Shown: positions 1-64,000 of the stretch, piece after piece
Position numbering within the stretch: the first letter of the stretch is position 1
How the letters are laid out: every line of letters starts with the position of its first letter
Virus record (IMG/VR): IMGVR_UViG_3300025021_000154
Span: 25,087 to 89,086 of that record
Source of the DNA: a virus
Taxonomy: Duplodnaviria > Caudoviricetes
Length of the DNA stretch: 64,000 nt
Direction: 5' to 3' (one strand)
The notes under the pieces: model-generated
Database searches by the model: none
Seen by the model: only the letters and a program-made list of their open reading frames with translations
Told to the model about the DNA's origin: nothing
Made by a program: the position numbers and the translations under genes

Positions 1-1107
1 GAGCTGGTCTGCGTCAACCCGGTTTCGGTCAAGGTCAAATACGCCCAGGGCGAGCTGATCGAGGCCCGGCAATTTCCCGAGGACACACCCGGCGGCGGCG
101 ACTCCATCCCGCTGCCCGTCGAGCAGGTGGTCCACCTCAAATGGGACGCTCCGGCCTTTTCGCCCCGGGGCAATTCTCTCGTGCTTCCCGCCTTTCAGGC
201 CATCGAACTGCTACGCGACTACCGCCGGGCCGAACAGGCCATCGCCAAGCGCTGGGCCACGCCGTTCCGCCTGCTCAAGGTGGGCGGCGCGTTCGGGCAA
301 AAGATGGTGATGCCGGACCAGCGGATGCTCGAACAGGTTCGCGACATGGTCAACAAGATGGACATGAAAAGTGGCCTGGTGGTGCCGTTCTACGTCAATG
401 TCGAAACTCATGGCACCGACGGCCAGGTTCTCAATGTCGAGGACAAGGTCAAGGAGGTGAAGGAAGACGTCGTGGTGGCCCTGGGACTGTCGCGCTCGCT
501 GGTGACCGGTGATGGCCCGAATTTCGCCACCGCCTCGGTAAGCATGCAGAAGATGATGGTCATGATCCGCGAGATCAAACAGGCCGCACGCAAGCTCCTC
601 GACTGGGTGTTCGACGACTGGATGGAGCTGCGCGGCCAGGGCGACAAAACTCTCCAGTTCATCTTCAACGACCTCGACCCCAGCGACGCGGTCGATTTCA
701 AGAAACTCCTCATCGAACTCTACGACCGCAAGCTCATCAGCCGTTCCAGCCTCCAGCTCAAGATGGACTTGGACCCGGACATCGAGACCGCCAATCGCGA
801 AACCGAGAGTAAGAAGATCGACCTGATGGACGAAAAGCAGGTGAAGCCCGTGGTGGATATGGTTGTCTCGGGCATCCTGAGTGTGCCTCGCGCCAGAAAG
901 ATGCTCGGGATTCCTGCCGAGGACAACGAGACTTCAGCAGAGGCCGCGCTCGTCTGGTCAGGAGATCTGGAATCCACCGGCGATGCGGCCGTGTGCGACG
1001 AGTGCAGCCATTTCGACACGGCCACCAACCACTGCCGGGTCCACAACAGCGAGCGCACCTTCGACGCCCCGGCCTGTCGTTTCATCGACCGCCGGGAGCC
1101 CCGCTGA
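1..1107 (+). CDS. Phage portal protein (5' truncated by window edge) with Cys-rich C-terminal tail
   Basis: Frame is open from base 1 (ELVCVNPVSVKVKY...VVHLKWDAP). It lies directly upstream of MuF and the head genes, and has portal-like segments (SPRGNSLVLPAF, LGLSRSLVTGDGPNFATA). Confidence 0.8.
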   Translation, partial: ELVCVNPVSVKVKYAQGELIEARQFPEDTPGGGDSIPLPVEQVVHLKWDAPAFSPRGNSLVLPAFQAIELLRDYRRAEQAIAKRWATPFRLLKVGGAFGQKMVMPDQRMLEQVRDMVNKMDMKSGLVVPFYVNVETHGTDGQVLNVEDKVKEVKEDVVVALGLSRSLVTGDGPNFATASVSMQKMMVMIREIKQAARKLLDWVFDDWMELRGQGDKTLQFIFNDLDPSDAVDFKKLLIELYDRKLISRSSLQLKMDLDPDIETANRETESKKIDLMDEKQVKPVVDMVVSGILSVPRARKMLGIPAEDNETSAEAALVWSGDLESTGDAAVCDECSHFDTATNHCRVHNSERTFDAPACRFIDRREPR

Positions 1108-4100
1108 TGTCATCGGACCTCAAGCAGCGCATCCAGGCGGCTACTCTGAAGAGCCTGACGGCCCGCAACCTCTACAACGACCAGATCACGGCCCAGCTCA
1201 CCCAGGCGCTGAAACAGGCTGAGGACGAGGTCGCCCGCGCCATCCTCCAGTACCGCTCCCTCGGCTCGCTGCCGGACAACAAGCTCGCCGCCCTCAAGGG
1301 GCTGGAAAAGCTCCAGCTCGAACTCGACGACACCATGAAGCGGCTCAAGCGGGAGCAGACCCTGGTTTATCGCAAGACGACCAAGGACTCCTTCAAGCTC
1401 GGCATCCAACAGGGAATCGGAGAGTTCGCCGACGCGGCGCTGCCGTTCTATGCCGACTTGAAACCCGAAGGCATCGATAAGCTGGCCACCAAGGTCTTCA
1501 CCATCGTCGACACCAGTGCCCTCGACTTCATGGCGCAATACAACCTCACGCTCGCCGGTGACGTCCATCGCGAGCTCTCAGACGGCATCAAGCGCACCAT
1601 CCTGAACGGCATCGCCACGGGCAAGGGAGCCGACGATATCGTCCGGGACATGGGCAAGGTGATCATCGACAAGGATTCCTTCCGCCAGGCCGGAAGCCGG
1701 GTGTTCAGCAAGGCCCAGTACCGCATGGAGATGATCGCCCGCACCGAGGTCCTCCGCGCCCACAACATGGGCAGGCTCAAGTTCCACGAGCGGGTCGGCA
1801 TCCAGAAGCTGGAATGGCTGGCTATGGAAGACGAGCGCATGTGCCCGGTCTGTGGCGGCCTGGACGGCAAGACCTTTCCCATCGACAAGTTCCCCCAGCA
1901 ACCCGCGCATCCGCATTGCCGCTGCACCAACGTCGTGGCCTGGCCGATGACCGTCTGCGGCAGCGAGATGGTTGCCAAGGCCGCCGCCCAGGCATCGCAG
2001 GGGGACGCCTGCATTCTCCCGCCCCACGTGCTGGAAGGCATGGCCGATGCCCAGGCCAAGGAGAACGCCAAGCTCAAGAGCGCCTTTGAAAATGGCGACA
2101 TCACCGAGCTCGGCTCGTTGACGGTCAAACAGCTCCAGACCCTGGCGAAACAGAACGGCGTGGCCATCGCCCGGACCAAGGCCGATTTCATCAAGCTGCT
2201 CGATCTGGCCGAGCCGGGAATCGATCATGGTGACCTGGCCGGAGCGGCGCTCAGCGCCAAGCTCAAGGAACACAAGATCGGCCTGCTGCGGAGCAAGGAC
2301 GAACTGATCGAGTTGCTCGGACTGAAGCAGGCGGAACTCAAACAGGCCAAGTTGCTCGCCGCTCAGATGGCGAAGATTCCGCCCGCCGAGGGGCTGGAGG
2401 GCATGACCGCCCAGCAGCTCAAGGAGATGGCGAAGGAGAACAGCATCTCCCTCAACATGACCAAGCAGGAGACCATCGAGCTGCTCGACAAGCTGGAGCC
2501 CGGCGTGGACCACAGCGGACTGATGGGCAAGGAACTCGCGGCAGCCAAGCAGAAGCACGGTATCGGCATTCTCAAGAACAAACAGCAGCTCGTCGAGGCG
2601 CTGCAGAAGAAGGCCGGTACCGACATGGCCGAGTCCGTCAAGCAAAAGGCGGTCTCTGACGCCAAGCAGAAGCTGATCCAGAAACAGAAAACGGCCCTCG
2701 AAGACGCCGCAAAGGCAGTGGTCGTTCCCGACTCGCCGACAGGCTACAAGGATTTCCTCGACACGATTGCCAAGGCGGAACAGGCGGTTTCCGTCGGCAC
2801 CGATCTGCCCCAGGAGATGCTTGCGGCCCACAGCAAGGAAATCGCCTTCAAGAAACAGCTCTTCCAGGACCAGATCGGCAAGCTGAAATCGACCGAGCTC
2901 AAGACACTCGCTAAGGAGACCAAGGTCCAGTATTGGCAATGGGCCAACAAAGACGAGCTGACCACGCTCTTTACAGAGACCGACCCGGGGAAAATCAAGG
3001 CGGTTCAGGCGAGCATCGACGCCAAGCATGCCGCCTGGGCCGAAAAACATGGCGGCAAGAAGAAAGCAGCGCAAGCCAAGCCCATCACTCCGAAAAAGGA
3101 GCCGCCGAGTCCGGTAAAGCCGTCCGAGGCCAAGATCGGCAAGAAAGGTGCGGAGTTCTCAGACGCCGATTCTGCATGGCAGCAAAAGGGACTGCCGTCA
3201 AAATTCAAGAAATCCGGCAAGGCCGCTGTCGGCGGCGCACATGAAAAGGAGTTCTGGACCGACGAGAACGGCGACAAATGGCTGTTCAAACCCAATGGCC
3301 GCAAGGACGATGAGTTCATCGCCTTTGGAGAGGAGGCCGCCTACAAGATCGGCCGTCTGATCGATCCCCACGCCATCGAGGTCCGGACCATCCAGTTGAA
3401 CGGCCGCATCGGTTCCATCCAGAAATGGCGCACCGATCTGCGGGACGACTTCGATTTCCGCAACATCCTGCCTCAGGATCTGACCACCATCGAACTGGAA
3501 CAGATCCAGCGCGAGCACGTGGTCGACTGGCTGATCGCCAACCACGACGGGCATTCCAAGCAGTTCATCCGTGCCAGGGACGGTCGCGTCCACGGCATCG
3601 ACAAAGGCCAGGCTTTCAAGTTCCTGGGACAGGACAAACTCTCGCTCGATTACCACCCCAACGGGGCGTGCGGTGAGGAAGAGCCGTTTTACAACAAGGT
3701 CTTCCGGGCGGCCAAGGAAGGGAAGGTGCGGGTCGATCCGAACGCGACGCTTCGCTACATCCACGAAGTCGAAAAGATCGCCGACGAGGATTATCTCGGT
3801 CTGCTGCGGCCCTACGCCGAGGGCCGGTTCGCCAAGGACCCGGCCGGGCTGAGGCATTTTTACGATCTGGCCCTGGAACGAAAGCACAATCTCCGGCGGG
3901 ACTTCGAGGCTTATTACGCCGATGTGCTGGGGGATCGTGGATTCCGTTTCGACAAGCTGACCGCCGCCACCGGCAAGAAAAAGCTGCTCTCCTCCGCCGA
4001 GGAAGCCCTGGTCGAGGAAGCCCGCAAACTCGGCTGGCAAGGCAAGACATTGCCCTTCGACAGCGGCGACGTGGAGGATCAGAACGCGCTGATTTTCACC

Positions 4101-5678
4101 GAAACCTTCAAAGGGAAAAAGCGCACCGTGGTCAAGATGAAGATCCGGCCGGACACCGACCGCCGCATCGACGAGCTGCTGCGCAAGTACGTGCAGACCA
4201 CTGCCGGAGAAAAGGGGCAACCGCTAAACGAAGACAACTTTTTCGAGACCGTTCTGGACGCCGTCAAGAACGTCAATTTCCACGTCGGTGACGGCAAGTA
4301 CAACCGGACCAAGATCGACAAGGCCCTGCGCCTGCGCAAGAAACTCGAGGCCCTGCAAAAAAGCGCCGATCCCAAGGTCAAAGAAATGGCGGACCACTAT
4401 CTGAAATGGGTCAAGGAGATCGAGGAGTCCGTCGATTGGGACCGGGCCACCAACGGTGTTTTCGAGCAGTACCTGCCCAAGCTCGACGCACAGAAACCCA
4501 AGGAGAAACCGCCGTTCAAGGTGGAACGCGGCAAGGTGACCCACGCCAAGCGTAAGATCGGTTCCGGCACCATCAGCGTCGAGGCCGACGACGTCGACAA
4601 CCGGACCCTGTTCAATCACAACTCCCGCATGCAGGACGGGCATCAGTACACCGTGACTTTCGAGGACGGCACCCGAGTCCGCTATCGGCCTTGGACTGAC
4701 ACCAACCTTTACGCCCAGCGCGGCGAGCTGGAAATGATCCTGGATGGCGACACCACCCCCGGACGGGTCGAGGCCATGTTGGAAAAGCTCGAACAGCTCG
4801 GGATCGATACCCGGGTGGCCACGGCGGAAAACGCCGAACAGATGTATCTGGAGAAGCTCGCCTACATCCGCAAGACCGACAAGAGCGCCGACTACAAACG
4901 GCTGCAGAAATCCCTCGACGACCGCAACGCCACCACCCCCGAGCGGGTCCAGGCCCTGCGCGGCTATTGGCAAAAGGAATTTGGCGTCCAGGACATAACC
5001 CAGCTTTCCGGATACAACCCGCTGGGCGAATACCAGGCAGGTTTTCTGGACCGCGACGCCAAGGGCGGGTACCGGCACCAGTTCCGATTCGATATCACCG
5101 AGGAAGATCTTGAAAAACAGATGAAAGGCTATTCGCTGGTCCACGACTTGACCAACGGCGAGAGCATGTCCGGCTTCATCGACTCGATCATGGAGAACAA
5201 CGGAGCCATGGTCAGCACGGTCGAGAAGATGCGCATGGGTGTGGCTCCGGGTGGAATGTCCCCGGTGGCCGACATGCAGACCGGCGGCGCGAGCTATTTT
5301 TTCACCCGGATCAAGAAACAACCGGTCAGCGATGCTTCACCGGCGCTCTACTTCAAGAAACAGATGCTGCGGCGCATGGACGCCATCAGCTACGACCATG
5401 ACGCCTACGGCAAGGTGATAGACGACTACGTGCAGCGCAACCGGGGGGCCAGCATCGACGACTGGAAGCGGTTCTCGCAACGCCATGGCAACGAGACCAT
5501 CTTCAAATACTCGGTGACGCTGTTGGACAACATCGAGTTCGTCGTGGCCCGCAGCGACAACGAACGCCGGGAGATCATCCAGACTTTCACCCGGCGCGGC
5601 ATCAAGAAACTATCTGACGGGCGCAAGGTGGAGGACATCGTCCATACCCCGCAAAGCTGGAGCAAACGCAAACAATGA
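1107..5678 (+). CDS. MuF (Phage_Mu_F/SPP1 gp7-like) minor head protein, 1523 aa, with SAP/HeH-like repeats, HipA/PI3K-like kinase domain and candidate ADP-ribosyltransferase C-terminal domain
   Basis: ATG overlaps the portal stop (TGATG at 1105-1109). MuF signature IARTE...EWLAMEDERMCPVC...HPHCRC. Kinase motifs KWLFKP, DWLIANHDGHSKQF, IDKGQAF. C-terminal H...SYFFTR...NETIFK pattern. Confidence 0.85.
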   Translation: MSSDLKQRIQAATLKSLTARNLYNDQITAQLTQALKQAEDEVARAILQYRSLGSLPDNKLAALKGLEKLQLELDDTMKRLKREQTLVYRKTTKDSFKLGIQQGIGEFADAALPFYADLKPEGIDKLATKVFTIVDTSALDFMAQYNLTLAGDVHRELSDGIKRTILNGIATGKGADDIVRDMGKVIIDKDSFRQAGSRVFSKAQYRMEMIARTEVLRAHNMGRLKFHERVGIQKLEWLAMEDERMCPVCGGLDGKTFPIDKFPQQPAHPHCRCTNVVAWPMTVCGSEMVAKAAAQASQGDACILPPHVLEGMADAQAKENAKLKSAFENGDITELGSLTVKQLQTLAKQNGVAIARTKADFIKLLDLAEPGIDHGDLAGAALSAKLKEHKIGLLRSKDELIELLGLKQAELKQAKLLAAQMAKIPPAEGLEGMTAQQLKEMAKENSISLNMTKQETIELLDKLEPGVDHSGLMGKELAAAKQKHGIGILKNKQQLVEALQKKAGTDMAESVKQKAVSDAKQKLIQKQKTALEDAAKAVVVPDSPTGYKDFLDTIAKAEQAVSVGTDLPQEMLAAHSKEIAFKKQLFQDQIGKLKSTELKTLAKETKVQYWQWANKDELTTLFTETDPGKIKAVQASIDAKHAAWAEKHGGKKKAAQAKPITPKKEPPSPVKPSEAKIGKKGAEFSDADSAWQQKGLPSKFKKSGKAAVGGAHEKEFWTDENGDKWLFKPNGRKDDEFIAFGEEAAYKIGRLIDPHAIEVRTIQLNGRIGSIQKWRTDLRDDFDFRNILPQDLTTIELEQIQREHVVDWLIANHDGHSKQFIRARDGRVHGIDKGQAFKFLGQDKLSLDYHPNGACGEEEPFYNKVFRAAKEGKVRVDPNATLRYIHEVEKIADEDYLGLLRPYAEGRFAKDPAGLRHFYDLALERKHNLRRDFEAYYADVLGDRGFRFDKLTAATGKKKLLSSAEEALVEEARKLGWQGKTLPFDSGDVEDQNALIFTETFKGKKRTVVKMKIRPDTDRRIDELLRKYVQTTAGEKGQPLNEDNFFETVLDAVKNVNFHVGDGKYNRTKIDKALRLRKKLEALQKSADPKVKEMADHYLKWVKEIEESVDWDRATNGVFEQYLPKLDAQKPKEKPPFKVERGKVTHAKRKIGSGTISVEADDVDNRTLFNHNSRMQDGHQYTVTFEDGTRVRYRPWTDTNLYAQRGELEMILDGDTTPGRVEAMLEKLEQLGIDTRVATAENAEQMYLEKLAYIRKTDKSADYKRLQKSLDDRNATTPERVQALRGYWQKEFGVQDITQLSGYNPLGEYQAGFLDRDAKGGYRHQFRFDITEEDLEKQMKGYSLVHDLTNGESMSGFIDSIMENNGAMVSTVEKMRMGVAPGGMSPVADMQTGGASYFFTRIKKQPVSDASPALYFKKQMLRRMDAISYDHDAYGKVIDDYVQRNRGASIDDWKRFSQRHGNETIFKYSVTLLDNIEFVVARSDNERREIIQTFTRRGIKKLSDGRKVEDIVHTPQSWSKRKQ

Positions 5679-6187
5679 CCATGAAGGACTTTATCGAACA
5701 GGAGAAAGGGCGGCTGCAGGAAGCGCTGCACTGGTTCAACAGCCGGGGCAGCCGCATGACTGTCAGGGAATCCGGGGATCTCTTTCTGGATACCCTGGTG
5801 GGCAGCTTCACCGTCACCCGGATCGGCCCCCATTTCGATTCCGCTGGCAACCACCTGCGCACCGATTTCTGGCTGTTGTGGAAGGCGCTGGGCTACGACG
5901 AGGGCTTTCAGCACGCCCACACCGTCAAGGTCGTCGATGTCAGGATCGAAGACACCCTGACGGCCGAACATGACGGCAAGGAGGTCGAAGGCTGGCTGAT
6001 TGTCGATCTGACCGACGACCTGGGCCGGGTTCACCATGTCGAAATGATCGAGCCCGTTTCCGAACCCGAACTCGCGGCGGACTGGCAAAGATGGATCGCC
6101 TACCGGCAGAAAAACGCCGAGAGATTCCGCCGGATCGACGACCAGCTTCTGGCCGAGCATCTCAGAATTGCGGAGGATTGGTCATGA
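5675..6187 (+). CDS. Hypothetical protein, 170 aa; candidate immunity/antitoxin for the MuF effector
   Basis: ATGA overlap with the MuF stop. Small and acidic, no recognised family. Role inferred from position only. Confidence 0.6.
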   Translation: MTMKDFIEQEKGRLQEALHWFNSRGSRMTVRESGDLFLDTLVGSFTVTRIGPHFDSAGNHLRTDFWLLWKALGYDEGFQHAHTVKVVDVRIEDTLTAEHDGKEVEGWLIVDLTDDLGRVHHVEMIEPVSEPELAADWQRWIAYRQKNAERFRRIDDQLLAEHLRIAEDWS

Positions 6188-6537
6188 AACTGCGCTACAT
6201 GATCGACTCGATATTGGTCGACCGGCGAGCCTCCGTTCCAGAATACGTGCCCGTGGGTGTATGGGTTCAGGGGCCGGGTCCCGGCCTGGATGTGGAGATG
6301 TACTACCTCGACCGGGGACCGGATGGGCTGGTCGACCGCAAGGACGAGGCCGCCTGGGTGGTCAACCGTCTGGTCGAGGCCGGGGCCACTTCGCTTCCGG
6401 CGGATTTTCTCGAATACCACCGGCTGTCCCGCTCTCCCTACGACGGGGTCTTTTCGGAGATTGCCGAGATCGACGAATACCCCTCCCTCGACGCCTGCGG
6501 CAAAGCCGTTCTGGCCCGGCTGAACAACGCCATCTGA
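6184..6537 (+). CDS. Hypothetical protein, 117 aa; second candidate immunity protein
   Basis: ATGA overlap at 6184-6187 (MKLRYMIDSILVDRR...). Followed immediately by the repeated promoter-like motif. Confidence 0.6.
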   Translation: MKLRYMIDSILVDRRASVPEYVPVGVWVQGPGPGLDVEMYYLDRGPDGLVDRKDEAAWVVNRLVEAGATSLPADFLEYHRLSRSPYDGVFSEIAEIDEYPSLDACGKAVLARLNNAI

Positions 6538-6552
6538 AATTCGCCGTCACCC

Positions 6553-6586
6553 TCCGACACATCGCCGACGCTTCCGGTAAGTAACC
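6553..6586 (+). promoter_or_regulatory. Conserved motif copy 1 (TCCGACAC-N10-CTTCCGGTAAGTAA), putative late promoter
   Basis: Same two-block motif with identical spacing at 6553, 11945, 20384 and 27360, each in an intergenic gap. Confidence 0.7.
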
Positions 6587-6640
6587 GCTGAACGCTCCCC
6601 GCAGATCGCGGAGAGCCCAGCAAATTAACCGGAGACGTTG

Positions 6641-9034
6641 ATGGAACTGTTCGCCACAGACCTGGAAAGGCTGGCGTTTCTACTGGAGGCCGATGCGGCG
6701 CTGACCTGCGATCCTGACGAGCTCGGGACGGAGGCCGCCGATCAGTCCGCTCCTGAAGAGCTTCCTCCCGAGAAGCGCCCCAAGTACATCACCAACTACA
6801 TCGGTAGTAAGCAGAAACTCGTTGACTGGATCTGGAAGCATACCCCCGAGGGCGTTGGCACCGTGCTCGACGCCTTCTCGGGGTCTGCGGTCGTGGCCTA
6901 CATGTACAAGACCAAGGGCCTCCAGGTCATCGCCAACGACCGGCTGCGCTACTGCCACCACGCCGCCAAGGCGATTATCGAGAACAACTCGGTTCGCCTG
7001 AGCGAGGACGAAATCGAGGCGCTCCTGGCCGACAACGCCAAGGCTGGCAGCTTCGTTCAGGACAATTTCAAGGGGATCTTTTTTGCCAAGGGCGTCCATG
7101 CGCTGATCGATACGATCCGCGCCAACTGCGACAAACTCTCCGGCATCAAAAAAGACATCGCCCTGTTTGGCCTGGGCAAGACCTGCATGAGCGGCAAAGG
7201 TGGTTTCGGTCATTTTTCATCCTCAACCGACTACGGTCGACGCAAGGACACGCCAGAGGAATTCAAAGACCGTTTGCGCAAGAACCTGCAACGCATCAAT
7301 GCGCTGGTCTTCGACAACGGCAAGGAGAACAAGGCCCACCGCCAAGACATCAACGATCTGCTGCCCAAGGCCAAGGCGGATCTGGCCTATTTCGACCCGC
7401 CTTACGCCACCGAATTTTCCACCACCAATTACGAGCGAGCCTACCACTTCGTGGAGGGGCTCATGACCTATTGGGACGGCCTCGAGATCAAGGCCGACAC
7501 CAAGGTCAAGTATTACGAGACCGACCACAAGACGGTCACCAAGGGTAATGCCAGCGAGTTTTTCCAGACCTTTCTCGGCAATGCCAAGCACATCCGACAC
7601 TGGCTGATCTCCTACCGCGATCACGCTTATCCGAATGAGCAGGAGATGAAGAAAATCATCAGTTCATTCGGCAAGCAAAGCCAGATGAAATCGAAAGATC
7701 ACCATTACGCGATCACCTCCAGGCACGGAGATGCCTCCAACGCCAAGGAACGGCTGTTCGTCTGCATCCCTGGCTCAACAGCCAAAGCGGAGCAAGAGAT
7801 GAAACCGGTGCCGCTGGCCGCTGCTGCGAATTTCCACACCAGCATCCCCGTGGACATCCGGCTGGGCGACAGCGAACGCCTCACTGCCGAAGCCATGGAT
7901 GTCGGGGCACCGGGCGACCCCCAGTTCAGTTTCGTGCTCTGCCGTACCGGCACCAACAAGAACGGCGACCACTTCACCGCCGAGGAGTTGTCCGGTCGGC
8001 ACATGACGGCCGTGAACAAGAAGGTCGATCTGCAGCACTCTCAGGAGTTCAACGACATCGTCGGTGGCGTCGTCGCCGCCGATTATCTGGAAGACGACAA
8101 CGGCGGCCGGGTCGAATGCGTCGGCGAACTGTACGTCCACGACACACCGGCGGCTCGACTCGCCTACAAGCTGATGAAGCGCGGGATCATCTCCCAGGTT
8201 TCCATGGAATGTGATTACCAGGAAGGCGAATGCTCGGTCTGCCACAAGCGCTTTCAAAACAAGGCCGACTACTGCACGCACCTGCGCAAGTTCAAGGGCC
8301 GTGATTTCAACGGCCAACCCGTCTTCGAAATACTGCAGGGTGTCACTTTCACGGGACTGGGCCTGCTCGACCGCAAGGGTGCGGACGAGAACGCCCGAAT
8401 TCTGCAGGTGGCATCGATTCAGAGCCAACCCGACCAATCCCAACCCGAAGGAGATTCCACGATGGAAGACAAAACCAAACCCAACGATGACCCGGCCGCC
8501 AAGACTGAATCAGACGCGGCCAAGAAGAAACCGGCCCAGCAGGAAGGCGATCCTGCCCGTGTTTCCGACCTGGAAAAGGAAAACCGGCAGCTCAAGGCCC
8601 AGGTGGCCGAGTTGCAGAAACGCGTCCAGGAACTGGAAGCTGAGCAAAAAGCCGCAGCCTGCCGTTCCCGGGCGAAGAAGCTCCTGACCCGTCTGGAGAA
8701 GCAGGGACTCTCCTTTGCCTCCGAAGTGGACCGTGACGCCGAACTCAAACGCCTGGCGGAACTGTCCGACGAAGCCTTCACCGCCACCGAGGCGGCCTAC
8801 GAGCGTCTGCCCAAATCGGCCAAGGAAGAGAAACTCGCAGCCAATGACCAGGGGGACAAGCCCGCCGCCAAGGCATCGACGGAACAACCGCTGCGCAGCG
8901 ACGCCGGTGTCCGACCCCACGATGTGGACGACCGCAAGGTGTCGCTCGAAGACCGTCTGCGCGACGGGTTCATGGCCGCTTACCGCAACCGTGTCGGCGA
9001 GGACTCTCCCGAACACTCGGAAATCAACGCATAA
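6641..9034 (+). CDS. DNA adenine methyltransferase (D12/alpha class) - prohead protease - scaffold fusion, 797 aa
   Basis: NYIGSK, motif I DAFSGS, and DPPY (7394-7405). Then a protease-like region (NKNGDHF, VDLQHS, VSMEC, CSVC..YCTH, GLGLLDRKGAD) and a coiled-coil scaffold. Occupies the protease/scaffold slot before the decoration and capsid genes. RBS GGAG upstream; alternative TTG start at 6638. Confidence 0.85.
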   Translation: MELFATDLERLAFLLEADAALTCDPDELGTEAADQSAPEELPPEKRPKYITNYIGSKQKLVDWIWKHTPEGVGTVLDAFSGSAVVAYMYKTKGLQVIANDRLRYCHHAAKAIIENNSVRLSEDEIEALLADNAKAGSFVQDNFKGIFFAKGVHALIDTIRANCDKLSGIKKDIALFGLGKTCMSGKGGFGHFSSSTDYGRRKDTPEEFKDRLRKNLQRINALVFDNGKENKAHRQDINDLLPKAKADLAYFDPPYATEFSTTNYERAYHFVEGLMTYWDGLEIKADTKVKYYETDHKTVTKGNASEFFQTFLGNAKHIRHWLISYRDHAYPNEQEMKKIISSFGKQSQMKSKDHHYAITSRHGDASNAKERLFVCIPGSTAKAEQEMKPVPLAAAANFHTSIPVDIRLGDSERLTAEAMDVGAPGDPQFSFVLCRTGTNKNGDHFTAEELSGRHMTAVNKKVDLQHSQEFNDIVGGVVAADYLEDDNGGRVECVGELYVHDTPAARLAYKLMKRGIISQVSMECDYQEGECSVCHKRFQNKADYCTHLRKFKGRDFNGQPVFEILQGVTFTGLGLLDRKGADENARILQVASIQSQPDQSQPEGDSTMEDKTKPNDDPAAKTESDAAKKKPAQQEGDPARVSDLEKENRQLKAQVAELQKRVQELEAEQKAAACRSRAKKLLTRLEKQGLSFASEVDRDAELKRLAELSDEAFTATEAAYERLPKSAKEEKLAANDQGDKPAAKASTEQPLRSDAGVRPHDVDDRKVSLEDRLRDGFMAAYRNRVGEDSPEHSEINA
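8462..9034 (+). CDS. Putative nested in-frame scaffold protein (internal start), 190 aa
   Basis: AAGGAG at 8448-8453, 8 nt before an in-frame ATG (MEDKTKPND...). Charged coiled-coil sequence follows. Confidence 0.55.
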   Translation: MEDKTKPNDDPAAKTESDAAKKKPAQQEGDPARVSDLEKENRQLKAQVAELQKRVQELEAEQKAAACRSRAKKLLTRLEKQGLSFASEVDRDAELKRLAELSDEAFTATEAAYERLPKSAKEEKLAANDQGDKPAAKASTEQPLRSDAGVRPHDVDDRKVSLEDRLRDGFMAAYRNRVGEDSPEHSEINA

Positions 9035-9046
9035 GGAGGAAACACC

Positions 9047-9409
9047 ATGTCATTTATCAATCCGTGTCACCGCAGCCTCGCCTATGGCGACGGCCACATC
9101 CAGGGCGACGGCCAGCTCGGCCAGGTAGTCCGCGTGGTCGGCAACGACCTGTTCGCCGTCAACACTGACCCCACCAAACGCTCCTTCGGCATCCTGATCA
9201 AGGACTACGCCGGTGGCGAGATGCCCGGCATCTACTGCGACGGCGGCGTTTACGAGACCGATGTCTTCGAAGGGACTATCGTCGCAGGGGATGACCTGAA
9301 AGTCTCCGCCAACGGTCGACTGACCAACGGTATCGCTGCGGGAGAACGCCAGGTCGCCCATGCCATCTCCGTACAGAGCGGCATTCTCAAATTCCGCCTG
9401 TTCGTCTAA
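9047..9409 (+). CDS. Head decoration / capsid cement protein
   Basis: 120 aa between scaffold and capsid, strong AAGGAGG RBS. GD.LKVSANGRL pattern typical of beta-tulip decoration proteins. Confidence 0.6.
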   Translation: MSFINPCHRSLAYGDGHIQGDGQLGQVVRVVGNDLFAVNTDPTKRSFGILIKDYAGGEMPGIYCDGGVYETDVFEGTIVAGDDLKVSANGRLTNGIAAGERQVAHAISVQSGILKFRLFV

Positions 9410-9427
9410 TCCAAGGAGCCAACGCAC

Positions 9428-10291
9428 ATGAAAACCAATCAGTTGAAGATTCATTCTCAGGAATACATGGAAACCATGGCGCGGCTCATGAGCGAGGCTC
9501 TCGAGTCGCCCGAAGGTATGCGGGCATTGGCCGCCGCCATTGCCGCGCCTATCGAACAGGAAATCAAGCGCAAGGAGATCTCCTCGCTGTTGCTCACCAA
9601 GCACACGCTGCCCAAGGGCGAACGCCCGGTCTACCAGAAAAAACCGACCGTCAAGGCCCACTGGATCAGCAAGGATGGCGACGCCCAGGAACAGGAGGTG
9701 GGCAAGGACGAGGTCGAGTTCCCCACCAACCGCATCCACTCCAATCCGATGGTGGATGTTTCCGTCCTCAAAAATGGCAACATCGGCACGCTGATGGACA
9801 TCCAGACCAGCGCCGCCGACGCCATTCGTAAGGAGATGGATCGGCGCACCATTTCGGTGCTGTCCTCGGCCATCCCGGCGTCCAACATCATCGAGGTCGC
9901 CGGTGACGTGCTCACCGAAGAGGCGCTAAACGAGGCCATCTCGATCATCGAGGACCTGGAGCTGTCGGTGAAGTACATCGTCATGCGCGGCCGCCGGTTC
10001 AACGACATGCGCGGTTGGAACCTCGATCCCCAGACCAAGCTCGAGCTGCGCCAGAAGGGTGTCATCAAGAACTACGGCACCGGCGGCATTCTGCTGACCG
10101 CCTCCATGCCGTTGGACGAGATCATCATCGTCCCGGATGAAGAGGTCGGCAAGATGCCGGTTCGCGAGAACCTGAAGACGGAGTCCATCGACCAGAAGAC
10201 CCGCTTCAAAACCGGCTGGCTGGTGTGGTCCGAGATCGGCCAGGGCATTACCCGCCCCGACATCATGGCCAAAATCAAACTGGTTCCGTAA
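9428..10291 (+). CDS. Major capsid protein (HK97 fold)
   Basis: 287 aa, position, AAGGAG RBS, capsid-like C-terminus (GWLVWSEIGQGITRP). Confidence 0.8.
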   Translation: MKTNQLKIHSQEYMETMARLMSEALESPEGMRALAAAIAAPIEQEIKRKEISSLLLTKHTLPKGERPVYQKKPTVKAHWISKDGDAQEQEVGKDEVEFPTNRIHSNPMVDVSVLKNGNIGTLMDIQTSAADAIRKEMDRRTISVLSSAIPASNIIEVAGDVLTEEALNEAISIIEDLELSVKYIVMRGRRFNDMRGWNLDPQTKLELRQKGVIKNYGTGGILLTASMPLDEIIIVPDEEVGKMPVRENLKTESIDQKTRFKTGWLVWSEIGQGITRPDIMAKIKLVP

Positions 10292-10309
10292 TCCGGGAGG
10301 TAACGTGAC

Positions 10310-10669
10310 ATGAATCGAATCAAGAACATCCGACCCGGTATCCTGGTCATTCCTGATGCCGGGCTGAAACTCAAGCCCGGACAGGTCGTCGAGGTGGAAC
10401 ATTTTACCAAACAAATCCAGGCTGCCCTGAAAAACGGACGCCTGGCCATGGCCGACAAACCGAAGCAGGAACCTGTCGTGAGTTCCGAGCCCAACCAGGA
10501 CGCGGAACCGGTGGATCTGAGCAAGCTCTCCGCCACCGACGCCATCTCCAAGGTCAACGAGGAGGCCAATCCCGAGACCCTCAAGGGCTACATGGAAACC
10601 GAAAAACGCCGCACGGTGATCGACGCGCTCAAGAGCCGTCTGGAGGGCATGCAAGGTGCTGCTGAGTGA
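10310..10669 (+). CDS. Phage hypothetical protein (post-capsid, helical C-terminal domain)
   Basis: GGAGG RBS; C-terminal ETEKRRTVIDALKSRL motif common in genes following capsid genes. Confidence 0.6.
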   Translation: MNRIKNIRPGILVIPDAGLKLKPGQVVEVEHFTKQIQAALKNGRLAMADKPKQEPVVSSEPNQDAEPVDLSKLSATDAISKVNEEANPETLKGYMETEKRRTVIDALKSRLEGMQGAAE

Positions 10670-11120
10670 TCTGATCGCCGACCTGCGGCTCGATCTTTCC
10701 GATCCGGGCGCATCTCTCTTCGAGGACCAGACTCTGGATAGATGCGTCCGGAAGGCCGTTTTTCGAGTCGGCCGCGATCTTGACCAAACGCTGACGGTAA
10801 CGGCCGGAGAGATCATCCCCGATCCCTCCGGAGAGGTTCGGGAGCTCTTGGTGATCATGGCACAGATCCACGCCTGCCAGGTCATGCGGTCGGCCACCGC
10901 CAACGCCTTTTCTTTTTCCAGCGGCGACAAGCGGGTGGACAAAACCGGCCAGCCTGGCCATTGGGCCAAGCTCGAGGCCGATCTGCTCGCGGACTACCGC
11001 CAGCGGCTCACCGAGTTGCGCCCGGCCACCCAGCTCGACCGGGAAGCCTACATCCTGACTCCGGGCGGCCTCACGCCGGTCATCTACGAACAAGGGATCG
11101 ACCTCGATGTTGTTGAATGA
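10656..11120 (+). CDS. Head-tail adaptor (connector) protein
   Basis: Position and size; overlaps neighbouring genes. Confidence 0.55.
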   Translation: MLLSDLIADLRLDLSDPGASLFEDQTLDRCVRKAVFRVGRDLDQTLTVTAGEIIPDPSGEVRELLVIMAQIHACQVMRSATANAFSFSSGDKRVDKTGQPGHWAKLEADLLADYRQRLTELRPATQLDREAYILTPGGLTPVIYEQGIDLDVVE

Positions 11121-11466
11121 CCGGGAACGCGCAGAAGCCGTGGCCGACGTCGCCCGGCTGATCCTCTCCTCGGGTCAGACCGCACGCATCCTGCGCGTAG
11201 TCCCCGGCGAGCGGCTCTACGGTACCGACGATGCCGATTACGCGGAAGTCTCTGTCATCCCCCTCGAACTGAACGAAACCCCGCCGGAGGAGCTGAGCGA
11301 CAAGATCGACGCGCTCGCCTGTGTCCTTCCGGATGCCGACGTTCATGGTGAAGACCGCCTGGCCGCAGACAGGGAAACCTATCGCATACAGAGCGTGGAA
11401 GAAGAACACTTCTTCGGGACCGTCACTCACAAGAACCTGCAACTGGTGAAGCTCAATGGGCGTTAG
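11107..11466 (+). CDS. Head closure / neck protein
   Basis: Position; DRL...YRIQSV motif typical of SPP1 gp16-like closure proteins. Confidence 0.55.
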   Translation: MLLNDRERAEAVADVARLILSSGQTARILRVVPGERLYGTDDADYAEVSVIPLELNETPPEELSDKIDALACVLPDADVHGEDRLAADRETYRIQSVEEEHFFGTVTHKNLQLVKLNGR

Positions 11467-11941
11467 GCGGACCGGTGATTGGGACAAGGCCCGCACCAAG
11501 CTGACCACCGGCATGGGGCCGCGCCTGGCCACGGCTCTGCGTCAAGCCACGATCCGCAACGCCCTTTTTCTGGTGCGTGAGATCCAGCGGGGGATTCGCT
11601 CCCAGGCCCCGGGAGGACAGGCTTTCGTGAAACTCGCCGAAAGCACCATCGAGCGCAAAGGCTCCAGCAAGGCGCTCATCGACACCGGCTTTCTCGTCAA
11701 CGCCATCACCCAGAAGATCATGGCCGACAAGGCGTTCGTCGGCCTGCTGCGCGGCACCGTCAACAAGGACGGGGAAGACATGGTGAACATCGGTGCCGTC
11801 ATGGAGTACGGGGCCACCATCAAACATCCGAACGGCGCGACCATCATCATCCCCGCCAGACCCTTTCTGCATCCGGTGATGGAGAAGTACCGCGAGCAGA
11901 TCCTCCAGAACTATCGCGAGGCGATCCGCTCCGCGCTTTGA
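11456..11941 (+). CDS. Phage virion morphogenesis / tail completion protein (Mu gpG-like)
   Basis: LAESTIERKGSSKALIDTGFL and IPARPFL motifs. Confidence 0.75.
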   Translation: MGVRRTGDWDKARTKLTTGMGPRLATALRQATIRNALFLVREIQRGIRSQAPGGQAFVKLAESTIERKGSSKALIDTGFLVNAITQKIMADKAFVGLLRGTVNKDGEDMVNIGAVMEYGATIKHPNGATIIIPARPFLHPVMEKYREQILQNYREAIRSAL

Positions 11942-11944
11942 GCC

Positions 11945-11978
11945 TCCGACACATCGCCAGCGCTTCCGGTAAGTAACC
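11945..11978 (+). promoter_or_regulatory. Conserved motif copy 2, putative late promoter
   Basis: TCCGACAC atcgccagcg CTTCCGGTAAGTAACC, 3 nt after the stop at 11941. Confidence 0.7.
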
Positions 11979-12000
11979 AGGCAGAAAACGGAGGCGTCCC

Positions 12001-12549
12001 TTGAGCACGATACAGACCGTCACAGAAACACTGATCCGCCTGGCCAAGCAGGTCATCCACCCGGACACCGTGCTGGTGTTCCCGGATGACCTGTTCGAGG
12101 TCCAGCGCACCCCCAGCGTCATCCTCCAGGGGCCGAAGCTGACGGAAGACCGTTTTCGCCGCAGCCAGAGCCGCCTGTTCGAGAAGAATGTCGCGGAGCT
12201 GAGTTTCGAGGAGTGTCGATTTCCCCGGCTCTATCACCTCGATTTCGATCTGGTGGTGACCGTGGGCCGGGAGTCTGAGCTGCTGGAGTTTCACGAGTCG
12301 GTGTCGCGGTTTATCCAACTCCACCCGGTGATCGTCATCGCCGACCAGGGCAGCCTGAACCTCACGGAACTGGTTCCTCTGGGCGGTCTGGCCCGGGTGA
12401 ACCTCTCCAATCTCCGGCAGAGCTCCGGACGCATCCGCATCGAATCCTGCCCGGTGTACGACGGCGACCTGCGCGACGGTCAGCTGATCCGGGATCGGAC
12501 CTTCCAGTTTCACGGCGACGTGACAGAACAACGAACCATTCAACCGTAA
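12001..12549 (+). CDS. Tail terminator-like protein
   Basis: TTG start with GGAGG RBS; position before the sheath gene. Confidence 0.5.
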   Translation: MSTIQTVTETLIRLAKQVIHPDTVLVFPDDLFEVQRTPSVILQGPKLTEDRFRRSQSRLFEKNVAELSFEECRFPRLYHLDFDLVVTVGRESELLEFHESVSRFIQLHPVIVIADQGSLNLTELVPLGGLARVNLSNLRQSSGRIRIESCPVYDGDLRDGQLIRDRTFQFHGDVTEQRTIQP

Positions 12550-12561
12550 AGGAGAACAACC

Positions 12562-12819
12562 GTGATCGAAATCAGAAATCTGCAGTTTCAACCCCTGACG
12601 TTCAACCTCTCTGGCCAGGGAACCGTCCACCTCGGACCGCGAGAGCGCAAGAGCATCGCCCGCAAGGACCTCTCCGCCGAGATCCGGACAGCCGGAAAAC
12701 GCGGCCTGGTGCGTCTCACCGACCTGACCGGCGGCGCAACCCTGGAACCGGAAACGCTCACGGCGACCGAGGACGCCGGAACCGATGAGGCCAAGACCAC
12801 CAGCAAGCGGAGGAAATAA
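12562..12819 (+). CDS. Hypothetical protein, 85 aa
   Basis: GTG start with AAGGAG RBS; fills the gap before the sheath gene. Confidence 0.6.
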   Translation: MIEIRNLQFQPLTFNLSGQGTVHLGPRERKSIARKDLSAEIRTAGKRGLVRLTDLTGGATLEPETLTATEDAGTDEAKTTSKRRK

Positions 12820-12821
12820 CC

Positions 12822-14351
12822 ATGCCGACCTATCTATCGCCCGGGATTTACACCCGGGAAACGGACTTCAGTTTCTATGTGAAGCAGATCTCTACCTCGT
12901 CGGCCGCCATGGTCGGTGTGCCCGAGAAAGGCCCCATCAACAAGCCCGTGCTGGTGACGAGCTGGGAGCAGTTCATCAACCGTTTCGGCTCCTACATCAA
13001 CGAAAGCTATCTGGCCTACGCCGCCCGGGCGTTTTTCGATAACGGCGGCTCGGTTCTCTATGTCAACCGCATCGCCCATCTCACCGATCCCACCGACCGG
13101 GACACGCTGACGGCGCTCAAGTCTTCCATCGTCCTGCAGAATCGGGAGGCGACGCCCGCCGACGCTCTGCGGATCGAAGCCGTGAACGAAGGCGTCTGGG
13201 GCGACCGGCTCTCCGTCTCCATCGAGGACGGCTCCCTTAATCCGGCCAACCATTTCAACCTGGTGGTCCGGCACAAAGGTGATGTGGTCGAGGTGTTCAA
13301 GGATCTGAGCATGGACGAAACCCAGCCCAACCATGTGGAGCTGGCGATCAACGACCGCTCGGATTTCATCCTGGTGCAGGATCTGGCCGCCACGTCGGGA
13401 ACGCCCGGCGACCGTCCGGCATTGGGCGTGTTCACGCTCACCGGCGGCGACAACGGGCTGACCGATCTGACCGATGCAGACTTCATCGGCGATCCCTCGC
13501 AGCATACCGGCCTCTATGGCTTTGACGAGATCGACGCCCTGAACCTGCTGATGGTCCCCGGCGTCACTACGGTGCCGGTGATCAACGCCGGAATCGCCTA
13601 TGCCGAGGGGCGCAAGGATCTGCTGTTCATCGCCGACACGCCCATGCACCTGGAGCCGCTCGAAGCGGTCGACTTTCGCAAGGGCCAAGGGATGTACAGC
13701 CACGCGGCCTTCAACTCCTCCTACGCGGCGCTCTACTACCCATGGCTGGAGATCAGCGATCCGGTCAACTCGCGCAAGAAGCTGGTGCCGCCCTGCGGCG
13801 CGGTGGCGGGATGCATCGCCCGCAGCGACCAGAAGACCAACGTCTGGAACGCGCCCGCCGGTATCGAGCGGGGCCGCATCTTCAACACGCTCTCCCTGGC
13901 CTACAAGACCAGCCGTGGCGAGCGCGATGTGCTCTATCCGGAAGGGGTTAACGTCATCGCCGTGTTCCCCGACACTGGCATCAACATCTGGGGGCAGAAG
14001 ACACTGCAAAGCCAGCCCTCGGCCGTGGACCGCATCAATGTCCGCCGCCTGATGATGTTCATGGAGGAAGCGATCTCGGAATCATCCCGCTTCGTGGTGT
14101 TCGAACCGAACCATCCCCAGACCTGGCGTGCCCTCGGCCGCCTGATCAACCCCTTCCTGCAGGACATCAAGGACAAAGGCGGTCTCTACGACTTTGCCTT
14201 CCAGTGCGACGAGGAGACCAACACCCCGGCAGTCATCGACCGCAACGAAATGGTGGCCCGCGTGTTCGTCAAGCCGACCAAGACGGCGGAGTTCATCGAG
14301 CTGAACTTCATCCTGACCAGCACCGGCGCTGACTTCAAAGAAATCATCTAA
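12822..14351 (+). CDS. Contractile tail sheath protein
   Basis: MPTYLSPGIYTRE N-terminus; YYPW, PPCGAVAG, WNAPAG, INVRRL, FEPN, KPTKTAEFI motifs. Confidence 0.97.
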   Translation: MPTYLSPGIYTRETDFSFYVKQISTSSAAMVGVPEKGPINKPVLVTSWEQFINRFGSYINESYLAYAARAFFDNGGSVLYVNRIAHLTDPTDRDTLTALKSSIVLQNREATPADALRIEAVNEGVWGDRLSVSIEDGSLNPANHFNLVVRHKGDVVEVFKDLSMDETQPNHVELAINDRSDFILVQDLAATSGTPGDRPALGVFTLTGGDNGLTDLTDADFIGDPSQHTGLYGFDEIDALNLLMVPGVTTVPVINAGIAYAEGRKDLLFIADTPMHLEPLEAVDFRKGQGMYSHAAFNSSYAALYYPWLEISDPVNSRKKLVPPCGAVAGCIARSDQKTNVWNAPAGIERGRIFNTLSLAYKTSRGERDVLYPEGVNVIAVFPDTGINIWGQKTLQSQPSAVDRINVRRLMMFMEEAISESSRFVVFEPNHPQTWRALGRLINPFLQDIKDKGGLYDFAFQCDEETNTPAVIDRNEMVARVFVKPTKTAEFIELNFILTSTGADFKEII

Positions 14352-14366
14352 CGGGAGAACACGGCT

Positions 14367-14828
14367 ATGAGAAGCGGAAACATGCCCAAGAGCCTTTACC
14401 AGAACTGGCAGTTCGCCATCGAGGTAAACGGCTTCGACGTGGCCCTGTTCCACAAGGGACAGGAGCCTAAAACCGAATTCGAGGAAGTTGCCTTCGCCCC
14501 GGCTGGTTCGATGTTCGACCAGAAGGTGGCGGGGCGGGTGAAGTTCGAGGACATAACCCTCGAAAAAGGAAACCTGCAGGACGGCTCTGATGAGGCGGCC
14601 CGCGAGTGGATCAAGAAACAGGTGGACGTGAACGCTGTCACCGGTGGTCTTCCGGCCGACTACATGCGAGACATCGACGTTGTCCGTTACGACCGCACCG
14701 GTAATGAGACCCGCCGCTGGACCCTGCACGGTGCCTGGGTCAAGGCGCTCGAATACGACGAGCTCGAAGGCGGCAACACCGAAAACACCATCGAGAAGCT
14801 GACCATCTGCTTCCAATACTGGACCTAA
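14367..14828 (+). CDS. Tail tube protein (T4 gp19-like)
   Basis: Follows the sheath; KFEDITLEKG, RRWTLHGAW, IEKLTI motifs. Confidence 0.92.
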   Translation: MRSGNMPKSLYQNWQFAIEVNGFDVALFHKGQEPKTEFEEVAFAPAGSMFDQKVAGRVKFEDITLEKGNLQDGSDEAAREWIKKQVDVNAVTGGLPADYMRDIDVVRYDRTGNETRRWTLHGAWVKALEYDELEGGNTENTIEKLTICFQYWT

Positions 14829-14843
14829 CCCGGAGGATCGACC

Positions 14844-15521
14844 ATGTACACCTTTGAACTACCAGGCGGCATCGAACTCGAGCTCCGGGAGATGACCGGT
14901 GCCGAAGAAGAATTGCTCACCAACCAGCGCCTGATCCGCTCCGGAGAGGCGATAAACCAGGTGCTTCGCAACTGCTTCGTGAAGCTGGGCGACAAGACCG
15001 ACCCGGATATCGGCGAGGTGATGAACCTGCTCTCTGGAGACCGGCTGTTCGCCCTCGTCCGTCTGCGCCAGATTTCCCTCGGTGACGAGGTGGAGCTGGA
15101 GCTGAGCTGCCCCAACACCGCCTGCCGCATGACCAACTACGTGACCGTCAACCTCGAAGAGCTGAAGGTCACGCCTTACGGGGAACAGCGGGAGTTCGAA
15201 TTCAAACTACCCGGCTCGAAGAAAGCCGTTCGTTTCGGCTATCTCGACGGCAACAAGGAAAAACGCCTGGCCAGCTTGCGTGAGCCGAATATCACTTCGG
15301 CCATGCTGATCCGGATTATCGACATCGACGGTAAGGCACCCACCAAGAAAAGCCTGGCGGAAATGTCGATGCGCGACCGCAGTGCCCTGCGCCAGGAGAT
15401 GTCGCGGGTGGACGCCGGAATCGACACCTCGGTCGAGATGGAATGCGACGGCTGCGCTACAAAAATCCGCACCCGGTTGGAGGCGGAACCGGCTTTTTTG
15501 TTCCCCGGAGTTCGCTTGTAA
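14844..15521 (+). CDS. Tail assembly chaperone (two CxxC pairs)
   Basis: Between tube and TMP; REMTGAEEELL, CPNTAC, CDGC. Confidence 0.75.
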   Translation: MYTFELPGGIELELREMTGAEEELLTNQRLIRSGEAINQVLRNCFVKLGDKTDPDIGEVMNLLSGDRLFALVRLRQISLGDEVELELSCPNTACRMTNYVTVNLEELKVTPYGEQREFEFKLPGSKKAVRFGYLDGNKEKRLASLREPNITSAMLIRIIDIDGKAPTKKSLAEMSMRDRSALRQEMSRVDAGIDTSVEMECDGCATKIRTRLEAEPAFLFPGVRL

Positions 15522-15667
15522 GCGACGTCTTCTTTCTCGCTTACGGCGGACTGCACTGGGGCTATTCGGAAACCCGCTCACTGACGCTCAGAGTCAGGCG
15601 ACAGTTCGTCGAGGCTCTTGAGCGGCAGCTTGATTTCGAACGAGAGCAAACGGAACGGCATAAATGA
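15494..15667 (+). other. -1 programmed frameshift site (T TTT TTG, 15494-15500) and extension ORF giving a ~274-aa G-T-type chaperone
   Basis: Slippery heptamer is in frame (GCT TTT TTG). The -1 frame is open to 15667 (DVFFLAYGGLHWGYSE...), overlaps the TMP start, and has no obvious own start/RBS. Confidence 0.75.
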
Positions 15668-18600
15668 ACGGTGATCTCGGACTGGGCATAGTGGTATCGA
15701 TGAAGGATGCGTTTTCGCAGAACGCGCAACGCATCCGTGGCTCCATGATGGATCTGGACTCCACCGTGGCCGATGCCAGCGAGCGGATGACCCGCAACAT
15801 GGACCGCATCCAGCAAGGCACCATGATGCTGGGGGCGGGTTTGGCCCTGATGGCCGCGCCCGCAGTTCTAGTCGCCTCCACCGCAGCGACCCAAAAGGCC
15901 CTTGGCGAGCTGGCGTCCCTCGGCGTGCAGGACCTCCGGGCCATCGAGGACGCCGCCGAATCCTTCACCAACCAGTGGTCCGGTGCCGACAAGGCCGCTT
16001 TCATCACCGCCACCTATGACGTGAAATCGGCACTGTCCAACCTCAGCGACGAGGCGGTGGGCGTCTTCACCTCCATGGCCGCCATGACCGCCAAGGCGAC
16101 CAAGGCCACCACCCAGGAGATGGTCGGCACCTTCACCACGGCCTACGGGATTTTCAAACCCATCATGGCCGACATGAACGACATGGAATGGGCGACCGCT
16201 TTTTCTGGAGCCATGGCGCAGACCGTGGCCTCGTTCAAGACCAACGGCACCCAGATGGCCGACGCCATCAAGAACATCGGCGCGGTCGCGGCGGCGAGCA
16301 ACATCCCGCTAAACGAGCAGCTCGCCGTGCTCGGTCAGCTTCAAACCACCATGCCGGGCTCCGAGGCGGGCACGCTGTACAAGGCGTTTATCATGAAGGC
16401 GGCCGAGGCCGGTGACGAGCTTGGCCTGTCGTTCATCGACACCAGCGGCCGCCTCAAGGGCGTGGTTCCCATTCTGCAGGAGATCAAGCGCCAGTTCCCC
16501 GATCTCTCCAATGCCGCCGCCCAGGTGAAGCTGAAGAAGGCCTTCGGTTCCGACGAGGCGGTCAAGTTCCTGCTGCAGATGTCGGCGGGAGTGGATTCCC
16601 TCGAGGGCAATATCCAGTCGGTCGGTCGCGCCATGAAGACCGGCACGGTGGTCACCGAACAGATGGCAGACGCCATGAACCAGGACATCGGAGCCCGGTT
16701 CGTGCTCGTGCGCCAGCAGATGGCCAACCTCAGCGAAATTCTGGGACGCACCTTGCTGCCGGTGGTGACACCGGTCATCAACGGTGTCTCCCGCGTTATT
16801 CTCTTCCTGCAGCGCATGGCCAAATCGATGCCGGGCGTGACCCGGGCGATCCTGGGACTATCCATGGCCCTCGGCACCATTCTGGTCGTGGCCGGAGCCG
16901 TCACCGCCGCCGTGGGGATGGTGGGACTCATGCTTCCCGCCATCAAGGCCGGGTTCGTGGCCATCAGCGCCGCGCTGGCCGGGGTGGGTTCGGCGGTCGC
17001 GACCTATTTTCTGCCCGTCATCGCGATCATCGCGGGCGTGATCCTCTCGGTGTATCTGCTCAAACGCGCCTGGGAAACCAACTTCGGCGGTATCCAGGAC
17101 GTCATCACCGGAGCCTGGAACAAGGTCTCACTGGCGTTCCGGGGGATCAGAGAGCTGGTGGATTCGCTCAGCGGCGGCGTGGGTCAGATGTCGGCCGAAC
17201 TGGCACAGAAGCTCGAATCCGCCGGGCTGCTGGGCTTCGTGGTCACCGTCTTCAAGGCCTATTACCGGGTTCGTGAGGCCATGGCCGGATTGTGGGGCGC
17301 GTTCTCTCATGCCTTTGGGCGCATCCGAGCCATCCTTGAGCCGACCGTCCGCACCCTGATGAGCGCCTATGCGGCACTGGCCAGCGCGGTCTTTTCGGTG
17401 GTGGAGATTTTCGGCGTGGCCGCCAGCGCCACCGACGGTTCGTCCTGGCGAACGTTCGGCACAGTCATCGGCACTGTCGCCGGTGTGCTTCTTCAGGGGT
17501 TGGCCTTCGCCCTGAAGATCGTGGCCTGGAACCTGTCGCTCATCGTGCGAGCCCTGGCGGTGGTAGTGCGCAGCGTGGTCTGGGTCGGCAAGATCATCGT
17601 CGGCACCTTGGTCGGTGCCGCCAAGTTCATCTACAAGTTCCTGTTGCCCGTGCGGATGATCGGCGAGGCCTTCGTGGCCGCCGGGAAGATCGTCTATGCG
17701 GTCTGGCAGGTGCTGAGCGGCGACATCTCCCTGCTCGACGGCCTCAAGGCCATTGGCGGCGCGGTCTACGATTTTCTGGCCACCCCGTTTCGCTGGGCGC
17801 GGGATGTGGTGGTCGGCGTCTGGAATTTCATTTCCGGCATCTTCACCTCCATCGGCCGCCTGGTGACCGACGCCGCCGGACAGATCGGCCAGGCGATTCT
17901 GAACCTGCCGATCATCAGCACTCTGCGCGATCTGTTTGCCACCGTGCGCTCCTTCTTCGCCGGGGACACGACCTTTTTCGAGGCGGGCAAGAAGCTGCTG
18001 ATCACCCTGGGTGAGGGGATCTGGTCGGCGGTGACCTATCCCTTCACCATGCTCAAGAACGCCCTGGGCAAGCTGCGCAATCTGCTGCCGTTCTCCGACG
18101 CCCGGGAAGGACCGCTCTCCAGCCTGACCGCTTCCGGTTCCGCGCTGCTCAAGACCCTCGCCGAGGGCATGAGCCTTACTCAGTCACTGCCCGCAAAAGT
18201 GTTCGGCTTCGCCGCTCGCGGGATTCTCTCGGCTGCTGCGGGAGCCTGGCAGCAGATCAAAACGGCGGGCGGCAACCTCATGGACGCCGCCTCGGTTCCC
18301 TTCCGCATGGCTGGAAAACTCTGGGATGGGTTGACCTCCGGGGCTCAAACCGTCGCGGCCAAGGCCGGTGCCATCTTCGGCGGTCTCAAACAATCCCTGT
18401 TTAGCTATACACCCGAGCTGGCGCTCAAGCCGTCCCAGGTCAACGCCTGGGACGCTCTGTCCACGGGAGCCGTCAATCTCCGCAACCGGATCGTTGCCAC
18501 ACTGTCGGCCGTCCCCGGGGCTGTCGGTCGAATCTTTACCAACGCCGGTGCCGAGGGGCAAACCCTCTGGCAGAGGCTTTCCACTGGCGCGAGCGCGGGC

Positions 18601-19299
18601 ATTCAGGCGATCAAGGATAGAAGCGCTGGGATCGCCAACGGTTTGCTCTCCTCCGCTCGTGCCATGCTGGGAGTCCAGACCCCGATTCCGCAGGTGGCCG
18701 AGCAGAAGCAAACACTCGGAGCTGCGCAGCCCGCCGAATCGATTGGGCAACGCATCATCGAAAGCGTGCTGAGTCTCGTGCCGCGTCTGGACGAGCGCCT
18801 GGTGCCCAAGGCCCTGAGCGCCATGCTGATGCTCCAGCCGGTCATGGCCACTGCCGCGCCGCCTCCGCAACCGATGAACGGCATCGTGCAGACCGTCGCA
18901 GCGGCCGTCGAGCCGGTAAGTAAGAGCTATATCCAGCCGTTCGCGGTGGAACCGCCACTGGAAAACGGAGATGCCTCTCTGGCTCCGGCCGGGATCGAGC
19001 GGCCCAAGACAACCGCGCCGACTCCGATAGCGAAGCCCCTGCAATCCGGACTCACCGAGACGGTGCCTTCCGAACGGTTGATCGCTCCGGCCCGCACCGC
19101 TCCCGCGACACCCATGCGCGGAGAGGAAGCCGGTCCGGGAGTGCGCGAACTGCTGGAATCCCTGCTCTCGCGCCTCGATGGCCTGGCCGACCGCCCGGTG
19201 GAATTGAGCGTGACCACCAACATCGATGGTCGGAAGGTGGCCGAGGCGGTCTACAAGGACCTGCGGGAGCGGAAGATCAGAAACTACGAAACCCTGTGA
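15664..19299 (+). CDS. Tape measure protein (TP901-type core), 1211 aa
   Basis: Length, Ala/Gly-rich amphipathic repeats, GSEAGTLYKAF motif, C-terminal NIDGRKVAEAV. Confidence 0.95.
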   Translation: MNGDLGLGIVVSMKDAFSQNAQRIRGSMMDLDSTVADASERMTRNMDRIQQGTMMLGAGLALMAAPAVLVASTAATQKALGELASLGVQDLRAIEDAAESFTNQWSGADKAAFITATYDVKSALSNLSDEAVGVFTSMAAMTAKATKATTQEMVGTFTTAYGIFKPIMADMNDMEWATAFSGAMAQTVASFKTNGTQMADAIKNIGAVAAASNIPLNEQLAVLGQLQTTMPGSEAGTLYKAFIMKAAEAGDELGLSFIDTSGRLKGVVPILQEIKRQFPDLSNAAAQVKLKKAFGSDEAVKFLLQMSAGVDSLEGNIQSVGRAMKTGTVVTEQMADAMNQDIGARFVLVRQQMANLSEILGRTLLPVVTPVINGVSRVILFLQRMAKSMPGVTRAILGLSMALGTILVVAGAVTAAVGMVGLMLPAIKAGFVAISAALAGVGSAVATYFLPVIAIIAGVILSVYLLKRAWETNFGGIQDVITGAWNKVSLAFRGIRELVDSLSGGVGQMSAELAQKLESAGLLGFVVTVFKAYYRVREAMAGLWGAFSHAFGRIRAILEPTVRTLMSAYAALASAVFSVVEIFGVAASATDGSSWRTFGTVIGTVAGVLLQGLAFALKIVAWNLSLIVRALAVVVRSVVWVGKIIVGTLVGAAKFIYKFLLPVRMIGEAFVAAGKIVYAVWQVLSGDISLLDGLKAIGGAVYDFLATPFRWARDVVVGVWNFISGIFTSIGRLVTDAAGQIGQAILNLPIISTLRDLFATVRSFFAGDTTFFEAGKKLLITLGEGIWSAVTYPFTMLKNALGKLRNLLPFSDAREGPLSSLTASGSALLKTLAEGMSLTQSLPAKVFGFAARGILSAAAGAWQQIKTAGGNLMDAASVPFRMAGKLWDGLTSGAQTVAAKAGAIFGGLKQSLFSYTPELALKPSQVNAWDALSTGAVNLRNRIVATLSAVPGAVGRIFTNAGAEGQTLWQRLSTGASAGIQAIKDRSAGIANGLLSSARAMLGVQTPIPQVAEQKQTLGAAQPAESIGQRIIESVLSLVPRLDERLVPKALSAMLMLQPVMATAAPPPQPMNGIVQTVAAAVEPVSKSYIQPFAVEPPLENGDASLAPAGIERPKTTAPTPIAKPLQSGLTETVPSERLIAPARTAPATPMRGEEAGPGVRELLESLLSRLDGLADRPVELSVTTNIDGRKVAEAVYKDLRERKIRNYETL

Positions 19300-19307
19300 G
19301 AGGACCG

Positions 19308-19619
19308 ATGAAACGCATCTTTGTCTGCAGCCCGTTCGCGGGCGACATAACCCGAAACGTCAAGGTCGCCGAGGCACTTTGCCGCCAGGTCATGAGAAGC
19401 GGCCACGCGCCGTTCGCGCCGCACTTGCTGTATCCGACCTTCACCGACGACAGCGTTCCCGAGCAGCGGGAGACGGGTATCGCCTGCGGCCTGGCCTTTA
19501 TGGAGTGCTGCGACGAGGTGTGGGCGTTCACCGGCAATGGTATTTCCAGCGGCATGCGGCGGGAACTCGACCGGGCTGGACAACTGGGCAAGCCAATCAT
19601 CAAGATTGTCGAGGTGTAA
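19308..19619 (+). CDS. Nucleoside 2-deoxyribosyltransferase-like protein (DUF4406-like), 103 aa
   Basis: IFVCSPFAG, PFAPHLLYP, CDEVWAF, ISSGMRRE motifs. Confidence 0.7.
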   Translation: MKRIFVCSPFAGDITRNVKVAEALCRQVMRSGHAPFAPHLLYPTFTDDSVPEQRETGIACGLAFMECCDEVWAFTGNGISSGMRRELDRAGQLGKPIIKIVEV

Positions 19620-19621
19620 GG

Positions 19622-20092
19622 ATGGCCTGGGATCAACAGCCCATCAAGGGATATCTGGTGGATGCCGACACGGGGGAGCGGCTCGAATTCCAGTACAACC
19701 CCAACTCCATCAGCGACGAGAAGTCGACCGACTACGCGACGATCAAGATCCCCGGCATGAGCCATCCGCGTTACCAGTACGTCGCTGGGGAACCACGCCG
19801 GATCGCCTTCAAGGTCGAGCTGTTCAAAGGGCCGGTAAAGCAGAAGGTCGACTGGCTCCGCTCGTTGCAATACCCGGAGCACGCCGGAACCATGCTCAAG
19901 AATGCGCCGCACCGCGTGCTGCTCATCTTCGGCGATCTCTATCCCGGCGTGACCTGCATCGTCCGGCAGGTGAAGGCGCGGTTCTTCGGCCTGTTCGATC
20001 GGGACAACCTGCTGCCGCAACGGGCCGAGGTGGATATTGTCCTCGAGGAATACGTGGACCGTTCCATCAACTGGTCGGAGGTGCGCTCATGA
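19622..20092 (+). CDS. Tail tube initiator / P2 gpU-like (CIS tube-type) protein
   Basis: FQYNPNSISDEK, IPGMSHPRYQYVAGEPR motifs; ATG at 19622 with RBS. Confidence 0.75.
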   Translation: MAWDQQPIKGYLVDADTGERLEFQYNPNSISDEKSTDYATIKIPGMSHPRYQYVAGEPRRIAFKVELFKGPVKQKVDWLRSLQYPEHAGTMLKNAPHRVLLIFGDLYPGVTCIVRQVKARFFGLFDRDNLLPQRAEVDIVLEEYVDRSINWSEVRS

Positions 20093-20379
20093 TCGGCCGT
20101 GATTCCCGATACGCCCGCTGCGTTCTCTACCGGGACAGCGACGGCACCTCCCTCGGCATGCGCCAGCGCATCGACACCACCCCCAGATACGACGACCGCC
20201 TGCACACCGTGGTCGAAGGCGACCGCCTGGATCTGCTCGCGCACCGCTATCTGGGCGATGTCCGGCTCTGGTGGATCATCTGCGACTACAACGACATCTT
20301 CTTTCCGCTGGAACTCGAGCCGGGCCTGGCGCTGCGCATTCCCTCCCGCGAACATGTTCAAATGCGCCTGCTCGACTGA
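20089..20379 (+). CDS. LysM / P2 gpX-like baseplate protein
   Basis: HTVVEGDRLDLLAHRYLGD..LWWIICDYN..LRIP; ATGA coupling. Confidence 0.85.
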   Translation: MIGRDSRYARCVLYRDSDGTSLGMRQRIDTTPRYDDRLHTVVEGDRLDLLAHRYLGDVRLWWIICDYNDIFFPLELEPGLALRIPSREHVQMRLLD

Positions 20380-20383
20380 GGTT

Positions 20384-20415
20384 TCCGACACCTCGCCATG
20401 CCTTCCGGTAAGTAA
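20384..20415 (+). promoter_or_regulatory. Conserved motif copy 3, putative late promoter
   Basis: TCCGACAC ctcgccatgc CTTCCGGTAAGTAA after the stop at 20379. Confidence 0.7.
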
Positions 20416-20445
20416 GCAGGGAACTGCGAACCGCCGGAGAGACGC

Positions 20446-21729
20446 ATGGATCTGGATACCTTCAAACCGACATTTCTGATTCAGATCGAGGGGCAAGCCC
20501 TCTCGAAGGACATCACCCAGGAGATCACCTCGTTCGTCTTCACCGACAACGAGGAGGAGCTGGATATCCTCGAACTGTCGGTGACCGACCGCAACCTGCA
20601 GTTCGTCGATGACCCTCTGTTCCAGGAAGGCAATGAGATCGTGGCCCGCTTCGGCTACGTGGGGAACCTCTCTCCGCGTAAGAAGGCGGTCATCAAAGAC
20701 ATCGATTACGATTTTCCGGAAAACGGCGACCCGACCATCCGCATCAAGGCCTACGACAAGGGCTTTAAACTCGCGGGCAAGGAAAACCAGAAGGTCTGGC
20801 AGAAACCCGCTCCCGGCATCCTCTATTCGGAAATCGCCGAGCAGATCGCCGCCGCCAACGGCCTCACGCCGGTGGTTACGGCCACCAAAGGCAACCATCT
20901 CCGCGTCACTCAGAGCAACATCTCGGACGCTCAGTTCCTCAAGGAGCTGGCGGAAAAGGCCCGCGACCGCGATGGCGACGGTGTGAGCGGCTATGTCTTC
21001 TACGTCCAGGACGACGAACTCCATTTCCATCCCCGCGAGCTCGACCAGACGCCGCTTCTGACCCTCGAATATTTCACCGACACCAAAGGCCTGTTGCGTT
21101 CGTTCCGTCCGAGCACCCAGTCCCAGGGAGCCAAGGGCGCGGGTGTCGAGACCAAAACAGTCGGCATCGACCCGCGCAAGAAGGATGTGGTCGAGCACAA
21201 GGCCAACAACGCCACCACGCCCGAGCGGACGGCCCTGGGCAAGCAAACCTATCTGGTCGACGGCAACACCGGCGAAGGCAGCTTCAAGGAACAGGAGACG
21301 GGGCAGATCGTGCCCAGCTTCGACCGTTCCGAAGGCTTTCACGAAGAGCCGCGCCAGGAGCCCGCCCAGGACAACGCCGAAGGCAAATTCCGCGAGGCCG
21401 AGCTGCGCCAGGTCGAGGCGGATGCGGCCACCATCGGCATTCCCCAGCTACGCGCCAAGAAGAACGTCGAGATCAAGGGCGTGGGACGGAAGTTTTCCGG
21501 CATCTATTACTGCCACTCGGTGCGCCACAGCATCAGCGGCGCTGGCTATCTCTGCGAACTCAAACTCAAGAAGAACGCCCTCGGCAAGGGCGCGGGCGAC
21601 AAGTCCGCCGAGTCCCAGGGCAAACCCAACGACAAGGAGGCCCCGCCCACGCCGCAAAACGAGCCGCCAGCCATGGTGACCATCGACGCGGATTCCGGCG
21701 CGGTCACACAAGGAGGCGGCAATGGGTGA
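20446..21729 (+). CDS. Baseplate hub / late control protein D-like (P2 gpD)
   Basis: Q.NISDAQFLKELA, FYVQDDELHF, GIPQLRA, FSGIYYCHSVRH motifs. Confidence 0.85.
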   Translation: MDLDTFKPTFLIQIEGQALSKDITQEITSFVFTDNEEELDILELSVTDRNLQFVDDPLFQEGNEIVARFGYVGNLSPRKKAVIKDIDYDFPENGDPTIRIKAYDKGFKLAGKENQKVWQKPAPGILYSEIAEQIAAANGLTPVVTATKGNHLRVTQSNISDAQFLKELAEKARDRDGDGVSGYVFYVQDDELHFHPRELDQTPLLTLEYFTDTKGLLRSFRPSTQSQGAKGAGVETKTVGIDPRKKDVVEHKANNATTPERTALGKQTYLVDGNTGEGSFKEQETGQIVPSFDRSEGFHEEPRQEPAQDNAEGKFREAELRQVEADAATIGIPQLRAKKNVEIKGVGRKFSGIYYCHSVRHSISGAGYLCELKLKKNALGKGAGDKSAESQGKPNDKEAPPTPQNEPPAMVTIDADSGAVTQGGGNG

Positions 21730-22096
21730 TCTCAGCAAGAATTCCAACCGTTCGGAATTCGCCTGCAAGGGCAAGAACTGCTGCGGCCATTCGGCTGCGG
21801 TCCATCCCGACCTGGTCGACGCCCTGCAGGCGTTGCGCGACCGCATCGGCAAACCGCTGTCCATCACCAGCGGCTTCCGCTGTAACCGGCACAATAAGGC
21901 GGTGGGCGGCGCGGAGCAGAGTTTCCACACGCTGGGCATGGCGGCCGACGTGAGCTGTCCCGCAGGCGTTTCGCCCGAGGAACTGGCAGTCATCGCCGAG
22001 GAGATCCCGCTCTTCCGCGAGGGCGGCATCGGTGTCTATGCCTCTTGGGTGCATCTCGATGTGCGCCAGTCGGGCAAGGCGAGGTGGCGGTCATGA
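21722..22096 (+). CDS. Peptidase M15A Zn D-Ala-D-Ala peptidase, probable endolysin
   Basis: SEFACK..CC, ITSGFRC..HN, SFHTLGMAAD, WVHLDVR. Confidence 0.9.
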   Translation: MGDLSKNSNRSEFACKGKNCCGHSAAVHPDLVDALQALRDRIGKPLSITSGFRCNRHNKAVGGAEQSFHTLGMAADVSCPAGVSPEELAVIAEEIPLFREGGIGVYASWVHLDVRQSGKARWRS

Positions 22097-22512
22097 GCGC
22101 CGAAACCAAGAACCTGTTTTCGGGCACCGCGCTGGGTCTCTCCGGGCCGCTTCGGGTGGAGATACTTCCCAATGGAATGACCGCCAGGCTGACTCAGCCG
22201 TTCCGTGTCCGTACCGGCGCTGGCCGCATCATCGAAGTGACCGCTGGGTTCGAGACCGACTTCGCCTCGGTGCCGCGCCTGTTCTGGCGCGTGGTGCCGC
22301 CCTGGGGGAGATATTCCCCGGCGGCCGTCGTTCACGACTACCTCTACCACACCGGCAAGGTCTCGCGGCTTGCTGCCGACCGCGTCTTTCTCGAACTGAT
22401 GGCGGCCCTGGGCGTGCCTCTATGGAAAAGGCAGGTCATGTATTGGGCGGTTCGCCTGGGCGGCTGGCTGGCCTGGGACACCAGTCGAAAACGGGAGACG
22501 GAGCATGCTTGA
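22093..22512 (+). CDS. DUF1353-like protein
   Basis: GFETDFASVPR, AAVVHDYLY, AVRLGG motifs; ATGA coupling. Confidence 0.85.
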   Translation: MSAETKNLFSGTALGLSGPLRVEILPNGMTARLTQPFRVRTGAGRIIEVTAGFETDFASVPRLFWRVVPPWGRYSPAAVVHDYLYHTGKVSRLAADRVFLELMAALGVPLWKRQVMYWAVRLGGWLAWDTSRKRETEHA

Positions 22513-23554
22513 AACCCGCGACCGTCAATCCGAGGAGCGCTACCGCAACCGCTGGTACGGCAAGTACCGGGCCTTCGTGCGCGACAACAACGACCCCGAA
22601 CGCCTTGGCCGGGTCCGGCTGGAAATCCCCGCCGTGCTCGGCAGCGGGCGGGAGAACTGGTCCGAATGGGCCGCTCCCTGTTTCCCCTACGGCGGCAACG
22701 ACGACACCGGCATGTTCCTGGTCCCCGAGGAAGGGGCCTCGGTCTGGGCCGAGTTCGAGGGCGGCGTCGTCCAGTATCCGATCTGGACCGGGGTCTGGTT
22801 GGCCAAGAGCAATCCCGGCGAGCAGCCCGAGGAATCCAAGCGCACCTGCGCGAATGCCTTCTGCCATGACTGCGAGGACAAGGTCGAGCATCAGGCCAAC
22901 CGGCACGACGATCTCGAACACAAGAAGTACCACGGCCATCCGCCGTATTACTGTCCGCGCCTGAAGATCCTGCTCAAGACCGAAACCGGCCACACCATCC
23001 TGGCCGATGACCGCGACGGCGACGAGCTGCTGCGGATCATCGACCGCGCCGGACAGATCCTCACCATGGAAGGGAAGGTGAAGCCGGAGATACAGAGCGG
23101 CAACGCCCTGCGCCGAGGCACGAAGGACGCCGAGAAAGGCGACCAGCTCGACATCGCCTCGCAGATCGTCGGCTCCCGTGCCCGCATCCAGCTCACCGAC
23201 CTCTGCCGCCAGCAGGTGATCCTCGAAGCCTGGCAGGACAAGGAGAAGGTCCACATCCTCTCGTGCGACAAGGGCCGCTCCCGCTGGCAGAAGATCCTCA
23301 TCGATACCACCAAGGGTCGGGAGAAGGTTCACATCTGGGGACTCAACGGCACCCAGGAAATCCTCATCGATTCCACCGCCGCCGCCGAACAGATCCGGCT
23401 CACCGACAAGGCCGGTCAGGTGGTGCGCATGAACGCCGCGCCCGGCCAGGAGAGCATCAGCGCCACCGACAAGTCCGGCAGCCTCGTGTTCATGGATGGG
23501 GTGGCCGGAAACATCATCATTCGCTCGACGAACACCGTCTTGATCAACACTTGA
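22505..23554 (+). CDS. Baseplate spike (gpV/gp5/VgrG-type OB fold + beta-helix)
   Basis: YGKYRAFV.DNNDPERLGRVRLEIP, WAAPCFP, VPEEGASVWAEFEGG..YPIWTG. Confidence 0.9.
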   Translation: MLETRDRQSEERYRNRWYGKYRAFVRDNNDPERLGRVRLEIPAVLGSGRENWSEWAAPCFPYGGNDDTGMFLVPEEGASVWAEFEGGVVQYPIWTGVWLAKSNPGEQPEESKRTCANAFCHDCEDKVEHQANRHDDLEHKKYHGHPPYYCPRLKILLKTETGHTILADDRDGDELLRIIDRAGQILTMEGKVKPEIQSGNALRRGTKDAEKGDQLDIASQIVGSRARIQLTDLCRQQVILEAWQDKEKVHILSCDKGRSRWQKILIDTTKGREKVHIWGLNGTQEILIDSTAAAEQIRLTDKAGQVVRMNAAPGQESISATDKSGSLVFMDGVAGNIIIRSTNTVLINT

Positions 23555-23567
23555 AGGGAAGCATTGC

Positions 23568-23942
23568 ATGGGAGAAAGAACAACAACGCCCTCCGGACTT
23601 TCGGCCAGCGAGGAATTGCTGGCCCGGACCTTCGATCATTGGCGGGAGGAATTCCGCAGCATCCTCGAAAGCCACCGCCGGGAAATCCAGGACCGCCTCG
23701 AGAAGATCGAGCGTGAAATCGAGAAGAAATCGGACAAGGAAAACGTCGAGGTGCTGGTCCGCTCGATCTATTCCGATCTGCACCGGCACGCCGAGGAGAT
23801 CGACCGGCTGCATGCCCGGGTCGGCTCCAAAATGGGGACCGAGACCATGTGGAAGATCGTCGGCTTGGTGTTGACCATCGGCAGCACCATCGGCGGACTC
23901 GTCGGCTTTCTGATCCATCTGTTGCTGAAGGTGAACCCATGA
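23568..23942 (+). CDS. Coiled-coil protein with C-terminal TM helix (holin-like)
   Basis: Soluble coiled coil followed by one hydrophobic helix (IVGLVLTIGSTIGGLVGFLIHLLL). Confidence 0.5.
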   Translation: MGERTTTPSGLSASEELLARTFDHWREEFRSILESHRREIQDRLEKIEREIEKKSDKENVEVLVRSIYSDLHRHAEEIDRLHARVGSKMGTETMWKIVGLVLTIGSTIGGLVGFLIHLLLKVNP

Positions 23943-24202
23943 GTTCCCAGGCTCGACTCGGCGACATCAGCAGTCACGGCGGCGTCATTATCACCGGGGC
24001 GAGCCGGACGCTGGACAACGGCATGCCGGTGGCCCGCATGGGGGATCTGCACGTCTGTCCCATCCCGGGGCATGGCGTGACGCCCATCGTGACCGGCAGC
24101 TTCGACACCATCACCGAAGGATTGCCCAACGCCCGCATCGGCGACATCACCGCCTGCGGAGCCATCATCGTCACCGGCAGTCCCGACACCATCGACAACT
24201 GA
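23939..24202 (+). CDS. PAAR-repeat spike tip protein
   Basis: ARLGD..SHGG, PVARMGD.HVCP..GHG, PNARIGD.TACGA. Confidence 0.93.
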   Translation: MSSQARLGDISSHGGVIITGASRTLDNGMPVARMGDLHVCPIPGHGVTPIVTGSFDTITEGLPNARIGDITACGAIIVTGSPDTIDN

Positions 24203-24212
24203 GGGGGACGCC

Positions 24213-24521
24213 ATGAACAATCTCGAACAGCCGCAGGAACCGCACTACTGGGATGTCTTCCCGAAACTGATCCGGGTCTCGCGGTCCCCATTCGTCCAGC
24301 GCATTCCGCTCTCGATCCGTGGTCTACCCGAAGCGCCGGTGTTCGAATCGTCCAATCCCGACGTGGCCAGTGTCGATGAGGACGGCAATGTCGAGTGCGG
24401 CTTCGTTCCCGGGGCGGCCATGATCCTGGTCTGGGATTCGCCCGAGCGGCTCAGCCTCCGTCACGTCCAGGTCGAGGTCTATGGCGGCGGCGTCTCCGCA
24501 CCGGTGGATGTCCCTTCATGA
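24213..24521 (+). CDS. Ig-like (Big_2) domain protein
   Basis: FESSNPDVASVDEDGNV motif. Confidence 0.75.
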   Translation: MNNLEQPQEPHYWDVFPKLIRVSRSPFVQRIPLSIRGLPEAPVFESSNPDVASVDEDGNVECGFVPGAAMILVWDSPERLSLRHVQVEVYGGGVSAPVDVPS

Positions 24522-25528
24522 CCGATACCCCGCCAGCCTTTAGCCACTGGGAGGTTCAGCCTCGCTCCATCCGCCTCTCCGCTGGCGAGTTCGAGCAACG
24601 GGTTCCGCTCTCCCTGCGCGGCGACGTGGACGCCCCGGTCTTTGCCTCCAGCAACCCGGAGGTCGCGGAGATCGGGCCGGATGGCGTCATTCGCTGCGGC
24701 TGGACCATCGGCAACGCCGTGCTCATGGTCTGGCGATCCTCGGTCCGGGACAGCCTCCGCCATGTTCTGGTGGAGGTCCGCGATCCGTCCTGGTTCGCCG
24801 ACCACCCGGACTTTGCCAGCGGAGCCACGGTCTTCCTCAGCGGCATGGTGGTCAACGCCCTCAACACCAGCGGCGTCGGCAACGCGCTGATCGAATTCCG
24901 CCGCTCGGAAACCGGCCCGGCTGCATACCAGACCTTTGCCAACGCCTATGGCGGGTTCGAGCTGACCGTGCCCGAGGGGTTCTATTACGTGGAGGTCACC
25001 GCGTCTGGATACATCGCCTGGCATGGCTGGGTGAACGCCGACCCCAACACCTCCGGCGACATCCAGATCGTTCTCTCGCCCGAACTCGACGGCCAGGTCG
25101 CCCGCATCGTGTTGCAGTGCGGACTCAACCCCAGGGATCTCGATTCCCATCTCACCGGACCGACGCCATCGGGCGGCCGCTTCCATGTGTTCTATTCCCA
25201 CACCATCGAAAACGAGGCGGCGGAATTGGACGTGGATGACACCAGCTCCTACGGGCCGGAGACCATCACCATCCATCGGCTCATCCCCGGCGTCTACCGC
25301 TACGCGGTCCACGACTACACCAACCGCAACGCCAATCCGAGCACCGGCCTGGCGCAGTCCGGAGCATCGGTGAAAGTGTTCCTGAGCGATGGCCGTGAGC
25401 AGACCTTCACCGTTCCCAACTCCCCGGGCACGGTCTGGACCGTGTTCGAAATCGACGGTGCGACCGGGACAGTGACGCCGGTCAACGCCATGAGCTATCA
25501 ATCCCAACCCGCCAATGTCGGCATGTAA
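24518..25528 (+). CDS. Big_2 + carboxypeptidase-regulatory-like + YfaP-like domain protein, 336 aa
   Basis: FASSNPEVAEIGPDG; G.YYVEVTASGY; NPRDLDSHL, LDVDDTSSYGPETITI, YRYAVHDY. Confidence 0.7.
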   Translation: MTDTPPAFSHWEVQPRSIRLSAGEFEQRVPLSLRGDVDAPVFASSNPEVAEIGPDGVIRCGWTIGNAVLMVWRSSVRDSLRHVLVEVRDPSWFADHPDFASGATVFLSGMVVNALNTSGVGNALIEFRRSETGPAAYQTFANAYGGFELTVPEGFYYVEVTASGYIAWHGWVNADPNTSGDIQIVLSPELDGQVARIVLQCGLNPRDLDSHLTGPTPSGGRFHVFYSHTIENEAAELDVDDTSSYGPETITIHRLIPGVYRYAVHDYTNRNANPSTGLAQSGASVKVFLSDGREQTFTVPNSPGTVWTVFEIDGATGTVTPVNAMSYQSQPANVGM

Positions 25529-25540
25529 TGGAGGTTGTCC

Positions 25541-26431
25541 ATGATTTCCGAAGAACCCGCCGACTTGCAGGCCACCATCGAACAAACCGATTCCGGCGAA
25601 CAGCAGTATGTTTTACGGGCGCTCTGCGATCACCTGTCCGGCATCCGTGAAGAACTTTCCGGCATCCGCACGCTGCTGGAGGCCAGTCACGCCGCCTCGG
25701 AGGCGATGCGCGGCCAGGCCCAGGCCTATCTGGAGGCCCAGCAGGCCAGGACGCAGGAGTATCTGGATCAGGTACAGGTCGAGCCGGAGCCCGATTTCTA
25801 TCCCTTCGTCGAGCTGCCAGCGGGCACCGAGCCCCGGGATCTGCCGGACGGCAACCGGCTCTTTACCTTGCCCGACGGCATGATCCTGCGGACCACTGAC
25901 GACCAGCGAATCTGCGTCATCGACGCCGGGGAACAGCAGGTCGTCACTCCCGGACCCGGCACGGCCATCGAGGTCGCCCCGGGACGCCTTTACACCCTGG
26001 TCGAGTCCTATCTGCGTTCGACCCAGGAAGCGGCCGGTATCAGCGGACTGCCTGCCGGGACCGAGCCGACCGCCATGGGCGCGGAACGCATCGCGGTGGA
26101 TCTGCCCGAGGGCATCCGTCTTGACGTCGATCACCGGGAGCGGTTCATCACCCTGATCAATCCGGCCGGACCTATCGACATCATCGGCATCGGCCGCATC
26201 GAGGGCATCGGCGAAACCATCGCCATTCGTCTGCTCTCCGGCGGGGCCAAGGGATTCCAATGCGGCCTGTCCGGCCACGGCGGGCTGATCGAGGCGGACG
26301 GCACCATTCATCTGGGACTCAAGAGCGGTCTGGATCTGGTGATTCGGTTCCCGGGAGAAGCTATCGACGACGACACTTCGGAAAATGGCTGCTCGGGACA
26401 GTGCGGCATCGACTGCGAGGAGCGTATCTGA
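25541..26431 (+). CDS. Hypothetical protein, 296 aa, N-terminal coiled coil and internal repeat
   Basis: GGAGG RBS 6 nt before ATG 25541; stop overlaps the next start. Confidence 0.65.
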   Translation: MISEEPADLQATIEQTDSGEQQYVLRALCDHLSGIREELSGIRTLLEASHAASEAMRGQAQAYLEAQQARTQEYLDQVQVEPEPDFYPFVELPAGTEPRDLPDGNRLFTLPDGMILRTTDDQRICVIDAGEQQVVTPGPGTAIEVAPGRLYTLVESYLRSTQEAAGISGLPAGTEPTAMGAERIAVDLPEGIRLDVDHRERFITLINPAGPIDIIGIGRIEGIGETIAIRLLSGGAKGFQCGLSGHGGLIEADGTIHLGLKSGLDLVIRFPGEAIDDDTSENGCSGQCGIDCEERI

Positions 26432-27348
26432 TGAGCTACGATTTCCTCGGCAAGGGATTGCGCTACCCGTTCCGGTTTCAGTCGGTATCCGGCGGCACCC
26501 AGATCTCGACCGCCACCTCGCGGGAGCACGAGCATATCCGCGAAAGCATCCTGCAGATCCTCGGCACCAGGATCGGCGAACGGTTCATGAATCCGGAGTT
26601 TGGCTCCCGGCTGAAGGATCTGGTGTTCGAACAGAACGACGAGGTCCTCAAGGGCCTGCTGCGCCATTACGTGATCGACGCTATCAAACGCTGGGAAAAG
26701 CGGGTGATCATCACGGAGGTGCGCTTCGACGACCGGCCGTTGAACATCGACGGCAACCTGCTGCTGGTGCATATCGCCTACCGGGTGATCCAGAGCCAGG
26801 TGGACGGCAACCTGGTCTATCCCTTCTACAGAGAAGACCCGAACAATCCCGCGCCCAGCTATCCCCAACCGGAACCCGAGCCTGAACCGCCGCCGGTGCG
26901 CAGCGTGCGCCTATCGCCAGACGTGCGCTCGCTGTTCAATCTGCTCTGGTTCGACGCGGCCGAGATGAGCCCCGATCCGGCGGATTCCTTCCTCTGGCCA
27001 GCCGGGGAATACGAAGTCGCCTACATCGAGGGAGCCTTTCAGGACCGCAACGGCAAGTGGATCGTCAGCGATCCGGGTGACAACCACGGCCATTACCTGG
27101 TGTTTGAGGGAGCGCCCGAAACCGAAGCGCCCCAGGCCGAGCATGCCCTCTATCTGGCCGCGAGCGGTCTGGGTTTCGACACCCAGAGTCAGGCGGAAGA
27201 CAACGCCGCTGGCACCATTCACCGGATCACCACGCTGGAGCCGGGTCGCATCGGACTGTTCTATTTCGAAGGCAAGAAGGAATCCCACTACCTCAACAAC
27301 ACCTCCGGGCAGCCCAACCCCGTCTGGCAACTGCGCGGCCCGCTCTGA
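26431..27348 (+). CDS. Baseplate wedge gp25/gpW-like protein with C-terminal extension, 305 aa
   Basis: IRESILQILGTRIGERFMNPEFGS, IKRWEKRV, NLVYPFY; then PEPEPEPPP linker and ~160 aa of unknown domain. Confidence 0.85.
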   Translation: MSYDFLGKGLRYPFRFQSVSGGTQISTATSREHEHIRESILQILGTRIGERFMNPEFGSRLKDLVFEQNDEVLKGLLRHYVIDAIKRWEKRVIITEVRFDDRPLNIDGNLLLVHIAYRVIQSQVDGNLVYPFYREDPNNPAPSYPQPEPEPEPPPVRSVRLSPDVRSLFNLLWFDAAEMSPDPADSFLWPAGEYEVAYIEGAFQDRNGKWIVSDPGDNHGHYLVFEGAPETEAPQAEHALYLAASGLGFDTQSQAEDNAAGTIHRITTLEPGRIGLFYFEGKKESHYLNNTSGQPNPVWQLRGPL

Positions 27349-27359
27349 GGCATCCCACC

Positions 27360-27393
27360 TCCGACACATCCAGGCCTCTTCCGGTAAGTAACC
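27360..27393 (+). promoter_or_regulatory. Conserved motif copy 4, putative late promoter
   Basis: TCCGACAC atccaggcct CTTCCGGTAAGTAACC after the stop at 27348. Confidence 0.7.
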
Positions 27394-27447
27394 GGCGTGG
27401 CGAGAGCATCAGGCGCTCTCGCATAACCGCCGAAAACCGGAGAGACC

Positions 27448-28857
27448 ATGGGCCGCGCAAGCATCGGATACATCAACAAGGATTACGAATCGATCCGTCA
27501 GGAGCTGCTGGCGAAGATCCCGCAGCTCACCGACCGCTGGACCGATTTCAACCACTCCGATCTCGGCGTCGTCATGCTCGATCTGTTTTGCGGCGTGGGC
27601 GACATGCTGGCCTACTACCTGGATGCCCAGGCGGCGGAGGCCTTCCTACCCACGGCCCGCCAGCGCCAGAACGTCATCAACCTCTGCAAACTCATCGGCT
27701 ACCGGCTAGACTCGCCGGTGGCCTCCACCACCACGCTGCGCTTCCGGCTTTCCGCCCCGCTCGGCAAGGATCTGACCATTCCGGCGGGGACGGCCTGCCG
27801 CGCCTTGCTGAGTGACGGCGAAGCGGATTTCGAGACGGTCGAGGACGGCCTGATCCCGCGAGGCGTGCTCTCGGTAGACATCCCGGCCCGGCAAGGCGTG
27901 CGCCGCACCGAGACCTTCACGTCGTCGGGCTTGCCATTCCAGCGCTTCCGCCTGACCGGCGACCTCATCGCTCAGGGCACCATCACCGTTTCGGTGGGGG
28001 ACGACGCCTGGAGCGAGGTCGATCACTTCCAGGACAGCCTGGCCGACAGCCGTCATTTCATGGCCGACCTGGACGCCCTCGACATCTCCACCCTGATTTT
28101 CGGCGACGGGCAAAGCGGCGCTGTACCGGCTCAGGGAAGCGCCATCACCGTCAGCTATCTGCAGACCATCGGAGACCAGGGCAATCTCGGTCCGAACCGG
28201 ATCACCCAACTGCTGAGCCCGGTCTACCTCGACGGCGGCCAGGTCTCCCTGACCGTCGCCAACCCGGTGCCCGCCACCGGCGGCGCTTCGCGGGAAGCCC
28301 TCGAACACGCCCGCCGACAGGCACCGGCGGAGCTGCGCAGTCTCTGGAAGGCCGTCACCCTGGAGGATTACCAGGCGCTCGCCGAAGGTTACCCCGGCGT
28401 CGCCAAGGCCAAGGTGCTCGACACGAATGCCTGTCAGAACATCCGCTATTACAACGTCCAACTGGCCATCGCCCCCAATGGCGGCGGGATGCCCTCGGCG
28501 CTGCTCAAGCGGGACCTTGCCGAGTTTTTCGAACGCCGCAAGGTCATCACGGTCGAGATCAACCTGTGCGACCCGATCTACCGCCCCGTTTCCATCGACG
28601 CCGAGGTCTACATCTGGCCCGGCGAACCGCTGGAAAACGTGCGCAGCCGCATCGAAGCCGCACTTTCCGATTTCTTTTCTTTCGACCAGGTCTCCTTCGG
28701 CCAGACCATTCACTTCTCCGACCTGGTGGTCTTGATCGACGGCGTGCGCGGTGTCAGCCACATGCATCTGTACGCGCCGCAGCAGGACATCGAACTGCGC
28801 CACGGCGAAATTCCGGTTCTCGGCAGCGTCAACCTCGATCTGCGGAGGGCCGGTTGA
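27448..28857 (+). CDS. Baseplate J / gp47-like protein
   Basis: KDYESIRQELL, WTDFNHSDLGV, FGDGQSGAVP, ATGGASRE, KAVTLEDY. Confidence 0.92.
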   Translation: MGRASIGYINKDYESIRQELLAKIPQLTDRWTDFNHSDLGVVMLDLFCGVGDMLAYYLDAQAAEAFLPTARQRQNVINLCKLIGYRLDSPVASTTTLRFRLSAPLGKDLTIPAGTACRALLSDGEADFETVEDGLIPRGVLSVDIPARQGVRRTETFTSSGLPFQRFRLTGDLIAQGTITVSVGDDAWSEVDHFQDSLADSRHFMADLDALDISTLIFGDGQSGAVPAQGSAITVSYLQTIGDQGNLGPNRITQLLSPVYLDGGQVSLTVANPVPATGGASREALEHARRQAPAELRSLWKAVTLEDYQALAEGYPGVAKAKVLDTNACQNIRYYNVQLAIAPNGGGMPSALLKRDLAEFFERRKVITVEINLCDPIYRPVSIDAEVYIWPGEPLENVRSRIEAALSDFFSFDQVSFGQTIHFSDLVVLIDGVRGVSHMHLYAPQQDIELRHGEIPVLGSVNLDLRRAG

Positions 28858-30431
28858 TGTCGGATTGGTTCAAGGACAATCTGCTCGGCCTGCTGCCGCC
28901 GCTTTACGAGCACAACGACGAGGCCGGTGACCTGCGCACCTTTCTGAGCCTTCCTTCCGGAACGCTGGACGATCTCAAGCAGGCTATCGACGACTTCCCG
29001 ACTATCTTCGACGTCGATCACTGCGATGAACGCTTTCTGCCGTTGCTGGCGAGGCTCGTGGGCCTCGAAGTAGACGGCACCTGTTCGCCGGACTGCCAGC
29101 GCCGCCGCGTGCGGGAGGCGGTCGAAATCTATCGCCGCAAGGGGACCCTCCCGGCCATTGAGCGCGACTTTGACGCGCTCGGTTGGCAGGGGGAACTGCA
29201 GGAGACCTTCCGCTCGGCGCTGCGCCTCAATGCTCGCTCCAAACTCAGCAACGCCAAGCTGCCCGGGCTGGTGTTCAGCCTCGGCGTGTTTCGCGTGCTC
29301 TGTCTCAACCAGACCGAGGGGCTGCGCGACGCCCTGGTGTTTCATCACCCGGCGGGCACCCGCTGTTTTTGGCTCCAGTTTCTGCTCGAATGGATCGAAG
29401 GCGGCGCAATGCTCGACTTCGGGCACGCCAACGCCGTGCGCCGGATCGTGCTGGCGTTTCTCGACGAGACCTTCGTCCTTGGCCATTCCTCCCTCGGCTC
29501 CTGCCGTCACCTGACCAACAAGCAAAAGGCCTGGGAGCTGCTGCAGCTCACCAGCACCACGGAGATGATTCCGGAGATCGACCGGGCCGCCGTTAAGGTC
29601 TCTCGTTTTCACGGCCGCCAGAATCGGATGCGTCTGAACCACCGGACCCTCAACGACTGGCGGCTTCCGTACACCCGTGTCGGCGAGGACCGGGTTTCCT
29701 TCTGCACGCCCATCTACACCGGCCGCGATTTCGTAGGAGATGTGCTGGAGAGCGGTTTCGGGCTCGGCGAAAGCCATCTCAACCGTAAATCACTGACCCA
29801 TGGCGAGACCGCACTGCGCTACTGCTTTCGGCAGAAGGATTTCTTTTTCAGCAACCAGACGGAACCGGCCGAGCGGGCGGAGGCCAAGTACGACCTGCAT
29901 CTGCCGCTGGAATCCCGTCACCGCCTCTGCTTTCAGCTTGGTCGGGCCAGGTTGAACGAGGGTCTCGACCTTACCGCCAACCAGGGCGGTATCAGCAATC
30001 TGCTGCTCGCCGCCACTGCTGGCTGCGATGCGGACGTCACTCTGGCCGTCGACCGGATCGACCGATGGCGGCGGAGAGGGCCTGTGTTCCGGCTCAACGC
30101 GAACACCCTGAACACCCGGTATCTGAGCAATGCGAATCTGACCGGCGAACGGGCCTCGCTTGAAGTCTATGTGGACACGGGCTCTCTCCAGCGTCATCGG
30201 GTCGAAACCATGAAGCTGGGCGCAAGTCCGCTCAACACCACCGGTCTGCGCCTCTCCGTGGACCGGACCCGACCCATGCGCATCAGCCGCATGCGCCTCA
30301 ACCAGGCCGGATTCCGCTGGTCGCGGCCTTCCTACCGCTGGCTGTTCCGTCAGCAGGATCTGCACGCACCGGCGCAGGCCGGGTTCGAGGCCGCCACCAA
30401 CAACTATCGCGCCACCCAGTGGCCCACCTGA
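28857..30431 (+). CDS. P2 gpI-like baseplate protein with long repetitive C-terminus, 524 aa
   Basis: FLPLLARLVG, YRRKGTLPAIE; recurring F/M-x-L-[GN]-x3-L-N units. Confidence 0.8.
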   Translation: MSDWFKDNLLGLLPPLYEHNDEAGDLRTFLSLPSGTLDDLKQAIDDFPTIFDVDHCDERFLPLLARLVGLEVDGTCSPDCQRRRVREAVEIYRRKGTLPAIERDFDALGWQGELQETFRSALRLNARSKLSNAKLPGLVFSLGVFRVLCLNQTEGLRDALVFHHPAGTRCFWLQFLLEWIEGGAMLDFGHANAVRRIVLAFLDETFVLGHSSLGSCRHLTNKQKAWELLQLTSTTEMIPEIDRAAVKVSRFHGRQNRMRLNHRTLNDWRLPYTRVGEDRVSFCTPIYTGRDFVGDVLESGFGLGESHLNRKSLTHGETALRYCFRQKDFFFSNQTEPAERAEAKYDLHLPLESRHRLCFQLGRARLNEGLDLTANQGGISNLLLAATAGCDADVTLAVDRIDRWRRRGPVFRLNANTLNTRYLSNANLTGERASLEVYVDTGSLQRHRVETMKLGASPLNTTGLRLSVDRTRPMRISRMRLNQAGFRWSRPSYRWLFRQQDLHAPAQAGFEAATNNYRATQWPT

Positions 30432-30441
30432 AGGAGAACCC

Positions 30442-31035
30442 ATGGCGATTCATCTCTATCTTGACGAAGCGTTGACCCAGCAGATTTCAGAGGGGGATTT
30501 CAGCCGTCCCGAGGCCGAGAGCTACAACGGTACTGACGGCGACATCAAGGATCGGCAACTCCACGTCGCCAACGAGCAGACGAGCCTCGCCTCGGCCATC
30601 GACCTGGCGCAGACCAGCATCGCGCTGGTCGAACCGCGCTTTGCCGACGGCGAACTCATCATCATCGACGGCGAGCAGATGCTCATTGAAAGCGGCGGCG
30701 GAACCGCCAATCTCACCGTGCAACGGGGCGTGGCCAACACCGCTCCGGCCGCGCACAACGCCGGGGCGACTTTCTATTCCGGTTACGACTACACCGGGCT
30801 GGTGCTCGATCCCATCGACGAGACCGGCACCGACGAATCGGTGTGGTACCGCCTGGCTCTGACCCAGGTGGATCTCGACACCGCCATCCAGGGCGGACCG
30901 CTCAATCTCGGCGACAAGACCTTCCAGCAGACGTTGTCCTTCTGGCGACGCTGCACGGTGCTCCCGGGCACGCCGGTGCAAAACAAACTCGACATCAAGC
31001 TGCGCCTGACCGGCACGGAAAACCCGATCCTCTAA
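30442..31035 (+). CDS. Tail/baseplate-associated hypothetical protein
   Basis: AAGGAG RBS; IIIDGEQM..LTVQRGVANT.PAAH motif seen in phage tail proteins. Confidence 0.6.
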   Translation: MAIHLYLDEALTQQISEGDFSRPEAESYNGTDGDIKDRQLHVANEQTSLASAIDLAQTSIALVEPRFADGELIIIDGEQMLIESGGGTANLTVQRGVANTAPAAHNAGATFYSGYDYTGLVLDPIDETGTDESVWYRLALTQVDLDTAIQGGPLNLGDKTFQQTLSFWRRCTVLPGTPVQNKLDIKLRLTGTENPIL

Positions 31036-31044
31036 GGAGCTCCG

Positions 31045-31506
31045 ATGGCAGCTATTACGATAGACATCGATATTTCCGCGAGGGTGACCCGATCACGGGT
31101 GAGCGAAATGGACACCCGTCAGGTGCTCCTGCGCGGGATCTTAGCGGAGATGGATCTCGCCTGTCGCATTCAGCGTTCCATTGAAGTTGCCGCGCAGGCT
31201 CAAGTGGGTGTTCTCGCTGAAATCGCAAGGATCGTCAGGACCGGCCAAGTGATCCACAACCGCCTGAACCGGAACACCGACCTGTGGCTCGTCATCCATG
31301 GACGTCTGGGTGTCGATGCCGACACGGCGCTGCGGATGACGCGCCTCTGGCAGCGGAGCATCGACACCAGCGTCCGGACGTCGGGCGCACATATCAGCCG
31401 ATCCGACACCGTTCAGCGCATCGCGATTCCGGCCGGGCTGCTGACAGACACGCGGCAGATCCTGTTCGCGGTGCTCATCGATCAAGACCACGTAATTCAG
31501 ACCTAA
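31045..31506 (+). CDS. Repeat-rich hypothetical protein (D-T-x-x-R/x-I periodicity)
   Basis: AAGGAG RBS; fills the gap between tail genes. Confidence 0.55.
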   Translation: MAAITIDIDISARVTRSRVSEMDTRQVLLRGILAEMDLACRIQRSIEVAAQAQVGVLAEIARIVRTGQVIHNRLNRNTDLWLVIHGRLGVDADTALRMTRLWQRSIDTSVRTSGAHISRSDTVQRIAIPAGLLTDTRQILFAVLIDQDHVIQT

Positions 31507-31518
31507 AGGAGAACAGCA

Positions 31519-32052
31519 ATGGCACTGGGACTTATCGTTAAAACCGGCCGGATACTGACGGCCAAACTCCTCCTCGGCCAGGCCGTGGACGGCATCACCC
31601 ACTGCGCCATCGGCGACGGGGATGCCAGCTTCGCCGACCCGCAGAATCCACCCGCGCCGGAGATCGGCCAGGCCGGACTCAGAAACGAACGCGCCCGCAA
31701 GCGCTACTACAAGCGGACCTTCCTCAAGGAGGATGCCGAGGGGGCGCTGCTGGTCAACGGCGTGCGTTACCTCGAAACCGGCGAGGAGACCAACACCATC
31801 GGCGTCTTCTTTCGCTTCGACGAGGCCGAGGCCAACGGCATCACCATCCGCGAATACGGCTTCTTCGGCGGCGACGTGCAGTACGTGGCTAGCACCAACG
31901 GGGATCTCGCCATGGGCGGCATCTTCCATCAGGACACCAATCCGACCGGGGAGGTGCAGCATCCCGGTTACCTCTACGAGGTGAAGAACATTCCCGACTT
32001 CAACAAGATTTCCGACACCCGCGTGGAGCTGGTCGGGATCATCAAGATCTAA
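31519..32052 (+). CDS. Tail-collar/fibre N-terminal-like protein
   Basis: GRILTAKLL, ITHCAIGDG, IREYGFFGG motifs of P2 gpH N-terminal type. Confidence 0.65.
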   Translation: MALGLIVKTGRILTAKLLLGQAVDGITHCAIGDGDASFADPQNPPAPEIGQAGLRNERARKRYYKRTFLKEDAEGALLVNGVRYLETGEETNTIGVFFRFDEAEANGITIREYGFFGGDVQYVASTNGDLAMGGIFHQDTNPTGEVQHPGYLYEVKNIPDFNKISDTRVELVGIIKI

Positions 32053-32067
32053 CTGGAGGATTCAATC

Positions 32068-35000
32068 ATGAGCATCTCACGCGAGACATTCGACCTGACC
32101 AAGAACTACAAGCGCATCCGCTACCACCAGGACCGCGACCTGCTGGATTCCGAACTCAACGAGCAACAGGATCTCATCAACCAGGAGCGGCGCAAGATCG
32201 CCGACATCCTGTTCAACGAAGGCTCGATCCTGGCCGGGCTGGAAGTGAGCGCGGTCGCCAATGTCCTGACCCTGGCTCCCGGCGTGGTCTACATCGACGG
32301 TCATATCGAACAGGTGAATGGCGCAACGCTGACCTATGACCCGGCCACCACCGGTGGAGCGGAATACGTTTATGTCGAACTGCTGAAATACAGTTACGGT
32401 TACACCCAGGACCCCAGCCTGATCAACCCGGCCACCGGCGAGCCCACCGCCGAACGGGAAAAATGGGTTCTCTCTCTCAAGGCGACGGATACCAGCGGCC
32501 AGACGCTGCCTAATAACGTCACCGAGCGCCGAGTCATCCCCATCTACAAATTCGACCGCGAGAACGGCGATGTCACCCCGACGGTGCAAGAGAAGTCCAA
32601 TCTCTACCTGCGGGATCTGCTGGGCACACTTCCCGGCAGCCGGATCACGGTTTCTTCAATTACGGAAGACCAGCTCTCCTTCGCCGCCGCCGAGGGGCTC
32701 AATTCGCTGATCCAGAACCTGGCCGAGCGAACCTTCGACCAGGCCGGAAGCTACCTGGTGAAAGGTTTCGACACGTTCATCGGCGGCACCGACGACGATA
32801 GCATCGAGGCAATCACCAACGCCGGACGCGCCTACATCCAGGGCTTCCGGCATCAACGCGATCTGCCCACCTCGACCCAGGTGCCCAAATCGGTTGCCAC
32901 CAAATCGGTGCGCGGCGAGCAGAAGACCTTCGACATCAACAAGCGCCGTTACCCGGTCAACTCCACGCCGCTCAAGGAGACGACCCAGGTGGAAGCTATC
33001 GTCGAGATTACCCGCAACGTCACTCGCGGTTCGGTCGGCGGCGGTGAAGATCTGCTCGATCCCAATCCGGTGGTCGACATTCTCGAGGTCAGCCAAGGGG
33101 CGTCCATCTTCCAGGAGGGGGTGGACTGGCAGCAGTCCGGCAACCATGTGGATTGGCTCGGCTCGGGCAACGAACCGGCCATCGGCACCACCTACACGGT
33201 GCGTTGGACCTACACCAAGCAGATGCTCAAAGGCACCGATTACGCGGACAGCGGCTGGTTCGGTCAACCCAATCATCCGGCTGCCGGAAACTACTTCTAT
33301 CTGGTGACCGCCTACAACGCCACCGGCGAAACAGCTTTCAACGCCGCTGCGGTCATCGCCCGGGCCACCGTTGCCGGGGAACTCAACAAGCTCTCCTGGC
33401 TGCCGGTCAGCGGCGCGACCGGCTATCGTGTCTACCGGGCCGCCACCAACGGAGCACGCACCGACTACAAGCGCCTGATGGAGCTGGGCAGCGAGGCGAT
33501 CTCCTACGTCGACGACGGCGTCGAGGAAACCACTACCGCTTCGCCTCCGGCCACCAACACGGCCGGGCTCACCATGTCGCCGGTCCAGCTCGAGCTGGGC
33601 AACCTCAACGTGATCAACTTCGGGCGCGGCAGCCTCGGCGACCAGCCGGTGAACGGCTCCAACTGCAGCCTGGATTACGACTATTACCTTGGCCGCCGCG
33701 ACATCGTTTACGCCACCACCACCGAGATCAAGCGCCTCGAAGGGGCTCCGGCGGATTTTCCGAAGCTGCCCATCGTGCCGGAAAACGCCCTGGGGCTGTG
33801 CAGTATCGATTGCCCGCCCAACTCCACCGACATGGAGATCCGCAACTTCGGCCTGACCCGCATCACCATGGACCAGATCCACGACATCATTCAGGACGTC
33901 GAGGACCTGAAGTACAACGATGCCCAGTACCAGATGAACAACGAGCTACAGAACCGGGACGCCCAGACCAAGAAAGGCATCTACTCGGACGACTTTTCGA
34001 ACACCGCTCAGTCGGACATCTACCACGCCGAATGGGACGCCCGGGTCAACGAGATCGCCCGGTTCGTCGCGCCGGACCGTATTCCGCACTCCACGGTGCT
34101 CTCGGTCGATCAGGCGGGCAGCAACGCGAGCTTCTTCGGCAGCCTGGCACTGTTGCCGGGCAACGAGACCGTGCTGGTGGAGCAGAACGATTGGTCCGAG
34201 GAGCGCAACATCAACCCTTACGCCGTGTTCGACAAGCCTCCGGCCATGCTGCAGAGTACGCCCAACCTCGGGCGGCGCGGGCAGACCGGCATTGCCGTCA
34301 CCGGCATCAACTTCACCCCAAGCAAATCCGGCATCGTGCTGCGCTGTGACGGCCAGGTAATGGCCAGCAACCTGATCAGCGACGAAGCCGGTCGGGTCAG
34401 CGCCTCCTTCACCATTCCGACCAACGCCCGCAACGGCAACCGGATCGTGGAGATGAACGACGGCGTTTACTCGGCTCGGACCAGCCTGCAGATCAACGAT
34501 CCGCTGGTTATCACCCGCATCGAGCGCATCATCGAGAACCGCATTATCCGCGTGCCGGTGGTGCAGGTGGTCTGGCGCACCCAGACCATCTTCGTGCCTC
34601 GCGATCCACTGGCCCAGACCTTCAGCTTCACCCAGAACCAGGTGGTCACCAGCGTCGGGCTCAATTTCACCGCCAAAGACCCATCCATTCCGGTCACTGT
34701 TCAGATCCGGGGCGTCACCACCGGTCTGCCCAACGGTGTGGTCTTTGCTGAAAAGGTGCTGGCTCCCAGTGAGATCAGCCTGAGCGGCGAGACCCGGATT
34801 CGCTTCAACGACCCGTTTTATGCCGAAGCCAACAGCAGCTATGCGGTGGTGCTGCTGACCAACAGCACAAACTACAAGGTGCGCACCGCCACCCTTGGCA
34901 AGATGGGCCGCTGGGGCATCATCACCCGGCAGGCCTACATGGAGGGCGTGCTGCTGGAGAGCTCCAACGCCGAGACCTGGACGCCGCTCAACGGCTCCGA

Positions 35001-35616
35001 TTTGGCGATCAAGATCTACGGTTACAACTTCCAGTCCGAGGGGATGATCCGCTTCCAGCCGATTACCAGCGTGCAGTTCTCCGACATCAACCTCGACGAA
35101 TACTCCGCCATCCCCCAGAGCACCGCCCTCGATTGGGAATACTCCACCGACGGCGGCGTGACCTGGGATGCCCTGGTTCCCGCCGAGGAGGAACGGCTGC
35201 CCAATCTGGCCACTCGGGTTCAGGTGCGTGTGCGTCTGAACAGCTCGCTTTCCAACGACACCCCGGCCATCAACTTCCGCGACGTCAACCTGGTGGGCTA
35301 CCTGAACAAGTCCACCGGGGCCTACCTGACCCGTGAAAACGAACTGACCCAGGGGGTGGACTCAACCAAGGCCTATGTGCAGATGGGCATCCCCAGCGGC
35401 ACCACCCTGCAATGGTTCGCCAGCAACGACGGCGGCCTGACCTGGGAGGCGATGACCATTCAGGACACCCGGCCCATCGACGAGAACTGGACCGAGTACA
35501 CACTGGTGCGCACCTTCACCGACAACACCGGCAACAAGGTCCGCTACAAGGCCGAGATGACTGGAACGCCGCTGAGCTACCCGCGCATCCATTCGCTGGG
35601 CGCGACCCTGAGCTAA
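32068..35616 (+). CDS. Large tail fibre/baseplate protein (DUF4815-like) with FN3-like domain, 1182 aa
   Basis: ELNEQQD, GRAYIQGF, GIYSDDFS, DPLAQTF motifs; YLVTAYNATGET..LSW.PVSGATGYRVYR FN3-like segment. Confidence 0.8.
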   Translation: MSISRETFDLTKNYKRIRYHQDRDLLDSELNEQQDLINQERRKIADILFNEGSILAGLEVSAVANVLTLAPGVVYIDGHIEQVNGATLTYDPATTGGAEYVYVELLKYSYGYTQDPSLINPATGEPTAEREKWVLSLKATDTSGQTLPNNVTERRVIPIYKFDRENGDVTPTVQEKSNLYLRDLLGTLPGSRITVSSITEDQLSFAAAEGLNSLIQNLAERTFDQAGSYLVKGFDTFIGGTDDDSIEAITNAGRAYIQGFRHQRDLPTSTQVPKSVATKSVRGEQKTFDINKRRYPVNSTPLKETTQVEAIVEITRNVTRGSVGGGEDLLDPNPVVDILEVSQGASIFQEGVDWQQSGNHVDWLGSGNEPAIGTTYTVRWTYTKQMLKGTDYADSGWFGQPNHPAAGNYFYLVTAYNATGETAFNAAAVIARATVAGELNKLSWLPVSGATGYRVYRAATNGARTDYKRLMELGSEAISYVDDGVEETTTASPPATNTAGLTMSPVQLELGNLNVINFGRGSLGDQPVNGSNCSLDYDYYLGRRDIVYATTTEIKRLEGAPADFPKLPIVPENALGLCSIDCPPNSTDMEIRNFGLTRITMDQIHDIIQDVEDLKYNDAQYQMNNELQNRDAQTKKGIYSDDFSNTAQSDIYHAEWDARVNEIARFVAPDRIPHSTVLSVDQAGSNASFFGSLALLPGNETVLVEQNDWSEERNINPYAVFDKPPAMLQSTPNLGRRGQTGIAVTGINFTPSKSGIVLRCDGQVMASNLISDEAGRVSASFTIPTNARNGNRIVEMNDGVYSARTSLQINDPLVITRIERIIENRIIRVPVVQVVWRTQTIFVPRDPLAQTFSFTQNQVVTSVGLNFTAKDPSIPVTVQIRGVTTGLPNGVVFAEKVLAPSEISLSGETRIRFNDPFYAEANSSYAVVLLTNSTNYKVRTATLGKMGRWGIITRQAYMEGVLLESSNAETWTPLNGSDLAIKIYGYNFQSEGMIRFQPITSVQFSDINLDEYSAIPQSTALDWEYSTDGGVTWDALVPAEEERLPNLATRVQVRVRLNSSLSNDTPAINFRDVNLVGYLNKSTGAYLTRENELTQGVDSTKAYVQMGIPSGTTLQWFASNDGGLTWEAMTIQDTRPIDENWTEYTLVRTFTDNTGNKVRYKAEMTGTPLSYPRIHSLGATLS

Positions 35617-35628
35617 GGAGGCATGCCC

Positions 35629-35886
35629 ATGATCGTTCGACGCACTGGCGGCATGACCGAATTTATCCCTTCGCCGCAGGAGAAGCGCGATGGCCTGATC
35701 CGCGACCATGCCCTGGGCCTGCTCGAAAATCTGCACCAGCGCCTGGTACGACTGGAGCGGGCCTCGGGTCTGCCGCCCGACGAGGCTAAGGCCTTTACTG
35801 CGTTGCTAAGGCGCATGAGGGCTGACGAGTCGCGTAATCTGGAACTGCATACCAGCTTGATTACCGGAGAAACCGCCCTCGGCTGA
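35629..35886 (+). CDS. Hypothetical protein, 85 aa (last virion-module gene)
   Basis: AAGGAGG RBS 7 nt before ATG 35629. Confidence 0.6.
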   Translation: MIVRRTGGMTEFIPSPQEKRDGLIRDHALGLLENLHQRLVRLERASGLPPDEAKAFTALLRRMRADESRNLELHTSLITGETALG

Positions 35887-35913
35887 ACCGGTTCAACCGT
35901 TTACCACCCCAAC

Positions 35914-35949
35914 AAAACCCCGGATACGGCAAGCCCTGTCCGGGGTTTT
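35914..35949. terminator. Intrinsic (possibly bidirectional) terminator ending the virion operon
   Basis: AAAACCCCGGA (35914-35924) / TCCGGGGTTTT (35939-35949) perfect inverted repeat. Confidence 0.8.
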
Positions 35950-36136
35950 CCCGTCCTTGCGTCATGAGGACCGGCTCGAATTGCAAGTCATTGAAAATAA
36001 ACGTGTTAAATGTCGGCTTCGGCTGTTCTTCTACTTGATTTGTGTCCGGAAAGAAGCATTCATTCATGGTGTAAGCAGAGGCTAAAAAGCCCTGCCAGGC
36101 AACGACTTAGAAGCGCCATGAACGACGGAGGCACGC

Positions 36137-37099
36137 ATGAACCTGAATGAGATCCAGTACGGCATCGAGATCGAGACCGTAAAACGCACCCGGGAACAGA
36201 TCGCCTGGGCCATCCACTCGGTGGTGGGCGGCACGGTCCGCCATGTCGGCATCCCGAGCAACTACGACCCCTGGGAGGTCGAGGACCTGCGCGGCCGCGT
36301 CTGGAAGGTGGTGGGGGACGCCTCCCTGACCAGCGTCCCGGCCCATCTGCGAGCAGAGATGGTCAGCCCGGTGCTCGGCTACGACGACATCCCGCAACTG
36401 CAGGAGGTGGTCCGGGCCATCCGCCGCGCCGGGGGCAAGATCAACAGCCAGTGCGGCATCCACATCCATATCGACGCCGCGCCCTTCGACGGCAGGCACC
36501 TGGGTAACCTGGCCAAGATCATTTACAAGCAGGAACCGCTGATCCTCCATGCCCTCGGCATCAGCCGCGACCGCCTCAATCGCTACACCCGGCCGGTCAG
36601 CGACGAGCTGATCCAGCGTATCGAACAGCATCGCCCCCGCACCAAGGATCAGCTCAACCGCATCTGGTACGGCTACCACAACCGCCAGCCCCAGCGCTAC
36701 GACAACAGCCGCTACCACGGGGTCAACCTGCACAACGTCTGGTATCGGGGCACGGTGGAGTTTCGCTGGTTCGAGGCGACCCTCCACGCAGGGCGGATCA
36801 AGGCCTACCTGCAGTTCTGCCTCGCGGTCGCCGCCAAGGCCCTCAACGGCCGGGCCGCCTCCAGCCGCAAGCGGGATTTTGATCCCCAGAGTGCCAAGTA
36901 TGACTTCAGGGTCTTCCTGCTCCACCTCGGCCTGATCGGCGACGAGTTCAAGACCGCCCGCAAGCATCTGATGGCCAACATGCCCGGCGATGCCGCCTTC
37001 AAGAACGGGCGGCCCAAACCGGAGGACGGCCTCCCGATTGAGACCGAAACCACCACTCTCACCAACGAGGCCGGGCATGTTCCCGGCCTCACTGTTTAA
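36137..37099 (+). CDS. Putative amidoligase (COOH-NH2 ligase type 2 / Amidoligase_2)
   Basis: [39 protein letters not shown]. Confidence 0.9.
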
Positions 37100-37110
37100 G
37101 GAGGTGCCCC

Positions 37111-37632
37111 ATGAAGATTCTGATCCGCTCCACCACGCTGGATGGTGAACCGATCCCCGGCAGCGGGGAAACCCTGCAGGCCGCAGACTGCCTCGAAGTT
37201 GTCGAGCTGATGCGCGGCCAGACGCCGTTTACCGCCAGCCGAGCGCCCCGGGACTACATGACCGAGGTGCTCTCCGGCATAGAAGGCGGGCCGACCCAGC
37301 CGTTGCCAAAGGACGCCGCCGCTGCGGCCGCCGAGTTTCTCACCCGTCTGGCCCGGCACGGCCTGATCGAGTTTCTGCCCGACGACAAGGCCAGCGATCC
37401 CTGGCCGGACCGCTTCCTCGAAGCCCTGGAGACGGTACGGCTCTCCGGGCGCACCAACATGCTCGACCACCCGGAGGTGACCCGGCTGACCGCCGAGATG
37501 GGTTACCCGGAGGTGGCCGAGTGGCTGGCGGACCACCGGCGTGAATACGCGGCCTTTGTTCTCGAGGGGACGAGGCCGCTCGGCAAGAACTTCGACGGCA
37601 AGGAGGACCCGGTTCCATGTGCGGACAAGTAG
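37111..37632 (+). CDS. Hypothetical protein with C-terminal DUF5049-like domain
   Basis: VRLSGRTNMLD..V..L..EMGY.E...W...HRREYAAFVLEG. Confidence 0.65.
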   Translation: MKILIRSTTLDGEPIPGSGETLQAADCLEVVELMRGQTPFTASRAPRDYMTEVLSGIEGGPTQPLPKDAAAAAAEFLTRLARHGLIEFLPDDKASDPWPDRFLEALETVRLSGRTNMLDHPEVTRLTAEMGYPEVAEWLADHRREYAAFVLEGTRPLGKNFDGKEDPVPCADK

Positions 37633-38414
37633 GCGTCATCTTCGGCCGCAAGCGCAGACGGCCCGACGAGCGGGATTACCTGCGCGAGGTCTTTATCCGC
37701 ATGCTGCTGCACAGCGAGGAGCGCGGCCCGCATGCCTCCGGTCTGGCCTGGCTCAAGACCGACGGCAGCCACCGGATTTTCAAGCGGCCGATGCGGGCGC
37801 ACGAGCTGGTGTACGAAAAACCGTTCCAGGAGCTGCTCGGGCAGGTCGACAACGAGACCACCATCCTCATGGGCCACACCCGCTGGCGCACCCGGGGCAA
37901 CGAGTTCAATAACCGCAACAACCATCCCATCCGGGCCGGGATCGTCATCGGCACCCACAACGGCACCATCTACAACGCCGATTATCTATTCCGCCGCCTT
38001 AGGCTGCCGCGCTACGCCGAAGTGGACAGCGAGCTGATCTTCCGCCTGGCCGACCGCTTCGCGCCCGAAGGCCCCATCGACCAGAAGGACCTCAAGAAGG
38101 CGCTCGCCCTCTGTCGCGGCCAGATGAGCGCCGTGCTGGCATCAAAGCTCGACCCCGGCACCATCACCGTGCTCAAGGGCAACAAGCCGCTCTGCTTGCG
38201 CATCCACCGCCAGCACCGGGTGGTGCTCTACGCCTCGGAGGCCGCCTTCATCGACTTTGCCGTGGACAACGAGAAGGGCTGGCGCGAACTGGAGGTGCCG
38301 CCCATGACCATGCTTACCATCCGCCATGAGGATGTGCGGGCCATCAGCAACAGCGAATTCCGCTTTATACCCCAGGAGCGCAAAGGGACACTGCCCGAAG
38401 GAGTGAATGCATGA
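37617..38414 (+). CDS. Class II glutamine amidotransferase (Ntn)
   Basis: MCGQVG N-terminal Cys, RGPHASG, GHTRWRT, HNGTIYN, VDSE. Confidence 0.92.
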   Translation: MCGQVGVIFGRKRRRPDERDYLREVFIRMLLHSEERGPHASGLAWLKTDGSHRIFKRPMRAHELVYEKPFQELLGQVDNETTILMGHTRWRTRGNEFNNRNNHPIRAGIVIGTHNGTIYNADYLFRRLRLPRYAEVDSELIFRLADRFAPEGPIDQKDLKKALALCRGQMSAVLASKLDPGTITVLKGNKPLCLRIHRQHRVVLYASEAAFIDFAVDNEKGWRELEVPPMTMLTIRHEDVRAISNSEFRFIPQERKGTLPEGVNA

Positions 38415-38938
38415 ACATTGGAGACACCGTAAAGCTGAACACAAACCCGGAGGACAGTCCCGAGACCAACCTCCGGCTCTTCGTCTACGGCACCCTGAAG
38501 CGGGGCTACTGGAACCATCAACGTTTCTGCGCCCAGGTCCGCAGTATCGAACCGGCCGTGGTCTGGGGCAGGCTCTACGACCTCCATGCCGGGTTCCCGG
38601 CGCTTGAGGTGCCGGAAGGTCTGATCTTGGCCCGGGGCACCGCCGATCCGCTGGCCGACGCCCGCAGGCAACAAGAGATCGGCACACCACGCTTCGGCCG
38701 ACCCACCGGCGATTGGGATCTGATCCATGGGGAACTGGTGACCTTCACCGACCCGCAGCGCGACCTGCCGCCCATCGACCGGCTGGAAGGATTCCGGCCC
38801 GACGGGCAAAGCATGTACCAGCGGGTGATGGTGGCGGTGCTGAGCGGGCGCACCTCGATTACGGCTTGGACCTACCGGATGCCGCGCATCGACACAGGGA
38901 GCAGGCTCGGATCAGGCGTCTGGCATCGACCTTGTTAG
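38411..38938 (+). CDS. Gamma-glutamylcyclotransferase (AIG2-like)
   Basis: LFVYGTLKRG..NH, LDRLEG-like IDRLEGF, YQRV. Confidence 0.92.
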   Translation: MNIGDTVKLNTNPEDSPETNLRLFVYGTLKRGYWNHQRFCAQVRSIEPAVVWGRLYDLHAGFPALEVPEGLILARGTADPLADARRQQEIGTPRFGRPTGDWDLIHGELVTFTDPQRDLPPIDRLEGFRPDGQSMYQRVMVAVLSGRTSITAWTYRMPRIDTGSRLGSGVWHRPC

Positions 38939-38969
38939 CAAATAATCGGCTTTAATCGGTAAAGATCGT

Positions 38970-38997
38970 TTGACAACCGGCGGCCAATTCGTATATT
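38970..38997 (+). promoter_or_regulatory. Sigma70-type promoter for the defence operon
   Basis: TTGACA (38970-38975) - 16 nt - TATATT (38992-38997), ~100 nt upstream of the HTH gene. Confidence 0.65.
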
Positions 38998-39095
38998 TTC
39001 AAGTCATTTGAATGGGAGAACTCCGCTTGTTTTCCCTTACTTCGCCTCTGGCGAGCGCATGGCTTAACCCCAATCGCCCACGAGGAGCTTGAGAA

Positions 39096-39299
39096 ATGGC
39101 CGAGATGGAAGACCGCTGGTTATCGATAAGTGAGATCTGCAAGTACCTTGGGGTCAGTAATGACACCGTGTACAAGTGGATTGATAAACATGAAATGCCC
39201 GCGCATCGCATGGGCCGCCTCTGGAAGTTCAAGAAGGATGAAGTGGACGAATGGGTAAAGGCCGGTGGCGCTGCCGAGCATTACAAAAAGGAATCCTGA
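39096..39299 (+). CDS. Excisionase-family (HTH_17/MerR-like) DNA-binding protein
   Basis: RWLSISEICKYLGVS.DTVYKWI...MPAHRMGRLWKF. Confidence 0.9.
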   Translation: MAEMEDRWLSISEICKYLGVSNDTVYKWIDKHEMPAHRMGRLWKFKKDEVDEWVKAGGAAEHYKKES

Positions 39300-39305
39300 C
39301 CAAGA

Positions 39306-39917
39306 ATGAGTAACGACAGATACAGCATGTCATTTACAACGGGCAGTCTCTTTCACCGCGAATCGGTGAAGCTGGCCGCGCTGTATCTTGATCTTGGCGA
39401 CTGGAACTCTGTTCGAGACAAGGTCATCGCAGAAAACTTACTACAGACAAGAACACTGAATACGCTCAAACGAGTCTGCCGCGAGATCATCTCTCGGCTT
39501 AGAACGATGAGCCCAGGTGAACTTGAATTCCTTGTTGAGGGCAGCCACCAAGAGCAGGCCTATCTCCTGTGGCTCGCCGTTTGCCGTCGGTACAGATTCA
39601 TCGCTGATTTTGCCGTCGAAGTGCTTCGCGAGCGCTATATCACGCTGAAAGCTGATCTGACCCACGAGGATTTTGATTCCTTCTTCAACCGAAAGTCCGA
39701 ATGGCATTTGGAACTGGATGAGATCACCCCGGCGACGCGAAGCAAATTGCGGCAGGTCTTATTCAAGATACTTCGAGAGGCGGATCTCTTAGCGGCCAAC
39801 AACATGATAAACGCTGCCATGCTCAGCCCGAGATTGTTGGATGTGATCCATCGTGGCAGCCGCAGGGATGTTTCGTACTTCCCTGTATTTGAATCCGATC
39901 TGAAGGGGATGGCGTAG
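39306..39917 (+). CDS. brxA: BREX protein BrxA (DUF1819)
   Basis: YSMSFTTGSL, ENLLQ.RT, KLRQVLFKILREA; first gene of the BREX-1 order. Confidence 0.92.
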   Translation: MSNDRYSMSFTTGSLFHRESVKLAALYLDLGDWNSVRDKVIAENLLQTRTLNTLKRVCREIISRLRTMSPGELEFLVEGSHQEQAYLLWLAVCRRYRFIADFAVEVLRERYITLKADLTHEDFDSFFNRKSEWHLELDEITPATRSKLRQVLFKILREADLLAANNMINAAMLSPRLLDVIHRGSRRDVSYFPVFESDLKGMA

Positions 39918-40528
39918 TGACAGCAGATATAGCCAGAATGCCAATGCAAGACAGATTTCAGCATCTTTTTGCTGTGATCTCGGGCCAGCGTTTTCTCAAC
40001 AAGCAAGGTCTCGGTAACGAGGTTCCGTTCTTTATCTGTCCCTTCAAACCTGAAGAGTCCGTTGAAATGGAGAGGCTCCAGCGTCAGCTGGTCAATCGCC
40101 TTGAGCAGGCCGGTGTCCGGATACTGGAGATCAACCTGTACGACCTTTCGATGGAAATCCTCAAAGAGCGTGATGTCTGGAACCAAATTCTCGAGATGGA
40201 GGAGTCTGTCTCCAAAGAGCAGCTCAAAGAACTGCTGCAAGGAGTGCTGGACCCCGAAGCGCATCTTGTTCCGGCCATTGCGGCCAAGCTGGCAAGCACG
40301 GATTTCGAGGTTCTTTTTCTGTCCGGCGTTGGCGAGGTTTTCCCCTACATCCGCTCGCACAACGTTTTGAATAATTTGCAGAGCACGGCGAAAGAAAAGC
40401 CGACCGTCATGTTTTTCCCAGGAGCCTACACCCACTCCCTGGAGTCAGGAGCATCTCTCGATCTCTTCGGAAGGCTGCATGACGACAAGTACTACCGGGC
40501 ATTCAACATCTTTCACTGCGAAGCATAA
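39917..40528 (+). CDS. brxB: BREX protein BrxB (DUF1788)
   Basis: GLGNEVPFFI, GVGEVFPYIRSHNVLNNLQ, PTVMFFPG.Y, YYRAFNI. Confidence 0.93.
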   Translation: MTADIARMPMQDRFQHLFAVISGQRFLNKQGLGNEVPFFICPFKPEESVEMERLQRQLVNRLEQAGVRILEINLYDLSMEILKERDVWNQILEMEESVSKEQLKELLQGVLDPEAHLVPAIAAKLASTDFEVLFLSGVGEVFPYIRSHNVLNNLQSTAKEKPTVMFFPGAYTHSLESGASLDLFGRLHDDKYYRAFNIFHCEA

Positions 40529-40539
40529 ACGAGGGAAGC

Positions 40540-43500
40540 GTGATGACTCTTAAGACCATTTTTAACAAGCCAGTTGACCGCCCGATTGAAGGGGTCATCA
40601 AAGCTGACGATGAAGCAAGCCTTCGCCTCGAAATTGAAGAATACGTGCTGACCAATGAAGTCGAGAAGCGGCTTGAGTCTTTCCTGGATGCCTACAACAA
40701 CTACGAAGGTGCCAACGGCGTTTGGGTTTCCGGTTTCTTTGGGTCCGGTAAATCCCACCTGTTGAAGATGCTGGCGCTCTTGCTCGAAAACCGGCAGATC
40801 GACGGGGCCTCCGCACTTGACCTGTTCCTGCCGAAGTGTGGTGACAACGAAATCCTGCGCGGCGATCTCAAGCGAGCGGTCGCCATCCCGTCGAAAAGCA
40901 TTCTGTTCAATATCGACCAGAAAGCGGATGTCATCAGCAAGACCCAGATCGATGCGCTCCTTGCAGTTTTTGTCAAAGTTTTTGACGAGATGTGCGGCTA
41001 CTACGGTAAGCAGGGACACATTGCCCAGTTCGAGCGCGACCTCGACAGCCGTGGCCTCTACGAACAGTTCAAATCCGCCTATGAATCCATGGCAGGCAGG
41101 ACATGGCAAAAAGGCCGCGAACAGGCCCTGCTGGAGGCGAAAAACATCGCCAAAGCCTATGCCCAGGCAACGGGTGGCGACGAGCCGTCAGCCATGGGAA
41201 TACTGGATAAGTACCGCAGCCAATACCGGGTCTCCATCGAGGATTTTGCTGAACAGATAAACGCCTATATCGAACGGCAATCGACCCAGGAAAATCAAAA
41301 AGAATTCCGCTTGAATTTCTTTGTCGACGAGGTCGGTCAGTACATCGCCGAAAACGTCAAGCTCATGACCAACCTCCAGACCATTGCCGAAAGCCTGGCC
41401 ACCAAATGTCGAGGCCGCGCATGGGTCGTCGTGACCGCCCAGGAAGATATGGGGACAGTCGTGGGTGAGATGGGCAAACAACAGGGTAACGACTTTTCAA
41501 AAATTCAGGCACGATTTGCTAACCGCATGAAGCTTACCAGCGCCGATGTGGCAGAGGTCATTCAAAAGCGCCTGCTGACGAAAAACGAAGAAGGCGTTCG
41601 TCTGTTGTCGGACATTTATCACGCGCAGTCCAACAACTTTAAGACCCTATTCGACTTTGCGGATGGGTCCCAAACCTACCGGAACTTTCAGGATCGGGAT
41701 CACTTCATTCACAGCTACCCGTTTACCCCGTACCAATTCTCACTGTTCCAGTCGGCCATTCAGAATCTGTCGCAGCATAACGCCTTCGAGGGCAAGCACA
41801 GTTCGGTGGGCGAACGATCCATGCTGGGTGTGTTCCAGCAGGTGGCGATCCAGATCGGGGATCATGAAATTGGCCAGTTGGCGACCTTCGACCTGATGTT
41901 CGAGGGGATTCGCACCGCGCTGAAATCCAATATACAGCGAGCCATCATTCAGGCGGAAAACCATCTTGACGGTCCCTTCGCGATCCGTCTGTTGAAAACG
42001 CTCTTCTTGGTCAAATACGTCAAGGAGTTCAAGCCGACTCTTCGGAATCTGTGCGTCCTGATGCTGGACGGCTTCAATCAGGATTTGCCTGCACTGCGAA
42101 AGCGTGTCGAAGAAGCCCTCAGCCTTCTGGAACAGCAGACCTATGTGCAGCGCAATGGCGAGATCTACGAATACCTCACCGACGAGGAAAAAGACGTCGA
42201 ACAGGAAATCAAGAACACCGAGGTGGAGTCGTCAGACGTTTCCGCCGAGCTTGAGAAGCTCGTTTTTGACCACGTCATCAAGCATCGGAAGATTCGTTAC
42301 GACGAGAACGGCCAGGACTACCCGTTCTCCAGAAAACTCGATGATCGGTTACACGGGCGGGAGTACGAGCTGGCTATCCATGTCATCAGCCCGTTCCATG
42401 AAAACGCCGAAAGTGAGTCCATCCTGCGGATGCAGAGCATGGGCCGGGACGAGCTGCTGGTCCTGATGCCTGCGGATGAACGCCTGGTTCGCGACATCTT
42501 GATGTACAAGCGGACTGAAAAATACATCCGCCAGAACATTTCGATCACACAACAGGAGGCGGTGAAACGCATCCTGACCGACAAGGGCTTCCAGAACCGG
42601 GAACGGTATGCCGAGCTGCAGCAGCGCGTTCAAAGTCTGATGGGTAAGGCCAAGTTATTCATGGCAGGTGCCGACATCGAAATCGGTTCCGAAGATGCGC
42701 AGACCCGGGTGCTGCGCGGGTTCCATGAACTCGTCTCTCGTGCATATTCGAACCTTCGTATGCTGCGCGGCATCACCTACACCGAGAACGACATCGCCAA
42801 ATGCCTCAAGCACTCACAGCAAGGATTGTTTGGCAACGATGCCACCTCCCTTGCCGAGTCCGAGCAGGAGCTTTTGGCCTTCATCCAGAGCAATAACCGG
42901 GGCGGCGTGCGTACCACGCTGAAAAACCTGCTGGAAAAATTCGAGCGCAAACCCTACGGCTGGTACTACGCCGCCGTGCTTTGCACGCTGGCCAACCTGT
43001 GCGCTCGCGGCAAGGTCGAGGTTCGCACCGACGGCAACCTGCTTGAAGAAGACGAGCTGGAACGGACACTGCGCAATACCCATGGCCACGGCAATGTAGT
43101 GCTGGAGCCCCAGGTCGAGTTCACCGCGTCGCAGGTTCGAGCTCTCAAGGAGTTCTTTGAGGACTTCTTCGATGCCCCGTCCCGCGCCAGTGAAGCGAAG
43201 GCGCTCGGCAAGGAAACCGGCACCGCGCTCCAGGATCTGACGCATCAGCTCACCCCGCTTGCAGCACAGGCATCCCAATATCCATTCCTGAATGCGCTGA
43301 CACCGGTGCTTGAGAAGCTCAAGGAGCTAACCGGCAAGCCCTATACCTGGTATCTGACCGAACTCACCCGCCAGGAAGACGCGCTGCTCGATATGAAGGA
43401 AAGCGTCATCGATCCTGTCCGCAAGTTCATGAGCGGCCCACAGAAAGGCATCTTCGATAGCGCCCGCAAGTTTGTCCAAACCCAGGAGCCCAACTTCGCC

Positions 43501-44106
43501 TACATCGAAGAAGACGAAACCGCTCAGGTGGTCGCCTGCTTGACCGATCCGGAATGTTTCAAGGGCAACCGCATGCAGCAGGTTAAGACGCAAGTCGAAA
43601 CGCTGCAGGAAAAAGTCAACGCCCAGATTGAGGCTGAGATTGTCAAAGCCAAGGAGACCGTTGCCGCCCTCAAAGGCCGACTCTGCGGCATGGCTGAATT
43701 CGGTGCATTGAACGGCGAGCAGCAGGAGCAGATCACTCGACCGTTCAACGAATTCAATGTCGCCATTGAGCGCCAAAAGCTGATTGCCGTCATCCGCGAC
43801 ACCCTGCGCCGGTTTGAGGAAAGCGACTACCAGCGTTTGCTTTCACAGATGACATCCTGGGCGCAACCGGCACCAACACCCGAACCTGCTCCGGAACCCG
43901 GCGAAACCGCCAAGCCGGATGAAGGTACGAAGCCCACGCCACCCGTCAAGCCGGAACCGCGCATCGAGTATGTGCCCAGCCGCTCGGTGAAGGTTTCTTT
44001 CGATAAAGCCTGGCTGGCCGACGAGACCGACGTGGAACGCTACCTGGAATCCATGCGCGAGGCGCTGCTGGATGAAATCCGCAAAGGAAAAAGGATTCAA
44101 ATATGA
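40540..44106 (+). CDS. brxC: BREX P-loop ATPase BrxC
   Basis: RPIEGVIKAD, GVWVSGFFGSGKSHLLK, FFVDEVGQY, VVVTAQE, YPF.PYQF. Confidence 0.96.
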   Translation: MMTLKTIFNKPVDRPIEGVIKADDEASLRLEIEEYVLTNEVEKRLESFLDAYNNYEGANGVWVSGFFGSGKSHLLKMLALLLENRQIDGASALDLFLPKCGDNEILRGDLKRAVAIPSKSILFNIDQKADVISKTQIDALLAVFVKVFDEMCGYYGKQGHIAQFERDLDSRGLYEQFKSAYESMAGRTWQKGREQALLEAKNIAKAYAQATGGDEPSAMGILDKYRSQYRVSIEDFAEQINAYIERQSTQENQKEFRLNFFVDEVGQYIAENVKLMTNLQTIAESLATKCRGRAWVVVTAQEDMGTVVGEMGKQQGNDFSKIQARFANRMKLTSADVAEVIQKRLLTKNEEGVRLLSDIYHAQSNNFKTLFDFADGSQTYRNFQDRDHFIHSYPFTPYQFSLFQSAIQNLSQHNAFEGKHSSVGERSMLGVFQQVAIQIGDHEIGQLATFDLMFEGIRTALKSNIQRAIIQAENHLDGPFAIRLLKTLFLVKYVKEFKPTLRNLCVLMLDGFNQDLPALRKRVEEALSLLEQQTYVQRNGEIYEYLTDEEKDVEQEIKNTEVESSDVSAELEKLVFDHVIKHRKIRYDENGQDYPFSRKLDDRLHGREYELAIHVISPFHENAESESILRMQSMGRDELLVLMPADERLVRDILMYKRTEKYIRQNISITQQEAVKRILTDKGFQNRERYAELQQRVQSLMGKAKLFMAGADIEIGSEDAQTRVLRGFHELVSRAYSNLRMLRGITYTENDIAKCLKHSQQGLFGNDATSLAESEQELLAFIQSNNRGGVRTTLKNLLEKFERKPYGWYYAAVLCTLANLCARGKVEVRTDGNLLEEDELERTLRNTHGHGNVVLEPQVEFTASQVRALKEFFEDFFDAPSRASEAKALGKETGTALQDLTHQLTPLAAQASQYPFLNALTPVLEKLKELTGKPYTWYLTELTRQEDALLDMKESVIDPVRKFMSGPQKGIFDSARKFVQTQEPNFAYIEEDETAQVVACLTDPECFKGNRMQQVKTQVETLQEKVNAQIEAEIVKAKETVAALKGRLCGMAEFGALNGEQQEQITRPFNEFNVAIERQKLIAVIRDTLRRFEESDYQRLLSQMTSWAQPAPTPEPAPEPGETAKPDEGTKPTPPVKPEPRIEYVPSRSVKVSFDKAWLADETDVERYLESMREALLDEIRKGKRIQI

Positions 44107-45158
44107 TCGAGCGTCTTGAACTGAGAAACCTCACGGTCTTCACCGGCCTAACACTGGAGCTCTCGCCCAAGATCAACGTGATCATCGGCGAGAACGGCAC
44201 CGGCAAAACCCATCTGCTCAAGGCGGCCTATGGGCTTTGCGCTGGTGCACCCCTCTTTAAGAACAAGCCCGAGACCAGCGACGATGAGCTTGAAGCGGCG
44301 CTAACCGCCAAGCTGCTCCGGCTCTTCATGCCGCTCGACGACAAGCTCGGCAAGATGCATCGCCAGGGCGCTACCGACCAAGCCTATCTGTCGGCCCGGT
44401 TCGCGGGGGGGCAGAAGATTGCCGCGACCTTCTTCAACAACTCGAAGGCGCTGGCCGTCCAGGATCGCGCCAACTACGAGCAGTATCAGGCTGAGGCGGT
44501 ATTCATCCCGACCAAGGAAGTCCTCTCGTTCATGAAGGGGTTCAACAGCCTGTACGAGAAATACGAGCTCTCCTTTGACCAGACCTATCAGGACATCTGC
44601 CTGCTGCTGGATCTCCCCGAGGTCCGTCCGGAAACCCTGCACGAAAAATCCAAATGGGCCATGTCGGAGATCGAAGGCATCTGCGGCGGCCGTTTCGTTT
44701 TCTATGGTGGCGGCAAGGTCACCTTCAAAACCGAGAATGCCGAATACTCTGCCAACTCCATGGCCGAAGGCTTCCGCAAGGCGGGAATACTCTCGCGTCT
44801 TCTGGAAACCGGCGCGATCCAGCCCGGTGTCAGCGGTCCGCTGTTCTGGGACGAGCCCGAATCCAACCTGAACCCCAAGCTGATGAAGCTGCTCGTGCAG
44901 ATCCTGCTGGAGCTGTCACGCAACGGCCAGCAGATCATTCTGGCGACCCACGATTATTTTCTACTCAAATGGCTCGATCTTGAAATGAACAAGAAAGACC
45001 ACGTTCTCTATCACGCACTCTACCGTGGGGCGAAAGGTGAGATATGCGTGGAAAGTGCTGAAGACTATCGCTCTATTTCCCCGAATGCTATCGCAGACAC
45101 CTTCAACGACCTGACCAAAGAGCAAGTGAACAAGAAAATGGGAGGGTTGGGGAAGTGA
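44103..45158 (+). CDS. ABC-type (AAA_21-like) ATPase embedded in BREX
   Basis: Walker A GENGTGKT, signature-like MAEGFRK, Walker B LFWDEPE, H-loop ILATHD. Confidence 0.88.
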   Translation: MIERLELRNLTVFTGLTLELSPKINVIIGENGTGKTHLLKAAYGLCAGAPLFKNKPETSDDELEAALTAKLLRLFMPLDDKLGKMHRQGATDQAYLSARFAGGQKIAATFFNNSKALAVQDRANYEQYQAEAVFIPTKEVLSFMKGFNSLYEKYELSFDQTYQDICLLLDLPEVRPETLHEKSKWAMSEIEGICGGRFVFYGGGKVTFKTENAEYSANSMAEGFRKAGILSRLLETGAIQPGVSGPLFWDEPESNLNPKLMKLLVQILLELSRNGQQIILATHDYFLLKWLDLEMNKKDHVLYHALYRGAKGEICVESAEDYRSISPNAIADTFNDLTKEQVNKKMGGLGK

Positions 45159-45679
45159 AGTTAAGAGAACGAGATATTGAGATCGAGTTCACCGATGCCA
45201 TTGATGCATTGGTGTTCGACCAAATGAGGACAGGTCAACCCAATTACCACGGCATTGGGGAAATGCATCGGGTCGATTTTGTGGTCGAGTTTGAAGAAGC
45301 CATCGTCTTTGTTGAAGTAAAGGACCCTGAAAACCCCAGGGCACAAGAAAAAGGCCTGAAAAAATTTCAGAAGGAATTAAATGACGGCACCCTCAGTTCA
45401 ACCTTCGCATCCAAGTTTATAGACAGCTTTTTTTATCGTTGGGCAGAAGATCGATTGTCCAAGACTATCTATTACCTGAATCTGGTGACACTCGAAAGCG
45501 AGTTGCTGCCGAATTTATCAGATGAGATTGCAGGCAAACTCTCTCCATCTGGAAAGAGCTCACCTCGCTGGCAGAGACATCCCGTTCAGAATTGCCAGGT
45601 CTTTAACATACAGACATGGAATGAAAACTTCCCCAAGTGGCCTGTCTCTCGCCTGGCCGCTGCTGCCGGAGGAGCTTAA
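45155..45679 (+). CDS. Small putative PD-(D/E)xK nuclease-fold protein, partner of the ATPase
   Basis: RVDFVVE...FVEVKDP (D...ExK); GTGA overlap with the ATPase stop. Confidence 0.6.
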   Translation: MKLRERDIEIEFTDAIDALVFDQMRTGQPNYHGIGEMHRVDFVVEFEEAIVFVEVKDPENPRAQEKGLKKFQKELNDGTLSSTFASKFIDSFFYRWAEDRLSKTIYYLNLVTLESELLPNLSDEIAGKLSPSGKSSPRWQRHPVQNCQVFNIQTWNENFPKWPVSRLAAAAGGA

Positions 45680-45683
45680 ATCA

Positions 45684-48600
45684 ATGGAAACACTTAAATT
45701 AAAGCGCTTCGCTCAATATGCCCGACGTTCTCTGATGGAACAGGTCTCCGCCAAGCTCAAGCTGGTGCTCGCTGAAAACAGCGCGGCTCGGCGTGAACGT
45801 GCCGAGGCCATTAAGAAACTCGAAGAGGCGATCAAGGGGCATGGCAAGGAACAGGTCATCGAGCGGGTGGCGTACATTTGGTTCAACCGCTTCTGCGCCC
45901 TGCGCTTCATGGATGTGAACCGCTATAACCGAGTCAATATTGTCTCTCCAGCCGACCCCGGGCAGTTCCAGCCCGAGATTCTGGCGGAAGCCAAGATGGG
46001 GCACATCGACGAAGAGATGGTCCACGACAATGTCCGGCAGCAGATCTTCGCGCTGCTCGACGGCAAAGCGCCCAGCCGCGACCCGCAGGACGAGGCATAC
46101 CGCCTGCTGGTGGTCGCCGCCTGCAACTTCTGGAACAAGGCGATGCCTTTCCTGTTCCAGCGCATCGACGATTACACCGAACTGCTGATGCCCGACGACT
46201 TGCTCTCGGGCAACTCCATCCTCGCCTATACCCGCGAAGCGATGACGCCGGATACCTGCAAAGACCCAAAAACTGAAGAACCAATTGTTGAAGTCATTGG
46301 CTGGCTTTACCAGTTCTACATCTCCGAGAAGAAGGACGAGGTGTTCGACGGCCTGAAGAAGAACAAGAAGATAACGCCCGAGAACATTCCCGCCGCCACC
46401 CAGCTTTTTACCCCGCACTGGATCGTCCGCTACCTGGTGGAAAACTCTTTTGGCCGCCTGTGGCTGCTCAATCGCCCTGGCTCGAAGCTGGTCGAACAGA
46501 TGGACTACTACATCAAGCCCGAACAGGCCGAAACGGACTTCCTGCGCATCGCCAAACCGGAAGAAATTAAAATCTGCGACCCGGCCTGCGGCTCCGGCCA
46601 CATGCTCACCTACGCCTTCGACCTGCTCTATGCCATCTACGAGGAGGAAGGCGTTGATCCCGCCGAGATCCCGGAGAAGATTCTCACACACAATCTCTAC
46701 GGTATCGAGATCGACGAACGCGCCGGGGAGCTGGCCGCCTTTGCCCTGACCATGAAGGCCCGCGCCAAGCAGCGCCGGTTCTTCAACAAGGGCGTCAAGC
46801 CGAACATCTGCGTGCTGGAAAATGTGCACTTCGACGGCAATGAGTTGAAGGACTACATGGACTTTGTCGGTCGCGATCTGTTCACCGCGCCACTACAAAC
46901 CACCCTGCGCCAGTTCGAAGAGGCCGACAACTTCGGGTCCCTGATCCAGCCGGATGTCACCGACGTGGACGGCATGCTCAGGATTCTGGAGTCAAAGAAT
47001 GTCTCCGGGCAGCTGTTTATCAGCATGACCCATCAGAAGGTGCTACAGGCCCTGCGGCAGGCCGATTACCTGAGCCCCAAATACCATGTGGTGATTGCTA
47101 ATCCGCCGTATATGGGAAATAGAAGTATGGCGGGACGATTGCAGGCATTCGCAAAGGATTGTTATCCAAACAGTAAATCCGACCTGTTTGCCATGTTTAT
47201 CGAGCGCAACATTGATCTCGCTTTGTCAGGCGGATTGGTATCGATGATAACGATGCAAAGTTGGATGTTTCTTTCATCTTATGAGCTGCTCCGCGCTAGG
47301 ATTGTCAATAAAGACTCCATTAAATCCATGGCTCATCTGGGAGCGAGGGCTTTCGATAGCATCGGCGGTGAAGTTGTCTCAACTACAGCATTTGTACTTG
47401 AAACAGAAAGTCATTCTTCCCTCAAAGGGGATTATCTGAGGCTTGTTGATGGTAGTTCAGAAGAAGAGAAATCCTCACTACTTCTGCAAGCTATTAAAGA
47501 CCCATTGTGTGACCATCGGTTTCAAATTTCATCCACTGATTTTACGGAAATCCCCGGGAGCCCTATCGCCTATTGGGTAAGCCCAAAAACTTTCGAATTG
47601 TTCAGGAAAGAAGAATCTCTGGGTGAAAAAACGACCGCAAAGCAGGGATTAGCCACGGGGGACAACGATACATTCGCTCGACTTTGGCACGAGGTCTCAG
47701 TAGAAAAATTCTACACCAGGGCGCAGTCGTGTGAAGAAACATCAACTCTTCCTTATAAATGGTATCCGTACAACAAGGGCGGCCAATTTAGGAAATGGTT
47801 TGGGAACATAGTTTTTGTTGTTAATTGGGAAAACGACGGGGACCTCATAAGGCAATTTAGAGACGAGGCCGGGAAGTTAAGATCTCGCCCTCAAAACACT
47901 CAATGCTATTTCCAGGAGGGCCTAACATGGTCCGACGTCACTTCTGGATACCTGTCGTCGAGGTATTTGCCAAGTGGAAACATATACGACATCTCTGGTC
48001 ATTCAGCTTTCCCGAGCAGCAAAAAAGAGAGACTCTGCATACTCGCTTATTTGAACACAACGTTTTGCCAACGGTTGGCAAAAATACTTAATCCAACACT
48101 GCATTTTCAGATAGGTGATTACTGTAATCTTCCTTTTCCGTCAAAATTTATATCCAGCAACATTGAAGAAAACGCGAACATTTGCGTTACTTTAGGAAAG
48201 ATTGATTGGAACTCTTACGAGATTTCTTGGGACTTCACCAGCCTCCAACTCTTAAATCAAGACCACCGTCAGTCAATTCTGAAGACCACCTACCAGAAGC
48301 TCCGTGCACACTGGCGGGATATGACGCTGGAGATGCAGCGCCTGGAGCAAGAGAACAACCGCGTCTTCATTGACGCCTACGGTTTGAAGGAAGAGCTGGA
48401 CGAAAAGGTTGACCTCAGCCAAATCACCCTGACTTGCAACCCGCACTATCGCTACGGCAACGACAAGAGCGAGGACGATCTGGAGGCGCTGCTGCTGGCC
48501 GACACCATGCGCGAGCTTGTCTCCTATGCCGTGGGCTGCATGTTCGGCCGTTACGCGCTGGACAAGCCGGGGCTCATCCTGGCCAACCAGGGTGAGACCA

Positions 48601-49247
48601 TCGAGGACTACCTGAAGCGGGTTCCTGAGCCCAGCTTCCCGGCCGATGACGACAACGTCATCCCCATGCTCGATGGCGACTGGTTCACCGACGACATCGC
48701 CGAGCGTTTCCGCAAGTTCCTGCGCGTGGCCTTTGGCGACGAGCACTATGAGGCAAACCTCAAGTTCGTCGAAAAGGCGCTGGGCAAAAATGGCAAGGCG
48801 CGCGACATCCGCGATTACTTCCTCAAGGATTTCTACAGCGACCATGTGAGGCGCTACAAGAAGCGCCCCATCTACTGGCTGTTCTCCAGCCCCAAGGGCA
48901 GCTTCAACGCGCTGATCTACATGCACCGCTATCGCCCGGATACCGTCAGCGTGGTGCTCAACGATTACCTACGCGAGTTCCGCACCAAGCTCACCTCCCA
49001 CAAGAACCATCTGGAGGCGGTCAGCATCAGCGCCAGTGCTTCACAAGGCGAAAAGACCAAGGCCCTGAAGGAGATCGAAAAGATCACCAAGATGATCGCC
49101 GAGTTGGAGGAGTACGAACGCGAAGTGCTTTACCCGCTGGCCACCGAGCAGGTGGAGATCGACCTCGACGACGGCGTCAAGGTCAACTACCCCAAACTCG
49201 GGGCGGCCTTGAAGAAGATTCCCGGTCTGGAAGCTGCCGATGAGTAA
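45684..49247 (+). CDS. pglX: BREX-1 adenine methyltransferase PglX (BrxX), 1187 aa
   Basis: AYIWFNRFCALRFM, IPAATQLFTPHWIV, DPACGSGH, NPPY, YKKRPIYW, DLDDGVKVNY. True start probably ATG 45684 (GGAG RBS), not 45522. Confidence 0.96.
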   Translation: METLKLKRFAQYARRSLMEQVSAKLKLVLAENSAARRERAEAIKKLEEAIKGHGKEQVIERVAYIWFNRFCALRFMDVNRYNRVNIVSPADPGQFQPEILAEAKMGHIDEEMVHDNVRQQIFALLDGKAPSRDPQDEAYRLLVVAACNFWNKAMPFLFQRIDDYTELLMPDDLLSGNSILAYTREAMTPDTCKDPKTEEPIVEVIGWLYQFYISEKKDEVFDGLKKNKKITPENIPAATQLFTPHWIVRYLVENSFGRLWLLNRPGSKLVEQMDYYIKPEQAETDFLRIAKPEEIKICDPACGSGHMLTYAFDLLYAIYEEEGVDPAEIPEKILTHNLYGIEIDERAGELAAFALTMKARAKQRRFFNKGVKPNICVLENVHFDGNELKDYMDFVGRDLFTAPLQTTLRQFEEADNFGSLIQPDVTDVDGMLRILESKNVSGQLFISMTHQKVLQALRQADYLSPKYHVVIANPPYMGNRSMAGRLQAFAKDCYPNSKSDLFAMFIERNIDLALSGGLVSMITMQSWMFLSSYELLRARIVNKDSIKSMAHLGARAFDSIGGEVVSTTAFVLETESHSSLKGDYLRLVDGSSEEEKSSLLLQAIKDPLCDHRFQISSTDFTEIPGSPIAYWVSPKTFELFRKEESLGEKTTAKQGLATGDNDTFARLWHEVSVEKFYTRAQSCEETSTLPYKWYPYNKGGQFRKWFGNIVFVVNWENDGDLIRQFRDEAGKLRSRPQNTQCYFQEGLTWSDVTSGYLSSRYLPSGNIYDISGHSAFPSSKKERLCILAYLNTTFCQRLAKILNPTLHFQIGDYCNLPFPSKFISSNIEENANICVTLGKIDWNSYEISWDFTSLQLLNQDHRQSILKTTYQKLRAHWRDMTLEMQRLEQENNRVFIDAYGLKEELDEKVDLSQITLTCNPHYRYGNDKSEDDLEALLLADTMRELVSYAVGCMFGRYALDKPGLILANQGETIEDYLKRVPEPSFPADDDNVIPMLDGDWFTDDIAERFRKFLRVAFGDEHYEANLKFVEKALGKNGKARDIRDYFLKDFYSDHVRRYKKRPIYWLFSSPKGSFNALIYMHRYRPDTVSVVLNDYLREFRTKLTSHKNHLEAVSISASASQGEKTKALKEIEKITKMIAELEEYEREVLYPLATEQVEIDLDDGVKVNYPKLGAALKKIPGLEAADE

Positions 49248-50502
49248 AGCAATTCAGTTTATATCAGAGCAAGATCGGCTCCTGCTCAAATATCAGCCCA
49301 GCGATATTCGAGACCCACGCCTTGTTGGACATAAGCTTGAGAGTGAAGGTCGAGTAACTCTTCGGAAAACATTCTCCTTCGAACGAGCTGACCTGGTTGA
49401 AAAAGTTGAATCGGAAGAGGTTGACGAGTTCGAGTACACCTTTCTCTTTGGCGTAGCTGACGGGCCATATTTTCGGGTTAAGCACCAAATTCTTGGCCTC
49501 AAACATGATCTGCTTCTTGCCAAGGAGATGAAACTAAGTGACAAAACGTTCATTGCCACCCGGGACATTTCCATTTTCCGCAGAATTGATGTGCTTATTG
49601 ATGAGCCTATCGTCGTAGGCGGTGATGCGGACGGCGCAATTCCACCGGAGGCTTTTGATGAGCTATTGGCTAATTTCCCCACTACTACGGAATTAACTCA
49701 TTACGCGAGAGCCAGAGTAGCCGGGGTTTTGAAAGACTACTTGGGCACTATGTCCGCTGCTCAAAACAAGCTGGACAGCTACCTCAACAAGAAGAAATCC
49801 ATTCGAAATCGCTCGAAAATAGACTTTATCAAGGACTACGAACCGAAAAAATTCGAGTATGTTCGAGATGAGCTTTCAGCAATGCTGCTAGATGTTGAGG
49901 CCAATCCCAAGGCATATAAGGAGGAAGATTGGCAACGGCAGATTGCTGAGTTCATATTGCTCATTTTTCCTAAATACGTTGCCGTTCTCGAAAAAGTGCA
50001 CATCAAAGACTTCTATCCAAAGGGTTGCAAGGTCCAGACAAAACGAGAAATTGACTTCATGCTTGTCGATGCCAACGGGACTGTGGATGTTATTGAAATA
50101 AAGAGACCAGAGCCTCATCAATTGCTCTCAAAAAAGCCAGGCTCTCGCGGCAACTACACCCCAAATGGTGAGCTATCAGAGGCTGTCATGCAGGTCGAGA
50201 AGTATCTATTCCACTTGAGTAAATGGGGGCGAACCGGTGAGCGTGCCATTCAGGGAAAGCGCAAGACAGAATTGCCTGCAGATTTCGAAATCAGGATTAC
50301 CAACCCGAAAGCGATGCTCATTCTTGGCCGAGACAAGGATTTCACAGTAGACCAGCTGTTTGATTTTGAAATAATCAAGAGTAAGTACGCCAACATCGTC
50401 GACATTATGACGTATGACGATCTGCTGCGCCGATTGGACAATATCATCGCCATGATTCATCACAACTATTCAAAATTGGGAACTAAGGGAGGGCAAGCAT
50501 GA
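49240..50502 (+). CDS. sduA: Shedu immune nuclease (DUF4263) with N-terminal extension
   Basis: EEDWQ, IDFMLVD, VIEIKRP, ELSEAVMQVEKY, NPKAMLILGR, IMTYDDLL. Confidence 0.88.
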   Translation: MSKAIQFISEQDRLLLKYQPSDIRDPRLVGHKLESEGRVTLRKTFSFERADLVEKVESEEVDEFEYTFLFGVADGPYFRVKHQILGLKHDLLLAKEMKLSDKTFIATRDISIFRRIDVLIDEPIVVGGDADGAIPPEAFDELLANFPTTTELTHYARARVAGVLKDYLGTMSAAQNKLDSYLNKKKSIRNRSKIDFIKDYEPKKFEYVRDELSAMLLDVEANPKAYKEEDWQRQIAEFILLIFPKYVAVLEKVHIKDFYPKGCKVQTKREIDFMLVDANGTVDVIEIKRPEPHQLLSKKPGSRGNYTPNGELSEAVMQVEKYLFHLSKWGRTGERAIQGKRKTELPADFEIRITNPKAMLILGRDKDFTVDQLFDFEIIKSKYANIVDIMTYDDLLRRLDNIIAMIHHNYSKLGTKGGQA

Positions 50503-52997
50503 ACGACCGCATAGCCCAGGCCCTGACCAAACTCTTCGACCGGCACCGGATCGTCTTCTGGTACGACGCCAAACAGGAGTTGCGTGACGACTTCGAGGCG
50601 CTTCAGCTTCACGGCGTCGAGAAGCTGGAACTGACCAACAACGAGTACGGCATCAAGTACAGGCTGCTCCGCGAGCAACCGGAACAGAAATTCCTGCTCT
50701 ACCGCGAAGGCCCTCAACCCGCCGACCTGGATAACTGGCTGCTGGATGTGCAACTGGCCCATGGCGAGTTCCGCACCGACCAGGTGGCCATCTGGCTGTC
50801 CGAACTGGAGCTCGGCCTGGAGTTTACGGATGTGGTGCAAGCCCATGCGGAGTTCTTCCAGGCGATCAAGCGCAAGGACGCCCTCAAGAAGCTGCTGAAA
50901 GCGAACGACACCGCCGGACAGATTCGCCTAAAGATGCTGGCGGTATGCACCGGCAGCGAGTCGCGCATGGATGCGGTGGTTGAAAACCTGCTGCAGGAGC
51001 TGGCCGACGGCCGGGATGAGAAGATCAAGCTGATAGGCCGGTGCAGCCTGGACGGCTTTCTCTGGGAACAGATGACCCGCTGCTACGGCTACAAGTCCGA
51101 CGAGCCGGGCATCCGCGACTTCACCATTGAGCTGTTCAAGTCCTGCTACGCCATGGGCACCGACGGCCAGGTGAAACTGACCGGCGACGCCATGGTGTTT
51201 CTCAAGCGCTGGAAGGACAGCCGTCAGTTCGAAGGCGGCTTCGAGACCCTCTCGGGAGAATGCGCCGAGGTCCTCGGGATTGAGCAGGATCTGGCTAAGC
51301 GGGATTTCCGGGAGTTGATCGAGTTGGATTACTTCCGCCTGATTGACCAGAAGATCATCAGCGACTTGGTGCGGGCGGTGGCATCCCGCACGGCCTCCAG
51401 CGGTGACGTGGCGATCTGGGTTCGCCAGCGGCGACAAGGCCACTGGTATCGTGAATATCGCCACTTGTACGAAGCGGTCGATTACGCCGCCCAGTTTACC
51501 CACGCACTGGGCGAGGCCAAGCTATCCATGGACAGCCTGGCCGAAGGCGTGCAGCGCTACAGCCGCATCTGGTATCAGCTCGATCAGCTTTACCGCAAGT
51601 TTACCTACCACGTGCGCATGTCGGGACAGGCGTCGCTGATGGGTAGCCTGACCGATCAGGTCGAAAACCTCTACTCCAACAACTATCTGTTAAAGCTGGG
51701 CGACCGCTTCCAGACCTTTGTGGATGCGGCATCAAAATGGGAAGCCTTCCCCGTGCGCAAACAGAAGGAGTTTTTCGAGCATTGGGTACGGCCGTTTCTG
51801 CGCAAGGACAATAAGGTTTGCGTGATCATTTCCGACGCCATGCGCTACGAGATCGGTGATGAGCTGCTGAGCCTGATCCGCCAGGAGGATCGTTACAGCG
51901 CAGAACTGGAACCGGCGCTTTCGATGTTGCCCAGCTACACCCAGCTCGGCATGGCGGCGCTTCTGCCCAACAAGGCACTGGCGATTGCCGACAACGATAC
52001 CGGCACCGTGCTGGTGGATGGGCAAAGCTCCCAGGGAACGGCCAACCGCATCAAGATCCTTGGCCAGGCAATCAGTCAACGGGCTACGGCCTGCAAAGCA
52101 GACGAACTGATGGCCATGAAGGGTGACGACTGCCGGGCGCTGGTGCGCGATCACGACGTGATCTACGTCTACCACAACCGGATCGACGCTACCGGCGACA
52201 AGCGGGAATCCGAGGAGCGGGTTTTCGAGGCAGTGGAAGAAACCCTGCAAGAGCTGATTCGGCTGATCAAGAAGCTGACCGGGGCCAACGCCAACAACTT
52301 GCTGGTGACCTCGGACCATGGCTTCATCTACCAGAACCGCGCCATCGACGAGAGCGACTTTTCCGGAGTCGATGCCGAGGGTGAACAGATTCTGTTCCGG
52401 GACCGCCGCTTCGTGCTTGGCAAGGGGCTTGCCGAGGCATCCAGCCTGCATAAGTTCACCCCCGAGCAACTTGGCCTCGCCGGTGAGGTGGAGGTGCAGA
52501 TTCCCAAATCGATCAACCGCCTGCGCCTGAAGGGCTCCGGCAGCCGCTTTGTGCATGGCGGCGCATCGTTGCAGGAGGTGGTGATCCCGGTGCTCAAGAT
52601 CAACAAGAAGCGCCAGAGCGATGTCACTGCCGTTGAAGTGGACATCCTGCGCGGAGCCAGCTCGGTGATTACCTCCGGGCAACTGGCGGTGACCATGTAC
52701 CAGGCCGGGCCGGTGACGGACAAGATCCAGCCGCGTGTGCTGCGGGCTGGCATCTACACCGAGGCAGGCGACCTGATCTCCGACAGCCACGACCTGACCT
52801 TTGATCTGAGCTCGGACAATCCCCGGGAGCGGGAGCTGCAGGTGCGCTTTGTGTTGACCCGCAAGGCTGACGAGGCCAATGGCCAGGAGGTCATTCTACG
52901 GCTGGAGGAAAAACACGCCGGGACTTCACATTACAAGGAATACAAGTCGCTCCGGTACTTGATGCGGCGCTCATTTACCAGCGACTTCGACTTTTAA
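50499..52997 (+). CDS. pglZ: BREX-1 phosphatase PglZ
   Basis: IVFWYD, VIISDAMRYE, LPSYTQLGMAALLP, VTSDHGF, FVHGGASLQE. Confidence 0.96.
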   Translation: MNDRIAQALTKLFDRHRIVFWYDAKQELRDDFEALQLHGVEKLELTNNEYGIKYRLLREQPEQKFLLYREGPQPADLDNWLLDVQLAHGEFRTDQVAIWLSELELGLEFTDVVQAHAEFFQAIKRKDALKKLLKANDTAGQIRLKMLAVCTGSESRMDAVVENLLQELADGRDEKIKLIGRCSLDGFLWEQMTRCYGYKSDEPGIRDFTIELFKSCYAMGTDGQVKLTGDAMVFLKRWKDSRQFEGGFETLSGECAEVLGIEQDLAKRDFRELIELDYFRLIDQKIISDLVRAVASRTASSGDVAIWVRQRRQGHWYREYRHLYEAVDYAAQFTHALGEAKLSMDSLAEGVQRYSRIWYQLDQLYRKFTYHVRMSGQASLMGSLTDQVENLYSNNYLLKLGDRFQTFVDAASKWEAFPVRKQKEFFEHWVRPFLRKDNKVCVIISDAMRYEIGDELLSLIRQEDRYSAELEPALSMLPSYTQLGMAALLPNKALAIADNDTGTVLVDGQSSQGTANRIKILGQAISQRATACKADELMAMKGDDCRALVRDHDVIYVYHNRIDATGDKRESEERVFEAVEETLQELIRLIKKLTGANANNLLVTSDHGFIYQNRAIDESDFSGVDAEGEQILFRDRRFVLGKGLAEASSLHKFTPEQLGLAGEVEVQIPKSINRLRLKGSGSRFVHGGASLQEVVIPVLKINKKRQSDVTAVEVDILRGASSVITSGQLAVTMYQAGPVTDKIQPRVLRAGIYTEAGDLISDSHDLTFDLSSDNPRERELQVRFVLTRKADEANGQEVILRLEEKHAGTSHYKEYKSLRYLMRRSFTSDFDF

Positions 52998-53011
52998 AGG
53001 ACGGGTGACCG

Positions 53012-55081
53012 ATGAACGAACTTGACCAGAAAATCAACACACACTTCCCGGGACTCGTTGTCCGCAAGGATCTCGTCAAGACGGTCAAGGGCAACGCCAT
53101 CGTTCCCTCCTACGTGCTGGAATACCTGCTGGGCCAGTATTGCGCCACCAGCGATGAACCGACCATCCAGACCGGCATCGAGACGGTCAAGGAGATCCTG
53201 CGCAAACATTACGTGCATCGCAACGAGGCGGGTCTGGTTCGCTCGAACATTAAGGAGAAAGGGCGTTACAAGGTCATCGACAAGATTGGCGTGGCCTTGA
53301 ACGACAAGGCCGACGTCTACGAAGCGGAGTTTTCCAACCTCGGCATCAAGAAAGTGCTGGTCGACTCGGGCACGGTCAAGACCCACCCCAAGTTGCTGGT
53401 CAGCGGCGTGTGGTGCATTGCCGACATCGAATATGAATTCACCGAGGACAAGAACGCCAGCCCCTGGATCTTGTCGACCCTCAAGCCCATTCAACTCTCT
53501 CAGTTCGATTTTGACAGCTACCTTGAAGCCCGCAAACAGCTCACCACCGATGAATGGATCGATTTACTGATACAGAGCATCGGCTTCAACCCTGAGATGT
53601 TCGGCAAGCGCAGCAAATTGACCCAGTTGATCCGCCTGATTCCGTTTTGCGAGCGCAACTACAACTTGATCGAACTTGGCCCGAAGGGGACCGGCAAATC
53701 TCACATTTACTCGGAGTTCTCGCCTCACGGCATCCTGATCTCCGGCGGCGAGATCACAGTTCCCAAGCTCTTCGTGAACAACTCTTCCGGAAAGATCGGC
53801 CTGGTCGGTTACTGGGACTGTGTTGCCTTCGACGAGTTTGCCGGAAAACAAAAACGTGTCGACAAGGCCCTGGTCGACATCATGAAGAACTACATGGCCA
53901 ACAAGTCCTTCTCGCGGGGCGTCGAGACGCTGGGCGCGGAGGCGTCCATGGTTTTCGTGGGCAACACTCAGCACACCGTGCCCTACATGCTCAAACACTC
54001 GGACCTTTTTTGCGAGCTGCCCGACAAGTTCTACGACTCCGCATTTCTTGACCGCATCCATTTCTATATCCCGGGCTGGGAGGTCGACATTATCCGGGGC
54101 GAGATGTTTTCCAACGGCTACGGCTTCGTGGTGGACTACCTGGCCGAGATCCTTCGCTCGCTGCGCAATCACGATTACTCGGACCGGTACAAGGAGCACT
54201 TCTCCCTCTCCTCCGATATCTCGACGCGGGACCGCGATGGAATCAACAAGACATTCTCCGGCCTGATGAAGATCCTCTTTCCGCATGACGGGGCGACCAA
54301 GGAAGAGATTGAGGAACTGCTGCGGTTCGCGATTGAGGGCCGCAAGCGCGTCAAAGACCAACTGATGCGAATCGATTCCACCTACGGCAATGTCCGATTT
54401 TCCTATATGGACGCTGGTGGACAGGCCAAGCCTGTCACCACGCTCGAAGAGGAGGAATACCCCGGCTACTACCACAAGACCATCGCGGAGGGCGAAGACG
54501 GGGAAATCTTAGAATCTGCGCAACCGGGCTCACCCCAAGGTCCATCCGAACCACTGGCACCGGCCGAGCCCGCCCTCAAAGAAAAGCACCTCACATTCCA
54601 GGAGAACCAGAAGGGCCTCTCCTTCGATACGCTGCTCGGCCCTTATCTCAAGGGCGCAACTGCGATCACGGCCACTGATCCGTACATCCGCCTGTTTTAT
54701 CAGATGCGCAACTTCATGGAATTTCTGGAGACGGTGGTCAAGCACAAGGCTCCGGATGAGGAAGTATCCGTGCATCTGGTGACGACGGAAGACGAGTTCA
54801 AAGGCGAACAGCAAAAGGAAAACTTCGAGAAGATGAAGGAGTCCGCCAGTGCGGTGGGCGTGAACTTCACCTGGGAGTTCGACGGCACCGGCACGATTCA
54901 TGCCCGCCATATCGTGACCGACCATGGCTGGAAAATCTCCCTGGATCGCGGTCTCGATATCTTCCAGCACTACGAGATGAACGATGCTTTTACCTTCGCC
55001 AATCGACTGCAGCAATACCGCCCATGCAAGGCGTTCGAGGTGACGTTCATTAAACACAAGCGGGAAGCTGAGGGGGAATAA
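53012..55081 (+). CDS. brxL: BrxL AAA+ protein whose C-terminus looks PLD/MIT_C-like rather than Lon protease
   Basis: VVRKDL, YVLEYLLGQYC, ELGPKGTGKS, FDEFAG, AFLDRIH; C-terminal TDPYIR, IHARHIVTDHGWKISLDRGLDIFQ. Confidence 0.9.
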   Translation: MNELDQKINTHFPGLVVRKDLVKTVKGNAIVPSYVLEYLLGQYCATSDEPTIQTGIETVKEILRKHYVHRNEAGLVRSNIKEKGRYKVIDKIGVALNDKADVYEAEFSNLGIKKVLVDSGTVKTHPKLLVSGVWCIADIEYEFTEDKNASPWILSTLKPIQLSQFDFDSYLEARKQLTTDEWIDLLIQSIGFNPEMFGKRSKLTQLIRLIPFCERNYNLIELGPKGTGKSHIYSEFSPHGILISGGEITVPKLFVNNSSGKIGLVGYWDCVAFDEFAGKQKRVDKALVDIMKNYMANKSFSRGVETLGAEASMVFVGNTQHTVPYMLKHSDLFCELPDKFYDSAFLDRIHFYIPGWEVDIIRGEMFSNGYGFVVDYLAEILRSLRNHDYSDRYKEHFSLSSDISTRDRDGINKTFSGLMKILFPHDGATKEEIEELLRFAIEGRKRVKDQLMRIDSTYGNVRFSYMDAGGQAKPVTTLEEEEYPGYYHKTIAEGEDGEILESAQPGSPQGPSEPLAPAEPALKEKHLTFQENQKGLSFDTLLGPYLKGATAITATDPYIRLFYQMRNFMEFLETVVKHKAPDEEVSVHLVTTEDEFKGEQQKENFEKMKESASAVGVNFTWEFDGTGTIHARHIVTDHGWKISLDRGLDIFQHYEMNDAFTFANRLQQYRPCKAFEVTFIKHKREAEGE

Positions 55082-55082
55082 T

Positions 55083-57659
55083 ATGAGCGGGATATCGGCA
55101 TCACTGACCAAATGGTTTTCAGAGCGTCCCCAGTGGCTCCAGATTGCGGCTACTCGGCTACTTCAGCAGTCTGAGCTCATTGACAAAGACGTCTCTGAGC
55201 TCGCAACCCTGTGCCAGCAGGAAGCTGACGGAAAGTTACCCAAAACGACCTGCTCCTTTCCCGCTTCCGCGTTCTCCCAGGGCGCTGCAGGTACCTTGCG
55301 TTTGTGTTCAATCAGTGATGTCGAAGGAGTAAACGCCCTTGCTCCGAAAAAACCACTTGAGTTTGGTAAGGGCAATATCACGATTGTTTTTGGCAACAAC
55401 GGATCAGGCAAATCCGGTTACGTCAGACTCCTCAAGCATGTATGCGGTGCCCGCGAGACGGGTACCCTTCACCGCAATGTCTATAAGCCCGGCTCTGCCG
55501 TACAGAAAGCCAGCATTTCGTTTGAGCAGGACGGCATTCCGAAGAGTCATACGTGGTCAGGACAAGGTATCTGCGATGACCTCAACAGCGTTGATATTTT
55601 CGACACCTCGTTTGGCAAGGTCTTTGTCAGCAGCGAAGACGAAGTGAGCTACGAGCCGCCGGTATTATCGTTTTTTAGCTCGCTCATCCTCGCATGTGAA
55701 AAGGTCGCCTCGGCCCTGGACGCCGAGACCAATCGGCACCAGTCCAAAAAGCCGAATATCCCGGCTGACAAGAAGGTAACTCCAGAAGGTATCTGGTACG
55801 AATCCATCAGTGCCAAGACCACCACCCAGGACATCGACAAGCACGGCGTATTTAGCAGCACTGACGAGACCGAGATGCAAACGCTACAACAGCGCCTTGC
55901 CGAACAGGCACCGGCGGAAAAAGCGAAGCAGCTGAGAAAGCAGAAACAGCACATCGACACTCTGATCCAGGATGCCCAAAAGTATCTGGAGCAATTATCA
56001 GACGAAAATTGCCGACGGATCATTGCTGCAAAAAAGAAGTCGATCCTCAAAAAGACAGCGGCAGATACGGCGGCGGAAAAGGTATTCTCCGGCAGCGAGC
56101 TTGAAGGCATCGGATCTGACGTCTGGAAAGAACTTTGGGAAGCAGCCCGGAGTTACTCCGTATCGGCTGCCTACAAAGAAACCGACTACCCGAATGTTTC
56201 TGATGGTTCCCGTTGTGTCCTGTGCCATCAAACCTTGACCCAAGAGGCCAAGGACCGCTTGAGTTCCTTCGAAAAGTTCGTGAAGGGTGAAATGCAGAAA
56301 GCAGCAACGGATGCGGTCAAGGAGTATGAGACCGCCACTCAGACTATCGAGGCGTTACCGACATCGGAGACGCTGAAGACAAGGATCGATGCGGCAGGCA
56401 TTCCACAGGATGAAGTCGCCAGCCAGGTGACCAAATTCTTTACTCAATTACAGGCCAGGAAAGATCAGCTTCCAGGGATCGATTCCGAAGAAGCCATTCC
56501 CGCTATTATGCTCTCACCGGAGTGGATCGAAGAAACAAATGCCCATTCGAAGAGCCTCGGTGAACTCGCGGCAAAATATGACGAAGACGCCAAAAGCGAC
56601 AATCGAGAGGAGATCAAGAAAAAGCTGAGCAGCCTACAGGCCAAAAAGTGGTTGTCTGAGCACCGCGCCGCCATCGATGAAGAAGTTAATCGCCTGAAGC
56701 TACTGAATCAGATCCAGGAAGCGAAGAAGTCGACCAATACCAAAGCTCTGTCTCAAAAGAAAGGGGAACTGGCAGAGTCCTTGATTACAGATGCGTTCGT
56801 GCAGAGGTTCAACGCGGAGCTCAAGGCCCTCGGCGCGTCTCAGGTGAAGGTTGAGCTCGTGAAATCAAAAGTCTCCAAGGGCCGAGTTCTTCATAAGCTC
56901 CAGCTTCGAGATGCCTCTCAGAGTGGACTCGCCGATGTCCTGAGCGAGGGAGAAAATCGAATCGTTTCAATTGCGGCATTTTTGGCCGACGTGACCGGCA
57001 AAAGCAACCAGGCCCCGTTTGTCTTCGACGATCCAATATCCTCGCTTGACCAAAGCTATGAGGAGGCCGTGGTTCAAAGGCTGATCGAGTTGTCACAGGA
57101 CAAGCAGGTCATTGTCTTTACTCACCGCCTGTCCTTACTGGGAACTGTCAGGCATTTTGCCGAGAAGAAGTCCATAAAACCTGATGTGGTTAGCGTCCGC
57201 TCTGCTGACTGGGGTACCGGAGAGCCAGCTCCCATTCCATTTTCACAGAGTGACATCAAAACCGCCCTGAACACTCTCTTGAATCAGCGGTATCAGGACG
57301 CAAAGAAGGCGAGTGAAAACGGCGAATTCGAACATGCCGAAATCTTGCTGAAATCGATATGCAGCGATTTCAGGACATTGATGGAGCGCTCTATTGAAAA
57401 TGATCTGCTGTGCGGGGTGGTACAACGATTCCAGCGTCCAGTCCATACGTTGAAGCTCAAGGATCTGGCTAAGTTGAAGGACGCGGATTGCAATCTCCTT
57501 GATTCGCTCATGACCAAATACTCTGGGTTTGAACATTCACAACCAGCAGAATCACCAGTAGAGCTGCCGAAACCAGACGATCTTCTGGCCGACATGACTT
57601 CACTAAAAAGCTGGCGTGAAGAATACGCGAAGCGCTCCGCCTCTACGGTGGCCGGGTAA
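55083..57659 (+). CDS. Zn-hook coiled-coil ABC ATPase, RloC-like, with candidate HEPN-derived C-terminus, 858 aa
   Basis: Walker A GNNGSGKS, hook CVLC, signature LSEGE, Walker B VFDDPISSLD, VFTH; C-terminal FRTLMERSIE...KYSGFEH. The ATPase call is firm, the RloC-like call tentative. Confidence 0.65.
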   Translation: MSGISASLTKWFSERPQWLQIAATRLLQQSELIDKDVSELATLCQQEADGKLPKTTCSFPASAFSQGAAGTLRLCSISDVEGVNALAPKKPLEFGKGNITIVFGNNGSGKSGYVRLLKHVCGARETGTLHRNVYKPGSAVQKASISFEQDGIPKSHTWSGQGICDDLNSVDIFDTSFGKVFVSSEDEVSYEPPVLSFFSSLILACEKVASALDAETNRHQSKKPNIPADKKVTPEGIWYESISAKTTTQDIDKHGVFSSTDETEMQTLQQRLAEQAPAEKAKQLRKQKQHIDTLIQDAQKYLEQLSDENCRRIIAAKKKSILKKTAADTAAEKVFSGSELEGIGSDVWKELWEAARSYSVSAAYKETDYPNVSDGSRCVLCHQTLTQEAKDRLSSFEKFVKGEMQKAATDAVKEYETATQTIEALPTSETLKTRIDAAGIPQDEVASQVTKFFTQLQARKDQLPGIDSEEAIPAIMLSPEWIEETNAHSKSLGELAAKYDEDAKSDNREEIKKKLSSLQAKKWLSEHRAAIDEEVNRLKLLNQIQEAKKSTNTKALSQKKGELAESLITDAFVQRFNAELKALGASQVKVELVKSKVSKGRVLHKLQLRDASQSGLADVLSEGENRIVSIAAFLADVTGKSNQAPFVFDDPISSLDQSYEEAVVQRLIELSQDKQVIVFTHRLSLLGTVRHFAEKKSIKPDVVSVRSADWGTGEPAPIPFSQSDIKTALNTLLNQRYQDAKKASENGEFEHAEILLKSICSDFRTLMERSIENDLLCGVVQRFQRPVHTLKLKDLAKLKDADCNLLDSLMTKYSGFEHSQPAESPVELPKPDDLLADMTSLKSWREEYAKRSASTVAG

Positions 57660-57663
57660 CAGC

Positions 57664-58893
57664 ATGAGAGTTCTTCATACATCCGACTGGCACATTGGGC
57701 GCACTCTTTATGGCAGAAAACGCTACGAGGAGTTCGAATCCTTTCTGACCTGGCTGGCTGAGACGATTCAGGAAAATTCAATTGATGCGCTGCTGGTGGC
57801 GGGTGATGTCTTTGACACCAGCGCTCCGAGCAATCGCGCCCAGGAGCTCTATTACCGTTTCCTATGCCGTGTGGCCGCCTCATCCTGTCGGCATGTTGTC
57901 GTCGTCGCGGGCAACCACGATTCGCCGTCCTTTCTCAATGCTCCCAAGGAGCTGCTCAAGGCCCTTGATGTCCACGTGGTCGGTAGTAGCACTGAATCCC
58001 CGGAAGACGAAGTGCTGGTGCTCCGTAATGAGCAGGACGCTCCGGAACTGATTGTCTGTGCCGTACCTTACCTCCGCGACAGGGATATCCGCATGGCGGA
58101 AGCTGGTGAGAGTGTCGAAGACAAGGAGCGAAAGCTGATTGACGGCATCCGCAATCATTACGCCACCGTCGCCGCCCTGGCCGAACAGAAGCGGGAGGAA
58201 CTCGGGGCCGATATTCCCATCGTTGCCTTGGGACACTTGTTTACCGCTGGCGGCCACACCGTCGACGGTGACGGTGTGCGCGAACTCTATGTTGGCTCCC
58301 TGGCTCATGTGACGGCCGGGATTTTCCCTGCGTGCCTCGACTACCTGGCGCTTGGACACCTCCACGTCCCGCAGAAGGTGAATGGCCTTGAGACCATCAG
58401 GTACAGCGGCTCTCCACTGCCCATGGGGTTTGGAGAGGCAAAACAGCAGAAGAGCGTTTGCCAGGTTGAATTCCACAGCACGGCCGCATCCGTACAACTG
58501 ATCGACGTGCCGGTGTTTCAAAAGCTTGAGCGCGTCAAGGGAGACTGGGACGGCATCTCAAGCCGCATCCTCGAACTGTCGGCAACCGGCACCCGAGGCT
58601 GGATCGAGGTCATCTACGACGGCATTGAGGTCATTGGCGACCTGCGTGACCGCCTGGAGTCGGTCATTTCCGGGACGCAACTGGAAATCCTCCGGATAAA
58701 GAACAACCGCATCATCGACCGCGTGCTGGGACAAATCCATGAAGAGGAAACACTCGACGACCTGAACGTGAACGACGTGTTCGAGCGATGCCTCGCCGTT
58801 CATGACGTGCCTGAAGACCAGCGGCCGGAACTGCTCCGCGCCTACCAGGAAACGCTCTCGTCTTTCAATGAAGACGACAGGCAGGCGGAATAG
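57664..58893 (+). CDS. sbcD: SbcD/Mre11-family nuclease
   Basis: LHTSDWHIG, AGDVFD, GNHDS, ALGHLH, RYSGSPLPMGFGE. Confidence 0.95.
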   Translation: MRVLHTSDWHIGRTLYGRKRYEEFESFLTWLAETIQENSIDALLVAGDVFDTSAPSNRAQELYYRFLCRVAASSCRHVVVVAGNHDSPSFLNAPKELLKALDVHVVGSSTESPEDEVLVLRNEQDAPELIVCAVPYLRDRDIRMAEAGESVEDKERKLIDGIRNHYATVAALAEQKREELGADIPIVALGHLFTAGGHTVDGDGVRELYVGSLAHVTAGIFPACLDYLALGHLHVPQKVNGLETIRYSGSPLPMGFGEAKQQKSVCQVEFHSTAASVQLIDVPVFQKLERVKGDWDGISSRILELSATGTRGWIEVIYDGIEVIGDLRDRLESVISGTQLEILRIKNNRIIDRVLGQIHEEETLDDLNVNDVFERCLAVHDVPEDQRPELLRAYQETLSSFNEDDRQAE

Positions 58894-58904
58894 AGAGGCT
58901 GTCG

Positions 58905-61900
58905 ATGAGGATACTGCAGGTACGATTCAAAAATCTGAACTCACTGGTCGGCGAATGGCAGATCGACCTGACGCACCCGGCCTTCACTTCTGACGGCATC
59001 TTCGCCATCACAGGCCCCACCGGCGCGGGAAAGACCACCATCCTCGATGCTATTTGCCTTGCCCTTTACGGGCGGACGCCTCGCTTGAACAAGGTCACCA
59101 AAAGCGGAAATGAAATCATGTCCCGCCAGACCGGCGAATGCTTTGCTGAAGTGACGTTCGAGGCTCAGAATCGAAAAGGAGGGACGGAGCGTTACCGTTG
59201 TCACTGGAGCCAGCACCGGGCACGCAAAAAATCGGACGGTGATTTTCAGGCCCAGAAACACGAGATAGCCAACGCGGATACAGGCGAGATTTTTGAGTCC
59301 AAAATTAAAGGAGTGGCCGATCAGATCGAGTCCGCTACCGGCATGGATTTTGACCGTTTCACTCGCTCCATGTTGCTGGCCCAAGGCGGCTTTGCCGCGT
59401 TCCTCCAGGCGGCACCGGATGATCGGGCTCCGATCCTGGAGCAGATAACGGGTACAGAGATCTACAGCCGGATATCCATCCGTGTCCATGAGCAGCAGCG
59501 CGAAGAGCGGGAAAAGCTGAACCTGCTCCAGGCGGAAACGGCAGGCATCGTGATTCTTGAGCCGGAGCAGGAACAAGAGATTGGGCAGGTACTCGAGACA
59601 AAGCAGAAGGAAGAGACAGACCTTGCCGCCAAGTCCGCTGCCACCGGGAAGGCCATTGCCTGGCTCACCACCATCGATGGGCTGAAGAAGGAAATCGGCA
59701 ATGTGGCTGACGAGGCGAGCAAGCTGCAAATCGATATCGAGGCGTTCAAACCGGATCGTGAAAAGCTCAACCGGGCGTTGAATGCCGCCTCACTGGATGG
59801 CGCATACGCAACGCTTACATCCACCCGCAAACAGCAGGTGGATGACAGAGCAGCATTGAAAGTTGAGGAGGAATCTCTTCCTGGATTGGAATCCTCCGCC
59901 AAGGAACAGGCCGAGACGCTGAAATCGGCTGAGCAACAAACCGCTCGGGCCAAAGAAGAGCTGAAAGCGGCCGCGCTTACATTGCAGAAGGTTCGCTCCC
60001 TGGATCAGAAACTTGCCGATCAGAAAAAAGCTGTTTCGGAAGGTGATGAGGGCTGTAAGAAAGATGCGGCAAAGATTGATGCAGACAAAAAAGCCCGGCT
60101 CGAAGAGCAGGAAAAACGATCCAAGACTCATGAGACACTGGATCTTGTGGACGACTACATCAAGGAGCATGCTCAGGATGAATGGCTGATCAGCGGTCTG
60201 GCTGGCGTTGAAGAACAGTTCGGCGGCCTGCTCTCTAAGCAAAAAGAAATCGTTCAAAAAGAGGCTGATCAAGAAACGGCCACGACGGCTCTGGATCTGG
60301 CGACAAAGTCACTCGACGACCGTCAGAAACAATCAGGCATTCGGAAGCAGGGGCTGGAGGAAGCCTCAAAACAGATTCAGCAGGGCAAAGATGCATTGAG
60401 CCAGTTGCTGGGAGACCGCTTATTGCGAGAATACCGCACCGAGAAGGAAACCCTGCTGCGTGAAATGGCCTTCCTGACGAAAATTGCGGAGCTTAAAGAT
60501 CACCGGACAAAACTGGAAGACGGCAAGCCCTGTCCTCTTTGCGGCGCAACCGAACACCCCTTCGCGGAAGGGAATGTTCCCGTCCCCGATGAAACCGAAC
60601 AGAAGATCGACGTGCTGACCAAGCTGATTGGCAAAGCTGAGGATCGGGAAGTCGCCATCCAGAAACTCGAAGTAGCAGAACGCTTGGCCCGTAACAACCT
60701 GGCGGAGGCTGAAAAGCAAGAGTCAGCAGCGGCGAATGACAAGAAGGCTGCCGAGAAAGCCCTTGCCGATGTGAACGAGGGCCTGGGAAAACTTCGTGCT
60801 GATTTTACCGAACGTAAGCAGGCCGTATCGAGAAAACTCCTTCCGCTTGGTATTGCGGACATCCCCGAAACGGACATTTCATCACTGCTCGAGACCCTCA
60901 GAGCGCGGCTGAAGGCATGGCAAGACCAGGTCAAGAAAAAGGCAGACATCGAGAAACAGATTGCCGATCTCGACAGCGATGTGAAGCGGCTGGATGCGGT
61001 TATCGAAACTCAAAGCACCGCCCTGGCCGAAAAGCTGGAGCGCCTGGGTACCTTGAAAAAGGAACTCGCCGCTGGAAGTGATGAGCGTATTGCACTGTAC
61101 GGCGACAAGAATCCTGACGATGAGGAGCGCCGTTTAAACAAGGCGATTTCTGATGCCGAAGGTGCCGAAAAGCAGGCCAGAGATCGACACAATGAACTCC
61201 AGCAAAAATGGAATACCGCAAAGGCCCATGTCGAATCTCTGAGAAAGCGGGTCGACCAGCGAGAGCCGGAACTAAGAAGGCTGGAAACTGAATTCTCCGC
61301 AGCACTTGCGCCCGTGGGCTTTTCAAATGAAGAACAGTTTCTGGCGGCCATACTACCCTCTGAACGTAGGGCGGGGCTGACGGCTACGGCCAAGGATCTG
61401 GATGAGCGTCAAACAGATCTGGAAGCCAGACGGAAGGATCGGGAAACGCGCTTGGCCACGGAACTTGCTCGGAAGGTCACCGACAAATCTCTGGAAGAGC
61501 TCGAACCCCAATTCAAGGAGTACGAAGAATCCCTGAAAGAGCTGCGGGACATCATTGCCGGTTTCAAGCACAAGTTGAGTGAGAATAACGCTGCCAAAGA
61601 GAGAATAAAGCAGAAACAAGCGGCCATCGAAGCCCAGAAAACAGAGTGCCGCAGGTGGGAAAACCTACACGAATTGATCGGCTCCGCAGACGGTAAGAAG
61701 TACCGCAATTTTGCCCAGGGGCTGACCTTCGAGATGATGATTGGTCACGCCAACCGGCAACTGCAGAAAATGACCGACCGCTACTTGCTGGCCCGTGATG
61801 ACGCTCAGCCCTTGGAGCTCAACGTTGTCGACAACTATCAGGCTGGGGAGATTCGATCCACGAAGAATCTTTCCGGCGGCGAGAGCTTTATCGTCAGCCT

Positions 61901-62195
61901 GTCCCTGGCACTGGGTTTATCACATATGGCCAGCAAGAATGTCCGGGTGGATTCGCTGTTCCTGGATGAAGGCTTCGGTACCCTGGACGAGGAAGCCCTC
62001 GACACCGCCTTGGAAACCCTCGCGGGCCTACAGCAGGACGGCAAACTCATCGGCGTCATTTCACACGTACCTGCCTTGAAGGAGCGGATAAGCACGCAGA
62101 TCCAGGTAACGCCTCAAACAGGGGGCAGAAGCCAGATATCCGGCCCTGGATGCGGCAGGTTAGGCGCTACAGAGCTGGCCGTAGAAGCAGGATGA
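58905..62195 (+). CDS. sbcC: SbcC/Rad50-family ATPase
   Basis: FKNLNSL, ITGPTGAGKT, LAQGGFAAFL, hook CPLCG, LSGGE, LFLDEGFGTLD, ISHV. Confidence 0.95.
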   Translation: MRILQVRFKNLNSLVGEWQIDLTHPAFTSDGIFAITGPTGAGKTTILDAICLALYGRTPRLNKVTKSGNEIMSRQTGECFAEVTFEAQNRKGGTERYRCHWSQHRARKKSDGDFQAQKHEIANADTGEIFESKIKGVADQIESATGMDFDRFTRSMLLAQGGFAAFLQAAPDDRAPILEQITGTEIYSRISIRVHEQQREEREKLNLLQAETAGIVILEPEQEQEIGQVLETKQKEETDLAAKSAATGKAIAWLTTIDGLKKEIGNVADEASKLQIDIEAFKPDREKLNRALNAASLDGAYATLTSTRKQQVDDRAALKVEEESLPGLESSAKEQAETLKSAEQQTARAKEELKAAALTLQKVRSLDQKLADQKKAVSEGDEGCKKDAAKIDADKKARLEEQEKRSKTHETLDLVDDYIKEHAQDEWLISGLAGVEEQFGGLLSKQKEIVQKEADQETATTALDLATKSLDDRQKQSGIRKQGLEEASKQIQQGKDALSQLLGDRLLREYRTEKETLLREMAFLTKIAELKDHRTKLEDGKPCPLCGATEHPFAEGNVPVPDETEQKIDVLTKLIGKAEDREVAIQKLEVAERLARNNLAEAEKQESAAANDKKAAEKALADVNEGLGKLRADFTERKQAVSRKLLPLGIADIPETDISSLLETLRARLKAWQDQVKKKADIEKQIADLDSDVKRLDAVIETQSTALAEKLERLGTLKKELAAGSDERIALYGDKNPDDEERRLNKAISDAEGAEKQARDRHNELQQKWNTAKAHVESLRKRVDQREPELRRLETEFSAALAPVGFSNEEQFLAAILPSERRAGLTATAKDLDERQTDLEARRKDRETRLATELARKVTDKSLEELEPQFKEYEESLKELRDIIAGFKHKLSENNAAKERIKQKQAAIEAQKTECRRWENLHELIGSADGKKYRNFAQGLTFEMMIGHANRQLQKMTDRYLLARDDAQPLELNVVDNYQAGEIRSTKNLSGGESFIVSLSLALGLSHMASKNVRVDSLFLDEGFGTLDEEALDTALETLAGLQQDGKLIGVISHVPALKERISTQIQVTPQTGGRSQISGPGCGRLGATELAVEAG

Positions 62196-62202
62196 CTTGA
62201 AA

Positions 62203-63357
62203 ATGTCGGACGATCTCAAAACAGCAAAAACCGCCCTCGCCAAGCTCCATCAGGACATGGAGGCCATCAACAGGCTGGCCAAGCCGCCCTATCTGAGTGT
62301 GATAGAGCAGATGGAGCGCACGCTGGAACCGATCCGTCGTCAGCAGTTGGAAATCACTCGCGCTCTAGAAATGGCTGGAGCAGCGTCCCGGATACAGGAG
62401 ATCGTCGGTGCTAATCAACACTGGCAGGATTTAATAAAACAGGCCACCGCGACAAGTCGTATTGCCGAGAGTCTTGCGGCGACACATCAGTCATGGCTTG
62501 AGCGTATCAAACCCATCCAGCACGATTTCTCACACTTTTCACAGCTTCAAGCATCCGCCAAGCTGGCTCTGTGTGATACTTCTCTGCGGCTTGCCGCCAC
62601 GGAACGGCTCATGGCAGGCATCGATTTCGAGGCGATAAGGAGTCGCTTTCAAATTGAGATGCCAGTTGTCTCGGGGCTGGAGAGCTCAATAGCCCATGTG
62701 TCAGCCTCGTATGGGAGTTTGGCCGAGTCACTGCGGGAGATCTCGGACATCACGCGGCTACCTGCCTTTGTTTTGCCTGGGGCCACCCGTGAGATCTACA
62801 CCACCAGCTTCGCGCTCGAGACCCTTTGCCCCTGGGATGAACGGGATGAGGAAGATGCCGAAACGGAAATTCAGCTTGTCGCTGAGGCGGAGCTGGAAAC
62901 ATCGGGCTGCATCGCTCTCCTGCAGCAGGTCGACCCAGGGCTCGCTCGGCCGTACATCGGCGCTCGGGATGCCCTGTATGGTAACAATGCCGACCGGGCA
63001 AGGCACATTCTGAGCTCGCTCAGGGAGCTATGGAACCATCTGCTCAGACGATTGGCACCCGACGATTCCGTTGCCGCATGGATTCCGGGGATTGCCAATC
63101 AGAAGGACCTGTTACATGAAGGCAAGCCAACCCGTCGAGCCAGGGTGCTATATGTCTGTCGGGAGCTGAACAACGATCCGCTGACCGACTTCTTGATGCA
63201 CGACACTCGGGCACTGGTGAAGCTGATCGAGTTGTTTAACCGGGTTCACGAATTGGAGACTAAGCTGACCGATGAACAGCTTAGGGCTATTGTCCTTAAG
63301 ACCGAATCGTGGCTGATGTACATATTGCAAATCGCGGCGGGGAATTCCCGCAGATAA
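62203..63357 (+). CDS. Helical protein with C-terminal putative nuclease domain (pPIWI-associated nuclease/HEPN-like)
   Basis: GARDAL...DRARH..SSLREL..HLL..LAPD...W...KPTRRARVLY. Family recalled from motif only. Confidence 0.5.
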   Translation: MSDDLKTAKTALAKLHQDMEAINRLAKPPYLSVIEQMERTLEPIRRQQLEITRALEMAGAASRIQEIVGANQHWQDLIKQATATSRIAESLAATHQSWLERIKPIQHDFSHFSQLQASAKLALCDTSLRLAATERLMAGIDFEAIRSRFQIEMPVVSGLESSIAHVSASYGSLAESLREISDITRLPAFVLPGATREIYTTSFALETLCPWDERDEEDAETEIQLVAEAELETSGCIALLQQVDPGLARPYIGARDALYGNNADRARHILSSLRELWNHLLRRLAPDDSVAAWIPGIANQKDLLHEGKPTRRARVLYVCRELNNDPLTDFLMHDTRALVKLIELFNRVHELETKLTDEQLRAIVLKTESWLMYILQIAAGNSRR

Positions 63358-63381
63358 TGATCATATAAACAGGAGACGACC

Positions 63382-63615
63382 ATGCCAAAGAAACCAGGAT
63401 CACATCATGTAGTGCCCAACGCCAATGGCGGCTGGGACGTCAAGAAAGACGAAGCGACCCGAAGCAGCGGCCACTTCGACAAGAAGCAGGATGCCGTCGA
63501 TGCCGGGCGCAAGATCAGCCAGAACCAAGGCACCGAATTCTACATTCACGGCAAGGACGGGAAGATCCAGAACAAGGACAGCCACGGGAATGATCCGTAT
63601 CCGCCGAAGGGGTGA
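63382..63615 (+). CDS. DUF2188-like protein
   Basis: HHVVPN..GGWDVKK..A.RSS.HF..KQDAV..GR, IHGKDGKIQ..DSHGNDP.PPKG; AGGAG RBS. Confidence 0.9.
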   Translation: MPKKPGSHHVVPNANGGWDVKKDEATRSSGHFDKKQDAVDAGRKISQNQGTEFYIHGKDGKIQNKDSHGNDPYPPKG

Positions 63616-63816
63616 TGCCCGGGCCAATTCGATTCCCGTTTTGGGAATCGAACCGGCGTCCGAAAACCTGATTCGAAGTTGTTGCGGCTCGACGCCAGGT
63701 ATCCAGTTTTACTGCAAACCCGTCACCCTCGTCCGATGCCGGGAAATCAGGGGAGAAAATCGTTTCTCTGGTCGGGTCGGCGGGAAGTGCTTGTGCGAAA
63801 AGACTTCGGCGTTTAT

Positions 63817-63829
63817 TATCAAGGAGTTA
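63817..63829 (+). promoter_or_regulatory. IHF consensus binding site
   Basis: TATCAAGGAGTTA is an exact match to WATCAANNNNTTR. Confidence 0.6.
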
Positions 63830-63872
63830 CGAGGAGTGCGGGCTTTGAGACTGCTTTGCGGTAGGTCGTCGT

Positions 63873-63883
63873 CCCCTCCACCA
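63873..63883 (+). other. Candidate att core: 3' remnant of tmRNA or tRNA-Ala (CCCCTCCACCA)
   Basis: Ends in TCCACCA, lies ~45 nt after the IHF box and directly before a terminator. No upstream T-arm, so not an intact RNA gene. Confidence 0.5.
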
Positions 63884-63895
63884 TTAACAAAAGAC

Positions 63896-63945
63896 AAACC
63901 CGTCTCTCTGGGGTCATTCTCCGGGGTGACGGGTTTTCTTTTTCC
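63896..63945 (+). terminator. Intrinsic terminator
   Basis: AAACCCGTC/GACGGGTTT outer stem; the inner stem holds only with G-U pairs in the + strand RNA; followed by TTTTCTTTTT. Confidence 0.75.
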
Positions 63946-64000
63946 CCTTGTTTCTAAAGGGTTTGCGCCCGTTTCACATCTTTCCAAAGCACCTCTGTGC

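Follow-up and report, generated by a model that had tools for sequence, protein, structure and literature searches.

A MuF-type minor head protein with helix-extension-helix repeats, a kinase-like domain and an ART-like C-terminal domain, probably delivered with phage DNA

The window (the whole 64,000-nucleotide stretch of phage DNA analysed here) carries at 1107-5678 on the plus strand a single intact open frame of 1523 residues whose product, P0001, is composed of a MuF domain, two 95-aa helix-extension-helix (HeH) repeats, a kinase-like domain and a 560-aa C-terminal module ending in a domain that resembles ADP-ribosyltransferases (ARTs). We consider it reasonably probable that P0001, from a temperate phage with a contractile tail, is a polyvalent minor head protein of the MuF type whose MuF, HeH, kinase and ART-like parts would be ejected with the DNA to modify the host; the protein is, in other words, probably cargo delivered with phage DNA. 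Virion-embedded polyvalent proteins and MuF-effector fusions have already been described (PMC5512222, PMC5576092). The suggestion of the sequence-only reading that this architecture is an unrecognised one therefore does not stand: it falls within the published polyvalent virion proteins, and mycobacteriophage minor capsid proteins join the same kinase to bona fide ARTs. The claim to novelty is further undercut by the finding that the kinase and C-terminal module form the constant core of a huge family rather than a polymorphic tip. Delivery with phage DNA is a known idea; the pairing of this kinase with the ART-like domain is very widespread.

Locus, MuF domain and DNA-binding repeats

The gene belongs to a contractile-tailed prophage, where it has the portal gene on one side and the head genes on the other (Table 1), and the frame, its coordinates and the place of every motif quoted in the sequence-only reading proved correct. 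The start codon shares bases with the TGA that closes the portal gene (TGATG), GGGAG stands some 10 nt 5' of it, and the stop in turn runs into the ATG of the following ORF. Of the larger genes, the first one downstream is a member of a DNA methyltransferase family and is itself part of the head module; further on come genes for the major head protein, the sheath and the tape measure. More than 190 full-length relatives were found with 42-95% identity, and a dN/dS of 0.05-0.15 in each segment points to purifying selection throughout the protein.

Table 1. Features of the P0001 gene and its neighbours in the window
Feature	Residues	Position (nt)	Strand	Evidence or remark
Portal gene, C-terminal part, truncated by window start		1..1107	+	phrog_2739 portal protein, E 6e-60
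P0001, putative MuF-type polyvalent minor head protein, whole gene		1107..5678	+	intact ORF
MuF / SPP1 gp7 head-morphogenesis domain	1-300	1107..2006	+	PF04233 E 7.4e-16; TIGR01641; many PHROG minor head / head morphogenesis families
HeH repeat unit 1: full SAP/Rho_N-like helix-extension-helix and a weaker second	332-404	2100..2318	+	aligns to unit 2; profile matches
HeH repeat unit 2, 95 aa after unit 1	426-500	2382..2606	+	alignment to unit 1; profile matches
Third HeH-like helix, weak	590-607	2874..2927	+	iE 0.0045, partial, against repeat profile
Atypical protein-kinase-like domain	676-962	3132..3992	+	motifs in the next five rows
Kinase P-loop GGAHEK	709-714	3231-3248	+	
Kinase beta3 Lys, in KWLFKP (724-729)	K728	3288-3290	+	
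Kinase helix-C Glu	E743			
Kinase catalytic loop NHDGHSKQ		3540-3563	+	
Kinase metal-binding Asp, in IDKGQAF (831-837; IDKGQ)	D832	3600-3602	+	
Conserved middle of C-terminal module	963-1329	3993..5093	+	AF2 model; generic helical-bundle matches only
C-terminal ART-like domain	1330-1523	5094..5675	+	
ART-like triad, His	H1346	5142-5144	+	
ART-like triad, Tyr	Y1397	5295-5297	+	
ART-like triad, Glu	E1463	5493-5495	+	
orfA, 170 aa, translationally coupled		5675..6187	+	ATGA overlap with MuF-gene stop
orfB, 117 aa, second coupled small ORF		6184..6537	+	ATGA overlap with orfA stop

The call of a MuF domain is confirmed by two families above their curated cut-offs, PF04233 (59.3 bits against 29.6) and TIGR01641 of NCBIfam (65 bits against 39.65), and by the adjoining portal gene. 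The Pfam core covers residues 160-274 (nt 1584-1928) and carries a CxxC...HxxCxC cluster. P0001 is five times longer than SPP1 gp7. As a point against ejection, the 167-kDa polypeptide must unfold for passage through a tail.

Three tandem DNA-binding repeats had been proposed, marked by LTVKQLQTLAKQNGV (residue 338), MTAQQLKEMAKENSI (residue 433) and LKSTELKTLAKETKV (residue 593). Two are clear, a 70-aa alignment of units 1 and 2 showing 43% identity (E 2e-19), while the third site is weak, since residues 590-604 match the profile built from the two main copies with an iE of just 0.0045. This third helix lies in a helical, Lys/Pro-rich linker (residues 501-675), of which residues 661-675 are the least conserved and most gap-prone stretch. 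P0001 itself stays below the Pfam cut-offs, both for Rho_N at unit 2 (PF07498; E 0.01, 16.2 bits against 24.9) and for SAP at unit 1 (PF02037; E 0.14); at the same positions Rho_N reaches 25.3-26.4 bits in the orthologues P0023 and P0057, and SAP attains its Pfam cut-off in the orthologue P0097 (24.0 bits).

The kinase-like domain

The kinase-like block of the sequence-only reading held up, with its motifs in place, a predicted two-lobed kinase fold in the AF2 model (pLDDT 88.6) and catalytic residues that are invariant in 41 full-length orthologues (G710, H712, K728, E743, D807, N812, H813, D814, H816, Q819 and D832). G710, H712, K728, E743, D814, Q819 and D832 sit on the expected elements in the model, and the equivalents of K728, D807, D814 and D832 are also invariant in 29 distant relatives that span two sequence flavours of the domain. 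Within DWLIANHDGHSKQF (residues 807-820, from nt 3525), position 819 alternates between Q and N among close relatives; mycobacteriophage Onyinye and the second flavour have N there. Judged by sequence and model, the domain belongs to the PI4KII/CtkA/HipA group and has a complete, intact-looking catalytic set, comprising P-loop, beta3 Lys, helix-C Glu, catalytic Asp, an amide (Q/N) metal ligand and a DFG-type Asp.

With HipA, CtkA and type II PI 4-kinase, P0001 shares a catalytic loop of the D-x-H-x-x-N type and an IDxG equivalent of DFG, and we take its GGAHEK P-loop to resemble the GAQEK loop of HipA. It differs from HipA in having neither the HipA N-terminal domain nor a HipB partner, and in the Q that replaces N in the P0001 subfamily. 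The HipA_C match covers the catalytic loop only (14.8 bits against a cut-off of 30.5, E 0.023; E 1.3e-6 for the best match among relatives), and the Pfam search of P0001 gave no match to HipA_N, Couple_hipA or PI3_PI4_kinase. Membership of the HipA toxin family was rejected on this sub-threshold HipA_C match, the missing HipA_N and the lack of an adjacent HipB, the neighbours being the portal gene and two family-less ORFs. Lipid substrates for the kinase are unlikely in bacteria.

Further, the same kinase domain was identified at 28-34% identity (E 1e-23 to 1e-36) in McProf gp54 (34%, E 1e-36), Onyinye gp16 (28%, E 1e-23) and the metagenomic protein P0130, each time followed by a C-terminal PF03496 ART. 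The two mycobacteriophage proteins, of which McProf gp54 is a minor capsid fusion, have the same order of head-protein domain, kinase and C-terminal ART as P0001. They differ in that the N-terminal domain is VG15 or none, in that the HeH repeats and the 560-aa module are absent, and in that their ART is of the R-S-E type (VIP2/Alt-like) and unrelated in sequence to the C-terminal domain of P0001.

The C-terminal module and its ART-like domain

The C-terminal domain is present in 1352 protein clusters, nearly always as the same module, with a median distance of 4 aa to the end; in 112 of 148 distant relatives the whole 560-aa module comes along with it as a unit. Around this fixed core the family's inserts vary, among them Zeta toxin, NUDIX, peptidases and DUF3626. 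The motifs of the kinase and of the C-terminal module vary little or not at all among the 41 full-length orthologues, and they hold in far more distant relatives. The AF2 model of residues 963-1523 (pLDDT 81.3) predicts for the middle of the module a small alpha/beta domain with an invariant WQGK...D..EDQN, a three-helix bundle and a beta-rich plus helical domain.

An H-Y-E triad of the ART kind had been proposed for the C-terminal block, and the residues are where they were placed, with Y1397 in SYFFTR (residues 1396-1401) and E1463 in NETIFK (residues 1462-1467). Among 145 representatives H1346 is conserved in 97%, Y1397 in 99% and E1463 in 100%, alongside R1376, S1385, D1389, R1401, D1425, D1432 and K1467. 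The model puts the three residues at a strand end or at strand starts, and gives low confidence to the conserved loop preceding Y1397 (residues 1381-1396). The predicted fold is DarT-like: structures of DarT from the DarTG system (PF14487; 7omw, 8baq) are the best fold matches for residues 1330-1523, span nearly the full chain and are the sole non-helical matches. The viral library returned proteins of about 200 aa from giant viruses, an iridovirus and baculoviruses, and an ART family of such arthropod DNA viruses has been related to DarT (Iyer et al. 2022, PMC9503650). Clusters of OspC, DarT, PARP and Arr are among the language-model neighbours, so that three libraries or methods converge on ART-superfamily proteins. 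In support of this, a relaxed profile alignment with DarT is colinear: the His residues coincide, Y falls on FY, and E on the Glu that is invariant in DarT.

What did not bear out the ART claim is the profile comparison with DarT, where hhalign against 17 DarT sequences gave non-significant probabilities of 0.7% (narrow alignment) and 2% (145 representatives), and the Foldseek search of the PDB, where the best match reached only E 0.13. No match over the domain was found in Pfam at E up to 1, in PADLOC, in NCBIfam or among PDB sequences, and P0001 does not match PF18760 (ART-PolyVal) at the same Pfam limit. Membership of DarT (PF14487) by sequence or profile was rejected on the Pfam, hhalign and PADLOC results.

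These hhalign values, the lack of a sequence-family match and the modelling of the domain inside a 561-residue multi-domain model would suit a reading in which the kinase is the only enzyme of known type and the C-terminal domain is some other alpha/beta enzyme or a binding domain, its likeness to DarT being a common strand-helix arrangement. We hold this to be unlikely, if the most credible of the alternatives, given the convergence on ARTs, the nearly full-chain DarT matches, the colinear pairing and strong conservation of H, Y and E, and the fact that in actinophage proteins the same kinase is followed, at the corresponding place, by an authentic ART. The last ~190 residues thus probably adopt, on the evidence of the model, an ART fold closest to that of DarT with a conserved H-Y-E triad.

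The likeness to DarT extends to the H-Y-E class, a similar domain size and, by position only, a conserved Arg between H and Y (R1376 as against R51/R52 of DarT; PMC11543638). P0001 differs in having no DarG macrodomain or NADAR neighbour and in that its domain is no free-standing protein but is fused to the end of a virion protein. DarT modifies DNA, so nucleic acid joins the 'host or defence proteins' of the sequence-only reading as a possible target.

Proposed role and alternatives

P0001 resembles the polyvalent proteins (Iyer et al. 2017, PMC5512222), which are large multidomain proteins among virion genes with MuF as a head module, typically bear ARTs and kinases, and occasionally use Rho-N/SAP HEH domains as DNA binders, as in a Desulfovibrio example; it likewise has at least two effector-type domains in one ORF of a head operon. 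The differences are that the polyvalent kinase clade lacks a C-terminal lobe, whereas P0001 keeps a helical one as in PI4KII/CtkA/HipA, that their common ART is H-Y-D (Tox-ART-HYD2/N4-like) rather than H-Y-E with a DarT-like fold, and that their domains are shuffled, whereas the kinase and C-terminal module of P0001 are a fixed core.

We infer packaging, ejection, activities and targets as follows. The MuF domain would take a few copies of P0001 into the procapsid beside the portal, as for SPP1 gp7, which is found in the virion bound to the portal (cited in PMC5576092). The HeH repeats may keep the protein on the packaged DNA, and the polypeptide would leave the head together with the DNA at infection, an injection that is a prediction for polyvalent proteins too (PMC5512222). 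The kinase, with ATP, and the ART-like domain, with NAD+, would then modify host proteins or nucleic acid in order to favour phage establishment or blunt defence, while the orfA and orfB proteins may serve as its partners or as inhibitors, keeping P0001 harmless in the producer cell. For gp15 of the cultured relative Pseudanabaena phage Pan1, the text and supplement of the Pan1 paper contain no virion mass-spectrometry call.

Alternatively, P0001 could work late, in the producing cell or procapsid, with phage proteins or the DNA of the phage itself as substrates of the kinase and ART-like module, or the C-terminal module could be structural in the head or portal. The gene lies in the late head operon next to the methyltransferase gene of the head module, the kinase and 560-aa module are constant partners of MuF while other inserts vary, and the constancy of the C-terminal module in all family members fits a head-assembly role equally well. 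For 'Gratiaviridae' gut phages, a late in-cell role has been argued for a HipA-family kinase whose gene sits between those of portal and capsid (Benler et al. 2021, PMC8008677). We rank this reading as improbable: strictly conserved catalytic-type polar residues point to enzymes rather than a scaffold, and the best-studied precedents, T4 Alt and T7 gp0.7, act on the host early (PMC5512222). T4 Alt is a head-packaged, injected ART as proposed for P0001, differing in its R-S-E type and in not being fused to MuF; T7 gp0.7 is a phage kinase that acts on host transcription/translation factors, differing in being an early product that is not packaged.

Less probable still is a polymorphic toxin whose ART-like tip, and perhaps kinase, would kill non-lysogenic competitors via phage particles, with orfA and orfB as immunity proteins. 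P0001 shares with MuF polymorphic toxins such as the EFV ART toxin of an Enterococcus faecalis prophage (PMC5576092) a MuF N-terminus in the packaging/head module, a C-terminal enzyme, a small ORF downstream (two translationally coupled ones in P0001) and the delivery hypothesis, and there is a described case of a prophage ART toxin that two immunity proteins neutralise (PMC11699363). A predicted complex of residues 963-1523 with orfA scored 0.57 against 0.00 for the best of 3 controls, with runs agreeing on at least 68% of contacts and a partner pLDDT of at least 85. In calibration, 58 of the 80 solved complexes passed this mark, as did 2 of the 110 mismatched pairs; scores of at most 0.60 comprised 7 of the 80 solved complexes and both passing mismatches. 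By the tool's own account a pass in the band of the orfA complex is more often wrong than right unless the guess is likely beforehand; the modelled contact is weakly supported. Judged by its sequence, P0001 is not a polymorphic toxin, because neither the kinase nor the whole 560-aa C-terminal module varies over more than 1300 protein clusters, and assignment to the MuF polymorphic toxins (Jamet et al. 2017) was rejected for want of the variable C-terminus that defines them. P0001 also departs from them in its two enzyme domains and DNA-binding repeats. The downstream genes are conserved syntenic partners rather than variable cassettes (orfA in 128 of ~157 related loci at 32-95% identity, the orfB frame in 130); orfA has no Pfam, PHROG, PADLOC or NCBIfam match, orfB has no family match, and neither showed a macrodomain, NADAR or known immunity family.

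Finally, we regard it as quite unlikely that the HeH repeats tether a DarT-like nucleic-acid ART to the phage genome, with the head-module DNA methyltransferase acting alongside. Were this so, the phage lineage would load its capsid with DNA-modifying enzymes that mark incoming phage DNA, or host DNA at the entry site, before phage gene expression, which could help account for near-identical prophage copies in different bacterial phyla. What is new here is the weakly supported orfA contact and these copies themselves, in which the P0001 gene recurs at 92-96% DNA identity in genomes from different phyla.

Gene context and anchoring domains

The gene for P0001, the 1523-residue MuF-type protein, lies directly downstream of a portal protein gene (phrog_2739, E 6e-60) in an 89-kb IMG/VR virus record. 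It is followed by genes for a protein matching a DNA methyltransferase PHROG, the major head protein, the tail sheath, the tape measure and tail/baseplate proteins. With the portal upstream and the head, sheath and tape-measure genes downstream, the gene therefore occupies the usual MuF/gp7 position within the head module of a phage with a contractile tail. The ATG of the MuF gene has one base in common with the upstream gene's TGA, and GGGAG lies about 10 bases before it. At the other end, the TGA of the MuF gene overlaps the start codon of orfA, an ORF of 170 codons, whose end overlaps the start of orfB, an ORF of 117 codons. Purifying selection acts on each of the five segments of the MuF gene, with dN/dS of 0.05-0.15 in comparisons with five near relatives. 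The methyltransferase-like protein in the same module matches phrog_27806 with 1630 bits and also matches phrog_56.

Coordinates of the MuF gene and the ORFs that follow it in the head module
Feature	Position in window	Strand	Remarks
MuF gene (P0001)	1107-5678	+	single unbroken ORF, 1523 codons
orfA, 170 aa	5675-6187	+	ATGA overlap with MuF stop
orfB, 117 aa	6184-6537	+	ATGA overlap chained to orfA
798-aa ORF	6638-9034	+	between MuF gene and major head gene; DNA methyltransferase PHROG, end-to-end match

The sequence-only reading had described P0001 as a MuF head protein fused to DNA-binding repeats, a HipA-like kinase and a candidate ADP-ribosyltransferase (ART), and every motif that it quoted was found where it had been placed. 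The MuF, repeat and kinase identifications are firmly supported and the ART interpretation moderately so. The MuF domain scores well above the cut-offs of both PF04233 (59.3 bits vs 29.6) and TIGR01641 (65 bits vs 39.65). The tandem repeat, with a period of 95 residues, aligns to itself without gaps (aa 335-404 vs 430-499, 43% identity, E 2e-19). Rho_N (E 0.01) and SAP (E 0.14) profiles are both sub-threshold in P0001 itself; the Pfam cut-off is attained at the corresponding positions by Rho_N in the orthologues P0057 and P0023 and by SAP in the orthologue P0097. A profile built from the two main helix-extension-helix units identified a weak second unit within each repeat. The profile also matched the proposed third repeat (aa 590-604), although this match is weak and partial.

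Kinase domain and C-terminal module

To model the kinase, aa 676-962 were aligned with 31 relatives excised from viral contigs and the alignment was folded (pLDDT 88.6, pTM 0.87). A Foldseek search with this model matched at least 500 protein kinases. Re-alignment ranked type II PI 4-kinase alpha first (15.4; 234 residues, rmsd 3.8), followed by the Helicobacter pylori kinase CtkA (15.0), Fam20C (13.0), Legionella MavQ (12.8), and then HipA and actin-fragmin kinase (10.6 each) together with PI3K/mTOR-type kinases (10-11). The catalytic elements are arranged as expected, with GGAHEK between strands 1 and 2, K728 in strand 3, E743 in the next helix, NHDGHSKQ after a long helix and IDKGQ after two short strands. 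In Pfam, the P0001 kinase gave a sub-threshold HipA_C match alone, covering the catalytic loop, and this match reaches E 1.3e-6 in distant relatives. Nothing meaningful came from a PDB sequence search with the whole protein or from searches with profiles of the kinase and of the C-terminal alignment.

The presence of Q819 instead of Asn had raised the concern that the domain is a pseudokinase. Among relatives of the same sequence flavour, position 819 is Q or N. It is N in mycobacteriophage Onyinye, and a second flavour found in more distant family members (NWDVVG...DN, RIDxGG) has N at this position. The kinase Lys and three Asp are invariant across relatives of both flavours. Since an amide is retained at the metal-ligand position among these relatives, an active kinase is the better reading.

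The model of the C-terminal module (aa 963-1523; pLDDT 81.3) has four parts: a small alpha/beta domain that carries the invariant motif WQGK...D..EDQN, a bundle of three helices, a domain that is beta-rich with added helices, and a terminal alpha/beta domain. A Foldseek search of the PDB with this 561-residue model found no match at E ≤1e-3, and the only coherent, weak PDB matches for the terminal domain were DarT structures (E 0.13, probability 0.5). The VIA lists consisted mostly of generic three-helix bundles matching aa 1039-1113. In a viral structure library, the terminal domain matched uncharacterised proteins of about 200 residues from giant viruses, an iridovirus and baculoviruses (E 2e-3 to 8e-3). 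These may belong to an ART family of such arthropod DNA viruses that has been described as DarT-related (Iyer et al. 2022, PMC9503650). A language-model search restricted to named clusters recovered giant-virus DUFs and then Shigella OspC, DarT, PARP and rifampin-ART clusters (0.85-0.92), all of which we treat as leads only; a first such search recovered unnamed clusters only.

The three residues proposed for the terminal domain fit an H-Y-E ART, with H1346 at a strand end, Y1397 starting the SYFFTR strand and E1463 starting the ETIF strand. Membership of the DarT family is unsupported by sequence tests. Comparison by hhalign with a DarT alignment from 17 genomes was not significant (probability 0.7-2% with the narrow and the 145-sequence query alignments). 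A relaxed hhalign alignment is colinear, in that H, YFF and E of P0001 are paired with H, FYF and the invariant Glu of DarT, which is suggestive at the level of motifs. We consider it likely that the terminal domain is ART-like and of the H-Y-E class, with DarT as the nearest fold. The C-terminal motifs were also read as R-S-E (YR... / VST / NE), but this was dropped as the fold matches and conservation favour H-Y-E. Assignment of the C-terminus to PBECR, the MuF-C domain of phage Mu, was likewise abandoned given the absence of a Pfam PBECR match and a different topology, and the candidate Ct_MAD was dropped with it. PADLOC and NCBIfam gave no match to the C-terminal half, and ART-PolyVal (PF18760), sought as a second comparator, was found in no gene of 301 genomes nor in control genomes.

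Of about 157 related loci, 128-130 retain the two small ORFs downstream, and neither ORF matched a family in searches that included PADLOC and NCBIfam. Complex prediction for aa 963-1523 with orfA gave a score of 0.57, against 0.00 for the best of 3 controls, in a range (≤0.60) that in calibration held 7 of 80 solved complexes and both mismatched pairs that passed; the mark itself was reached by 58 of these 80 complexes and 2 of 110 mismatched pairs. Contacts agreed by at least 68% between runs, with a partner pLDDT of at least 85. A contact between orfA and the C-terminal module is thus tentatively predicted, and orfA could possibly be a partner or inhibitor of the module.

A wider family and its relation to known systems

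We scored a profile of the last 220 residues of P0001 against 1.84 billion representative proteins and recovered 1352 clusters (50% identity) at E ≤1e-3, 353 of them at E ≤1e-30. The proteins that carry this domain are 800-3181 residues long and the domain is nearly always terminal, at a median of 4 residues from the end. The one clear exception among 145 representatives is P0173 (1783 aa), a related protein in which the ART-like domain is internal (958-1177) with about 600 residues after it. Across these representatives H1346, Y1397 and E1463 are conserved in 97%, 99% and 100%, respectively, and R1376, S1385, D1389, R1401, D1425, D1432 and K1467 in 99-100% each. Of 148 representatives, 112 retain the entire 560-residue module in one piece. 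Among 29 diverse members, the kinase block could be aligned in all and Pfam detects MuF in 20, with NUDIX, metallopeptidase, Zeta toxin or DUF3626 domains as occasional extras. Kinase and C-terminal module are the constant core and the inserts are the variable parts, the opposite of a polymorphic toxin. MuF toxins (PMC5576092) share with this family the MuF anchor and the delivery hypothesis, whereas polymorphism is theirs alone.

Candidate stand-alone versions of the C-terminal domain, only 215-289 aa long, were also found; two lie on contigs of 62 kb and 3.8 Mb. A scan of viral contigs with the 215-aa form gave no match. Among 50,697 phage records, the sole carrier of the domain is Pseudanabaena phage Pan1 (gp15); the text of the publication on Pan1 does not state whether gp15 occurs in virions.

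The same kinase domain is present in a minor-capsid fusion of mycobacteriophage McProf (gp54; 34% identity, E 1e-36), in Onyinye gp16 (28% identity, E 1e-23) and in the metagenomic protein P0130. In all three, the kinase precedes a PF03496 ADP-ribosyltransferase that lies at the C-terminus and is of the unrelated R-S-E class. That two unrelated ART types follow one kinase supports both the ART reading of the P0001 terminal domain and the idea that kinase and ART work as a pair. Because actinophages join the same kinase to an unrelated bona fide ART, this analogy suggests that selection favours the combination itself.

The architecture had been proposed to be new, a claim that is reduced by its resemblance to the polyvalent proteins (Iyer et al. 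2017, PMC5512222), the closest described concept. Polyvalent proteins are embedded in the virion and combine several domains, among them MuF, ARTs, kinases and occasionally Rho-N/SAP HEH domains; they are predicted to enter the host together with the DNA. The P0001 family differs from them in having another kinase clade, another ART clade and a fixed core. A different role may be envisaged by analogy with the 'Gratiaviridae' gut phages, where a HipA-family kinase encoded between the portal and capsid genes has been proposed to act late, within the cell (PMC8008677). For P0001, both the delivery mechanism and the targets are ones that we infer.

Proteins that enter the cell along with the phage DNA act ahead of all phage gene expression, which makes them prime candidates for roles in host takeover and counter-defence. 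Apart from T4 Alt, the P1 Dar proteins and the N4 virion RNA polymerase, few such proteins have, to our knowledge, been studied. P0001 represents a very large family for whose C-terminal half there is no Pfam or PHROG model. To a domain that anchors it in the capsid, the family adds a kinase with an apparently intact active site and an enzyme that probably uses NAD+. Should the ART prove to act on DNA, phages would be employing a chemistry known up to now from DarT, an anti-phage toxin. Cultured entry points are the prophages of Desulfosarcina alkanivorans PL12 and Ectothiorhodospira shaposhnikovii DSM 243, as well as phage Pan1.

Related prophages and the defence island

The stretch from portal to methyltransferase (8.7 kb, within window 1-9100) has 91-96% DNA identity to copies in genomes titled as different phyla (loci L084-L098, L123, L129, L133 and L135). 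Isolates with a near-identical copy include D. alkanivorans PL12 (complete chromosome), Desulfocarbo indianensis, Desulfofustis glycolicus, Desulfobulbus rhabdoformis and the gammaproteobacterium E. shaposhnikovii DSM 243; MAGs with such a copy include Verrucomicrobiota, Hydrogenedentales and Rhodospirillaceae. Between copies, dS is only 0.1-0.4. These findings suggest a lineage of temperate phages whose host range is unusually wide or has expanded recently. Errors in binning might account for the copies in MAGs but not for those in isolates. Further, the Bryobacterales genome OZ252029.1 contains three separate MuF-kinase-ART-like genes (L122, L132 and L154; 57-58% identity to that of the window), and therefore several prophages of the lineage.

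At about 38 kb of the window, G+C falls from about 0.62 to 0.52-0.57. Close to the end of the high-G+C block, a 320-aa ORF (36137-37099, +) matches an amidoligase-enzyme PHROG (phrog_2443, E 9e-94). A defence island then occupies window ~40500-63400 (+), with the BREX genes BrxC, an Eco57I/PglX-type methylase, PglZ and BrxL, among which a Shedu SduA gene and an AbiEii-like ATPase are inserted. The BREX genes are followed by SbcC/SbcD-like proteins and a predicted pPIWI-associated nuclease.

What the first reader, a model, noticed from the sequence alone, without database searches (positions are those of the whole stretch)
6641..9034. DNA adenine methyltransferase fused in frame to the prohead protease and scaffold
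Seen: one uninterrupted 797-aa ORF. It contains a complete alpha-class N6-adenine MTase (NYIGSK ~6790, DAFSGS, DPPY 7394), then an assemblin/S78-like protease region (~7920-8420: LQHS, VSMEC, Zn-finger CSVC..YCTH, GAD) and a coiled-coil scaffold, in the usual protease slot before decoration and capsid genes. Known: protease-scaffold fusions end up inside the procapsid; phage MTases are normally stand-alone genes. Inference: the MTase is delivered into the prohead, where it could methylate DNA during or after packaging, or be ejected to protect the genome on entry. This would be a late, capsid-coupled anti-restriction strategy.
Basis: partly seen in the sequence, partly recalled or inferred. 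Interest (0 to 1): 0.87.

Follow-up and report, generated by a model that had tools for sequence, protein, structure and literature searches.

The report
Methyltransferase fused to head protease-scaffold
One phage head-assembly gene joins an intact DNA adenine methyltransferase to the capsid protease and scaffold and also makes a scaffold-only protein from a conserved internal start, so the methyltransferase is probably carried into new capsids; whether it stays there and protects the DNA is untested.

Summary
Window 6641-9034 (+) is one 797-aa ORF with three parts. The first is a Dam-type (Pfam D12) N6-adenine methyltransferase under strong purifying selection. The second is a prohead protease with the T4 gp21 / herpes assemblin fold, with its catalytic His and Ser in place. 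The third is a coiled-coil scaffold. The gene sits in the lambda-like slot: portal, MuF, this gene, a 120-aa gene, then the major capsid protein.

It is not an assembly artefact. More than 200 independent loci from many bacterial phyla carry the same fusion at 42-98% identity, and some carry two methyltransferases.

An in-frame start at M608 (window 8462) with AGGAG 8 nt upstream is kept in 124 of 127 distinct homologs. This marks a nested 190-aa scaffold gene, as in lambda C/Nu3. No such start is conserved at the methyltransferase/protease junction, so the protease is normally made only with the methyltransferase attached.

Loading into the procapsid is therefore a strong inference. Retention in the virion, co-ejection and anti-restriction are not shown. 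One relative (L170) keeps the same methyltransferase as a separate gene upstream of terL, which supports a cytoplasmic late-methylation rival.

Earlier follow-ups in this scan reached the same reading on other DNA. I found no paper describing the design.

The parts
6631..6643 (+). Shine-Dalgarno GGAG, 6-nt spacer and ATG start of the full-length product
6641..9034 (+). Full-length ORF, 797 aa: methyltransferase, protease, scaffold
   Evidence: full-length match to phrog_27806
6659..6697 (+). N-terminal helix (aa 7-19, DLERLAFLLEADA). It is conserved in the 6-7 fused representatives aligned and absent from the 12 stand-alone methyltransferase relatives. Role unknown.
6794..7777 (+). D12/Dam-type N6-adenine DNA methyltransferase domain (aa 52-379), with motifs NYIGSK, DAFSGS and DPPY
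   Evidence: Pfam E 5.6e-26; model pLDDT 84 with Foldseek hits to E. coli Dam, DpnM and T4 Dam; invariant D252 P253 P254 Y255; dN/dS about 0.04
7778..7915 (+). Disordered linker (aa 380-425) between methyltransferase and protease
   Evidence: pLDDT below 50 in both models; high dS and dN
7789..7801 (+). GGAG, 6-nt spacer and ATG (M387). This possible extra start for a 411-aa protease-scaffold occurs only in this phage's own subclade.
7826..7852 (+). Conserved linear motif ANFHTSIPV (aa 396-404) in the linker. It could be a processing or docking site. It is also present near the N-terminus of the unfused protease of L170.
7916..8419 (+). Prohead protease core (aa 426-593) with the T4 gp21 / herpes assemblin fold. 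Candidate catalytic residues are H466 (8036-8038) and S521 (8201-8203).
   Evidence: pLDDT above 95; 5jbl_A Z 11.2, 1vzv_A Z 10.7; Foldseek; gp21 H85 and S140 align to H466 and S521
8210..8281 (+). C2H2-like zinc-finger insert in the protease (C524, C531, C534, C545, H547)
   Evidence: invariant Cys columns; profile matches to C2H2 fingers
8449..8464 (+). AGGAG, 8-nt spacer and ATG (M608): the start of the nested scaffold gene
   Evidence: conserved in 124 of 127 distinct homologs; the SD glycine codon is GGA in 124 of 124 against 10.9% of all Gly codons; also present in unfused L170
8462..9034 (+). Nested in-frame scaffold gene, 190 aa, sharing its C-terminus with the full-length product
8552..8701 (+). 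Long coiled-coil helix of the scaffold (aa 638-687)
8945..8998 (+). Conserved C-terminal helix (LEDRLRDGFMAAYRNRV, aa 769-786), the candidate capsid-protein docking element
   Evidence: invariant G169, M171, A173, Y174, R177 of the 190-aa product
1..1107 (+). Portal protein (3' part), context
993..5678 (+). Giant MuF-domain head protein (up to 1561 aa), context: a second likely head-borne multi-domain protein
9047..9409 (+). Conserved 120-aa gene in the position of lambda gpD
   Evidence: the L170 counterpart hits phrog_673
9428..10291 (+). Major capsid protein, 287 aa, with no delta domain
   Evidence: phrog_2522 E 2.7e-97; 59-90% identical across the family

Best explanation
This is the phage's single head-maturation gene, built like lambda C/Nu3 or herpesvirus UL26/UL26.5 but with an enzyme added in front. 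It makes two main products. The 797-aa full-length protein is methyltransferase, disordered linker, gp21/assemblin-type serine protease, then scaffold. The abundant 190-aa scaffold is translated from the conserved internal start at M608. The full-length protein ends in the same scaffold sequence, so it co-assembles with free scaffold and capsid protein. That places the protease, and with it the methyltransferase, inside the procapsid, probably in tens of copies. The protease then cuts scaffold and linkers. I infer that the folded methyltransferase is left as an internal head protein and leaves with the DNA at the next infection. There it would methylate the incoming genome with host SAM and blunt restriction. 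Before assembly, the same precursor can already methylate progeny DNA in the cytoplasm. Shown here: the architecture, its conservation, the nested start, purifying selection, and the lack of a separate protease start in most relatives. Inferred from known nested protease-scaffold systems: loading into the procapsid. Speculative: retention, ejection and anti-restriction.
For: Domains: Pfam D12 E 5.6e-26; Dam-like fold; protease fold matches to T4 gp21 (Z 11.2) and VZV protease (Z 10.7), standing above unrelated hits at 6.7 or lower; gp21 H85 and S140 align with H466 and S521. The 89-kb record has no other prohead protease family and no other D12 methyltransferase. The fusion is open in all complete loci from 42 to 98% identity. 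The nested start is kept in 124 of 127 distinct ORFs although the encoded peptide varies across 39 variants, and the SD glycine codon is always GGA against 10.9% background. At the methyltransferase/protease junction only 20 of 127 have a start with an SD, and 29 have no start codon at all. Methyltransferase dN/dS is about 0.04, like the protease at 0.01-0.04. An N-terminal helix is found in the fused representatives aligned and in none of the stand-alone ones. Forms with two methyltransferases of about 1290 aa are common. The gene order portal, MuF, this gene, 120-aa gene, capsid protein is conserved. Precedent for a head-borne, co-ejected anti-restriction methyltransferase: P1 DarB at about 45 copies (PMC12810830; PMC5512222).
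Against: There is no direct evidence that methyltransferase peptides are in procapsids or virions. The protease may degrade the methyltransferase. A relative (L170) has the orthologous methyltransferase (46% identity over aa 51-384) as a separate gene upstream of terL and an unfused protease-scaffold, so capsid linkage is not needed for the enzyme's basic role. In this window's own subclade, GGAG plus ATG at M387 could yield protease-scaffold without the methyltransferase. Inside a packed head there is no SAM supply. GATC is not unusual in the phage (observed/expected 0.93), which says nothing either way about the target.
Confidence: 0.5

Rival explanations
1. The methyltransferase is a late cytoplasmic enzyme only. 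As part of the soluble precursor it methylates replicated phage DNA before or during packaging. The fusion serves timing and dosage: it keeps the enzyme silent in the lysogen and expresses it with the head genes. Copies dragged into the procapsid are degraded or play no further role.
For: L170 has the orthologous methyltransferase as a free gene next to terS/terL, not linked to the protease. Methylation needs SAM, which is available in the cytoplasm. Phage methyltransferases normally act before packaging (established knowledge). Prohead proteases commonly destroy internal proteins (established knowledge for T4 gp21).
Against: If only timing mattered, a separate late gene would do. Yet the fusion is kept without a single split among about 150 complete loci of the fused clade, across 42-98% identity, and has been extended to two methyltransferases. 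A helix at the extreme N-terminus, seen in the fused representatives aligned and not in the stand-alone ones, suggests an added interaction.
Confidence: 0.3
2. The methyltransferase domain serves head assembly or packaging itself rather than defence. It could bind or mark DNA at the packaging start, as Dam methylation controls P1 pac cleavage, or act as an internal core or DNA-organising protein.
For: In both the fused and the split forms the gene lies in the packaging/head module. P1 pac regulation by Dam is established knowledge.
Against: A protein enclosed in the procapsid cannot reach pac sites on concatemers. The catalytic motifs are invariant and dN/dS is about 0.04, which fits an enzyme rather than a structural filler. 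No pac evidence was found here.
Confidence: 0.08
3. The fusion is an artefact: two genes joined by a sequencing error or read-through.
For: None found.
Against: The same open frame occurs in more than 200 independent assemblies, including complete chromosomes.
Confidence: 0.01

Closest known systems
Nested protease/scaffold genes: lambda C/Nu3, Mu I/Z, herpesvirus UL26/UL26.5 (established knowledge)
   Same: The protease precursor ends in the scaffold sequence. An in-frame internal start gives abundant scaffold with the same C-terminus. The gene sits between portal and capsid protein, and here the order also matches lambda B, C/Nu3, D, E. The protease fold is that of herpes assemblin and T4 gp21.
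   Different: A complete 380-aa DNA adenine methyltransferase (two in many relatives) is fused in front of the protease. Lambda C is an S49-type protease, not the assemblin fold. The protease here carries a C2H2-like zinc finger.
Phage P1 DarB and the Dar system (PMC5512222; PMC12810830)
   Same: A DNA adenine methyltransferase that would be a head-internal protein, loaded during head morphogenesis, in a phage that also carries other large head-borne proteins. Dar proteins are co-ejected and protect DNA from restriction.
   Different: DarB is an EcoKI/TaqI-type methyltransferase fused to an SF2 helicase. It is about 2,000 aa and is loaded through DarA/Hdf, not by fusion to the protease. Here the enzyme is a D12/Dam type with no helicase, and virion presence is unproven.
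T4 capsid-targeting of internal proteins (IPI-III, Alt) cleaved by gp21 (established knowledge; Alt in PMC5512222)
   Same: Cargo enters the prohead with the scaffold core, is trimmed by a gp21-type protease and is injected with the DNA.
   Different: T4 uses a short N-terminal targeting peptide on separate proteins. Here the cargo is covalently part of the protease-scaffold precursor.
Polyvalent and MuF-fused head proteins (PMC5512222)
   Same: Multi-domain enzymes are attached to a head-incorporated module, and a giant MuF protein is encoded directly upstream.
   Different: The carrier is the protease-scaffold, not MuF or a portal-associated domain. I did not find this architecture in that survey.

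Membership tests
D12-class (Dam-type, alpha) N6-adenine DNA methyltransferase, Pfam PF02086 | Profile score above the curated cut-off | tested here: met
   92.2 bits against a cut-off of 22, aa 53-328
D12-class (Dam-type, alpha) N6-adenine DNA methyltransferase, Pfam PF02086 | SAM-binding motif I and catalytic DPPY, in alpha order | tested here: met
   DAFSGS aa 77-82 and DPPY aa 252-255; D77, G81 and D252-Y255 invariant in 20 sequences
D12-class (Dam-type, alpha) N6-adenine DNA methyltransferase, Pfam PF02086 | Dam-like fold | tested here: met
   Foldseek probability 1.00 to E. coli Dam, DpnM and T4 Dam, E 1e-7 to 4e-4
D12-class (Dam-type, alpha) N6-adenine DNA methyltransferase, Pfam PF02086 | m6A activity and target sequence | not testable with these tools
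   Needs a methylome or an enzyme assay
Prohead serine proteases of the assemblin clan (T4 gp21 S77, HK97 gp4 S78, herpes S21) | Sequence-profile membership (Pfam S78) | tested here: not met
   17.2 bits and 19.4 bits, both below the cut-off of 21; no PDB hit by sequence profile
Prohead serine proteases of the assemblin clan (T4 gp21 S77, HK97 gp4 S78, herpes S21) | Assemblin/gp21 fold | tested here: met
   5jbl_A Z 11.2, rmsd 2.4 over 126 aa; 1vzv_A Z 10.7; 8j3s_A Z 8.1; 1fl1_A Z 7.6
Prohead serine proteases of the assemblin clan (T4 gp21 S77, HK97 gp4 S78, herpes S21) | Catalytic His and Ser at equivalent positions | tested here: inconclusive
   hhalign places gp21 H85 on H466 and S140 on S521, but the alignment is weak (E 0.12). 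S521 is nearly invariant and the His is conserved in all the sequences I read at that column. That H85 and S140 are the catalytic residues of gp21 rests on my own knowledge.
Prohead serine proteases of the assemblin clan (T4 gp21 S77, HK97 gp4 S78, herpes S21) | Gene position between portal and major capsid protein; only protease in the phage | tested here: met
Nested protease/scaffold gene (lambda C/Nu3 type) | Conserved in-frame internal start with a ribosome-binding site at the scaffold boundary | tested here: met
   124 of 127 distinct ORFs; GGA codon 124 of 124; also in unfused L170
Nested protease/scaffold gene (lambda C/Nu3 type) | Two protein products seen; scaffold binds the capsid protein | not testable with these tools
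P1 DarB-type head-borne anti-restriction methyltransferase | EcoKI/TaqI-type methyltransferase fused to an SF2 helicase | tested here: not met
   D12 family, no helicase domain
P1 DarB-type head-borne anti-restriction methyltransferase | Present in virions and co-ejected; protects against restriction | not testable with these tools
   Needs proteomics and plating tests

The most novel reading that the evidence does not exclude
The methyltransferase (two of different specificity in many relatives) is a true virion cargo that pre-arms the genome on entry. This would help explain why near-identical copies of this temperate phage (92-96% DNA identity over 17 kb) sit in chromosomes labelled as different phyla: Thermodesulfobacteriota, Gammaproteobacteria, Verrucomicrobiota/Kiritimatiellota and Hydrogenedentota. 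That would make the protease-scaffold a general carrier for loading enzymes into capsids, linked to an exceptionally broad host range.
Probability: 0.15. Interest if true: 0.85.

Novelty: new variant of a known kind. Interest (0 to 1): 0.62.

Why it matters
If the methyltransferase is loaded and ejected, this is a simple, genetically compact route for putting an enzyme into a capsid: fuse it in front of the protease-scaffold. It would be an anti-restriction strategy distinct from P1 Dar and from T4 targeting peptides.

It is also common. Public databases name hundreds of these proteins only "DNA adenine methylase", so the phage's protease and scaffold go unannotated.

The family's spread across phyla at over 90% DNA identity makes it a good system for asking what allows a temperate phage to cross host boundaries. 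The carrier principle could also be used to load foreign proteins into phage heads.

Tried and rejected
- **Phage genome collection.** Megablast found nothing. tblastn found only separate, distant methyltransferase or protease hits. No cultured phage with virion proteomics could therefore be used.
- **Structure by sequence.** PDB sequence searches gave no protease hit and no methyltransferase hit. Only fold comparison worked.
- **Alignment query on genomes.** The search for related loci with alignment A1 on genome contigs failed for lack of a conserved stretch. The single protein worked.
- **Tree of the protease-scaffold part**. It is poorly resolved, with 9 open forks and long branches, so I make no claim that the fusion arose once.
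- **Junction motif as cargo-release site.** The motif (Phi-H-T-S) has a look-alike only at capsid protein aa 8-11. It also sits near the N-terminus of the unfused L170 protease, and the His is not invariant in capsid proteins. I keep this as a weak lead only.
- **Low synonymous divergence around the nested start.** dS is 0.04-0.11 against about 0.5 in flanking domains in the 93% clade. It is not seen in the 77% relative, so recombination cannot be excluded.
- **Other scans.** Promoter and terminator scans showed nothing above shuffles. The GATC count was unremarkable.
- **Literature.** Four searches found no description of this fusion. The library does not hold most subscription journals.
Full report
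**1. The observation**

Window 6641-9034 (+) is an uninterrupted 797-aa frame. GGAG lies 6 nt before the ATG.

Pfam finds a D12-class N6-adenine methyltransferase at aa 53-328 (E 5.6e-26). It also gives a sub-threshold S78 prohead-protease match at aa 461-528 and coiled-coil matches near aa 640-690. PHROGs has a full-length family, phrog_27806, labelled only "DNA methyltransferase".

The gene order is portal, giant MuF protein, two small ORFs, this gene, a 120-aa gene, the major capsid protein (phrog_2522), then neck. That is the lambda order B, C/Nu3, D, E. The window is the last 64 kb of an 89-kb IMG/VR record.

**2. Not an artefact**

More than 100 proteins of 800-802 aa at 93-97% identity come from independent assemblies, including complete chromosomes. 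A search of 50%-identity representatives finds full-length fusions down to 40% identity.

All complete loci among 80 viral contigs and 79 genome loci have the open fusion. They are either single forms of 780-850 aa or double forms of 1150-1340 aa with two D12 domains.

**3. The three parts**

*Methyltransferase.*
- The AlphaFold model has mean pLDDT 84.
- Its best structural matches are E. coli Dam, DpnM and T4 Dam.
- The SAM and DPPY motifs are invariant across 20 fused and free relatives.
- dN/dS is about 0.04.
- So it is a working enzyme by every test available here. Its target is unknown, and GATC is not unusual in the phage.

*Protease.*
- Residues 426-593 are modelled at pLDDT above 95.
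- They match T4 gp21 (Z 11.2, rmsd 2.4 over 126 aa), VZV (Z 10.7), HCMV (Z 8.1) and KSHV (Z 7.6) proteases. The next, unrelated hit scores 6.7. Foldseek gives the same families.
- A weak profile alignment puts gp21 H85 and S140 on H466 and S521, both conserved in the family.
- A C2H2-like zinc finger is inserted after the Ser.
- The 89-kb record has no other S78, S49 or ClpP match and no second D12 methyltransferase.

*Scaffold.* There is a long helix at aa 638-687, further helices, and a strongly conserved C-terminal helix containing GFMAAY.

**4. Nested scaffold gene**

AGGAG lies 8 nt before the ATG at 8462 (M608). In 124 of 127 distinct homologous ORFs an AGGAG or AGGAGG lies 4-10 nt before an in-frame start at the same boundary. 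This holds although the encoded peptide differs across 39 variants. The glycine codon inside the SD is GGA in 124 of 124 cases, against 10.9% of all glycine codons in these genes. The unfused relative L170 has it too. This is a conserved start for a scaffold of about 190 aa, as in lambda Nu3, Mu Z or herpes UL26.5.

**5. No general start for the protease alone**

In the 33 codons before the protease, the 127 distinct ORFs divide as follows:

| Start signal at the junction | ORFs |
|---|---|
| Start codon with an SD | 20 |
| ATG without an SD | 64 |
| Only GTG or TTG, no SD | 9 |
| No start codon at all | 29 |
| Junction motif not located | 5 |

Synonymous divergence in this linker is high. So in most of the family every protease molecule carries the methyltransferase.

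This window's own subclade is an exception. It has GGAG, 6 nt, then ATG at 7799 (M387), the same geometry as the main start. A 411-aa protease-scaffold may therefore be made here as well.

**6. Features specific to the fusion**

An N-terminal helix (aa 7-19) is conserved in fused forms and absent from the free methyltransferases aligned.

The linker (aa 380-425) is disordered in both models. It holds a conserved motif, [AN]-[FIC]-H-T-S-[IFV]-P-V. The only similar string in the head proteins is at capsid protein aa 8-11. The motif also lies near the N-terminus of the unfused L170 protease. I therefore treat its reading as a release site as a weak lead.

**7. A split relative**

L170 encodes a free methyltransferase that is 46% identical over aa 51-384 and ends at the same domain boundary. 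It lies upstream of terL. Downstream come a portal-MuF fusion, an unfused protease-scaffold with its own GGAG-ATG and the nested start, a 119-aa gene and the capsid protein.

So the enzyme belongs to the late module in both designs, and the fusion is not required for its basic activity. A tree of the protease-scaffold part is too poorly resolved to say whether the fusion arose once.

**8. Mechanism**

In known nested systems the shared scaffold sequence takes the protease into the procapsid. The same logic puts the methyltransferase inside the procapsid here. What happens next is inference. I favour retention as an internal protein and action on the DNA at the next entry. The precedent is P1 DarB, at about 45 copies and co-ejected.

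The reasons are:
- the fusion is strictly kept over deep divergence;
- it has been doubled in many relatives;
- it has gained an N-terminal helix seen only in fused forms;
- it sits beside a giant MuF protein of the kind thought to be head-borne.

The main rival is late cytoplasmic methylation, with incidental and perhaps destructive encapsidation. L170 and the need for SAM support it. The confidences are 0.5 and 0.3.

**9. Comparison and novelty**

The nested protease-scaffold, the assemblin-fold protease and head-borne anti-restriction enzymes are all known. A D12 methyltransferase fused in front of the protease-scaffold is not described in the papers I could search. Databases label these proteins only as methylases.

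Earlier follow-ups in this scan reached the same reading on other genomes. These are unchecked AI notes, not independent evidence.

- the codon-level test of the nested start;
- the count showing that a junction start is absent in most relatives;
- the helix specific to fused forms;
- the split relative L170;
- dN/dS by domain;
- the DNA-level spread across phyla.

**10. Limits**

The capsid protein-scaffold complex, the contexts of the short representatives and read-level checks are therefore missing.

Noticed in passing
window 1-17030; L082, L084, L088, L092, L116 and others: The whole head module is 92-96% identical in DNA to prophage stretches in records labelled as very different phyla: Desulfosarcina alkanivorans chromosome, Desulfofustis, Desulforhopalus, Ectothiorhodospira shaposhnikovii, a Verrucomicrobiota MAG and a Hydrogenedentales MAG. 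One search also names Kiritimatiella glycovorans, Pasteurella multocida and Mangrovibacter phragmitis at 93-94% protein identity. This is an unusually wide spread for a near-identical temperate phage. MAG mis-binning cannot explain the complete chromosomes.
   Followed up: partly
window 38000-64000: GC drops from about 0.62 to about 0.54. The region encodes a defence island: BREX genes (BrxC 40540-44106, PglX-like methylase 45522-49247, PglZ 50499-52997, BrxL 53012-55081) with an AAA_21 ATPase gene (44103-45158) and a Shedu SduA gene (49240-50502) embedded, then SMC/SbcCD-like genes and a pPIWI-associated nuclease domain. It is either host flank next to the prophage end or phage-carried cargo.
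   Followed up: partly
window 993-5678: A giant MuF-domain head protein of up to 1561 aa lies directly upstream (Pfam Phage_Mu_F at aa 198-312; phrog_6577 over aa 76-1402). It is a second likely head-borne multi-domain protein.
   Followed up: no
L071, L075, L077, L079, L080, L126-L160 (for example L136:8001-10292): Double forms of about 1275-1300 aa have the order methyltransferase 1, a roughly 110-aa 'WxETxNEIRYRVRDP' domain, methyltransferase 2, protease, scaffold. Methyltransferase 1 is 74-78% identical to the window's enzyme, and the methyltransferase 2-protease-scaffold stretch about 50%. The 110-aa domain also precedes the protease in proteins without a methyltransferase. The ESM Atlas places it near N-terminal domains of XkdF/S78_2 phage proteases (a lead only). 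Desulfosarcina alkanivorans holds both a single and a double form.
   Followed up: partly
OZ252029.1 (L143, L144, L154, L156); CAXXHC01 (L121, L123-L125): Single genomes, a Bryobacterales MAG and a Myxococcota MAG, hold four copies of family members each.
   Followed up: no
window 8210-8281: A C2H2-like zinc finger (C-x6-C-x2-C-x10-C-x-H) is inserted in the prohead protease just after the catalytic Ser. Its Cys residues are invariant in the family. I know of no such insert in gp21, HK97 gp4 or assemblin.
   Followed up: partly
window 8420-8551 and 6641-6793: Against the 93% clade, synonymous divergence falls to 0.04-0.11 around the nested start and 0.14-0.17 at the 5' end of the gene, against about 0.5-0.7 in the domains between. 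This fits constrained translation-initiation regions, but it is not seen in the 77% relative, so recombination is not excluded.
   Followed up: partly
window 9047-9409: A conserved 120-aa gene lies between the fusion and the capsid protein in all relatives (43-78% identity). It is in the position of lambda gpD. It has no family match here, but the L170 counterpart hits phrog_673 'head scaffolding protein' at E 8.6e-12.
   Followed up: no
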